Of a stretch of 34,544 bases of DNA, positions 1 through 34,544 are shown piece by piece (the first letter of the stretch is position 1; every line of letters begins with the position of its first letter). Source of the stretch: Patescibacteria group bacterium (lineage in GTDB: Bacteria > Patescibacteriota > Minisyncoccia > Sungbacterales > JBBTQR01); contig JBBTQR010000011.1 of the NCBI GenBank assembly GCA_038065595.1, positions 1-34,544 of the forward strand, read 5' to 3'. The translations under genes and the position numbers were made by a program. The notes under the pieces were generated by a model. That model worked only from the letters and a program-made list of their open reading frames with translations, made no database searches and was not told where the DNA came from.

Positions 1-3000
1 AAAGGGATAAAAACCTTGCGCACCCGAAGTTGTTTGAGCAATACGCTGGTTGGTTTTTGTGACATAAAGAGATATGATCGCGCCTTCGTCCGGTCCACCT
101 TCGAATTCTAGGGATATTGATCCCTGAATCACGCCGGTGACTACCTGAGGAGCGCAATTCAATACCAAAGGATGGCAGATGGCATTCAACGCGTTAAGAC
201 GTGGACCGATTGGTTTGTCTGTCTGAATGGAATCGCCCGTTGAGATAAGAACTTGTTTAATTTGAGATGGGGTGAGATGCGGCCTGACGGCTTTAATAAG
301 ACCAGCAACTCCAGTAATCATTGGAGCGGAGGCGGAGGTACCAGAGAAAAATTGGTCATAATCTCTTTGAACTTGTGGCACATCTGGCGGGAAGTTGCCC
401 CTTCCTCTTGGAGCGGGGGCGTAAATACCCATGCCAACGGGAGCAGAGATGCCAACAAACGGACCATAGTTTGAAAAACCAGCCCTTTTATCGTCCATGT
501 TTGTCGCTCCAACCGTAATAACATTATTAAGAAAACTCAAAGCGCCCGGCAGTGAATGAACTGCTTCAATGGCATTGTTTCCCGCGCTAACTACAAATAA
601 TGTAGAGGTTGCCTGTTGAAGTTGCCTTTGATAAGCCATCGAATCGTCAAGAAATTCTTGGTCTGTCTTATAGCATCTCTGCATTAAAATATTGCGAGTA
701 AAAAACGATAGTTCAGAACATTTTGTCAAACCAAAACTCATATTGATAACCTGTGAATTCTTTTCCAAGGCTGCCTCTACGGCACCAGCAATCTGTATTA
801 AAGTAGAGGTAGCGGTATTTTTGGGTCCGCCAATCGGTTTGAATTCTAAAGTATATTGATTTTCAGAAAGAACGCCGGAAAGTATCCCGTTCATCTGCGG
901 ACTATCGGACGGCAAAGCAGCAGTTCGAGAACGGTTATTGGCGCCGATTATTCCTGTAACTTGAGTGCCGTGTCCGCCGGTACGAATACCAAAAAATGTA
1001 CGCTCAGTAAAATCAACCAAAAGCGAGCGATTGACCGAACTGAGATTCACTTCGGGAAAATTAAACTCTTGATGAATAGCCTCTACTCCAAAATCAACAA
1101 CTCCGACAATAACGGGTGACAACGGAGGTGTAGCGTTTGCCACCGCATCCCACGCCTGTTGGATTTTGATAATATCGTACGCTTTAGCAAGAGAGCTGTT
1201 TTGATTCCTAAGATTTTCTAGATCATATTTTATCTGCGATGCCGCTTGTGCTTCGTATCCAAAAGTCCTTAGTAAGTATGGCATCGCAGGCATAAAGGGC
1301 GTTGTCGCCAATATAAATCTGACAAATATTAGAAAAGCGCCTCCAGCCATTAAAACAAACAGCAATACAATAGCGATTAAAACTCTGCGTTTCCTAAAAT
1401 TTCTTTTGAGATATACTACTCCGAATGTTAGGGCATAAACATATAATAAATTAAAGATACTGCCGACTACGCTAAGTCCAAAGACATCAAAAGGATACCC
1501 GCCAGTTATGAAAGGAATACCAAGGTTAGTGTTTGGGACGCCACCATAGCGAAATACACCCAAATCAATCGCCCAACTGAACGGGAACAACAAAAATATC
1601 ACCGACAATGCGACATACCACCAAAAATGAACATTGCTGTAAAATAATTTATCTTTTATAATTTTAAGATGGTAAAGCTTGTCTCGTTTGATGTACAAAT
1701 AATATACGGATAAAAACAATGCCGTCAAAAATAAAATTAAAAATTCAGAGGTTGTAAAAATAATTTTTACAACCGCGGGGGTCATTTCATCAATTTTTGA
1801 AAGAGTTTCAATCCCATCTAACGGAAAGACTAATTCCGGAACAACAAAATTCCTAAACACCCCATCAATTTGGGGATTTGTCCGCAAAGCGTTTATTAAA
1901 TTTTCTAATTCTTGAATTGTGCTGGCAGAAACTTCGATCTGATAAAGATTGATTGAGGAAACGACTCCCACAACGCGGCCATTGATGCTTGCGACTATAT
2001 CTTGAGCGTCTAAAATGGTTGCCTCGGGCATTAAAGAAACCAGTATTTCATTTATCGGATAAACACCACCATCCGGGTCAGTAATAATATCTTCCGGTTT
2101 CGCTATTTTAAATCCCGTTTGTTCTAAACTCAAAATTGAATCTTTTCCAATTTTAATCTTCCCCGCCACAATCCGCCCCCTTACTGTGCTTTCTTTTTCA
2201 ATATAAACATTCGCCTTTGGCGCCAAGAGTTTGAAATTAAGGAATGAGTTTTTGCCGAATATAACGGGTCTGCCGATCTTGCCGTCTTTATATTCTTTCT
2301 CATCGTGGAGAAGATTGATTTCGTCATCATCGTCTTCTTGTTCGTCTTTTTCTTTCTTGGGCTTAATACCGAGATAGTTGATTTTAAGATCGTCGGGCTT
2401 TTGATTTAGACCTGGGAGAATTGAAACTTTGTCATATCCGCGCAATTTGAACTGAATGTTTATGGTGGTTGGAGCGTTAAAAATCAAAACAGCTCCGCCT
2501 TTCAATTCAAGTATACGGATATTGTAAATACCGCCCGTGAGAGTAAGGCGAGAGTTCTTTTCAAGAGTTATATTTCGGTAGTTTCCCGCTGGAAGAGTGT
2601 TTGTTGTACCCTCAAGCTTGAAGTCTTCTGTACCTATTTGAAATTCAGGAATCTCCGGAAGATTGGCTATTGGAAGTTGTATGCGGTTAGTTTGCGTTCC
2701 AAGTATTTGAGAGTCCTTATGGAGTTTAAGTTTATTAAATGACGCGTTTCCGTTGATTGATGTGTTTTTGTCTATGGTGATTGTATCCGCAAAGAGATTG
2801 CCGTTTACAATTATGTCTTTTTCAATGTCTATTTTTCCGTTTGAACCAACATCTCCGCTTGATACTTGAGTGTCTTGTTCGAGTTTGATTTCTTCTTGAG
2901 CAAAGAGGACGAACTGATCGGTAGAACCGAAAAGTGGCGTACCACTAAAGTTGAACGCCACAAACGCAATACCGCCAATAGCAAACGCAGAGATGATGTG

Positions 3001-3027
3001 GTGTTTTTTGCTGGGAGTCGTAAACAT
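1..3027 (-). CDS. Membrane-anchored S8 (subtilisin-family) serine protease, >1009 aa, 3' end beyond the window edge
   Basis: Not in the ORF track because there is no stop in the window. Manual translation from ATG 3027 (overlapping the upstream TAA) stays open to base 1. Catalytic motifs: VIVGVVDFG (Asp ~1095), GHGTQVTGII (His ~972), VINMSFG, VVSAGN, SGTSASAP (Ser ~336). Also a hydrophobic N-terminus, a beta-rich N-domain, a propeptide-like segment and 4 predicted TM helices before the catalytic domain. Confidence 0.92.
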   Translation of the reverse strand, partial: MFTTPSKKHHIISAFAIGGIAFVAFNFSGTPLFGSTDQFVLFAQEEIKLEQDTQVSSGDVGSNGKIDIEKDIIVNGNLFADTITIDKNTSINGNASFNKLKLHKDSQILGTQTNRIQLPIANLPEIPEFQIGTEDFKLEGTTNTLPAGNYRNITLEKNSRLTLTGGIYNIRILELKGGAVLIFNAPTTINIQFKLRGYDKVSILPGLNQKPDDLKINYLGIKPKKEKDEQEDDDDEINLLHDEKEYKDGKIGRPVIFGKNSFLNFKLLAPKANVYIEKESTVRGRIVAGKIKIGKDSILSLEQTGFKIAKPEDIITDPDGGVYPINEILVSLMPEATILDAQDIVASINGRVVGVVSSINLYQIEVSASTIQELENLINALRTNPQIDGVFRNFVVPELVFPLDGIETLSKIDEMTPAVVKIIFTTSEFLILFLTALFLSVYYLYIKRDKLYHLKIIKDKLFYSNVHFWWYVALSVIFLLFPFSWAIDLGVFRYGGVPNTNLGIPFITGGYPFDVFGLSVVGSIFNLLYVYALTFGVVYLKRNFRKRRVLIAIVLLFVLMAGGAFLIFVRFILATTPFMPAMPYLLRTFGYEAQAASQIKYDLENLRNQNSSLAKAYDIIKIQQAWDAVANATPPLSPVIVGVVDFGVEAIHQEFNFPEVNLSSVNRSLLVDFTERTFFGIRTGGHGTQVTGIIGANNRSRTAALPSDSPQMNGILSGVLSENQYTLEFKPIGGPKNTATSTLIQIAGAVEAALEKNSQVINMSFGLTKCSELSFFTRNILMQRCYKTDQEFLDDSMAYQRQLQQATSTLFVVSAGNNAIEAVHSLPGALSFLNNVITVGATNMDDKRAGFSNYGPFVGISAPVGMGIYAPAPRGRGNFPPDVPQVQRDYDQFFSGTSASAPMITGVAGLIKAVRPHLTPSQIKQVLISTGDSIQTDKPIGPRLNALNAICHPLVLNCAPQVVTGVIQGSISLEFEGGPDEGAIISLYVTKTNQRIAQTTSGAQGFYPF

Positions 3028-5540
3028 TATTGTTTTTTTGGATTAAGATAGCGGTTCACGCCAAAGCCCAAAAGTGCCGTCAAAAACAGCGACACGAAAA
3101 GATTTGTCCACCATCCGCCGAGTTGAAATGGCGGCGTTTTCTGAACGGCGTCTTCGCCGTGCGTGTGATCAGTATGCCCATCTCCAGCCGTTTCAATTAC
3201 GCGCCTGGTGTTCATCGGCATTGATTCTGATTCGGTAGTGCTATCACCATGCGACATGGTCGACATAGCACCCATACTCGGCGATGATTCAATTTTCACG
3301 ATTTCTTCAATGCTCAAAATCGGGCTTGATCCTTCATACGCGAAAACAGAAACCATTCCCGCGCTCGCGTGATGTATGTGATGGCAATGAAAAAGCCATA
3401 CGCCGGGATTTTCCGCAGAAAAAATTATATCTGCCGTCTCCCCCGGAAGAACGGTCAATGTATTACGCGTTTCGCGATTTTCAGGCCGTATGGCGTTTCC
3501 ATCGCGTGCGACAACGGAAAATTGATGTCCGTGAAGATGCATTGGATGAAACTCAGCCGTCCCAGCGTTAATCATTCTGATAAGAACTTTCTCTCCCTTT
3601 TTTACGGGAAGAATATCGGTAAACGGAAATGTTCTGCCGTTAATGGTAAATGTATTAAAGTTTGGAATAACACCCTGCTCGCCTGCGCCATGAACATGTG
3701 TGACGGCGGAATTGATGCCTCCATTAATGTCCCATTCGTCAAGAACGAATGTGTATTCTCTCTCGTACGAATATGCCGGTTTTTTCGGTTCAATAATAAA
3801 CGCGCCGGACAATCCCATATCAAGCTGTTGCGCCGCCGTCATATGCGTACTGCCGTGCGTGTGATACATTTTCGTGCCCGCGGGCTTTGCCGTAAATTCA
3901 TACACATATTCCTCTCCGGGAAGAATGGCCAACTGTGTTACGCCCGGCACGCCATCCGCCTCCCACTCAACATCAACCCCGTGCCAATGGACGCTCGTCC
4001 CGTTTCCAGACGGCAAACTATTTTTTACGATAACTCGTACTTTTTCTCCTTCGTTTACTCTGATTTCCGGACCTGGAATTTGTCCGTTATACCCCCACAC
4101 ATGAACCCATTTTCCTTCCGCGTATTCCCAACGGAACTCCTGCGCGTCAAGACGAAATTCTTTTGCGCCGTCTTTCATTACAAACGGAAGTGTCGCGATG
4201 CGGTCTTTTGGAGTGCGCAACGGCAAAGACAAAAGCGCGGAAACATCCGGCATCGCGCTATGCGCTTGTTCACTCATCGTTCCCGACGGTTCATTCGCGT
4301 GTCCGTTTGCGCCGTCATGACCATGTCCGCCGTTCATCTCTCCGTTCTCCGTCATCGCGTGCGAGGATTGCTGCTGCCACAAAAATCTCTGCGGTAAAAA
4401 ATAAACGAAAACGACAACAAATAAAATCGTAAGAACGACAAAACTCAAAAAACGATTGCGCGTCAATTTTTCTTCGCATTTTTTCTCCTCGCCATCCGGC
4501 AAGGCGTTTGCAACGACTTTTCTTTTCCAGTAATACCACCACAGCGGAATTATCCACAGTATCACCAAAATCCAATTCCCCAACCACAACGGAAGTCCAA
4601 AAAGTCCGGGGCCGTCTTCAAGCCCGTGACCATGAGGCGCTTCTTTAAGATTAAATTGATCAATAACCGCACCCAAAAAATATTCCTCTTGAGTTATTTC
4701 TTCCAAAAGCGTGTGCTGTCCAGAATTGACCCACCAGTCATGCGTAAAAAGCCCGAGGACAAGAATAAACGCCGCAACAAAAACCATGCCCCAGCCGGTT
4801 GCTCGTTCAATTTTGTCTTTGCGTTTCACAAGCCACGAAAGCGCGTTCACGCCGAGAATCGCCAAGAATGCCAACAATAATAAGGGAAGAATTCTTCCAA
4901 TCGCATGAACTAAAAAGAGCGTCCAACCATAAAACACATCACCGGACGCGGCGATGCGGGTTAAAATCATTGGGGTTGCCGGATGCGGACATCCAACGCC
5001 GATATTTCCCATAAAAAGACCGAGTAAAAGCGCTTTAAAAACATCGCCCTGCTTTTGAATAAACGCGGGAGCGGCGCCAGAGTATGTCGGCATATGAAAA
5101 TTAAGAAGTCCAATCTCGCTCAACGCAAACAAAAAGGCAAAAATACCGGCGACAAAATAGAGCCAATTTTTAACAACTTCAAGCGGAGCCCCAAGAGTGC
5201 CGATTGCCACTTCGCCGATGAGCGCAGCGATAATTCCATACAAACTCAAAGTAAGCGCGACTCCGATACCAAACGCCAAAGCCATACCCACCCCTTTTGC
5301 AACACCCTTCCCCATTGAAAGCGGAACAATAACGAATGCCAAAGGAAGCGTGCATGGAAGCACGATCATTGTAAGCCCCGCGGCAAAACTAAAAAGATAC
5401 CATCCCAGTCCTACTGGCGTATCGCCACTGCTCAAAAAGAAAAACCAAAAAATACCAAAAACCATCGCGGCAAAAAGCCCAATGATTGAATACACAAGAA
5501 CCGTTCTTATGCTATTTGTGCCGTTTGATTGTTGTTCCAT
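3027..5540 (-). CDS. Fusion of a CcdA/DsbD-type transmembrane domain and a two-domain multicopper oxidase, with His-rich linkers and a C-terminal TM anchor
   Basis: The N-terminal polytopic domain has the two membrane cysteines (VLPCTLP; GCPHP). The C-terminal half has the cupredoxin motifs SVHWHG, MYHTH, HPMHLHGH and WLFHCHHIHHASAGM. Confidence 0.85.
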   Translation of the reverse strand: MEQQSNGTNSIRTVLVYSIIGLFAAMVFGIFWFFFLSSGDTPVGLGWYLFSFAAGLTMIVLPCTLPLAFVIVPLSMGKGVAKGVGMALAFGIGVALTLSLYGIIAALIGEVAIGTLGAPLEVVKNWLYFVAGIFAFLFALSEIGLLNFHMPTYSGAAPAFIQKQGDVFKALLLGLFMGNIGVGCPHPATPMILTRIAASGDVFYGWTLFLVHAIGRILPLLLLAFLAILGVNALSWLVKRKDKIERATGWGMVFVAAFILVLGLFTHDWWVNSGQHTLLEEITQEEYFLGAVIDQFNLKEAPHGHGLEDGPGLFGLPLWLGNWILVILWIIPLWWYYWKRKVVANALPDGEEKKCEEKLTRNRFLSFVVLTILFVVVFVYFLPQRFLWQQQSSHAMTENGEMNGGHGHDGANGHANEPSGTMSEQAHSAMPDVSALLSLPLRTPKDRIATLPFVMKDGAKEFRLDAQEFRWEYAEGKWVHVWGYNGQIPGPEIRVNEGEKVRVIVKNSLPSGNGTSVHWHGVDVEWEADGVPGVTQLAILPGEEYVYEFTAKPAGTKMYHTHGSTHMTAAQQLDMGLSGAFIIEPKKPAYSYEREYTFVLDEWDINGGINSAVTHVHGAGEQGVIPNFNTFTINGRTFPFTDILPVKKGEKVLIRMINAGTAEFHPMHLHGHQFSVVARDGNAIRPENRETRNTLTVLPGETADIIFSAENPGVWLFHCHHIHHASAGMVSVFAYEGSSPILSIEEIVKIESSPSMGAMSTMSHGDSTTESESMPMNTRRVIETAGDGHTDHTHGEDAVQKTPPFQLGGWWTNLFVSLFLTALLGFGVNRYLNPKKQ

Positions 5541-6109
5541 AATTTTTTAATTTCTTTAGAAAAACTTATTATGATAAGTGTAATTGCGGGTATGTACATA
5601 AGATTTAAACCGACATATTCATCGCCGAAAATATTTTTTCCGTTCATAAGTCCTGCGATTGAAACGCCGACAAGCCCCACACAATACAAAACTGAAAATA
5701 TCTTAAGCCATCGCGCAGTTATTTCGTTTTGTCTTTCATTTTGAAAGTTGGCCGTCATCATAAAAATTGCCAAACCAGACGACATAATCGCAACATCTCG
5801 AAATGAAATCTGATCCGATCCATACAACACAAGAATCAACGCCATCTCAAACGCCATAAAAAGCCCCAAGATACCAACCCATTTTGATTTCAAAAACCAT
5901 GCAAAAAAAAGCATTCCAATAACGAACTCAATCGCGCCCTGAAACTTGAGATATGAGTCAACTGCGATTCCGATATCCGCAAGCATTCTTGAAAACCATC
6001 CAGGAACATAAAAGTACCACTGCGCTGAATGAAAAAAGAGTCCCCATCCGCTGTACAGATAGATATAACCGACTCCCGCGCGAAGAATCCAATACGCAAG
6101 TCCGTCCAT
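5507..6109 (-). CDS. DoxX-like membrane protein
   Basis: 200-aa hydrophobic ORF with LRAGVG..YLYSG, G.IEF..G and RDVAI motifs typical of DoxX/MauE-like proteins. It abuts the thioredoxin stop codon. Confidence 0.6.
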   Translation of the reverse strand: MDGLAYWILRAGVGYIYLYSGWGLFFHSAQWYFYVPGWFSRMLADIGIAVDSYLKFQGAIEFVIGMLFFAWFLKSKWVGILGLFMAFEMALILVLYGSDQISFRDVAIMSSGLAIFMMTANFQNERQNEITARWLKIFSVLYCVGLVGVSIAGLMNGKNIFGDEYVGLNLMYIPAITLIIISFSKEIKKLWNNNQTAQIA

Positions 6110-6373
6110 TTATGATAACTCTTTTAATCTAGTTAAAAAACTCGTCTCATCATATCCACCCGTTGAAAAAAGCTCGCCATTTATAATAATCCCCGGAGAA
6201 GAAAATATCTGAAATTTTTGGACGAGCTCCTGTGCTTTTTCAGATTCCACAATATCAAGAACTTCGGTTGTTATATTTGAAAACTCTGCTTTGTGCGTTT
6301 CCCAAAAACTTAAAAAACGATGACATATCTGACACCCTGGCGTCTTTAAAATTTGAAGTTGTACTGATTTCAC
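6110..6373 (-). CDS. Small thioredoxin/glutaredoxin-like protein
   Basis: 87 aa with TPGCQIC (CxxC) and the cis-Pro motif SSPGIIING. An extended -10 (TGGTATACT) lies just upstream. Confidence 0.85.
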   Translation of the reverse strand: MKSVQLQILKTPGCQICHRFLSFWETHKAEFSNITTEVLDIVESEKAQELVQKFQIFSSPGIIINGELFSTGGYDETSFLTRLKELS

Positions 6374-6528
6374 AATATGTAATTGTTTTTAGTATACCAA
6401 AATCAATCTCAAAAGTCCCAATTTTTATCCACAGAAACCACAAACGCTATCCTAAATATTCCGGCAAACTTACCGCCACAATGTTGCTATCTTGTCCTCC
6501 CAATGTTTAAAGGCAAAACCTCTAAAAA

Positions 6529-6624
6529 TCAAAACCCTGCTATATGCGTTTCCCAAAATTCAAAAAAACGATGACGCATCTGACGCCTTGGCGTCTTTAA
6601 TGCTTTGGGCAAGACTGGCTTCAT
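6529..6624 (-). pseudogene. Decayed tandem copy of the thioredoxin gene 5' end
   Basis: Translates MKPVLPKALKTPRRQMRHRFFEFWETHIAGF*, which aligns without gaps to MKSVQLQILKTPGCQICHRFLSFWETHKAEF. Both Cys are lost and there is a premature TGA. Confidence 0.75.
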
Positions 6625-6739
6625 CCCACGCATAATGTACACAGCGAAGCAAATTTTTTAAAAATAGTAGCGCTCTATGTTTTGATTTTGAAACAAAAAT
6701 TTTGAACATTCGCTATAACACGCTATACTTATAAATATC

Positions 6740-7258
6740 ATGGACGAAGCAACGGTGCCCAATAATCAAGCTGATAAAAACAAAAATATTCATACGCCGA
6801 TTGAAGAAATCTCATGGACAGCGCCTGAATATACTACCCGCGAAAAATCACGCGGATGGTTTTTATCAATAACCCTCATCGGTGGAGCGGGAATTATTTT
6901 TTCCGTTATTCTTAATAACATTCTATTTGCTGTTTTTCTTTTTCTTGCGTTCTTTCTGCTTTTCGTGTATCAAATACGCACTCCTCGCGAACTGCAATTT
7001 TCAATTACCAAACAGGGTGTCCTCGTTCATACGCGACTTTTTGAATACGCACATCTTCAATCGTTTTGGATTTTCCAGCACGAAACTGGAGAAAATGAAT
7101 TATCGCTCATAAGTAAAAAAACCGCCATGCCCCACATACGGATTCCGTTAAACAAAGTGGATCCTGATAAAATTAAAAAAACGCTTCTATTATTCATCCC
7201 AGAAGAGCACCAGGAAGAATCACTTATTGATATCGTTGCCAGACAAATAGGGCTTTAG
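6740..7258 (+). CDS. Conserved CPR-type membrane protein (2 TM plus a PH-like C-terminal domain; DUF5673-like)
   Basis: 172-aa ORF with W.APEY..REKS.GW, two TM helices and a FWI motif. TATACT lies directly upstream and there is no SD. The family name is from recall. Confidence 0.65.
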   Translation: MDEATVPNNQADKNKNIHTPIEEISWTAPEYTTREKSRGWFLSITLIGGAGIIFSVILNNILFAVFLFLAFFLLFVYQIRTPRELQFSITKQGVLVHTRLFEYAHLQSFWIFQHETGENELSLISKKTAMPHIRIPLNKVDPDKIKKTLLLFIPEEHQEESLIDIVARQIGL

Positions 7259-7406
7259 CAAATCACGCGCCTTTTCCGCCATAAACCATTTAATAAGCTC
7301 TATACTTCGGCAAAAAAAGCGTCAATCGTTTCCTTGTCCGCTAAAATTTCAAACAAGCAACGGACTCCATGCATTTTGTAAGCAAACATTCAGTAAAATA
7401 AATCTT

Positions 7407-7478
7407 GCGCCCATCGTTCAACGGATAGGACACAAGCTTGCGGAGCTTGTAATTGAGGTTCGATTCCTCATGGGCGCA
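7407..7478 (+). tRNA. tRNA-Arg(GCG)
   Basis: Cloverleaf: acceptor GCGCCCA/TGGGCGC, anticodon arm CAAGC-TT-GCG-GA-GCTTG (anticodon 7440-7442), T arm TGAGG-TTCGATT-CCTCA. No encoded CCA. Confidence 0.95.
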
Positions 7479-7506
7479 CAATTCATAACTTGGTCGGAAA
7501 ATTCCC

Positions 7507-7524
7507 CCGCGCGCTTGCGCGCGG
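7507..7524. repeat. REP-like palindrome CCGCGCGC-TT-GCGCGCGG
   Basis: Perfect 8-bp inverted repeat with the same GC-TT-GC apex as 19555-19574. Confidence 0.55.
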
Positions 7525-7606
7525 TGAGGAGAAGGGGGTGGGGCGATGTGTCAAAGACACAGCGAAACCCCGGCTTTCGCCGTCAAAAGCGAAAGGATTC
7601 CTCATG

Positions 7607-7655
7607 GACACCACATACAAAAAACGGCTTAACGCCGTTTTTTGTATGTGGTGTC
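7607..7655. repeat. Perfect 22-bp inverted repeat containing copy 1 (7619-7644) of a 26-bp direct repeat
   Basis: GACACCACATACAAAAAACGGC-TTAAC-GCCGTTTTTTGTATGTGGTGTC. Confidence 0.85.
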
Positions 7656-7877
7656 ATCGCGTATTTATTTCAAAAAACCGCCCTAACACGCCCTCGTTCG
7701 TTAACACGATAGGTTATCAACACCCCTTACCTTGTTTTTGTTTTAATCAAGCGTATTATTAAGGCTTAAAGTGGGCTAACGCTTACTTTAATGATATGTG
7801 CTGTTTTTATTTTAAAGTGCTTACGCTTTAATTTAAAATTAAAATATTACAAAATAAATAAATTAAAAAATAATCCT

Positions 7878-9251
7878 ATGATTTTTTTTGCACCTGTTGC
7901 ACCTGCGAATTTTTTTAAACTGTTTCTTGGGCTCTTTATTATGCTCATACTGCCCGTTTCTACTTTTGGCAGTTCTCATTCGCCCGTCTCCCCTCTCAAT
8001 ACCATAGAGCCCGTCATACAACTTGTCGCGGATGTTAATTTACAAGATTGTACCTATACACAATCGCTTTCAGCAAACCAATCCATAACGATAGTATGCG
8101 ATATTACCAATAAACTCGGCAATCAAGGCGATATTCGTTACGGCGTACGGCTCACCAAGGGCGAAGGAGATACTCAAGAGCTCATAGATACCAAGGTATA
8201 TACGCAAGCACTCTCGTTAAAAACTAATCAAACCATTAAACATAGTATAGAGTATACTCCGCCAGGTTATCTGCAGGGTGAATATGGATTATTTGGCTTT
8301 CTTCAAACATCCGACGGACTGCCTCTCGCGTCTAACTTTTTAGGCAAAATTATTTTAAAAGCCACAATACCATCGTATTTAGAAATCAAAAGCAACACCT
8401 GCTCTCTTCACATTCAAGGCGAACCAAAAACAACGACATACGCTATGCAGCAAGGGGTTGATATTGACCAGAACGAAGTAATAGAGGGAACATGCGTTGT
8501 TGAAGCACACACCACCGGAGATACCACCATAACCCCTTCCTTTGTAACATATCAAAAGAGCGTTTTTGGCGAAATCGTTTCCGATACGAAAGAAACTCAA
8601 AAACAATTTTCTTTTAAGAAAAACGAAACAAAAACAGTTTCATTTACACTTCCAAAAGCATCGGTTCCGCAATCCTATGACGCTGTTTTTTCACTCATAT
8701 CTTCGGATGGAAAGGTTGTATCAAATGAAGTTCCCATTCACTATGTTTTACGAGGTCCAAGCGCGACAATAAGAAATGTATTGCTTGATAAAGATTATTA
8801 TACAGCAGGAGATACGGCGCATGTTTCTGTGTTTTGGACGGGATCAGCAGATTCTTTTTTTGGAGCCAGAAAACCACCAACAAATACCACAGCACAAAAT
8901 CTTGTTATTTCTATTAAAGACGCTAATAACGCCCCTTGCTCAAAAGAAACCCGTTTTGTGATACCTGCAAATGAAAGCGAACGCAATGCCATGGCGGACT
9001 ACTCCCTTCCTATAACTAATCTTTGTGCAAATCCTCAGGTGATGACTCAAATTGTAGATGCTATTGATGCCGTTCTTGCTCAAAAAACAATCGGATTTAC
9101 GAGCGATTCAGTTCAGGGATATGTTGCGCCGAAAGAAGAAATTGCTTTCAAACAAAATTTCATGCTGTATGGTTTATTCGCCGTATTGCTCACAATTATT
9201 AGTGTCTTCGGAGGAATTATGTTTATAAAAAATAGAAATAAAGTAATATAA
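7878..9251 (+). CDS. Exported, C-terminally anchored hypothetical protein (probably several beta-sandwich domains)
   Basis: The ORF track gives 7791; ATG 7878 gives a signal-peptide-like N-terminus. The body is Thr/Ser/Val-rich, with a C-terminal TM helix and a basic tail. Confidence 0.7.
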   Translation: MIFFAPVAPANFFKLFLGLFIMLILPVSTFGSSHSPVSPLNTIEPVIQLVADVNLQDCTYTQSLSANQSITIVCDITNKLGNQGDIRYGVRLTKGEGDTQELIDTKVYTQALSLKTNQTIKHSIEYTPPGYLQGEYGLFGFLQTSDGLPLASNFLGKIILKATIPSYLEIKSNTCSLHIQGEPKTTTYAMQQGVDIDQNEVIEGTCVVEAHTTGDTTITPSFVTYQKSVFGEIVSDTKETQKQFSFKKNETKTVSFTLPKASVPQSYDAVFSLISSDGKVVSNEVPIHYVLRGPSATIRNVLLDKDYYTAGDTAHVSVFWTGSADSFFGARKPPTNTTAQNLVISIKDANNAPCSKETRFVIPANESERNAMADYSLPITNLCANPQVMTQIVDAIDAVLAQKTIGFTSDSVQGYVAPKEEIAFKQNFMLYGLFAVLLTIISVFGGIMFIKNRNKVI

Positions 9252-9259
9252 AACATACC

Positions 9260-10198
9260 ATGAAATCTTTTATACAAACGCATATAGTTTATCTGGGGGT
9301 TTTTATTTTTCTACCCGCATTCTTCTTTGTGAATGTTCCGTCAGCGAGCGCGGCAACGTATTTTGTCAGACCGTGCTCTTCTGATGGCGATTGTGTTAAC
9401 TATATTTACAATTTAACTTTGAATGAAAGCACATATTCGCTCAATGAAGATATTGTAGCCACTGGAACTTTACTACAAGGAGTATGTCTAAATAGAGTGA
9501 AGATAGGTTCTGATTTAACTGCGCTCAATAATCGGTCGGGCAGTTCTCTAAAAGTGTTTAGTCGTACTTCCTACGCCAACTGGGGCGAAACAGGGACGGT
9601 AACATTTAAAGCGGGAGCCGGACCTTCTCCGGTTACTTCCAGCGTTACTTTTAGTGCGACAGCGGCCTTTGGAAAAGACAGTTTAGTTAAATACACGATA
9701 GCTACTATTCCTTACCGTGTCTCCGCTTCTGCCTCTACAGTAAAAGTAAATGGGGGCCTTTCAGACTGGTCGCCATGTTCTGATCAATGCGACCAGACAA
9801 GAAGCTGCACCAACCCTCCTCCTTCAAACGGGGGTGCTGCCTGCAGCGGTCAAACAGTACGGAGCTGTACTGGCGGGGCATGCAAATTGACACCTACACC
9901 TACACCTACACCAATTCCCGCACCTACCGCCTCTATAAACTCCTCTTCAAGCAATGTATCACAAGGCGATTCCACAACAATATCGTGGAACGCCACTAAT
10001 GTGAATTCCTGCACCATCACCAGGAACGGCGTGCTATGGCAAACAATTCCCGCCGATGCTTCTGGCGCGGTATCCGGTTCTAGTTCCGATACCATCAACA
10101 ACCAAACCGCATATGTCATTTCTTGTACGAATAGCGCAGGCGAAGCAATTACAGCCACAAGGACCGTCCGCGTTATCTTGATATTCAAAGAATTATAA
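9260..10198 (+). CDS. Secreted surface protein with a thrombospondin type-1 repeat, a PT linker and a C-terminal Ig/PKD-like domain
   Basis: Signal peptide ending ASA; VNGGLSDWSPCSDQCDQTRSCTNPPPSNGGAACSG matches the TSR pattern; (TP)n linker; TISWNATNVNSC beta-sandwich. Confidence 0.8.
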   Translation: MKSFIQTHIVYLGVFIFLPAFFFVNVPSASAATYFVRPCSSDGDCVNYIYNLTLNESTYSLNEDIVATGTLLQGVCLNRVKIGSDLTALNNRSGSSLKVFSRTSYANWGETGTVTFKAGAGPSPVTSSVTFSATAAFGKDSLVKYTIATIPYRVSASASTVKVNGGLSDWSPCSDQCDQTRSCTNPPPSNGGAACSGQTVRSCTGGACKLTPTPTPTPIPAPTASINSSSSNVSQGDSTTISWNATNVNSCTITRNGVLWQTIPADASGAVSGSSSDTINNQTAYVISCTNSAGEAITATRTVRVILIFKEL

Positions 10199-10254
10199 TC
10201 CCGCGCTTTTTACTAAAAGGCTCGGACTAATTCAAAAATGCAGCGTATCGTAGA

Positions 10255-10280
10255 AAAAAACGGCTTAACGCCGTTTTTTG
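10255..10280. repeat. Copy 2 of the 26-bp palindromic direct repeat AAAAAACGGCTTAACGCCGTTTTTTG (also terminator-like)
   Basis: Identical to 7619-7644. Confidence 0.85.
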
Positions 10281-10316
10281 ATTTGCTCAAAAAATAAAAC
10301 TCTTTATACTGGAATA

Positions 10317-10577
10317 ATGTCAGACTATTCTCCAAACCTTCTATCGCCTGGCGACGAAGCAGATCAGCGCGAAGCGCTGATTGATACGCCTGTAGCTTCT
10401 TTAGCTTCATCAAATTCTAATTTTGAAGAAGAATACAGCGGGAACTCAAAATTGGTTACTTTTTTAATCGCGCATTCTGGCGGATACATAAAAAACGAGG
10501 ATCAGGCAAACTACTTTGGTGTTGGCGCAGCAATTTTCGTTATCATAATCTCAATCATCATCGCGCTAAGCGCATAA
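10317..10577 (+). CDS. Small membrane protein, hypothetical
   Basis: ATG 10317 lies just after TATACT (10305-10310). Acidic N-terminus, SGGYIKNEDQA motif and a C-terminal TM helix. Confidence 0.6.
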   Translation: MSDYSPNLLSPGDEADQREALIDTPVASLASSNSNFEEEYSGNSKLVTFLIAHSGGYIKNEDQANYFGVGAAIFVIIISIIIALSA

Positions 10578-10579
10578 AA

Positions 10580-10601
10580 AATCCCTTCGCATGAAGGGAT
10601 T
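10580..10601. terminator. Hairpin between convergent genes
   Basis: AATCCCTTC-GCAT-GAAGGGATT with a flanking A-run (U-tail on the minus strand). Confidence 0.65.
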
Positions 10602-11790
10602 AAAGATTTTTAAGATAGCGCTGAATATCACTATCAAGGTTTTTGTATGCGTTAGAATCTGCGCGGTATTCTTCAATATCCGGCAAATAACGAAGGTTGT
10701 ACTTCTCAATATTGCCAAGATAATTTTCCACATCTTGCGTGTCTTGAATTTTGTGAAATTCAACAGCATCAGGGCTTGTGATAGAGAGTGTTCCAAGATC
10801 TTTGTGGATGGTCATCGGACGAAAAATAAAAAGGTTTTTCCCATTTGTTTTTGCACTGCGTTGAGATTTTACAAGACCCTCAGAAAGCAACTTATGATTA
10901 TTAACGACTGCCTGCTCAAGTAAATCCTCAATCAGGGTACCGCGTGTCCGTTCTAATCGCGCCGGCGTATTCAAAAAAACAAATACCGTATCGCACTGGG
11001 CGTGAAAAGCAACTTCAATCGGCAAAGGGTCCGCAATGTCACCGTCTTCATATTCTATGTTGTCAATTTTTACCATCTCAAAAAATGGATATAGTGCAGC
11101 CGAAGCCAAAACACACTGAAATATACGATCTGGATGCATTCCGGAATCATGATTAGAAAAAATAACCTGTTTCCTATTACTGAATCGTAATGTACTAATT
11201 GAAAGCTCAACGGGGCTATCTATAACTTTTTGAAAATCAATCCTCTTCCGAACGATTGTAAGAAGCGGAGATGGATCAAAAAAAGCCTTTGAGCTAATTC
11301 CAAAGAAATGATTTATGACATCTCCGATTTTTTTTGAACTAGCTGGTAGCCTGCCGTTAAAAAGAACATGTGTGCCAGTCCAAAAGAGCCGACCGACAAA
11401 ACAAACAAAATTCATTAAATTCAATAATTGATTTTGGCAGTCGTCAAAAAGCTCTCTCCAACTTCCATGTCGATGAAATGGAGAATGGGGAAGAAAGCGC
11501 TTTAATTTTTCTTCAAGAATTGGATGCACAACATAGAACCACTCTCCGAGCATGAGCACTTCTTCCCAGACGCGCCACAGTTTTTGTGCACCTTGATAGC
11601 TGGGATTTTCAGCAAGGGCGATTGCGTTATACGCGCCAACCGAACTCGCTGTTATGTGTGAGAGCTTAAGACCGCGCTCTTCAAGCCACTTCATAAAAAC
11701 AAGAAGTTGAATTGCTTGAAGCAGACCTTTGTAACCGCCTCCGCACAGAACAATGCCAATCTTTCCCAAATGCGCATAGGTAATATTCAT
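10600..11790 (-). CDS. Patatin-like phospholipase
   Basis: Oxyanion motif LCGGGYKG, nucleophile elbow ASSVG (variant of GxSxG), LASAALYPFF, and catalytic Asp in YEDGD. Confidence 0.85.
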   Translation of the reverse strand: MNITYAHLGKIGIVLCGGGYKGLLQAIQLLVFMKWLEERGLKLSHITASSVGAYNAIALAENPSYQGAQKLWRVWEEVLMLGEWFYVVHPILEEKLKRFLPHSPFHRHGSWRELFDDCQNQLLNLMNFVCFVGRLFWTGTHVLFNGRLPASSKKIGDVINHFFGISSKAFFDPSPLLTIVRKRIDFQKVIDSPVELSISTLRFSNRKQVIFSNHDSGMHPDRIFQCVLASAALYPFFEMVKIDNIEYEDGDIADPLPIEVAFHAQCDTVFVFLNTPARLERTRGTLIEDLLEQAVVNNHKLLSEGLVKSQRSAKTNGKNLFIFRPMTIHKDLGTLSITSPDAVEFHKIQDTQDVENYLGNIEKYNLRYLPDIEEYRADSNAYKNLDSDIQRYLKNL

Positions 11791-11892
11791 AACGCACCAT
11801 CAGAAAAATTGTTAAAGAAACTAACTATTATATTATCCGTAGTATACAAGTATTTTAAAAATTTTTGCAACCCCAAAAAAATATCCGTTCTA

Positions 11893-11921
11893 TTGTAAAA
11901 ATCCAATATGCATTGTATAAC
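11893..11921 (+). promoter_or_regulatory. Sigma70-like promoter of the GDPD-oxidase operon
   Basis: TTGTAA-17 bp-TATAAC, followed by a boxA-like 12-mer (11935-11946) and the SD GAGGA. Confidence 0.55.
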
Positions 11922-11956
11922 GCAATAGGCAAAAGAACCTTAAAAAACGAGGATTT

Positions 11957-12688
11957 GTGTTAAAACTTGGACATCGAGGAGCTCCCGGATACCCACGGCG
12001 CTTTGAAAATACAATGATCTCATTTCAGCGAGCGCTATGGCTCGGAGCTGATGGCTTTGAGCTTGATGTACGGCGATGCAAAACAGAACTCGTCGTGTTT
12101 CACGATGCAACGATTGAACGGATGACCAACGGACTCTCAAAAATAGCGCTTGCGGATTTTGAGCACGCAGAGTTGAATAACCGTATATCCAAAATGCGTG
12201 GAGTTTTTCAAAAATTTCGCATTCCATCACTCTTTGAAGTTCTATTAACTTTTGGAAGCAGGTGTCTCATAAACATAGAAATAAAAGAGTGCGGTCTTAC
12301 GGAAGATATTTTGTGGCTCGTGCGAAAAATCGGACTTCAACGAACTGTCATTGTTTCGTGTTTTGACAAAACCCTTGAACACGCTGACGAGATTAATTCG
12401 CCATCGTGGAATGATTTAAAAGATTTTTCGCCTTTTGTCCAAACGGGGCTCATTGCAAACGGCGATATTGTTAAAAGAATGGGAAATGACTATATCGCGC
12501 GCGCAAAAGAGCTTGGAGCTTCGGCGATTCATCCTCATTATTCGGCAATAAGCGGAAAACTAATGCGAAATGCAAAAGTAGCAGGACTTACTGTAAATGC
12601 GTGGACGGTTAATAATAGATTTGCAATCTGGAAAATGCGCATGCTGAATGTGCACGGTATTATTTCTGACTTTCCGGAACGATTGTAG
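11957..12688 (+). CDS. Glycerophosphodiester phosphodiesterase (GlpQ/UgpQ family), cytoplasmic
   Basis: GHRGA, ENT, FELDV, VFHD, NIEIK, WTVN and IISDFP motifs; GTG start. Confidence 0.93.
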   Translation: MLKLGHRGAPGYPRRFENTMISFQRALWLGADGFELDVRRCKTELVVFHDATIERMTNGLSKIALADFEHAELNNRISKMRGVFQKFRIPSLFEVLLTFGSRCLINIEIKECGLTEDILWLVRKIGLQRTVIVSCFDKTLEHADEINSPSWNDLKDFSPFVQTGLIANGDIVKRMGNDYIARAKELGASAIHPHYSAISGKLMRNAKVAGLTVNAWTVNNRFAIWKMRMLNVHGIISDFPERL

Positions 12689-12696
12689 GAGGAACT

Positions 12697-13875
12697 ATGC
12701 ACGACTATTACGATGTGTGCGTTATTGGGGCTGGGGTTGTTGGTTCTGCAATTGCCAGAGAACTTGCAACAGAAAACTTCAATGAAAAATTTTCCATCAT
12801 CGTGTTAGACGCAAAAAAATGTCCGGGCGGAGAAACAAGTTTGAATAACAGTGGCGTTCTTCACTCAGGACTTCATGAAAAACGGGGATCATTAAAAGCA
12901 CGGCTCGCGCATGAAGGATCCCGTCTTGCGCGTAATTTTGCCGAAGAACACAATGTTCCAATACGGCACACGGGAATGCTGATAGCAATCCCAAAAGGCG
13001 CGATATTAGGCGGTCTCTGGAAAGAGTGGCGGACACTTTGGAGACTTTGGCGCAATGGACAGGCGCAAAACATACCGATTGAATTTCTTGCGCCGTATGG
13101 CATTCACACCAAAGAACCAAACATACGGGCGTGTGCGGGAATCTTTATGAAGGATGTGTGGGTTGTGGATTCACGGGCATTCGTAGAAGCGCTTACTAAA
13201 TCTGCGATTCTACGCAAAGTTGAATTTCAATTCAACCAAACCGTTATTGCAATCAAAAAGTGTGAACGCGAATTTGTTATTACCACATCGCACGGAATTA
13301 TCCGCGCAAAAGCAATAATCAATGCGGCAGGACTCTACGCGGATGATATTGCGAATATGGCGCTTTGTGAAAAACGATATCAAATCTATCCGTGGCGTGG
13401 AGAATACTATGAAATAGTAAATCCAAAAAAAAGAAACTTGGTTAATGGACTTGTATATCCGGCGCTCCCTGAAAATTCGGCGGGGAAAGGAATTCATTTC
13501 AGTCCACGGCCAAACGGCAGAATGTTTTTAGGACCAAACACAGTACCGCTTGAACAAAAAAATGATTATGCGATGAATAAAACACCGCCCGACATTTTCC
13601 TTGATGCGGCACGAAAATTTCTTCCCGAGCTTGAAGCAAGTGATATTGAATGGAGCTATTCTGGAATCCGCCCAAAATTATCGCGCGAACTTCACGAAGA
13701 AGATTTCTGTATATCTATTGATTCAAAAAATCCACTATTAATAAATTGTGTGGGAATAGAATCCCCTGGTTTATCTGCGGGCATGGGAATCGCAAAATAT
13801 ATATGCGCGCTTCCCCTCGTTTACAGAACGCTTGACCATATTGAAGAAAAAAACATCCCTCACGAATTATCGTGA
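12697..13875 (+). CDS. FAD-dependent oxidoreductase of the LhgO / glycerol-3-phosphate oxidase (GlpO/GlpA N-domain) family
   Basis: GAGVVG, ETSLNNSGVLHSG, INAAGLYAD, RGEY, GIRP and GIESPGL. SD AGGAGG; 8 bp downstream of the GDPD gene. Confidence 0.82.
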   Translation: MHDYYDVCVIGAGVVGSAIARELATENFNEKFSIIVLDAKKCPGGETSLNNSGVLHSGLHEKRGSLKARLAHEGSRLARNFAEEHNVPIRHTGMLIAIPKGAILGGLWKEWRTLWRLWRNGQAQNIPIEFLAPYGIHTKEPNIRACAGIFMKDVWVVDSRAFVEALTKSAILRKVEFQFNQTVIAIKKCEREFVITTSHGIIRAKAIINAAGLYADDIANMALCEKRYQIYPWRGEYYEIVNPKKRNLVNGLVYPALPENSAGKGIHFSPRPNGRMFLGPNTVPLEQKNDYAMNKTPPDIFLDAARKFLPELEASDIEWSYSGIRPKLSRELHEEDFCISIDSKNPLLINCVGIESPGLSAGMGIAKYICALPLVYRTLDHIEEKNIPHELS

Positions 13876-13884
13876 GGGATTTTT
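13855..13884 (+). terminator. Intrinsic terminator overlapping the stop codon
   Basis: ATCCCTCACGA-ATTA-TCGTGAGGGAT followed by TTTT. Confidence 0.7.
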
Positions 13885-13998
13885 ATTACCTAGTGAAAAT
13901 CGGGAAGCGTATACTGCTGTATCCGCTTCCGAAGTCAAAGCTTCGGGGAAGCTTTGACGAGAAATTTAGAGAACTTCGACTCTCGTAATTCAATGAAA

Positions 13999-15906
13999 TT
14001 AAATATCCACGCCCCCCTTTTTCAGTTCGGATAAAATCCCTTCCTCCAGCCATGCGATTTTACCACTAACAATCGCTTCGGCAAGAAAGCTTATCTTTTT
14101 ATGGCTACCGTGTACAATCCATTTATTTCCCGACATTTTTTCTTCTCCATACATTTCTTCTCGCGTTTTGTGACAAAAAAAGTCTGCGAGTTCCCACACA
14201 AATTGTTTTTCAGGATGAGATACGGCGTATGAAAGCACGAGTGCCATGCGCCACAGATTCATAGCGCGTTCATTAAGCTGACGACCAATGCAATGCTGAT
14301 TACGCAAATCGATTCCATACCGCATACCTGCTCGAATTGTATTGAGAGCCAATCGATACGCCTCTCTGCGAATAAAAAGCCGGTGTACAAACGCCTCCCT
14401 CTGTTGTGTCGTAGTCGAAAGCATACTATCAACAAAAGCAAAAAATATTCGCGTAAAAAAATATCCACAAAGAGACCTCACCGCAATCGGTAGCACAGAT
14501 AACGCACCTGCCATCCGCTTAAGCCATCCAATACTGGAATCCTGCATGATCATGTACGCGCGGAGATATTCTTTGGACCCCTCCTTTTGAATGAGCTGTT
14601 GCATGATCGCGTTTGTACCTTCAAAATTCTTATTCACCCACGCATCACGCATATGCCGTTCCACAGAAACAGGGATCTCACCGCGAGCTTTCTGAGAATT
14701 ATAAGTTTCAAATCCAATACCGCCAAAAACCCGCATGAGCGCGTCAACCGATGCCCACAAATCTTCGGTGATAAGAAATTTAGCAGCATTCGTTTCAATC
14801 TCAATATTGATTCCACGATCTGCAAGATCATAGCAGTGCTGAAGAATTGTTTCTCCGGCAAATGTGGCGCATGCCATATTCACCAGATCTTTGGCAACAT
14901 CTTGGTGCCTATAGATTGGCTTTCGCCACTGCACGCGTTCACGGCACCGCCACCGCACCTTCTGAAGGGTCTGCTTAAGACAGCCAAGACACAACGCAGG
15001 CAAACCGATGCGCGCGGCATCAAGGCATTTTTTAACATTGGCAAATCCGTCTCCCTCAACGCCGATTAAGTTTTCCGCCGGAATATTCACATCATTGAAT
15101 TCGGACAATCCATTGTAAATGGCGCGATACCCCATGAAGTGACAGCGCTGTTTAGGAGCGAAGCCCGCCACATCGGTCGGTACGATAAAAAGACCATACC
15201 GCCTGGAATTATGTTCATCCTTTTTAATGCGTGCAAACACAGCCACATATTCGGCAAGCGCTACCCCGTCTGCCTTAATCAGACATGTGGTATACAGCTT
15301 GTGTCCATTGAGAATGTAGCCAACAATTTTCTTGCTATCGTCGTATATTCTCGTGGCAACAGTTTCGACTCGCGTTGGATCAGAGCCAGCTTGGCGCTCT
15401 GTAAGGGCAAATGCGGACATCTTTCCGTTTGCGAGTTCCCGCAGATATTTTTCCTGCTGGGCTCTCGTTCCAATCTTCATTATTGGCGTTGCGATACCAA
15501 GCGAATTAGGAGGCGAGATTAAACAGCTCACGCTTCCGTCCCATCCGCCTATCAATGTCATAACTCGTCCGTAATTCGCAGAAGAAAATTCAAGCCCTCC
15601 ATAGCGTTTCCAAATTTTAAGAGCAAAAGCCCCCATCTTTCTAAGTTCGGCAATTATCTCATCGGGAATTTCGCCTTCCATGTCAATTTTATTTGGATCA
15701 ACGCGTTCCCATAGCAAAGTTTTAAACGATTCTATCCACGGATCAGCACGTTTTTTATCTTCCTCCGATTGCTCTGGAAAATCCTTCAAAAGATCAAACC
15801 GCGCTCTTCCTAAATACAATTCTGCAAGAAAATTGCGATTAGTCGAGGCGTCCTCTCCGACCAAACGCAATGTTTCGCGAAGCTCATCAATGTCGCTTTG
15901 TGACAT
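13999..15906 (-). CDS. Acyl-CoA dehydrogenase, long (VLCAD/FadE-like) form
   Basis: YGGL, AFALTERQAGSD, LNGHKLY, R.QW.KPI, FGGIGF, MRDA and catalytic FEGTN; C-terminal extension; SD GAGGA. Confidence 0.9.
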   Translation of the reverse strand: MSQSDIDELRETLRLVGEDASTNRNFLAELYLGRARFDLLKDFPEQSEEDKKRADPWIESFKTLLWERVDPNKIDMEGEIPDEIIAELRKMGAFALKIWKRYGGLEFSSANYGRVMTLIGGWDGSVSCLISPPNSLGIATPIMKIGTRAQQEKYLRELANGKMSAFALTERQAGSDPTRVETVATRIYDDSKKIVGYILNGHKLYTTCLIKADGVALAEYVAVFARIKKDEHNSRRYGLFIVPTDVAGFAPKQRCHFMGYRAIYNGLSEFNDVNIPAENLIGVEGDGFANVKKCLDAARIGLPALCLGCLKQTLQKVRWRCRERVQWRKPIYRHQDVAKDLVNMACATFAGETILQHCYDLADRGINIEIETNAAKFLITEDLWASVDALMRVFGGIGFETYNSQKARGEIPVSVERHMRDAWVNKNFEGTNAIMQQLIQKEGSKEYLRAYMIMQDSSIGWLKRMAGALSVLPIAVRSLCGYFFTRIFFAFVDSMLSTTTQQREAFVHRLFIRREAYRLALNTIRAGMRYGIDLRNQHCIGRQLNERAMNLWRMALVLSYAVSHPEKQFVWELADFFCHKTREEMYGEEKMSGNKWIVHGSHKKISFLAEAIVSGKIAWLEEGILSELKKGGVDI

Positions 15907-16061
15907 ATTTTCCTCGCTTGTTACAATATATAAAATGACAAGATACTACATATCTCATATCGCTTATTGAGAAAAAAATCAATAGTTACCGCGTCGCGTT
16001 CCAACAACTAATCACAGAAGAAAGTATCCGCGCGTTTTTTGAACAACGGGATAAACAAAAA

Positions 16062-16092
16062 CCCACACAGACATTTGTGTGGGCGTTTTTTT
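16062..16092. terminator. Terminator hairpin after thiolase 1
   Basis: CCCACACA...TGTGTGGG flanked by an A-run and a T-run. Confidence 0.6.
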
Positions 16093-16100
16093 ACATTCGT

Positions 16101-17261
16101 TCAAATTCGTTCAATGACGCACGCAGTCGATTCGCCTCCCGCGGCGCATATTGCAACAACGCCAAAACGCAGACTCTCACTCTTAAGAAGAATAGTGAGA
16201 AGCATTACGAGAAGTACTGCGCCTGTAGCGCCAAACGGATGCCCACACGCGATGGCACCGCCCCACGGATTTACCATTTCACGCGGTATATTAAATGTTT
16301 TAATAAAATGAATCGGCGAAGGAGCAAACGCTTCATTTATTAGAAATGTATCAACATCTTTAATTGAAACACCCGCGGACAAAAGTGCTTTTTGGATCGC
16401 GCCGTTTGGAGCGGTAATAAAACTTTCAGGGTTGCCTTCGCTATAACTTTCTATGGAACGAATTATAGCGAGCGGTCTAAAACCGTGAATTTTAACCGCC
16501 TCAAGAGACGCAAGCGCTACAAACGCCGCCGCATCGCCGTACTTTGATGCGTGTGCGGGCGTAATTATTTCACAGCCCGACATCGGATCAACTTTTTGTA
16601 ACATCGCAAGCGACCGCGCTTTATCTACTCCTTCATCATGCGTCAGTATTGGCGTAGAAGCGCCAGAAAGATATATCGGAACAATAAACCGCCCATGATC
16701 ATTTTTATGATAACGCGCCCATGAGTAACTTTGCGATGCGTAAAGATCCAATTCGTAACGGCTGATACCCAACGCCCGCGCCTTACTATCGGCAAGCATC
16801 GCCATATTCTTGCCAGTCTCTGGACTTGTGAGAACGGCAACAACATCAGAATCAAAATTGCGGCTCATCATGTCAACGCCACCCGCAATCGCACAATCGC
16901 TCCGTCCAAGCATTATCTCTTCCGTTGCATCCTCGATTGCGATAAGACCCGTTGCACACGCGCCCTCGAGCGTAAGCGCGTTAATGCGCCGTTTGCGTTC
17001 TGTTCGTCCGGCCATAAGAATATGCTTTGCCGGCGCGTGAAAACTGGTCGGCTCGGTCTTCTGAGAAATAAGCGAACCCAAACGAAACATATCTACTGCG
17101 GTATGCGGAATTCCAAAACTAAAAAGATTATCGTATACAGCGCCAGCGAGTTCATGCGGTGCCAACGAAGAAATACAGCTCGTATTCTTTTTGCCATCTG
17201 TGCCGCGTTTTACTGAAGCGATTGGGGAACGAGAAGCTCCAACAATAAACACATCTTTCAT
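16101..17261 (-). CDS. Thiolase (acetyl-CoA C-acyltransferase) 1
   Basis: GACATG (nucleophile Cys), INEAF, GGAIACGHPFGATG and ICAAGG. ATG 17261 follows the SD GGAGG. Confidence 0.88.
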   Translation of the reverse strand: MKDVFIVGASRSPIASVKRGTDGKKNTSCISSLAPHELAGAVYDNLFSFGIPHTAVDMFRLGSLISQKTEPTSFHAPAKHILMAGRTERKRRINALTLEGACATGLIAIEDATEEIMLGRSDCAIAGGVDMMSRNFDSDVVAVLTSPETGKNMAMLADSKARALGISRYELDLYASQSYSWARYHKNDHGRFIVPIYLSGASTPILTHDEGVDKARSLAMLQKVDPMSGCEIITPAHASKYGDAAAFVALASLEAVKIHGFRPLAIIRSIESYSEGNPESFITAPNGAIQKALLSAGVSIKDVDTFLINEAFAPSPIHFIKTFNIPREMVNPWGGAIACGHPFGATGAVLLVMLLTILLKSESLRFGVVAICAAGGESTACVIERI

Positions 17262-17455
17262 GGCACCCTCCAAAATATTAAATTATCAAAAAACAAGATT
17301 CTATCAGAACCATACACCATAGTTAGAAAAAATTGCAAGACAATGTGGTAATGCGCACACACATGTGGCGGTTTTCGAATAAACTCCGAGAACGAGCATG
17401 CACATGGTTGAAACAATATAAAAAAGGCCACCCTCATCGGGCGGCACAACATAAT

Positions 17456-18622
17456 TTATACCATTTCAAATATCATAGCCGTCGCCTCGCTAATAGCATT
17501 ACATACAACGACAATTCCGTAACGCTTTTTCATCTTCCTGCATATCATGATATTTTTTACAGCAAGACATCCGCCAGTCGCTCCGATTGGATGCCCGTGC
17601 GCGATGGCACCGCCACATGGATTTATTTTTTCGTGCGGTACGCCACATTTTTTCATCACATAAAGGCTCGAGGTCGGAAAAGCTTCATTGATTTCCCAGT
17701 AATCAATCTCGTCTGCTTGTAATCCCGCCACAGCAAGAGCTTTTATAGCCGCTCCAGCAGGGGCAATGATAAAATCTTTTGGGTCTTCTTCGCTATGTTC
17801 AGCAAAAGCAACAATGCGAGCAAGTGGTCGGAGATTTTTTTCACGAACCGCGTTTTCCGACGCAAGCATAAGAAAAGCCGCCGCGTCGCCATATTTTGCA
17901 GAATTGAGAACGGTCATAATCTTGCATCCGGGATAAGGACGAATCTTTGACAAAACCTTGAGTCGATTGCCGTATTTTTCGATCTCCGTGTCATAGGTAA
18001 GAACCGGCATTTCGACACCAAGAAGACGAATTGGCACAAGCGCGTGATCATGCGCAGTTGCCTTCGCACGCTCATATGACGCAAGCGCACACGCGTCATG
18101 CGCCTCCCGTCCAAAGCCGTCTCCAAGCTCTAAAGCTTTTTGATCGGCGAGTTGCGCCATCAGCTTCCCCGTGGTCGGATCAGTAAGGCCGTTTAAAATA
18201 ACGCCATTTGCTTGTCGGCTCATCATGTCAACACCGCCAGCAATCGCAATCTCTGCTTTTCCAATTATAATCTTTTTTGCCGCACACCAAATTGACACGA
18301 GTCCAGTCGAACACGCTTTCTCAACTGTTCGAGCAATAACAGGTATGTTCTGCCCTAATGTTGCACGACGAAAAACAAACTTTGCAGGGGCTTGATACAT
18401 AGACCGTTCAACTTTTTGAGATATTGCGGAACCCATAAAAAAGAATTGAATATTCATGGGATCAATCGAGCTTTCCCGTATCAGGTGTCGCAGTACCTGC
18501 TCCCCTAATTCAACCGGAGATAAAGAACTGATTACGCTTGTATTCACAATTTCATCAGTATTGCCTGCCTGTACCGAAGCAATGGGCGAACGAGCAGTGC
18601 CAACAACATAGACAGCGTTCAT
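17456..18622 (-). CDS. Thiolase 2 (paralog of thiolase 1)
   Basis: KACSTG, EINEAF, GGAIAHGHPIGATG and VCNAIS. ATG 18622 follows the SD GGAGG. Confidence 0.88.
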   Translation of the reverse strand: MNAVYVVGTARSPIASVQAGNTDEIVNTSVISSLSPVELGEQVLRHLIRESSIDPMNIQFFFMGSAISQKVERSMYQAPAKFVFRRATLGQNIPVIARTVEKACSTGLVSIWCAAKKIIIGKAEIAIAGGVDMMSRQANGVILNGLTDPTTGKLMAQLADQKALELGDGFGREAHDACALASYERAKATAHDHALVPIRLLGVEMPVLTYDTEIEKYGNRLKVLSKIRPYPGCKIMTVLNSAKYGDAAAFLMLASENAVREKNLRPLARIVAFAEHSEEDPKDFIIAPAGAAIKALAVAGLQADEIDYWEINEAFPTSSLYVMKKCGVPHEKINPCGGAIAHGHPIGATGGCLAVKNIMICRKMKKRYGIVVVCNAISEATAMIFEMV

Positions 18623-18761
18623 AAAGCCTCCGTTTACAGCGTGTAAATGATCTATTACTATAAGTAGCAAATTTCAGAAAAAAAACAAACAAAAAACACG
18701 GGCAGCGCCTTGTACGCGTTTTCCCGTGTTTGATATAAAAGTTTTTTCGCTTTATATCAAA

Positions 18762-19070
18762 TTATATATCGGCAATTTCTTCTTTGACCGCTCGAATGCT
18801 TTCTTCTGACCACAGCGACTCAGGGATGTCATTTCCATTCACATCAACAAGTTTTAAAAATGTTATTGGCTGGACCAAACACTGGTCTTGAGCTCTTTCT
18901 ACATATACCCGCTCACAATTACCAACTTTATATATATACAATGGAATCTGAGTTCCGGCAGAATCTTCAAATACATCACAGCTTTCATAACGAAATATTA
19001 ACGCACTGTCTAGCATAAATCGCACCCAATCATTTAATCCGCCAACCTCCGCAAAAGAATCGCGTTCCAT
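18762..19070 (-). CDS. Hypothetical acidic protein (~102 aa)
   Basis: ATG 19070 is preceded by AAGGAGG, and a hairpin follows at 18694-18731. No recognisable motif. Confidence 0.6.
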   Translation of the reverse strand: MERDSFAEVGGLNDWVRFMLDSALIFRYESCDVFEDSAGTQIPLYIYKVGNCERVYVERAQDQCLVQPITFLKLVDVNGNDIPESLWSEESIRAVKEEIADI

Positions 19071-19219
19071 GACATATCCTCCTTGGTTTGATTTTGACAA
19101 AGAACACGCTCTACGCTGAATTACTAATCACTCTATACTCTCTCAAAGCAAAAAAATCAAGCTCGATTACATAGGGTGTTTTTAATTTAAAATTGGTTTA
19201 CAAATTAACTAATGAAGCT

Positions 19220-19243
19220 CCTCGGGGCAAAGCCCCGAGGTAT
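19220..19243. repeat. REP-like palindrome CCTCGGGGC-AAA-GCCCCGAGG-TAT
   Basis: Perfect 9-bp stem. The 17-mer GCAAAGCCCCGAGGTAT (19227-19243) recurs at 34507-34523. Confidence 0.7.
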
Positions 19244-19554
19244 ACATCACAACTCGCTCCGCTCGTACAAACGCGCGGCACAGACCGGCGCGGTATTGAC
19301 CTTTGTTGTGTCGTACATTCAGCCTGCTGGCTTCAGTATTTCCTCACTCTCGTTCGGTCATCGCACGCTGACGAGATAAAATTGTTTTTTTATCTCGCTC
19401 ATCGCTAGCCACAATAAAGCTGACCCCCTGAACGCACTATCGTATGCGGTTATATTTATGATATATGCCAGCTGACCTCATGCGTGCTCAAAATAACGAA
19501 ACCGCGAATTATTTGGCAATAAGTTCTAACCTTCCGCTTGACTGGACAAAAAAA

Positions 19555-19574
19555 TCCGCGGGCTTGCCCGCGGA
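19555..19574. repeat. REP-like palindrome or terminator TCCGCGGGC-TT-GCCCGCGGA
   Basis: Perfect 9-bp stem with an upstream A-run (U-tail for the minus-strand gene). Confidence 0.6.
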
Positions 19575-19603
19575 GACTTATATTTCATAATTAAAAATGC
19601 GCG

Positions 19604-20014
19604 CTACCCGTTTCCCAAAAGACAGGCGTCTTCATATGAGCAACTAGTCGTGTGAGTCAAAGGTTCTAGGCCGACCGCGCACCACCGCTCCGCCGCAATA
19701 AATGCTCGCCGATCATTCTTATTTTTTATACACCATTCTGCTTCAGTAAGAAGCAAACTTGCGGCGTAAATTCGCGCAAGCCTATATGACAGAGTGCGGG
19801 CATTTGCTTTTAGCAGTTGGCGCGGATAGGCTCGAATCGTTTCAGTGTATCGCGCGAATTGCCGTGAAGAATTGCGGATATCAAGAGCAAGATCCTGCAA
19901 TTCCGGCGACTGAACGCTGGCTATATTTTTTTCGATATCGGCAAATAAACATTGAAGAGCGTTTGATTTTTGAATAACCCGCAACGCATCAAGGCTTAAC
20001 ACATTGGTTGTTCC
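19604..20014 (-). pseudogene. C-terminal fragment of an AidB-like acyl-CoA dehydrogenase
   Basis: The frame reads GTTNVLSLDALR, i.e. the WEGTTNVLSLD motif without W-E, followed by the helical C-terminus. There is an in-frame TAG at 20024-20026, and the whole N-terminal region is absent. Confidence 0.72.
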
Positions 20015-20027
20015 ATACGAAAACTAT

Positions 20028-21115
20028 CATTTGATGGGGTTCGGGGAATCTGCAACGGTATACCCCGATTTGAAAATGTTTTTATTCCGAGTGAAAATCT
20101 CCTTAGCTCCGAAAACGATGGGCTTCGCATTACCCTCTCAACATTAACTGTCGGCCGTTTAACGCTTCCCGCCGCATGTTTAGGAGGGATGAAGCAGTGC
20201 GTATGGCTTTCACGCGTATGGGCAAAAAAACGCGTTCAGTGGAATAAATCGGTCGGCGAACACACGCTTGTCGGTGAAAAAATTGTCCGCATGGCATCGC
20301 GAACTTTTGCGCTTGAAGCAATAATGGCCGCTTGTGGTATGTGGGCGGATCAAAAATTTGATGTACGCCTAGAATCGGCGGCGTCAAAAATTTTAGGAAG
20401 TGAATGGCACTTAAATACGGTGCACGATGCGTTTCAAATTCGTGGCGGACGAGCATTTGCTGATCAAAAATCGCAAGCGATGATTGACGGCTCCTGCGTT
20501 CCGCTTGCGCAAATGCTTCGCGACGCACGCATCAATCTTATTTGGGAAGGAACGAGTGAAATTCTTCGTGTGTGGCTTGGACGAGAAGGAATGGATGAGT
20601 ATAAAAAACTTGGCGAAGGCATTAAATCGGGACCATACATTCAAAAACTTATCTGTTTAAATAAATTTGTTATTCGTTATGCTTCCTCAAAAATTCCAAA
20701 ATGTTTTGTTTCACAAAAATACAAAAACACACCGTTTTATAACGAGATGCTTTTTGTGGAAACAGCGACAAAAGACCTCACGCATACAGCTCTGCGCGTA
20801 TTAGTAAAACACCAGGAGAAGCTACGGGTTAAACAAATAGTCCTTAAAGAACTTGTTGATTTCTCACTCTGGCTCTTTGCCGTCTCGTCGCTTGCGTGGT
20901 ACGCAAGTCTCCCAGAAATTCAAAAACGACCACTCTCAAATGAACTTGCGCAGTTCTTCTTTCAAGAAGCGCGCGATGCAATGTACCCAAAACATTCACT
21001 CGCGGAACGCGCACTTAAAAGCACAAAAGACTCCGATATATACGAAATTGTTAAAAACATTCTTGACGGTAAAGCCGACTGGCTCGAAGAAGGGATCCTT
21101 AAAATTCCTCAATAA
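20028..21115 (+). pseudogene. 5'-truncated acyl-CoA dehydrogenase, paralog of 13999-15906
   Basis: The frame upstream of ATG 20189 continues RGICNGIPRFENVFIPSENLL..DGL..TL..GRLTLPAACLG, matching the paralog's RAIYNGLSEFNDVNIPAENLI..DGF..ARIGLPALCLG. The preceding HLMG is one base out of frame. WEGTSEI and WLEEGIL are retained. Confidence 0.8.
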
Positions 21116-21127
21116 TTCTTGCCCTCA

Positions 21128-21170
21128 CCCCTTCTGTCTCGCGCATATGCGAGACAGAAGGGGATTTTTT
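21128..21170 (+). terminator. Intrinsic terminator
   Basis: 15-bp stem CCCCTTCTGTCTCGC/GCGAGACAGAAGGGG followed by ATTTTTT. Confidence 0.8.
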
Positions 21171-21201
21171 TAATTGTAAATTGGTTTACAATACAATTAC
21201 C

Positions 21202-23361
21202 ATGCAAAACATTGATATTCCTGTTGAAAAATTCGTTCCCATACAACCGCGCGCACTCCAGCGCTTACACAAGCTAAACATAAAAACCGCGCGCGATCTT
21301 TTATATCACCTGCCTCGTCGCTACGAAGACTATTCAAACATCAAAAAAATTAGCGGGCTTTATGAAGGCGAAATGGCGACCATACAAGGAACGCTTACAA
21401 AAATTTCCGGTCGGCGCGCATGGGGACGGCGAATGATTATTATTGAAGGGGAACTTGAAGATGAAACGGGAACAATCCCGCTTCTTTGGTTTAATCAACA
21501 CCACCTTCTTAAAACCCTCAACGCGGGACAGCGGATAAGTATTTCTGGAAAAATAAACCACGGTAAAAAGGGACTCTATTTCCAGCATCCAGAATACGAA
21601 ATCCTGCTTCAATCGGAAACCGAAAACAATTCAAATCTTCGAAATACCGGCCGTCTCGTACCAATCTACCCCGAAACGCATGGGATTACATCGCGCTGGC
21701 TTCGCTTCCTCATTCAAAAAGCACTTGAAAAAATCCCTGAGTCGCTTGATGATCCAATTCCAGCGTTTGTAAAAAAAAAGGAAAACATTCCGTCGCTCCA
21801 CGACGCGCTTCAAAAAATTCACTTTCCAAAAACAAACCACGACATCACTGAAGCGCAAAAACGATTTTATTTTGAAGAGCTCCTTTTTCTTCAATTAAAA
21901 AAACGCCAAACAATCGCTCTGCGAAGACAAAAACACGCTCCCCGCATTATCGTTGACCGTATGTATGAGAAAAAGATTATTACATCTCTTCCGTTTACGC
22001 TTACCGGAGACCAAAAAAAATGCATCGCTGATATCACCGCTGATTTGGAAAAAGATCGACCGATGAATCGCTTATTGAATGGCGATGTGGGATCTGGAAA
22101 AACAATTATTGCAGCACTTTCCGCTCTTCTTTCAATAAAAAATGGATTTCAAGTTCTTTTTATGGCACCGACCGAAATCCTCGCATGTCAGCATTTTGAA
22201 ACTATCACGCGACTTTTTAAAAACGAAGGCATCGCTGTAGCCCTTTTAACATCTTCGGAAAAACGGCTTGTAAGTCCCTTTGGAAATTTTTCCAAAAAAA
22301 CAGAACTTACCACATTCACAAAAGATGGAACCGCCGAGCTGATTATTGGAACACACGCGCTCCTTCAAGGAGGCTACCACTTCAAAAATATAGGACTTGT
22401 GATCATTGATGAACAACATCGTTTTGGAGTTGAACAGCGGGCAACGCTTCTTGAAAAAAAACCAAACGAAACAATTCCGCATCTCTTAAGCATGACAGCG
22501 ACCCCAATACCGCGTACGCTCGCCCTCACCATTTATGGCGATCTAGACATCTCAACAATCCGCGAACTTCCTGTGGGAAGAAAAAAAATCATTACAAAGA
22601 TTGTGCGCCCTGCCCGACGAACCGCAGCGTATCAATTCATTGAATGTGAGCTCCAAAAAGGACGGCAGGCATTTGTCATCTGTCCGCGTATTGAGCTACC
22701 TGAAGAAAACACATCACGCACAATTGCTGAACTTCTGCGTGAAGAAATTAAAAGTGTAAAAAAAGAGTATGAAAAACTTTCTAAAGAAATTTTTCCTCAT
22801 AGAAAAATCGCGATGCTCCATGGAAAAATGGCACCAAAAGAGAAAAAACTAATTATGCAAAACTTCTCTGCCAAAGACAGGTCGGTCTTTGGCAGAGAAG
22901 ACGCTGTGATAGACATTCTCGTCTCCACTTCCGTCGTTGAGGTTGGAGTTGATATCCCAAATGCCGTGATCATGATGATTGAGAGCGCGGAGAAATTCGG
23001 GCTCGCGTCTTTGCACCAATTCCGCGGGCGCGTAGGCCGTGGAGAACATCAGTCATACTGCCTTCTTTTTCCATCATCAGAAAACCACGAATGGAACGAA
23101 CGGCTGAAAGCAGTTGCGACATCGGAAGACGGCTTTTCGCTTGCCGAGAAAGATTTAAAAATCAGAGGACCCGGAAATCTTGTCGGCTTTGAACAATCCG
23201 GATTTCACGCGCCTCTCCAACAAGCGCTCTGCGATGTTGAACTCGTAGAGAAAACCGCTCGCTATGCCGAAAAAATATTTATGGAAGATCCGGAATTATC
23301 AAAATACCCGCTCCTTTCGGAACGGCTCCTGCGCGTTCATTACACGCTTCACGCGGAATAA
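21202..23361 (+). CDS. recG: ATP-dependent DNA helicase RecG
   Basis: PRRYED, OB/wedge domain, MNRLLNGDVGSGKT, DEQHRFG, MTATPIPRTL, HQFRGRVGRG and RGPG..G.EQSG. Confidence 0.97.
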   Translation: MQNIDIPVEKFVPIQPRALQRLHKLNIKTARDLLYHLPRRYEDYSNIKKISGLYEGEMATIQGTLTKISGRRAWGRRMIIIEGELEDETGTIPLLWFNQHHLLKTLNAGQRISISGKINHGKKGLYFQHPEYEILLQSETENNSNLRNTGRLVPIYPETHGITSRWLRFLIQKALEKIPESLDDPIPAFVKKKENIPSLHDALQKIHFPKTNHDITEAQKRFYFEELLFLQLKKRQTIALRRQKHAPRIIVDRMYEKKIITSLPFTLTGDQKKCIADITADLEKDRPMNRLLNGDVGSGKTIIAALSALLSIKNGFQVLFMAPTEILACQHFETITRLFKNEGIAVALLTSSEKRLVSPFGNFSKKTELTTFTKDGTAELIIGTHALLQGGYHFKNIGLVIIDEQHRFGVEQRATLLEKKPNETIPHLLSMTATPIPRTLALTIYGDLDISTIRELPVGRKKIITKIVRPARRTAAYQFIECELQKGRQAFVICPRIELPEENTSRTIAELLREEIKSVKKEYEKLSKEIFPHRKIAMLHGKMAPKEKKLIMQNFSAKDRSVFGREDAVIDILVSTSVVEVGVDIPNAVIMMIESAEKFGLASLHQFRGRVGRGEHQSYCLLFPSSENHEWNERLKAVATSEDGFSLAEKDLKIRGPGNLVGFEQSGFHAPLQQALCDVELVEKTARYAEKIFMEDPELSKYPLLSERLLRVHYTLHAE

Positions 23362-23371
23362 CCACGAAAGA

Positions 23372-25429
23372 TTAAAAAACGCTTACAATAATTGTAGTGC
23401 CCTGTTCAAAAACGACCGTCCCGAGAGAACGAATTTTTTTTTCTTGAATAGCGCTACCATAGCGATCGCGTTCTACAGCCCCAAGGATTATGTAACTAAT
23501 CTTGTAATGATCAAGAAGTTCACGAGTGCGCTGTGGATCGGCCCCCGTATAAATTTCCCGCACTTCTTCCCGCCGCTTGCCAACAACATCATAACTCCCG
23601 CGCCATGTCCATTCGTGAACAGGCCAGCCGATAATAGTTGGCCAGCCAAGAAAAACCGAAAAACGGGATATATCGGTATAACTTTCTCCTTCTCCTTCAA
23701 CGATATATTTTAATCGTTCGCCATGTGGCAAAGCATCTCGAACGGCTTTCAAGTATTGATACGCGGCGTAATCGTCCGGATACTTATTTTTCCACCAACC
23801 AAGCCCGTGATGTATGCCAATAAATTTTTGACTACCTGTGAATGCCTGTTCTACGGCAATAACAGGATACACGGCGCCGATTCCAAAATACACAATAAGA
23901 AAAATCGCAGTTGCAATTCGGGCAATTCGGCTTGTAAGTGATCGATAAAACCAAAGATATACCGGACCGGCAAGCGCTGCGACCCAAATCCAAACCTGCG
24001 TTGATATTTTGAACACGGTGTTTGCACGATACCATTCTCCGCTAATCAAAATATCTTTCATAAATACAATCTCAATCATTGCAAGGAATAAAATGCCTGT
24101 ACCAAATACAACGCCAATAAACAACAACTTATCGGTATGCGCGAGTATTTTTTTACGCGCCCAAACCCAACGAAGAATATACGCGACTATAATAACCACG
24201 ATTGATCCCCAAAACGAAAGCCATGGCAATAAGAGCGATCGAGAGCGCACCAGCCCAATTCCTTGGATCGGCAAATGATTTGTAACACTCCATGGAAGTG
24301 CAACGGTATATGCAAAAATCGCAAGCAACGCCACGGTGACAGCAATGCGTATTTTTGAGCCATGCCGATACTTCGCGACTATACAAAAGACCGCGAGCGC
24401 TCCGAGTGTAGCCGCGTCCCACGAATTAACCATATAAGCCATACCAAGCGCAAATGCCAACGCCCAAAGATATCGATTCGTAAAATTTAATTCCGCTAAT
24501 TCATCGCGCCACAAAGAAAAAACAATTGCGAGTACCACAATAGCGGTAAGCATACCCCATACATGCGCATGAATATCCGCGACCAGAAAACTGAATATGG
24601 GCATTTCCGTTATGGTTCCGGCGATGGCCCGAGTCGGTTCCGGATAAAAGAAGTTGGGTATTTCGCCGATACCAAATATAAATCCGATTCGCCGCATGAT
24701 CCATGGAATCATATACCAACTGCCGGAAAACAGCGCGGTAAAAACGCTCATCACGGCAACTAAAGTTTTTGTTACGCGCGATAATCCATTCTTTCCGCTA
24801 ACAATATACAACGCGACATCAACGGAAAACCGAGCGATCGTTGTGGCAAGTATGCCGACAATAAACCCTATAAGAAGAAAGAATCCTGGTACGGAAGGGA
24901 TGTCGGCGAGCGTCAGAATGACGAAGCCGATAACATGACTCATGTAATAATAATTAAGCGTTTCCCCAGCGAGCCAAAGATCAGCAAGTGGCAAGTTACT
25001 GCTATTACGAAGCGTTTCAATAAAGCCAAAATCCATAAACCGCTCAATCTGATAAATCTCGGGATTAAAACCCTTGATAATGACAATCCAGACGCATATG
25101 GATAAGAAAATAAGTTCTGTAGTGACAATCTGGGATAAACGGGGGATTGGCACCATGCGGTCATGCATTCGCCAATACACGAAAGCGTTGATTATCGCCC
25201 AAACGAACAAAGCCGCGATAATAGCAGGAAATGCAAGCGGAACAAGGCCGAGCGTTGCAATCAAAAATGTAAGATATCCAATAGCAAACCAGCTCAATAT
25301 CTTTGAAAAGGCGTATCCGCCGTCGGACGACGCGCGAAAAATTAAATTAGAAACCGGAAATCCAAGCGCGCCAACAGCGACCGTTATAGTCCATACAGAC
25401 CCGATCCATACAAAATAATCCATAATCAT
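23372..25429 (-). CDS. DUF2298 / YYY-motif polytopic membrane protein (GT-C-like)
   Basis: ERFMDFGF, DLWLAGETLNYYY, ITEMPIFSFLVADIHAH, NSWD, RANTVFK and GWPVHEWTWRG. Confidence 0.8.
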   Translation of the reverse strand: MIMDYFVWIGSVWTITVAVGALGFPVSNLIFRASSDGGYAFSKILSWFAIGYLTFLIATLGLVPLAFPAIIAALFVWAIINAFVYWRMHDRMVPIPRLSQIVTTELIFLSICVWIVIIKGFNPEIYQIERFMDFGFIETLRNSSNLPLADLWLAGETLNYYYMSHVIGFVILTLADIPSVPGFFLLIGFIVGILATTIARFSVDVALYIVSGKNGLSRVTKTLVAVMSVFTALFSGSWYMIPWIMRRIGFIFGIGEIPNFFYPEPTRAIAGTITEMPIFSFLVADIHAHVWGMLTAIVVLAIVFSLWRDELAELNFTNRYLWALAFALGMAYMVNSWDAATLGALAVFCIVAKYRHGSKIRIAVTVALLAIFAYTVALPWSVTNHLPIQGIGLVRSRSLLLPWLSFWGSIVVIIVAYILRWVWARKKILAHTDKLLFIGVVFGTGILFLAMIEIVFMKDILISGEWYRANTVFKISTQVWIWVAALAGPVYLWFYRSLTSRIARIATAIFLIVYFGIGAVYPVIAVEQAFTGSQKFIGIHHGLGWWKNKYPDDYAAYQYLKAVRDALPHGERLKYIVEGEGESYTDISRFSVFLGWPTIIGWPVHEWTWRGSYDVVGKRREEVREIYTGADPQRTRELLDHYKISYIILGAVERDRYGSAIQEKKIRSLGTVVFEQGTTIIVSVF

Positions 25430-25493
25430 TGCGTTAAAAATTTGAAATCAAAAATGTAAAGCAATTTACATTTTTAAAACCCGTTTTTGGCGT

Positions 25494-27065
25494 TCACCTT
25501 TCTTTTGGAGTACGCCAAAAACCCATATATTTCCCAAACATAAGCCGTGTCTGCGCATCAATACCTGGAATTGCGCCAAAAAAGATAATCGTAATCGGAA
25601 GTGAAAACCATTGCACAACAATCCATGTATATGATCGCCATGTGTAATCCTTCGGTAATGGCGGCAAAAGACGCAACGCAACGATAGACGATGAAATAAC
25701 TCCAAACATAGACGCTGTCATAAGAAAACGAGTCATGCGGGGGACATTGTATGAAAGCACGCTCGTATTAAAAATATCACCGCCAAACATAATCGGAAAC
25801 CATCCAAAAAGAAAAATGATGAGCGCGTTGGTACCCCACGACCAAAATCCCTCAAGCTGATTGAACGCAAAACGAAATTTCGTGCGTTTTGGAATTTTTT
25901 TATTTTTCATAAACCCAAAAAACGCATAGGGAATATTTTCTATCCCCCACCCCCAACGCCGTTGTTGTTTATAAATATTTTTTGCAGTTTGTAAAATATT
26001 TTTCCCGACATTGGCGTCCATTGAAACGGGGTAATACAATGGCTCAACCTTCCATCGTCCATCATAAAAAAGAAGCGCTTGCCAAAAAATTCGTGAGTCC
26101 TCTGAAACGATATTTACATGCCAAAAATCCATCTCAACAAGAGCTTTAAACGGCATTGAATGCGATGAAAATGTCGTAAGCCGTTCGGGGCGCGTTTGTT
26201 GCATCATCTGCCAAAATGTACCGGAATACGCAACGATACGCGAAAGACCATGCGCTAACCAAATATTGTTATTGTATACGGGAATCGGTTGAAATGATGA
26301 ATGAAGTGGATCCCGCGTTGTAAGATAATAATACGCCACAATCGCGAAGTATTGAGGGTAAATCTGCGTATCGCTGTCAAGAGATGAAACAATAATATTT
26401 TCGTATGGAATGTTCAGTGGATCAATAATTTCTTCTTTTACTTTCCGCGCGGCATAGGTTTCGTTTGCTCCCTTACCTGAGAGCTCTCCGCCAACCCCAG
26501 ACGGATGATGCGTAACAAGGAATTTAAAAAAACCGCTCTTATATTTCGCCTCAAGCTCCTCGGCGATTTGACGGTCTTGAATTCCGCCCGCTTCTTCCAT
26601 CGCCAAAACCATAATTATCTTCTTCACGGGATATGTTGATTCAAGAATCTTTATGATTGCTTCTTCTATAATCGCCTTTGGTTCCAGAAAACACGGGAGG
26701 ATAACACACTGATACACATCTTCCCACGAAGACGCGTTTAATTCGTTTGTGGAAAGTTTTAATCCGCGCACCCGCTCCATCCAATCAATAGCCATATGTT
26801 CCTTCATTTTTTTATATGAGGCGCGAATATGTATTGAAAAAAATACCGTCTTTAGGAGCCAGTACACATCAAACGCGATTATGAAAAAACTCGCCCATAT
26901 CGGATAGAGCCACGAAAGAATGATAAGTGCAATAAATGTTCCCCAAATTAAAAGCCCCGGCAAAACCTCAAAAAAGCGGTATAAAAAATAATCCATTGAC
27001 CCGCGCGGAAGATCAGTGGCATAGCCGAATTTAAGATAATATTTATTTGCGTCTTCCATATGCAT
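25494..27065 (-). CDS. Membrane-bound processive-type GT2 glycosyltransferase
   Basis: GKGAN, LDSD (DxD), SED and QQRRWGWG (QxxRW); TM helices at both ends. Confidence 0.88.
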   Translation of the reverse strand: MHMEDANKYYLKFGYATDLPRGSMDYFLYRFFEVLPGLLIWGTFIALIILSWLYPIWASFFIIAFDVYWLLKTVFFSIHIRASYKKMKEHMAIDWMERVRGLKLSTNELNASSWEDVYQCVILPCFLEPKAIIEEAIIKILESTYPVKKIIMVLAMEEAGGIQDRQIAEELEAKYKSGFFKFLVTHHPSGVGGELSGKGANETYAARKVKEEIIDPLNIPYENIIVSSLDSDTQIYPQYFAIVAYYYLTTRDPLHSSFQPIPVYNNNIWLAHGLSRIVAYSGTFWQMMQQTRPERLTTFSSHSMPFKALVEMDFWHVNIVSEDSRIFWQALLFYDGRWKVEPLYYPVSMDANVGKNILQTAKNIYKQQRRWGWGIENIPYAFFGFMKNKKIPKRTKFRFAFNQLEGFWSWGTNALIIFLFGWFPIMFGGDIFNTSVLSYNVPRMTRFLMTASMFGVISSSIVALRLLPPLPKDYTWRSYTWIVVQWFSLPITIIFFGAIPGIDAQTRLMFGKYMGFWRTPKER

Positions 27066-27111
27066 CTATACTATCATATTTTTAATTATGAAGCGTTCCA
27101 ATCTCAAAAAT

Positions 27112-27134
27112 AAAAAAGCCCCATGAGCTGGGGC
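27112..27134 (-). terminator. Terminator after pafA
   Basis: GCCCCA/TGGGGC stem with a U-tail on the minus strand. Confidence 0.6.
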
Positions 27135-27140
27135 ATGTGC

Positions 27141-28673
27141 TTAAAAATCCTGTGGCTTTGTAAACCGAGCGAATGGATCATCAAGTACAAAATCAAAACA
27201 GTCTCCGTTATTATCGCGTCCTTTTACAAGGTTCCAATTCATAGAGTCAACACTGCCACCCAACTTCTTTAGATAATCGCAATATTTTCTCCGTGTTTCA
27301 GCGCGAGTTCTGTGTGGCGGATTTTCTTTTGCAAAAGCAACTTCACCTGACGATACAATACGCTCCATTGAAAGTTTTTGAAATATCCCCTGCGTTCGCG
27401 AGAGACGGTGATACTCCAACTCCCAAAACCCTAAGCGCCCACCGACCGTCATCAATTGCAATGAGCCGTCCTTTTTCAAAATCTTAATACAATCATTGTA
27501 AGATGAGCGCCAAGAATATCCGTATTTTTCCATATCACGCAAAATGAGAAATAACTTTGCGGAAACATCCGTATACCTTGCCAATTTTTCATGCGGATTA
27601 TCTAACGCAATAAGATCAAGAATTTTTCGCCACCACTCAAGCGTCCATAAAATATCTGGGGTGCGTTCCGCGTATCCTTTACCCACATACTCCTCCGCAA
27701 GCCCAAGAAACATAAGCTGAAGATCGAGTGCCGAATAATTACCATTAGAAAATTTATAAATCTTCCGAAGTGTCCTATCTCCCGAAAATAGGCTATACGC
27801 ATCCCTCATTTCATCCAAACGATAGATCGGTACTTTGCCATCAAGACACCCATCTTCAATCATCCGGACTATAAGGGCGGTAGTACCAAACTTCAATCTG
27901 CTTGAAACCTCTGCCAGATTAGCGTCACCGCCGACAATATGGACACGATACCACTTATCTGAACGCGCGTGAGACTCATCGCGAGTATTAATAAGCGGTT
28001 TAAACTCCCCCGTTGTACCGCATAAAATCAATTCGCCGGTACCAAGCTCTCTTTGAGAAAGGCGATATTCTGAATGGCCACCCCTCCAATGCACAATTCC
28101 TGATCCCTGCCAAATAATCCGCGAAATAAGATGCACAAGAAGGATGCTCTGAAAATTGGACATTGCGTGGGGTGAACTAACGCTTTCTCTTCGTACAAGA
28201 TGATTCTCGTGCTCACCGTACATATGCCTTCCACAAATATCAATAGAATTTCTATACAAACGAATAATCTCCGCTCCGGGTTTTAAATGTCTTTCCACAA
28301 CATACCCCCTGAGATCGTCCCGTACCTCGCGATCAAATAATTGCGTCCCATCGTTCGTGAAAAGCGCTTGCCAAAGCAGGTCGTTCACTCCTTCAACCGC
28401 ATCAATAAGAATTTCATCTCCCGCTTTCTGCCATATCAGAACATCCCGTGAAGTTTCGCATTCGGGAGACGCATACTCTATATGACTTCCGGTATCCATA
28501 TACAAACGCCCCATATTGGAAAGCCAATAATCGTGTGAAAGAGATTGCCCTTTCACACGCATAAGATACCGAGAAGCACAATCAAATAAAAGTGTCCTAC
28601 TAAAAGGTCTTGAAAGAAAAAAATCTGGACTTACGCCATACTCCTTTTCAAGGCCCTGAATATGCGAGCGCAT
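27141..28673 (-). CDS. pafA: Pup/UBact-protein ligase homolog (PafA)
   Basis: GLEKEYG, GRLYMDTGSHIEYASPEC, YGEHENH, LSQR, PLINTRDESHA, RVHIVGGDAN and C-terminal W...DPF. It lacks the Dop loop. Start taken as ATG 28673. Confidence 0.85.
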   Translation of the reverse strand: MRSHIQGLEKEYGVSPDFFLSRPFSRTLLFDCASRYLMRVKGQSLSHDYWLSNMGRLYMDTGSHIEYASPECETSRDVLIWQKAGDEILIDAVEGVNDLLWQALFTNDGTQLFDREVRDDLRGYVVERHLKPGAEIIRLYRNSIDICGRHMYGEHENHLVRRESVSSPHAMSNFQSILLVHLISRIIWQGSGIVHWRGGHSEYRLSQRELGTGELILCGTTGEFKPLINTRDESHARSDKWYRVHIVGGDANLAEVSSRLKFGTTALIVRMIEDGCLDGKVPIYRLDEMRDAYSLFSGDRTLRKIYKFSNGNYSALDLQLMFLGLAEEYVGKGYAERTPDILWTLEWWRKILDLIALDNPHEKLARYTDVSAKLFLILRDMEKYGYSWRSSYNDCIKILKKDGSLQLMTVGGRLGFWELEYHRLSRTQGIFQKLSMERIVSSGEVAFAKENPPHRTRAETRRKYCDYLKKLGGSVDSMNWNLVKGRDNNGDCFDFVLDDPFARFTKPQDF

Positions 28674-28864
28674 GAAGACATCCCCTCTCTTTATTTTAAA
28701 GATCAATCAATTCGCAAAAGCCATAAAAGCATAGATAAAAAACACTACAAAAGCAACACGCGCGCTAAGTTTCAAATAATGAATACTCCACATTGCTTTA
28801 TTAATAATACTCAAAAAAAATCCGTCCTAAGATTATCAAAGAACGGTATTTTCAATTAACTCAA

Positions 28865-30532
28865 TTAGTGAGGGCATTCATCATCCAAAGACAACCGCTT
28901 TGGAACTTCGCCCGACGACTCGTTTGCTGGCAATGACTTGACTGACGGATATCGAGGCTCAATGCTCGCAATACCACTTCGCATAGCTTCAACGACAAAC
29001 CCTTTCCACGGAAGCAAAAAAAGTTTTTTATCTTCATCGCGCCATTTACAGGTTGGATCAGAAAAAACAAGCGTTTTCTCTCCGTCCAACGGATCCTTCA
29101 GATATATTTTATCCCAATAATTTGAACTTATTATATTCTCCGCGTATGTTCGCGTGGTTTCAACAATAAATCGAGAACGAGTTTTCGGCGTATTCACACA
29201 CGCGCCACCAATCATTCTTTCGGATACAAGTTTTTTTTCTTGCGCGAACGGTGCCTTCGGACCTCTGAAAAAAAGTCCGTCTGTATGGTCGTTGTCATGA
29301 TACAGATAATCGCGAACCGCAACCTCTGCGCTTTTCCACGACTTTCCTGATTTTGCGATATACGCATCAAGCAAATAAAACTTCGTTACCCAATCAAGTT
29401 TTCCATAAAGCGCGGGAAAGTCCTTTTTCTCAAGACAATCGGAAATATCAGAAAAAAATCGCATAAGCAATTTTAAACCTCTTTGTTTCGGATAACGCCG
29501 AAGAATATACTCGCCGAAATAATCCCGATATTTCTGTAAAATATATGTGATACTTCGTTGTTTTGTTGACCCCACAATGTCATATTTTTCTTCAAATTTC
29601 ATATCCCAAGAAACCCTATGAAACGCCGAAACAGGATCACAAAATTCCAGCTCGCGCGGAAATTCATTATCTTCAATCATCATCAGCGCAAGTGAGGTGA
29701 GTCCTATTTTTAGATATTCCGGCAACTGAAGCATATTCGCATCCCCCGCAATCACATGCACGCGACGAAACCGCGAGGGGTCCGCATATGGAACATCGCG
29801 AGTATTGAACAATGGACGATCGTAGGTGGTTTGAGAGCCTTGAAGCGCAGAGAAAAAATCCGCTCGCTGAGAAATCTGAAACTTAACATCATGCGACAAT
29901 AAAGTTTCGTCACACCCAACTTTCCCGGCGCCGATAATAGGGGTCCGCGCGATAAACCACGAACGACCAAGGCATTGCGTGAGACGCTCAAACGGCACAG
30001 CGCGACGGGTTGTATAATTCTCATGGCATCCAAAAGAGCTTCTGCGTTTTGCCACACTTGAGCCTCTCCATTCTTTCGGTTCACCTGCGACATTATTTCT
30101 AAACACACGAAAATGAATTCCACTGGACTCTCTCTGTTTTTTACAAAACGCGTCCACGAGCGCGTAACACGCGCGATTCCAACAAACAAGCTCCCATTCA
30201 CCAAAGCATAACGGCGTTGAAATCTCCAACTGTGATCCATCAAGGTACAGGCGCGCTCCATTTGGGAGCAACATATTTTCCGAATATTTCCATTTTGGAT
30301 CATTAAAAAAATCATGCTCCCGCGCATCTGGATCATCGGCAAGCCGTGAACTTGCGTTCCATGGAATATGCGGATGAGCGGATACAATCCACTCTGGATT
30401 AAATGTTTGAAAAAAAAGACGCCCGCTCAACGACTGCTCGTGTGTCGCTGAAAAAGGATTTGCTACCATAATTCCAAACTCTGTTTCAATTCCGCACGGA
30501 CGATTAATAATCGCGCCCGTTTCATTTTCCAT
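28865..30532 (-). CDS. dop: Pup deamidase/depupylase homolog (Dop), divergent
   Basis: GIETEFG, Dop-loop-like W......D.DAR, LPNGARLYLD, SFGCHENY, GAGKVG, FQISQRADF, NTRD, RRVHVIAGDANM and LDWVTK. ATG 30532 follows GGAGGT. Confidence 0.82.
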   Translation of the reverse strand: MENETGAIINRPCGIETEFGIMVANPFSATHEQSLSGRLFFQTFNPEWIVSAHPHIPWNASSRLADDPDAREHDFFNDPKWKYSENMLLPNGARLYLDGSQLEISTPLCFGEWELVCWNRACYALVDAFCKKQRESSGIHFRVFRNNVAGEPKEWRGSSVAKRRSSFGCHENYTTRRAVPFERLTQCLGRSWFIARTPIIGAGKVGCDETLLSHDVKFQISQRADFFSALQGSQTTYDRPLFNTRDVPYADPSRFRRVHVIAGDANMLQLPEYLKIGLTSLALMMIEDNEFPRELEFCDPVSAFHRVSWDMKFEEKYDIVGSTKQRSITYILQKYRDYFGEYILRRYPKQRGLKLLMRFFSDISDCLEKKDFPALYGKLDWVTKFYLLDAYIAKSGKSWKSAEVAVRDYLYHDNDHTDGLFFRGPKAPFAQEKKLVSERMIGGACVNTPKTRSRFIVETTRTYAENIISSNYWDKIYLKDPLDGEKTLVFSDPTCKWRDEDKKLFLLPWKGFVVEAMRSGIASIEPRYPSVKSLPANESSGEVPKRLSLDDECPH

Positions 30533-30729
30533 TGCACACCTCCACTTTTTTTCAATGAACCTCAACGAACCTATCGGATATTAATTTTAGAGTATCAGAA
30601 TAATTAGATGGAACGCAAGTTGACCAAAGTAAAAATTTTTGCAACGAATACACTAAGAATAGCAGAATAAAGCATTTCAACTGATACAATAAGCGGTTCT
30701 TTTATAATTTTTACAAAACAGGAGGAGCG

Positions 30730-32043
30730 ATGTTCAAACCGCCAAGCGACCTTGCTGATTATTACGCCGTTGTTGCGCCAAGCACCATTGATAGTGAGTT
30801 TATGATCAGACCGTCAAAGGCTGATGGCGTGTATCTATGGGAAGGCAATAAAAAATACATTGATTTTGACGCGAGCGTTGCGACTGTTCCTTTGGGACAC
30901 AAACACCCACTCGTGAATGAGGCGATTTTTAGACAATTAGATACGGTTGACTCGGTAGAATGTTCCGCGCGACCTCCAAAATTTTTTATTACCGTTGCCA
31001 ACCGTGAATATGAAATATCTCCAGAAGCATTAGGACGAAAGCTTCTTGATTCCATATTTCCAAACGAAAACGCTCGAGTCATCTATGGAGTTACTGGAGC
31101 AGAAGGCGTTAATATCGCGGTAAAATTTCTTTTGTACCAACGGCCACGGAGGCGAAGGTTTATTGCTTTTGAAGGCGCATTTCATGGACGAAAAGGATAC
31201 GCGCTGGACCTTACACTTTCAAAAGCTGAACAAAAACGGTACTACCCGACAAGCGGTATCACAGTGCTTCACCTTCCGCTCCCTAAAAAATTAGAAGATG
31301 TTGAACGAATCAAAAACATGCTTGCGCGATATCCACTTGATGAAGTAAACGCGATTTTTGTTGAAGCAATTCAAGGCGAAGGCGGAATTGAAGTTTTTGA
31401 TACAAAACTATGGCACATGCTCGCGCCAATTCTTGAAAAAAATAAAATTGCCATTGTTGCCGATGAAATCCAATGCGGTATAGGACGCACGGGCAGTATG
31501 TGGGGATTTCAATTGATTGATATACATCCCGATATTGTCGTGGCGGGTAAAGGACTTGCAAACGGCACCCCAATAAGCGTTGTTGCGTATAAGCGGAAAC
31601 TTGAAAAAAAGCTCCTTACAAATGGATGGGATGCCGGAACATTCCCAGGGCATCCAACAGCGCTCGCAGCAGGAACAATAACATTTTCTATTATTCAAGA
31701 AGAAAAAACACATGAGCATATACTGGAAATGAGCAAATATCTTTCGCATAAACTTGAATTTGCCATTCCTAAAAAATACGATGGCGAAAATCATTATTGC
31801 GTCTTAAAGGGCGCTGGACTTATGCAAGGAATAGAGTTTCGCAATTTTGATGATACGCCCGACCCAAAAACCCGTGAAATCGTATTGCGCGCAATGAAAA
31901 ATTGGGGGATACTCACTATTCCATGCGGACACTCAAGCATTAACCCGACAATCCGCCTTCTTCCGCCCTATCTCATTCAAAAAGAACACATTGATAAGCT
32001 TATCAACTGTCTATGCGAAATATTTTCATCGTTAGAAAAATGA
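30730..32043 (+). CDS. Class III PLP-dependent aminotransferase (ArgD/GabT-like)
   Basis: TGAEG, AFHGR, EAIQGEGG, DEIQCGIGRTG, AGKGL (PLP Lys) and GTF. Extended -10 TGATACAAT (30682-30690); SD AGGAGG. Confidence 0.9.
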   Translation: MFKPPSDLADYYAVVAPSTIDSEFMIRPSKADGVYLWEGNKKYIDFDASVATVPLGHKHPLVNEAIFRQLDTVDSVECSARPPKFFITVANREYEISPEALGRKLLDSIFPNENARVIYGVTGAEGVNIAVKFLLYQRPRRRRFIAFEGAFHGRKGYALDLTLSKAEQKRYYPTSGITVLHLPLPKKLEDVERIKNMLARYPLDEVNAIFVEAIQGEGGIEVFDTKLWHMLAPILEKNKIAIVADEIQCGIGRTGSMWGFQLIDIHPDIVVAGKGLANGTPISVVAYKRKLEKKLLTNGWDAGTFPGHPTALAAGTITFSIIQEEKTHEHILEMSKYLSHKLEFAIPKKYDGENHYCVLKGAGLMQGIEFRNFDDTPDPKTREIVLRAMKNWGILTIPCGHSSINPTIRLLPPYLIQKEHIDKLINCLCEIFSSLEK

Positions 32044-32133
32044 CCTGTTAATAATTTCTGTAGTTAAGTTTTCCGCAAAAAATTATATTACTTATTTCTC
32101 ACTACTGAAAATAGCCAAAACAAAAAAGAAAAA

Positions 32134-32165
32134 GCCGCGCACTCGCTAAAAGCGAAATGCGCGGT
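32134..32165. terminator. Hairpin between convergent genes
   Basis: GCCGCGCA...TGCGCGGT with inner TCGCT/AGCGA, flanked by A-rich and T-rich sequence. Confidence 0.65.
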
Positions 32166-32196
32166 TATTTTTTACCAAATAATTCTAAATTAAAAC

Positions 32197-34041
32197 TTAA
32201 AGATAGTGGCCAGGGGTAACAGTTTCAACTATTTTTACTTCTTCAAGTTCCTTCCTTCTATCCGAAACCAGCGAGCGAATATGCACCACTTTTTCGCCAA
32301 TGCTCTGCATATCAAGCCAGCGTTGGGCATCTTCGCTTGTATTGGGAAGGTCTTCGGTCTCTGCCATTTCCTGTTCAATGGCAAGGCAAAGATCGCGAAG
32401 CATAACGCCACTGTGCTCAAGACCGCGTGAAACGACTCGTTCAATTATATTTCGTTTAGCACGATTTACGATATTTTCAAGCATAGCACCAGAAACAAAA
32501 TCTTTGAGATAGAGCGTGCGCTTACCACCACCCTGAAGCGTTAATTCAAGAATGCTATTACGCACAGTAACCCTGTGGCCATCTTCACGCATATAGAAAT
32601 ACTTTTCCTCATCAATTGCCCACAATCGTTTAACGGCTCCATCAATCAGGTATTCTATAACAGCTGTCCGTTCACCCTTAAAAGCGTCATACTCCGGCTT
32701 CCATAACGCATCTTTTGGGTCAAGATATTTCTTATGCAGTGGAATTTGTTTCTTCGTAAGGTACACGCGAAAAATTTCTTTCGCGCCTTCCAGATCAGGA
32801 CGGATAATTTTTATTTTTCTATCAACGCGTCCAGGCCGTAAAACCGCCGGATCAATAAGGTCCTGGCGATTAGAAGCAATGAGTATAAGCACATTTTTCA
32901 TTACATCAACGCCGTCAAGCTCTGAAAGAAACTGCGCGACTGCTGTCATCTCAACATCAGAAGAAATCCCTGTCCCGCGCGTTCTTAAAATCGCATCGGC
33001 TTCATCCATAAAAATAACGACGGGACATTGTTCAGTTGCTCGTTCTTTCGCGCGCGCGAACATTTCACGGATTCGTCGTTCAGTTTCACCGACGAATTTA
33101 TCAAGAAGCTGTGGACCCTTCACATTGATGAAGTACCCTTTCACTTCTTTCGTGTTGTGCGCTTCGGCGAGTTTTTTAGCGATGTGCCAAGCAACCGCTT
33201 TAGCAATAAGTGTTTTTCCGCATCCGGGAGGGCCATAGAGAAGAATGCCCTTCACCATTTCCGCACCATATTCAACAAAAAGATCCTTGTGGAGAAACGG
33301 CATTTCAATTTCTTTGCGAATACGCGAAACCTGATCGCGAAGACCTCCAATCTGCGAATATTCAATAGGCTTCACTTCTTCAAGCCAGAGCTCTTTATTT
33401 TCGGTTTTTTCAAGGCACTCAAGAATAATGCCCGAGTTCAGATCGCATAAAAGCTCGTCTCCGACGGAAAACTTCTTATCAGAGAGCGCGCCAGCAATCC
33501 CAAGAACGCGTTTTTCGTCATGATCAACGGTTACACGAACACGCGAAAGATCAATAACAGAATCAACCGTACACACCTTACCGTGTTGTTCTGGCAATCC
33601 AACGCCAACAATCGCGTTTAATTCGTTCAACAGCACTGCAACGCCCGGCACTAAATCTTTGCGCACTTCCTGCACCGGAGAAAAAACCCGCATACGCTGA
33701 CCCCTCACCATTACATCAACCGTTTCCTTTTGAAGACTTATCACGGTCGCATAGTTTTGTGGAGGCGCGGTAAGAAGCTCAATTTTTTTCTCAAGCTCTT
33801 TGGCTTTTGTCATTAATTCAGCGAACTTCCCGCGTGTCCGCAAATAAAATTCGCCCAAACCAGAAAGCTCTCGTTTGGCGTATACAATTTTATCTGAAAC
33901 AAGTTTTAACTCGGCATTCAAATCTTTTCCTAAAACTTTTTCGTTATTACCGATAATATATTTAAGATGATTTGATTGCTCAATAAGCGTTTCTGAAATC
34001 TCGTTTAAAAGGTCGTCAAAACCTCTCGCTTTCTCTGGCAT
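32197..34041 (-). CDS. arc: Proteasomal AAA+ ATPase ARC/Mpa
   Basis: N-terminal coiled coil, two OB-like domains, GPPGCGKT, KFVGETER, FMDE, RTRGTGISSDVE, SNRQDLIDPAVLRPGR, SGAMLENIV, EDLPNT and C-terminal GHYL. Confidence 0.93.
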   Translation of the reverse strand: MPEKARGFDDLLNEISETLIEQSNHLKYIIGNNEKVLGKDLNAELKLVSDKIVYAKRELSGLGEFYLRTRGKFAELMTKAKELEKKIELLTAPPQNYATVISLQKETVDVMVRGQRMRVFSPVQEVRKDLVPGVAVLLNELNAIVGVGLPEQHGKVCTVDSVIDLSRVRVTVDHDEKRVLGIAGALSDKKFSVGDELLCDLNSGIILECLEKTENKELWLEEVKPIEYSQIGGLRDQVSRIRKEIEMPFLHKDLFVEYGAEMVKGILLYGPPGCGKTLIAKAVAWHIAKKLAEAHNTKEVKGYFINVKGPQLLDKFVGETERRIREMFARAKERATEQCPVVIFMDEADAILRTRGTGISSDVEMTAVAQFLSELDGVDVMKNVLILIASNRQDLIDPAVLRPGRVDRKIKIIRPDLEGAKEIFRVYLTKKQIPLHKKYLDPKDALWKPEYDAFKGERTAVIEYLIDGAVKRLWAIDEEKYFYMREDGHRVTVRNSILELTLQGGGKRTLYLKDFVSGAMLENIVNRAKRNIIERVVSRGLEHSGVMLRDLCLAIEQEMAETEDLPNTSEDAQRWLDMQSIGEKVVHIRSLVSDRRKELEEVKIVETVTPGHYL

Positions 34042-34169
34042 AAAAACCTCCCTATAAAAAAGTTAGCGAAAAGAATTATTGTAAAAGAATAAAAACATAC
34101 TATACTCAAACCGCTAAAAACACAACTAGACCACACTTTTACAATAATTCAAAAATGCGCTACAACTAT

Positions 34170-34178
34170 TGATATAAT
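34170..34178 (+). promoter_or_regulatory. Extended -10 promoter for the tRNA locus
   Basis: TGATATAAT ends 16 bp before the outer tRNA 5' end. Confidence 0.6.
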
Positions 34179-34194
34179 AATTCAAAAATAGCAA

Positions 34195-34432
34195 CCGCCC
34201 ATAGCTCAACGGTTAGAGCACCGAGCTTACCAACGGCAACGAATAAAAAGTAAAACAAAATAGACGCTCTCGGTCCGTAGCTCAACGGCAGAGCAGTCGT
34301 CTTATACACGACCGGTTGTAGGTTCGAATCCTACCGGACCGAGAGCGAATATTTTGAATTTTATTTTTTGCGAGTGAACCGTTGGCACGAAGTATACCTC
34401 GGGGGTTCTTGGTTCGAATCCAAGCGGGTGGA
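34195..34432 (+). tRNA. Interrupted tRNA-Ile(UAU): 5' part 34195-34227, 165-nt insertion 34228-34392, 3' part 34393-34432
   Basis: The joined halves give a cloverleaf: acceptor CCGCCCA/CGGGTGG (one G:U, one A:C), D arm GCTC/GAGC, anticodon arm CCGAG-CT|TAT-AC-CTCGG, T arm CTTGG-TTCGAAT-CCAAG, and A73. Confidence 0.82.
34271..34342 (+). tRNA. Intact tRNA-Ile(UAU) nested inside the insertion of the outer tRNA
   Basis: Acceptor CGGTCCG/CGGACCG, anticodon arm GTCGT-CT-TAT-AC-ACGAC (anticodon 34303-34305), T arm GTAGG-TTCGAAT-CCTAC, and A73. Confidence 0.92.
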
Positions 34433-34506
34433 CTTTGTTAATTTATCTGGCGTTTCTGATTCAAGTTTAGAAGGAATATTAAAATAAAACTCCCCAGAGC
34501 ATCAGA

Positions 34507-34523
34507 GCAAAGCCCCGAGGTAT
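34507..34523. repeat. Partial second copy of the REP-like element (GCAAAGCCCCGAGGTAT)
   Basis: 17/17 identity with 19227-19243; the left arm is degenerate. Confidence 0.65.
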
Positions 34524-34544
34524 CGTCAGGAATCGCTTTTCGCC

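Follow-up and report, generated by a model that had tools for sequence, protein, structure and literature searches.

The window analysed here, a stretch of 34,544 nucleotides from a Patescibacteria genome, encodes an ARC-type ATPase and two members of the Pup-ligase family, and the same genome encodes a Pup tag and no detectable 20S core particle. All four genes are under purifying selection, and the system is conserved across the order to which the organism belongs. We consider it likely that these genes form a complete and selectively maintained pupylation and ARC-unfoldase system that works independently of a proteasome, much as in Corynebacterium glutamicum, in a bacterium of the CPR type. 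The genome is indeed CPR-like, as the original prediction from the sequence of the window had proposed: it comprises 0.70 Mb (38 contigs, 94.65% complete; relatives range from 0.5 to 1.2 Mb), gives no match for ribosomal protein L30, yet all 14 control genomes do, and the clusters nearest to the glycosyltransferase encoded beside pafA come from Minisyncoccota, Uhriibacteriota and Saccharimonadota.

The original prediction held that arc, dop and pafA are co-oriented and follow the actinobacterial order. Profile matches identify the three as genuine ARC and Pup-ligase-family proteins, all on the minus strand, and the order stands; strict contiguity does not, because a plus-strand aminotransferase gene lies between arc and dop. 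This aminotransferase is a neighbour with no shown link to the Pup system, and it occupies the same place, there as two ORFs, in another species of this genus (G001). The Dop-type reading frame extends from 28865 to 30565, being open upstream of the probable ATG as far as a TTG at 30565, and the PafA-like frame spans 27141 to 28706, with a purine-rich, Shine-Dalgarno-like stretch preceding its probable ATG.

Features of the locus, in positions of the window.
Feature	Positions	Strand	Remarks
arc	32197-34041	minus	ARC/Mpa-type AAA+ ATPase, 614 aa
dop (Dop-type)	28865-30532	minus	probable ATG at 30532, 555 aa
pafA-like, putative Pup ligase	27141-28673	minus	510 aa from ATG 28673
class-III aminotransferase	30730-32043	plus	PF00202, 236.4 bits; between arc and dop
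membrane GT2-type glycosyltransferase	25494-27065	minus	downstream of pafA; conserved neighbour
terminator-like hairpin and U-run	28813-28846	minus	directly 3' of dop; 7-bp stem, then 8 U
terminator-like hairpin and T-run	27108-27134	minus	after pafA; 6 pairs, 5 of them G-C, T-rich tail (consensus scan)

The slot between dop and pafA, where pup, prcB and prcA would be expected, is empty, as had been claimed. It measures 191 bp (28674-28864), compared with 1.3 to 4.6 kb in all but one of the 45 reference loci listed with both ligase genes, and holds no Pup-like frame, tag gene or 20S gene, the longest frame being a hydrophobic one of 28 codons. A tblastn search with Pup at E<=10 returned the gene on another contig (C35) and two chance matches, and thus no Pup remnant in the gap. 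The pup-less junction is bridged by per-run contigs in four of four DNA runs with 0-1 letters different, runs that do not count as independent support because they may be source samples, and the same arrangement recurs in G001. The hairpin behind dop folds at an MFE of -14.2 kcal/mol (z -1.79), with 9 of 200 shuffles folding equally well, and is absent from the consensus terminator scan because its loop exceeds 8 nt; G001 has a hairpin and T-run at the matching site, with different stem letters. That scan found nine sites in the region against 8.9 expected from shuffles, that is, no excess. The glycosyltransferase has no Pfam or NCBIfam match, its protein-atlas neighbours carry PF13632, and its gene comes after pafA in six relatives. 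Considered as a component of the Pup system it was rejected: since 35 of 41 genomes from the order carry it, with or without Pup genes, it is not Pup-specific.

A count of small ORFs (30-150 aa) with GG[EQ] or [ST]G[EQ] at the C-terminus gives zero in the window and five in the whole genome; GG[EQ] is the ending of two of the five, Pup being one of them. Among the options put forward originally, a tag encoded elsewhere is the one borne out. Pup profiles run across the genome identified a canonical Pup of 64 aa on another contig (G000:C35:2995-3186), with the C-terminus YVQKGGE, which at 59.9-60.4 bits exceeds the PF05639 cut-off of 27 and at 53.0-53.3 bits the TIGR03687 cut-off of 41.45. Its size and C-terminus fit the family pattern (about 60-70 aa, ending in GGQ or GGE), and it is 38-47% identical to actinobacterial Pups, the C-terminal half being closely similar. 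The tag is therefore an ordinary Pup, and the suggestions of a tagless system or a new modifier fall away. Because this Pup already ends in Glu, no deamidation step is needed; across the order, nine of the ten Pups have GGE at the C-terminus and the tenth has GGQ. A single Pup gene and exactly two genes of the Pup-ligase family are present in the genome, and pup is unlinked from dop and pafA here, in a context shared with G001 (78.7% DNA identity over 1115 bp); it is linked to them in five other genomes of the order (G019, G021, G018, G026 and G010). Such linkage is typical of the family and no requirement for membership.

Both enzymes belong to the Pup-ligase family, with 288.4 bits (Dop-type) and 238.3 bits (PafA-like) to PF03136 (cut-off 25), and share GxExE, the catalytic Asp, HEN, SQR, NTRD and GDAN. 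Against the equivalog models the Dop-type protein scores higher with TIGR03688 (256.7, cut-off 492.3) than with TIGR03686 (203.5), and the PafA-like protein scores 201.3 with TIGR03686 (cut-off 551.3) and a close 188.1 with TIGR03688, all four values lying below the cut-offs. The best solved relative of the Dop-type protein is Dop 4b0r (167 bits), whose residues 3-102 it matches collinearly through the Dop-loop region, where a Trp, an Arg and a His are conserved in seven CPR Dops; its identity to reference Dop is 29-34% among the matches listed. It carries D98 and E103 and, as in Dop, has no one-residue insertion after the catalytic Asp. Judged by the residue criteria in Table 1 of PMC7947786 (Hecht 2020), it lacks the Dop-unique His-Ala after the Asp, reading D-G-S-Q-L-E against D-H-A-H-P-E in reference Dop, and its alpha-loop agrees at two of nine positions; a Gln replaces the His of the shared H-x-E motif, likewise in G001. 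The PafA-like protein has no Dop-loop, its N-terminal 90 residues being collinear with PafA 4b0t (4-89 against 11-93, no loop gap), and has the PafA-type one-residue insertion (D-T-G-S-H-I-E against D-V-G-S-H-P-E in 4b0t). It keeps one of the nine PafA-type alpha-loop residues of the same table (PMC7947786) and by sequence is nearer to Dop, both actinobacterial and solved, than to PafA (135 versus 99.8 bits).

The phylogeny proposed with the original prediction supports dop as named and gives the pafA product a place of its own. In a quick-search, unrooted tree with long branches, the Dop-type protein falls into a seven-row CPR Dop group (SH-aLRT 98) nested in the 36-row Dop clade (99), and the PafA-like protein into a CPR-only clade (20 rows, SH-aLRT 99); a single node joins this clade with the Dop clade and the 27 rows of reference PafA. 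A predicted complex of Pup residues 28-64 with the PafA-like protein scored an ipSAE of 0.86 (best control 0.00), a mark that 58 of 80 solved complexes attain, as do 2 of 110 mismatched pairs; this pass may reflect mere likeness because a similar complex, 4bjr, is already solved. The runs share at least 92% of contacts, with a partner pLDDT of at least 83, and the model would bring the C-terminus of Pup into contact with the active site of the PafA-like protein, at residues 11-17 and 60-64.

ARC combines a coiled-coil N-terminus, two proteasomal-ATPase OB domains and an AAA domain (PF17758, PF16450 and PF00004 match), and falls 0.85 bit short of the TIGR03689 cut-off (503.9 against 504.75 bits). 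It is 84% identical to the ARC of G001, and comparison of the two species gives dN/dS values of 0.135 (arc), 0.172 (dop), 0.211 (pafA) and 0.093 (pup), the basis for purifying selection on all four genes (0.09-0.21). The protein ends in TPGHYL, confirming the GHYL tail noted originally; passages of PMC8223512 assign the G[QH]YL motif a role in docking to the 20S core. The tail is present in all eight genomes of the order that have Pup and ARC, seven of them without a 20S core, in lineages whose Dop proteins are just 29-41% identical. At the one proteasome-less actinobacterial locus found (L094, genome G463), the ARC tail is lost. Conservation of the tail counts against a degradation-independent model, because such a model does not predict its retention.

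The option that a core particle is encoded elsewhere found no support. Searched at E<=1 or E<=10, the models PF00227, TIGR03690 and TIGR03691 had no match anywhere in the genome (94.65% complete), and the divergent beta and alpha subunits of a relative (G018) retrieved nothing from it (best E 0.079). For this genome taken by itself the absence is not proven, because the bin consists of 38 contigs and is 94.65% complete. Across 62 genomes of the order, Pup-ligase was matched in 21, Pup in 10 and PF00227 in 5 (3 strong), and eight of the nine genomes with Pup and ligase are without PF00227. They include G026, a single contig that is 100% complete and has no PF00227 match even at E<=1; in G001 (97% complete) a 20S core was likewise not found. 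A divergent prcB-prcA pair does lie 2.3 kb from pafA in G018, and G015 and G452 each have a beta-like gene. In the five genomes with a linked pup, arc, dop, pup and pafA are contiguous, with no prcBA in between. The system was found in 8 of 401 genomes of a phylum-wide sample versus 21 of 62 in the order, and some relatives of 1.0-1.2 Mb hold 4-7 copies of the Pup-ligase family. Action with host components, also raised originally, is unneeded to explain the locus and has no support here. ClpP-family genes are present in the genome; for Lon there is just a weak Lon_C match (22.8 bits).

We propose the following model for the system. Enzymatic activities, the assignment of the paralogues as ligase and depupylase, and the fate of substrates are what we infer here. 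The PafA-like protein, a putative carboxylate-amine ligase, would activate Pup at its C-terminal Glu with ATP and attach the tag to lysines of target proteins, and the Dop-type enzyme would take it off again. A hexamer of ARC may bind pupylated proteins and unfold or disassemble them. Because the genome is without a 20S core, the outcome would most likely be remodelling, disassembly or regulation, not proteasomal degradation.

The closest precedent is C. glutamicum, which has ARC, Pup, PafA and Dop and no prcBA, and where, in the accounts of PMC12288473 and PMC8223512 as far as these sources cover it, the tag serves without proteasomal degradation and ARC is proposed to disassemble pupylated ferritin. 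In our C. glutamicum control genome Pup, Pup-ligase and ARC were matched and PF00227 was not. The two systems differ in phylum (CPR-type versus Actinomycetota), in pup being unlinked from dop and pafA here, in the CPR-only clade of the ligase, and in ferritin, the known C. glutamicum target, which has no match in this genome. The Mycobacterium-type Pup-proteasome locus (arc-dop-pup-prcB-prcA-pafA) shares the families, the order of arc, dop and pafA, the architecture of ARC and the G[QH]YL tail; unlike the actinobacterial Pup-proteasome system, ours has no 20S core and a Pup that needs no deamidation. A Bifidobacterium precedent for a proteasome-less system was rejected for the one record compared, a locus bearing the label Bifidobacterium breve in which two PF00227 genes separate pup from pafA. 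Lehmann and colleagues are said to have described, in 2017, UBact-type systems in Nitrospirota and other Gram-negative phyla. These resemble our system in having homologous ARC, Dop and PafA outside Actinomycetota, and the original prediction had used the label UBact-type; the tag found is of the Pup type, matches the Pup models and ends in GGE, so no UBact tag is needed to complete the system, and nothing points to one. BLAST with this Pup found a Pup in most Actinomycetota loci and none in the seven Nitrospirota and Rokubacteria loci mapped, in three of which (L082, L060 and L135) prcB and prcA directly follow dop; no UBact gene was recognised in these loci by C-terminal pattern alone.

Could this nevertheless be an ordinary Pup-proteasome system, split, with prcB and prcA in the unassembled 5% or so of the bin? 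The fragmented assembly, the GHYL tail and the 20S-like genes of G018, G015 and G452 would fit, but we regard this as highly improbable, given the near-complete G001, the eight of nine Pup-plus-ligase genomes that lack a 20S core (the closed G026 among them), the negative lineage-matched queries, and relatives in which pafA directly follows pup, leaving no room for prcBA. Tagging might instead remain degradative, with the ARC tail docking a ring-shaped partner, proteolytic or otherwise, distinct from the 20S core. Retention of the tail across such divergent lineages, its loss from the proteasome-less actinobacterial ARC, and the ClpP-family genes all speak for such a partner; we still think it unlikely, as no candidate was found, the actinobacterial comparison consists of one genome with no completeness figure, and the tail may act within ARC itself. 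ClpP is not known to accept C-terminal tails of the HbYX type, which counts against ClpP as the partner of ARC.

It is also conceivable, if very unlikely, that the paralogues divide their labour differently from PafA and Dop, the PafA-like protein being a second depupylase, a transferase or inactive, with the Dop-type protein ligating, or one protein doing both. The PafA-like protein scores higher with Dop than with PafA among solved structures and in a search of 5.8 billion proteins, lies outside the reference PafA clade and has an alpha-loop that fits neither type, and in the Dop-type protein the catalytic Asp is followed by a PafA-like Gly-Ser and two Dop-type His residues are missing; moreover, a Dop was converted into a ligase by 20 substitutions, according to a portion of PMC7947786. 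Against this, the Dop-type protein groups within the Dop clade and possesses a conserved Dop-loop, whereas the PafA-like protein lacks the loop, carries the D-x-G-S-H insertion, and has homologues that take the pafA position after pup in relatives; a Glu-ending tag needs a ligase, and these two are the genome's only members of the family. Proteasome-independent pupylation remains our preferred reading, against which count the Dop and PafA scores below cut-off, the separate clade of the PafA-like protein, the Gln in the H-x-E motif of the Dop-type protein and the missing ferritin. It leaves unexplained a ligase in a CPR-only clade, an ARC tail without a 20S core and the absence of ferritin.

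What is the relevance of such a system in a CPR-type bacterium? Pupylation is regarded as a trait of Actinomycetota and Nitrospirota that occurs sporadically elsewhere. A full-text literature search for pupylation or Pup in CPR, Patescibacteria or Parcubacteria returned nothing relevant, and the part of the survey given in section 5 of PMC7947786 names no CPR lineage. Here, an order of 0.5-1.2 Mb genomes retains the system in 21 of 62 members, under purifying selection and mostly without a proteasome. On the Dop side of the tree and on the PafA side alike, the CPR sequences fall outside the group of Actinomycetota, Nitrospirota and Rokubacteria. This placement, to be read cautiously given the long branches, is relevant to the proposal that the pathway arose in actinobacteria. 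A cell with a minimal proteome that still devotes some 5 kb to the tagging, untagging and unfolding of proteins offers a simple setting for understanding the purpose of proteasome-independent pupylation, and could reveal the binding partner of the ARC tail where no 20S core exists. More speculatively, and on balance we doubt it, the CPR PafA-like proteins may represent a third functional lineage of Pup ligases, whose extra copies could be substrate-specific ligases, with the ARC tail docking a non-20S partner in a distinct regulatory or remodelling pathway that has new targets and is not a remnant of degradation. If so, the pupylation of these ultra-small cells, probably symbionts, would constitute a pathway of its own.

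Our analyses of the arc–dop–pafA locus revealed a pupylation system with an ordinary Pup tag, encoded on a separate contig, and no detectable 20S core particle in the genome of this Sungbacterales bacterium (G000; 699,755 bp in 38 contigs, rated 94.65% complete and 0.03% contaminated). The window spans one entire contig of this genome, C11. As originally predicted, arc, dop and pafA are co-oriented, forming three minus-strand ORFs with an empty slot where the tag and 20S genes might be sought. The 191 bp gap between dop and pafA holds no Pup-like frame, and small ORFs ending in GG[EQ] or [ST]G[EQ] are absent from the window. The junction is unchanged in per-run contigs from four DNA runs, possibly the assembly's own source, and the layout recurs in another species of the genus (G001). 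The ARC protein scores 503.9 bits against TIGR03689 (cut-off 504.75).

Features of the window and of related loci
Feature	Position	Strand	Remarks
Large subtilase and adjoining fusion protein	1-5540	-	subtilase >1009 aa, extends past contig end; fusion protein 837 aa, joining a DsbD-type membrane domain to a three-domain multicopper oxidase
Acyl-CoA dehydrogenase and thiolase gene cluster	13999-21115		13999-15906, 16101-17273, 17456-18670
Acyl-CoA-dehydrogenase pieces	19604-21115	both	may be a broken gene
PafA-like Pup-ligase-family protein	ORF 27141-28706	-	TIGR03686 201.3 bits, marginally above TIGR03688 (188.1); likely start ATG at 28673, preceded by a purine-rich stretch
Hairpin and U-run	directly 3' of dop, inside the dop-pafA gap
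Dop-type Pup-ligase-family protein	ORF 28865-30565	-	TIGR03688 256.7 bits, TIGR03686 203.5; likely start ATG at 30532, immediately before the GxExE motif
Class-III aminotransferase	30730-32043	+	between arc and dop
ARC	32197-34041	-	614 aa; two proteasomal-ATPase OB domains and an AAA domain; C-terminus ...TPGHYL
165-base skip	34227-34393		seen in two runs
tRNA-Ile	34270-34343	+	anticodon TAT, close to contig end
pup	G000, contig C35, 2995-3186	-	64 aa; C-terminus ...YVQKGGE
pup neighbourhood	G000, contig C35, 2357-3490		pup between two small membrane-protein genes
Class-III aminotransferase of G001	G001, contig C23, 5701-7029		likewise between arc and dop; split into two 211-aa ORFs; frameshift or assembly error

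Several features outside the locus deserve mention. Acyl-CoA dehydrogenase and thiolase genes are unusual content in a genome this small. Read depth climbs across the final 300 bases of the contig; together with the 165-base skip, this suggests a repeated or variable spot.

Searching the whole genome with Pup models, as the original prediction had proposed, uncovered a single pup gene, whose product scores above the cut-offs of both PF05639 (59.9 bits; cut-off 27) and TIGR03687 (53.3 bits; cut-off 41.45). The suggestions that the tag is missing, that a new modifier is used, or that the system is of the UBact type therefore find no support; the tag is an ordinary Pup, with no sign of UBact. It shares 38–47% identity with actinobacterial Pups and is strongly conserved in its C-terminal half. 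Because its C-terminal residue is Glu, no deamidation would be required before ligation. Is the separation of pup from dop and pafA an accident of assembly? The same unlinked context occurs in G001 (78.7% DNA identity over 1115 bp), which marks the separation as characteristic of the genus. Elsewhere in the order, five genomes (G019, G021, G018, G026 and G010) have pup between dop and pafA, and all 10 Pups of the order end in GG[EQ] (GGE in 9, GGQ in 1). On C35, a DUF5698 protein is encoded upstream of pup, by an ORF that overlaps the extended pup frame, and a family-less 168-aa protein downstream.

The possibility that the core particle is encoded elsewhere in the genome found no support: there were no PF00227 (proteasome subunit) matches at E≤1 and none to the bacterial 20S models TIGR03690 and TIGR03691 at E≤10. 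Lineage-matched queries were available from a relative, G018, which carries a divergent prcB–prcA pair 2.3 kb from its own pafA, whose best family matches are bacterial 20S models, beta at 81 bits and alpha at 31 bits; against G000, these proteins gave a best E of 0.079. A binning gap is an unlikely cause of the missing 20S genes. Across the 62 genomes of the order, Pup-ligase genes occur in 21, Pup in 10 and PF00227 in 5, three of the last at 62–86 bits and two, both ligase-free genomes, at about 20 bits. Eight of the nine genomes with both Pup and a ligase have no PF00227 match, including the single-contig G026, rated 100% complete, in which none appeared even at E≤1; in this lineage, having no proteasome is thus the norm.

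Which enzyme is the ligase and which the depupylase? By the discriminators of Hecht et al. 2020 (PMC7947786), the Dop-type protein has the Dop-loop and Dop-type spacing after the catalytic Asp, and the PafA-like protein is without the loop and, following the Asp, has Gly-Ser and the one-residue insertion characteristic of PafA. The former is collinear with Dop 4b0r and falls inside the Dop clade (SH-aLRT 99 in a quick-search tree of 83 sequences), and the N-terminal 90 residues of the latter are collinear with PafA 4b0t. Nevertheless, judged from sequence, the assignment is not clean. Both proteins score far under the NCBIfam equivalog cut-offs, and for the PafA-like protein Dop scores exceed PafA scores, whether it is compared with solved structures or with 5.8 billion proteins; in the latter search only 6 of 75 matches reach at least 41% identity, its own cluster counted. 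In the H-x-E motif, the Dop-type protein of both species has Gln (Q101 in G000) where both families have His. The PafA-like protein belongs to a CPR-only clade of 20 sequences that joins reference PafA and the Dop clade at a single node of an unrooted tree with long branches. With a root between Dop and PafA, CPR sequences would form the outermost branch in both halves, a placement that speaks against a recent origin by transfer from Actinomycetota, Nitrospirota or Rokubacteria.

Actinobacteria are described with a single Pup ligase. Four relatives of 0.9–1.2 Mb (G010, G022, G006 and G026) have 4–7 Pup-ligase-family matches each at E≤1e-10, some in tandem (three in a row on G010 contig C39, two on G022 contig C9), and these extra copies group in the CPR PafA-like clade. 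In G026, a second PafA-like gene is adjoined by a distantly similar class-III aminotransferase.

Several observations bear on function. By the Nei-Gojobori method, dN/dS between the two species comes to 0.135 (arc), 0.172 (dop), 0.211 (pafA) and 0.093 (pup), with 0.095 for a housekeeping neighbour, figures that are approximate given a dS of 0.7–1.15, close to saturation. Shared active-site motifs are intact in both ligase-family proteins. In a model of the complex, Pup residues 28–64 occupy the groove of the PafA-like protein, and the Pup C-terminus lies at the active site. The model scores 0.86 (best control 0.00); among solved complexes 58 of 80 attain this mark, among mismatched pairs 2 of 110. 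Contacts agree to at least 92% between runs, and partner pLDDT is at least 83. Since a like complex has been solved (4bjr), the model is evidence of likeness, not of binding.

CPR bacteria are not known to encode ribosomal protein L30. The predicted CPR-like character of the genome was borne out indirectly, by its size of 0.70 Mb (relatives, 0.5–1.2 Mb), by the absence of an L30 match, one being present in 14 of 14 control genomes, by a neighbouring glycosyltransferase whose nearest clusters come from Minisyncoccota, Uhriibacteriota and Saccharimonadota, and by the presence of the window's DNA in runs labelled groundwater metagenome. Pup-ligase genes are concentrated in the order, occurring in 21 of its 62 genomes against 8 of 401 genomes sampled evenly across the phylum. 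The UBact paper reportedly mentions some candidate divisions. Twelve ligase-bearing genomes of the order have no Pfam-Pup match (e.g., G006, G014, G038, G015 and G452), and another kind of tag, UBact for example, may serve in these; G015 and G452 carry a proteasome beta-like gene. As far as we searched, the literature did not yield a description of a pupylation system in CPR bacteria, and the survey in Hecht et al. lists only other phyla (PMC7947786).

What might a pupylation system do without a proteasome? All its parts come from known families, and the proteasome-less arrangement has precedent. The closest known case is Corynebacterium glutamicum, which has ARC, Pup, PafA and Dop and no prcBA, and in which disassembly of pupylated ferritin has been proposed as a role of ARC (PMC12288473, PMC8223512); the control genomes of our profile searches show the same pattern. 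On this precedent, we propose that the one described here would tag proteins with Pup, unfold or remodel them, and remove the tag. Unlike in C. glutamicum, as reported in those sources, the substrate must differ from ferritin, since no ferritin-family match was found in G000, with matches in 14 of 14 control genomes.

The ARC C-terminus adds a further consideration. The G[QH]YL motif is kept in all eight genomes with Pup, ARC and a readable ARC C-terminus, seven of them without 20S; G038, a genome with no Pup match, has ARC-like ORFs that lack it. The sole proteasome-less actinobacterial locus among 80 fetched, from an Actinomycetes MAG (1.4 Mb, completeness not known, no PF00227 match), has arc, dop, pup and pafA directly adjacent and an ARC without the GQYL tail. 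A retained tail and a missing ferritin do not fit neatly with tagging, remodeling and untagging, and the tail of ARC may have a different binding partner or a role within ARC.

What the first reader, a model, noticed from the sequence alone, without database searches (positions are those of the whole stretch)
34195..34432. Nested tRNA: a complete tRNA-Ile(UAU) inside the anticodon-loop insertion of another tRNA-Ile(UAU)
Seen: two tRNA halves (34195-34227 and 34393-34432) are mutually complementary in both the acceptor and anticodon stems. They enclose 165 nt containing a second intact tRNA (34271-34342) with different stems but the identical loop CT-TAT-AC. The rest of the insertion folds as one long hairpin carrying the inner tRNA at its tip: CCAACGG/CCGTTGG (34230-36/34379-85), GCAA/TTGC, AATAAAA/TTTTATT, CAAAATA/TATTTTG and CGCTCT/AGAGCG stacked on the inner acceptor stem. 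A TA repeat at both junctions makes the exact position ambiguous, but every register yields UAU. One register places it after U33 and ends in G, as group I tRNA introns do. Established: bacterial tRNA introns are normally self-splicing group I/II. Inference: the ~93 non-tRNA nt are almost all hairpin and look too small for a ribozyme core, so this may be a novel intron type needing trans factors, or one precursor giving two isoacceptors.
Basis: partly seen in the sequence, partly recalled or inferred. Interest (0 to 1): 0.92.

Follow-up and report, generated by a model that had tools for sequence, protein, structure and literature searches.

The report
tRNA-carrying mobile hairpin splits tRNA gene
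A small mobile DNA hairpin carrying its own isoleucine tRNA gene has landed in the anticodon loop of the cell's resident copy of that same gene, a break-and-replace arrangement that turns out to be common in ultra-small (CPR/Patescibacteria) bacteria.

Summary
Positions 34195-34432 hold an intact tRNA-Ile(UAU) (34271-34342) inside a 165-nt insertion that splits a second tRNA-Ile(UAU). Separately assembled contigs from two sequencing runs span it without a difference.

It is not a one-off. A pattern scan found 64 distinct nested tRNA-Ile(UAU) loci, nearly all in Patescibacteria records.

The "intron" is best read as a DNA mobile element. Its conserved hairpin core is a dispersed multi-copy repeat: 37 of 62 genomes of the order, up to 14 copies, 5 in this genome. 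One copy is a fresh in-frame 81-nt insertion in smc that the same-genus relative lacks.

A same-family genome holds the uninterrupted form of the outer tRNA. All 88 real interrupted loci keep an intact tRNA-Ile(UAU) inside or beside them, whereas the outer halves decay. Here that shows as an A7.C66 mismatch and a G3.U70 pair.

No group I/II model matches. No splicing endonuclease was found in 62 genomes, and no RtcB in this genome.

Most likely the inner tRNA is the working gene, transcribed from the outer gene's promoter, and the outer gene is a relic.

Splicing is not excluded (about 0.12), and no RNA data were available. The window's own insertion matches the element family only at motif level.

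The parts
34079..34106 (+). Promoter-like site (TTGTAA, 16-nt spacer, TATACT) about 90 nt upstream of the outer tRNA. It is the only candidate start for a transcript carrying the inner tRNA.
   Evidence: This is a consensus match only: 2 sites found against 1.2 expected. The upstream flank is partly conserved with the same-family locus L034 (alignment A1).
34195..34227 (+). Outer tRNA-Ile(UAU) 5' half: acceptor 5' strand, D arm, anticodon stem 5' strand, C32 and U33. TA at 34228-34229 may belong to either side.
   Evidence: It aligns with the uninterrupted tRNA of a same-family genome (A1). A7 (34201) is mismatched with C66 (34425), and G3 (34197) pairs with U70 (34429).
34228..34392 (+). 165-nt insertion with a 2-nt TA ambiguity: 5' arm, inner tRNA and 3' arm.
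   Evidence: The gap in A1 is exactly this stretch. DNA contigs of other organisms join 34227 to 34393 (table 5).
34230..34270 (+). 5' arm: stem strand CCAACGG (34230-36), then the motif CAACGAA, then an A-rich strand that pairs with the 3' arm up to the inner acceptor stem.
   Evidence: fold. (motif scan: stem CAACGG/CCGTTG plus a 2-bp mini-helix).
34271..34343 (+). Inner tRNA-Ile(UAU) with discriminator A and no encoded CCA. It is the only UAU tRNA called in the genome.
34344..34392 (+). 3' arm: U-rich strand, motif GCGAGTGAA (34370-78), stem strand CCGTTGG (34379-85), then a short GAA-looped tail before the 3' junction.
   Evidence: By my count, 18 of 22 positions match the 3' arm of the nested locus L012.
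34393..34432 (+). Outer tRNA 3' half: TATAC, anticodon stem 3' strand, variable loop, T arm, acceptor 3' strand and A73.
34482..34544 (.). A different repeat at the contig end. It is not part of the nested tRNA and probably explains why the assembly stops here.
   Evidence: 98% identity to C13:103-165, and weaker copies at or near the ends of C9, C3 and C29.

Best explanation
A non-coding palindromic mobile DNA element, MITE- or REP-like, landed in the TTATA of the anticodon loop of the resident single-copy tRNA-Ile(UAU) gene and split it. The element carries a complete tRNA-Ile(UAU) gene at the tip of its hairpin.

The inner tRNA is the working gene. It is transcribed from the resident gene's promoter as part of a long precursor and is cut out by RNase P and a 3' nuclease. 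CCA is then added. These three steps are inferred.

The outer halves are a relic that is not needed. Because the passenger replaces the gene that the insertion breaks, the insertion is tolerated, and afterwards it cannot be lost.

Shown:
- The nested anatomy is real.
- An uninterrupted relative of the outer gene exists.
- The hairpin core family is dispersed and mobile at the DNA level.
- An intact copy is always present.
- The outer gene alone decays.

Inferred:
- The window's diverged insertion belongs to that element family.
- How the element moves.
- The outer tRNA is not made.
For: 1. Empty site. The same-family genome G002 has an uninterrupted tRNA that matches the outer halves at 64 of 74 positions (my count), with a partly conserved upstream flank. 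The alignment gap is exactly the 165 nt (A1).

2. Not unique.
- 12 of 29 relatives' tRNA-Ile(UAU) loci that I read show the same kind of interruption.
- A scan of one genome per species for a 3' half not preceded by U33 gave 92 stretches, nearly all in Patescibacteria records.
- Of 102 matches examined, 88 have an intact tRNA-Ile(tat) just upstream on the same strand. The other 14 are 8 chance hits, 5 contig edges and 1 ordinary tRNA.
- So I found no interrupted gene without an intact partner.

3. The conserved core is a structured hairpin. With 19 sequences, 90.8% of cells are paired against 72.5% when shuffled and 31-46% when slid, and 20 of 23 pairs show changes on both sides.

4. The core is a dispersed repeat.
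- Model R1 finds it in 37 of 62 genomes of the order, with up to 14 copies and 5 in G000.
- 25 of the 30 best copies have no tRNA within 400 nt.

5. The core moves as DNA.
- One G000 copy is an in-frame 81-nt insertion, antisense, inside smc.
- It is missing from smc of the same-genus G001 and from G002.
- TTTAT stands at both junctions.

6. In dispersed copies G.T (26) and A.C (23) mismatches are equally common, as expected for a DNA palindrome rather than a selected RNA.

7. The cassette moves between hosts.
- L091 and L098 share an identical inner tRNA (75 of 75) and near-identical arms (66 of 72).
- Their outer tRNAs differ (61 of 73 identical), and each has intact stems.
- Russian-doll loci also exist (L103, L021).

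8. Decay is one-sided.
- 9 of 64 outer genes are no longer callable after in-silico removal of the insertion, and 27 of 64 have a stem mismatch.
- The inner tRNA is intact in 88 of 88.
- In the window the outer gene has A7.C66 and G3.U70, where G002 has G-C at both.

9. No splicing machinery was found.
- tRNA-intron endonuclease: 0 of 62 genomes.
- RtcB: 6 of 62, and not in G000.
- No Rnl-type ligase in G000.
- No group I/II hit.

10. RNase P RNA is present in G000.
Against: 1. Model R1 does not score the window's own insertion: 4.3 bits, E 2.2, filters off. Its kinship to the family rests on motifs and on likeness to the arms of nested loci, 16 of which R1 does recognise.

2. Most outer genes are still intact. 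55 of 64 are callable and 37 of 64 have perfect acceptor and anticodon stems.

3. In the pair L058/L066 the outer tRNA is 73 of 74 identical while the arms are only 78% identical. That looks like purifying selection. Gene conversion from the near-identical inner copy could do the same: inner-outer identity is 0.99 in 10 of 43 loci.

4. Copies carrying a tRNA were seen only inside tRNA-Ile loci, so cargo transport as such was not observed.

5. In the tRNA-linked cores G.T (22) exceeds A.C (8). This is a weak hint of an RNA-level constraint.

6. No transposase is tied to the element. The RAYT-like Y1 gene of G000 is flanked by a different palindrome.

7. There are no expression data of any kind.
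Confidence: 0.66

Rival explanations
1. A true intron. The hairpin insertion is removed from the outer pre-tRNA by an unknown enzyme or by its own chemistry, so one transcript yields two tRNA-Ile(UAU): the inner one by RNase P and a 3' nuclease, the outer one by splicing.
For: - 55 of 64 outer genes are still callable and 37 of 64 have perfect stems.
- L058/L066: outer 73 of 74 identical while the arms are 78% identical.
- The element's own TATA repeats can pair with the loop nucleotides on both sides of the junction (my reading).
- G.T exceeds A.C in the tRNA-linked cores, 22 against 8.
- Some outer genes carry further hairpins in the D or T loop yet keep their stems.
Against: - No intron-only gene in 88 real loci.
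- The same core sits in intergenic DNA and in frame in smc, where no removal is needed.
- The junction pairing is also present in dispersed copies, so it is not a tRNA adaptation.
- EndA is in 0 of 62 genomes. RtcB is in 1 of the 13 genomes with interrupted loci, plus one sub-threshold fragment.
- No Rfam ribozyme or intron hit.
- The window's outer gene has an A.C mismatch and a G3.U70 pair. From recall, G3.U70 is the alanine identity mark.
- The only 5' splice register shared by all loci is after U33 or U34, and most family members have no G at the intron end (note that the scan pattern forced A or G there).
Confidence: 0.12
2. Local origin of the inner copy. A cargo-less element first split the tRNA gene, and the intact copy arose on the spot, by repair or duplication at the hairpin tip using an intact allele. 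It was not brought in by the element.
For: - Inner and outer tRNAs are 0.99 identical in 10 of 43 loci.
- tRNA-bearing copies were found only at tRNA-Ile loci.
- The tRNA sits at two different places in the element, either hairpin tip.
Against: - In the window the inner and outer tRNAs are only 0.73 identical.
- The inner tRNA's nearest matches are in other families (92% to G007 and G035), while the outer matches the same-family G002.
- L091 and L098 share the cassette but not the outer gene.
- Cargo tRNAs in many loci share the same flanking dinucleotides, GT before and AC after (my reading).
Confidence: 0.1
3. A functional scaffold. The outer halves and arms are kept because the tRNA-in-tRNA fold helps processing, stability or regulation of the inner tRNA, without the outer tRNA ever being made.
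For: - The fold is very stable (z = -7.06).
- Compensatory changes keep the stem next to the junction, even where that changes the former loop nucleotides of the outer gene: the window has CC/GG where the family has TA/TA (my reading).
Against: - Many genomes have plain tRNA-Ile(UAU) genes without any of this (17 of 29 loci).
- Outer 5' halves are lost or broken in 9 of 64 loci.
- The same stems occur in copies far from any tRNA.
Confidence: 0.07
4. An assembly or binning artefact that joined two tRNA loci.
For: The contig ends 112 nt downstream in a repeat. The genome is a 38-contig assembly.
Against: - Two runs each give one contig over 33900-34519 with 0 differences.
- The arms are imperfect complements, not an exact inverted copy.
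- The same architecture recurs in 64 distinct loci of other assemblies.
Confidence: 0.01

Closest known systems
[quoted passage not shown] 2019, PMC6784885; passages read, supplements not seen)
   Same: A predicted tRNA lies inside an insertion in the anticodon region of another predicted tRNA, and alleles exist with and without the insertion.
   Different: - It is in a phage of Prevotella, and the tRNA and anticodon differ.
- No dispersed repeat family, target motif or always-intact-partner rule was reported in the passages I read.
- It was treated as an intron.
Rickettsia palindromic elements and Neisseria Correia elements (recalled, not checked in any call)
   Same: Both are short non-coding palindromic repeats, dispersed in small genomes. 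They are able to sit in frame inside protein genes (RPE) or at TA-rich targets (Correia).
   Different: As far as I recall none carries a tRNA gene, and none is known for splitting the tRNA gene that it replaces.
REP/REPIN elements with RAYT, and IS200/IS605 hairpin elements (family names; biology recalled)
   Same: These are hairpin repeats. A Y1 HUH transposase-like gene is present in 46 of 62 genomes of the order, G000 included. Orientation appears to be fixed by a short target word (TTAT).
   Different: The Y1 gene of G000 is flanked by its own 27-nt palindrome, not by this element. Several genomes have the tRNA-linked element but no Y1 match. The link is not shown.
Bacterial group I tRNA introns (Williams 2020, bioRxiv 10.1101/2020.01.27.920355; main text part 1 read)
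   Same: The insertion is in the anticodon loop of a bacterial tRNA. In the window, one register has U before the insertion and G at its end.
   Different: There is no catalytic core and no match to the Rfam model. The non-tRNA part is only 93 nt. Most family members lack a terminal G.
Archaeal bulge-helix-bulge tRNA introns, including intron transposition and split tRNAs (as summarised in PMC10714607; passages read)
   Same: Insertions occur at several tRNA positions (anticodon, D and T loops). Long leader-like helices hold the halves together. The elements behave as mobile.
   Different: This is a bacterium with no splicing endonuclease in 62 genomes. The 37/38 position is impossible in the window, because the 5' side reads CTTACC.
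Integrase-borne islands that target tRNA genes (recalled)
   Same: The element uses a tRNA gene as a landing site and keeps a working tRNA after insertion.
   Different: Those islands restore only the 3' part of the gene, are kilobases long and encode an integrase. Here 165 nt carry a whole second gene and no protein.

Membership tests
Group I intron | Conserved catalytic core (Rfam Intron_gpI model) | tested here: not met
   No match at E up to 10 in 34100-34544, and none at E up to 5 in 7 related loci with cargo-less insertions.
Group I intron | U before the 5' splice site and G as the last intron base | tested here: inconclusive
   Met in the window in one register (CT|..GAAG|TATAC). Most family members end in A. 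The scan pattern itself required A or G at that place.
Group II intron | Six-domain ribozyme of several hundred nt | tested here: not met
   The insertion is 165 nt, of which 72 are the inner tRNA. No Rfam match.
Archaeal/eukaryal protein-spliced tRNA intron | Splicing endonuclease (PF01974) in the genome | tested here: not met
   0 of 62 genomes of the order, G000 included (94.65% complete). The control rang in 4 archaea.
Archaeal/eukaryal protein-spliced tRNA intron | RtcB-type ligase | tested here: not met
   Not found in G000. Found in 6 of 62 genomes of the order, only 1 of them (G017) full-length among the 13 genomes with interrupted loci.
Archaeal/eukaryal protein-spliced tRNA intron | Bulge-helix-bulge motif at the exon-intron borders | not tested
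   Looked at by eye in the fold; none was evident. No formal scan was run.
Dispersed hairpin element of this order (model R1) | The window's insertion scores with the family's covariance model | tested here: not met
   4.3 bits, E 2.2, filters off. By contrast, 16 nested loci elsewhere match R1 across their tRNA.
Dispersed hairpin element of this order (model R1) | Shared motifs: junction-proximal stem, two GA-rich motifs with a covarying 2-bp mini-helix, GAA-type tail | tested here: met
   The motif scan finds CAACGG/CCGTTG with CAACGAA.. and ..GCGAGTGAA in the window. This is a loose test that I designed myself.
MITE/REP-like mobile DNA (for the R1 family) | Many dispersed copies per genome | tested here: met
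   37 of 62 genomes, 1-14 copies each, 5 in G000. 25 of the 30 best copies are not near a tRNA.
MITE/REP-like mobile DNA (for the R1 family) | Filled and empty sites in close relatives | tested here: met
   smc of G000 has an 81-nt insertion that G001 and G002 lack. The tRNA locus of G000 compared with G002 shows the same.
MITE/REP-like mobile DNA (for the R1 family) | Inverted-repeat or hairpin ends without RNA-type wobble bias | tested here: met
   Covariation. G.T 26 against A.C 23 in 38 distinct dispersed copies.
MITE/REP-like mobile DNA (for the R1 family) | Target-site duplication | tested here: inconclusive
   TTTAT stands at both smc junctions and TA or TATA at the tRNA junctions. This could equally be an element end that mimics the target.
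REP-RAYT system | The repeat flanks a RAYT gene, and the two co-occur | tested here: not met
   The G000 Y1 gene scores 33.4 bits on Pfam (above cut-off) and 37.4 bits on NCBIfam REP_Tyr_transpos (below the cut-off of 80). It is flanked by a different palindrome found only there. Co-occurrence is imperfect.

The most novel reading that the evidence does not exclude
The outer tRNA is really spliced. A 70-165-nt hairpin element that spreads as DNA would then double as a new class of bacterial tRNA intron, removed without group I/II chemistry or the archaeal endonuclease, so that one transcript yields two tRNA-Ile(UAU).

A less radical but still new reading has a probability of about 0.5. Here the element is a natural break-and-replace parasite of an essential single-copy tRNA gene, and it cannot be lost once it is in.
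Probability: 0.12. Interest if true: 0.95.

Novelty: new variant of a known kind. Interest (0 to 1): 0.7.

Why it matters
If the main reading holds, this is a selfish strategy I found in no paper. A tiny non-coding element breaks the only gene for an essential tRNA and brings the replacement with it. The host tolerates it and then depends on it, and repeated invasions build Russian-doll tRNA genes.

The nearest report is the Lak phage case.

The reading explains why only tRNA-Ile(UAU) is hit: its loop spells the element's target, TTATA. It also points to horizontal replacement of tRNA genes across Patescibacteria.

For annotation, it warns that such loci will be mislabelled as intron-bearing tRNAs or missed altogether.

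It also defines a new dispersed structured repeat in CPR genomes that can sit in frame in essential genes such as smc.

If instead the outer tRNA is spliced, this would be a new bacterial RNA-processing route.

Tried and rejected
- ARAGORN with introns of 0-400 nt called the same 37 genes and not the outer one.
- Rfam searches at gathering and at E-value thresholds gave only the tRNA and hairpin-like noise.
- An RF00005 scan of the genome found no other half-tRNA.
- RNA evidence: no RNA holder was listed for the stretch, so expression and splicing could not be examined.
- The DNA joints that skip 34228-34392 have only 26 letters on the shorter side. They come from other organisms' uninterrupted tRNAs and say nothing about splicing.
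- My first wobble count (62 G.U against 5 A.C) relied on minimum-free-energy folds, which favour G.U. I reject it in favour of the fixed-column count.
- I first read the covarying stems as proof of an RNA function. Inverted repeats of a DNA element give the same signal.
- Hammerhead, hairpin-ribozyme, K-turn and bulge-helix-bulge likenesses were considered by eye only and dropped as unconvincing. No formal test was run.
- The Y1/RAYT link was pursued and not established.
- The ORF-context count showed no orientation bias of dispersed copies relative to genes. It was crude.
- The same-genus G001 gave no match to the tRNA locus at all, so the nearest empty site is from G002.
- The pairwise table was cut in the output. 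I used only the rows that were visible.
- Rows dropped before the counts:
  - and one search used only the 36 unique loci with score 14 or more, insertion up to 185 nt and no N.
  - One search used the 64 unique loci with an ARAGORN tRNA-Ile(tat) between candidate halves.
  - One search used the 43 with score 14 or more.
- Supplements of Devoto et al. (their Supplementary Table 6 on the intron tRNA) and of Williams (covariance model files) were not seen and may bear on the comparison.
- The metagenome-contig scan, structure prediction, protein homology searches and the complex tool were not used.
Full report
**What is there**

The window is the whole of contig C11 of a 699,755-base, 38-contig genome that is 94.65% complete. 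Its size and gene content look like a CPR/Patescibacteria bacterium. Neighbouring genes include a proteasome-type AAA ATPase at 32197-34041 (minus strand), two Pup-ligase family proteins and RecG.

ARAGORN and Rfam call one tRNA-Ile(UAU) at 34271-34342, at 69.7 bits.

Around it lie two half-tRNAs, at 34195-34227 and 34393-34432.
- Together they give a D arm, a T arm, a 5-of-5 anticodon stem and a 6-of-7 acceptor stem.
- The minimum-free-energy fold of 34195-34433 is two nested cloverleaves joined by a long stem. z is -7.06 and 0 of 200 shuffles fold as well.

ARAGORN with introns allowed does not call the outer gene.

**Is it an artefact?**

No. Contigs assembled separately from run X1 (15183 nt) and run X6 (4500 nt, not flagged as a source) cover 33900-34519 with no difference. 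X1 may be the source sample.

The arms are imperfect complements, not an exact inverted copy.

**Is it unique?**

No.
- In relatives of the same order, 12 of 29 distinct tRNA-Ile(UAU) loci that I read carry the same kind of interruption or its remains.
- I scanned one genome per species (185,579 species) for a tRNA-Ile 3' half that starts with TATAC but is not preceded by U33. This gave 92 stretches, nearly all titled Patescibacteria, Paceibacteria/Parcubacteria or Saccharibacteria.
- Of 102 matches examined, 88 have an intact tRNA-Ile(tat) just upstream on the same strand. The other 14 are 8 chance hits, 5 contig edges and 1 ordinary tRNA with an odd loop.
- 64 distinct loci have an intact tRNA between candidate outer halves.
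- Some are triple nests: L103 and L021.

**What is the insertion?**

Most insertions share a core. In order, it consists of:
- a stem next to the junction whose sequence varies but whose pairing is kept;
- two GA-rich motifs around a covarying 2-bp mini-helix;
- a variable hairpin;
- a second small hairpin before the 3' junction.

The tRNA sits at the tip of either hairpin.

On 19 cargo-less cores, 90.8% of cells pair, against 72.5% when shuffled and 31-46% when slid. 20 of 23 pairs show changes on both sides. No Rfam family matches.

A covariance model of the core (R1) changed the picture, because the core proved to be a dispersed repeat.
- It is found in 37 of 62 genomes of the order, with 1-14 copies per genome and 5 in this genome.
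- 25 of the 30 best copies have no tRNA within 400 nt. Four are next to tRNA-Ile(tat) and one is near a tRNA-Pro.
- Dispersed copies carry the same TTATA...TATAT...ATATA features that look like exon-intron pairing in the tRNA context. That pairing is therefore a property of the element, not an adaptation to the tRNA.
- In 38 distinct dispersed copies G.T (26) and A.C (23) mismatches are equally common, as expected for a DNA palindrome.
- My earlier figure of 62 against 5 came from energy-based folds and is biased.
- In the 19 tRNA-linked cores the count is 22 against 8. This is a weak hint that I cannot weigh, because the sequences are related.

**It moves as DNA**

One of the five G000 copies lies in frame, on the opposite strand, inside the 756-aa smc gene.
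- The same-genus genome G001 and the same-family genome G002 have smc without it. Query residues 1-353 and 379-756 are contiguous there.
- The alignment shows an 81-nt insertion with TTTAT at both junctions.

For the tRNA locus, G002 holds an uninterrupted tRNA that matches the outer halves at 64 of 74 positions (my count), with a partly conserved upstream flank. The gap is exactly the 165 nt.

The outer gene is therefore the ancestral resident gene.

**The cassette changes hosts**

L091 (a Saccharibacteria-titled record) and L098 (a Taylorbacteria-titled record) share an identical inner tRNA (75 of 75) and arms (66 of 72). Their outer tRNAs differ (61 of 73 identical), and each has perfect stems. 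The break in similarity falls right at the junction. Mis-binning could inflate the taxonomic distance, but it would not explain the different outer genes.

In the window:
- the inner tRNA is only 0.73 identical to the outer;
- its best matches are in other families (92%);
- its arms resemble the subfamily seen in nested loci such as L012, not the five dispersed copies of its own genome.

**Which tRNA works?**

The asymmetry is the main argument.
- The inner or adjacent tRNA is intact in 88 of 88 real loci, although the scan did not require it.
- The outer 5' half, also not required by the scan, is beyond recognition in 9 of 64 loci. 27 of 64 have at least one mismatch in the acceptor or anticodon stem.
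- Several outer genes carry further hairpins in the D or T loop.
- In the window the outer gene has A7.C66 and G3.U70 where G002 has G-C pairs. From recall, G3.U70 is the alanine identity mark.

No route for splicing was found.
- tRNA-intron endonuclease: 0 of 62 genomes.
- RtcB: 6 of 62 genomes, none in G000, and full-length in only 1 of the 13 genomes with interrupted loci.
- No Rnl-type ligase in G000.

Other relevant features of G000:
- RNase P RNA is present.
- The only promoter-like site lies upstream of the outer gene.
- It has no other UAU tRNA and only two CAU tRNAs.
- It has only a sub-threshold TilS-family match. The inner tRNA is therefore probably the sole reader of AUA.

**Against my reading**

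- R1 does not score the window's own insertion (4.3 bits). Membership rests on a loose motif test and on likeness to nested loci that R1 does recognise (16 matches of 139-157 nt).
- Most outer genes are still intact (55 of 64 callable).
- In L058/L066 the outer is 73 of 74 identical while the arms are 78% identical. This may be selection. It may also be gene conversion from a near-identical inner copy, since inner-outer identity is 0.99 in 10 of 43 loci. Recent re-invasion is a third possibility.
- tRNA-bearing copies were seen only at tRNA-Ile loci.
- No mobilising enzyme is established. A Y1 (IS200/RAYT-like) gene occurs in 46 of 62 genomes, and G000 has one. However, it is flanked by its own palindrome, which is found nowhere else in the genome.
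- No RNA data exist for this locus.

**Verdict**

The nested tRNA is real and is one case of a widespread, undescribed pattern in Patescibacteria.

The best explanation (0.66) is that a palindromic mobile element carrying a replacement tRNA-Ile(UAU) has split the resident gene at the TTATA of its anticodon loop.

A true, new kind of intron remains possible (0.12) and is directly testable.

My paper searches found no description of this. The nearest is the Lak megaphage tRNA-in-intron note.

Noticed in passing
L162:1501-1569 (G000:C19:17558-17626): A copy of the hairpin element sits in frame and antisense inside smc. It adds 27 codons that the same-genus and same-family smc genes lack.
   Followed up: yes
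window 34482-34544: The last 63 bases of the contig recur at or near other contig ends (C13, C9, C3, C29 and others). This is a second repeat family that seems to break the assembly. Its nature is unknown.
   Followed up: no
L174:42-796 (G000:C33): A 231-aa Y1/RAYT-like gene is flanked on both sides by a 27-nt palindrome. A third copy of that palindrome lies inside the reading frame. These are the only 3 copies in the genome.
   Followed up: partly
L018, L042 (T arm); L055, L126, L131 (D loop); L036, L041, L021, L011: Outer tRNA-Ile genes carry other hairpin insertions. Some are short GC-rich hairpins in the T or D loop. Others belong to a second insertion type that starts with CCCGCC and can also hold a tRNA-Ile(UAU), placed after CTTA or in the T arm.
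   Followed up: no
L101:2312-2385: An otherwise normal tRNA-Ile(tat) call has the anticodon loop CATATAC, with A instead of the universal U33.
   Followed up: no
G000:C34:9045-9108: A weak tRNA-like match (26.4 bits, below the cut-off) lies about 30 nt from tRNA-Ile(GAU). It may be a damaged or unusual tRNA.
   Followed up: no
G000 whole genome: Only 37 tRNA genes are called. None is for Asn or Tyr, and there are only two CAU tRNAs. The TilS family matches only below its cut-off. AUA is probably read by the UAU tRNA, and some tRNAs may be unassembled.
   Followed up: partly
window 25494-34041: A Pup-ligase pair, an ARC/Mpa-type AAA ATPase and an unassigned 523-aa ORF are clustered in a 0.7-Mb genome. 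This is a pupylation-type system in a very reduced bacterium.
   Followed up: no
L148:949-1088; L156:1501-1648; L067:614-751: The hairpin element also occurs as head-to-tail tandem pairs.
   Followed up: no
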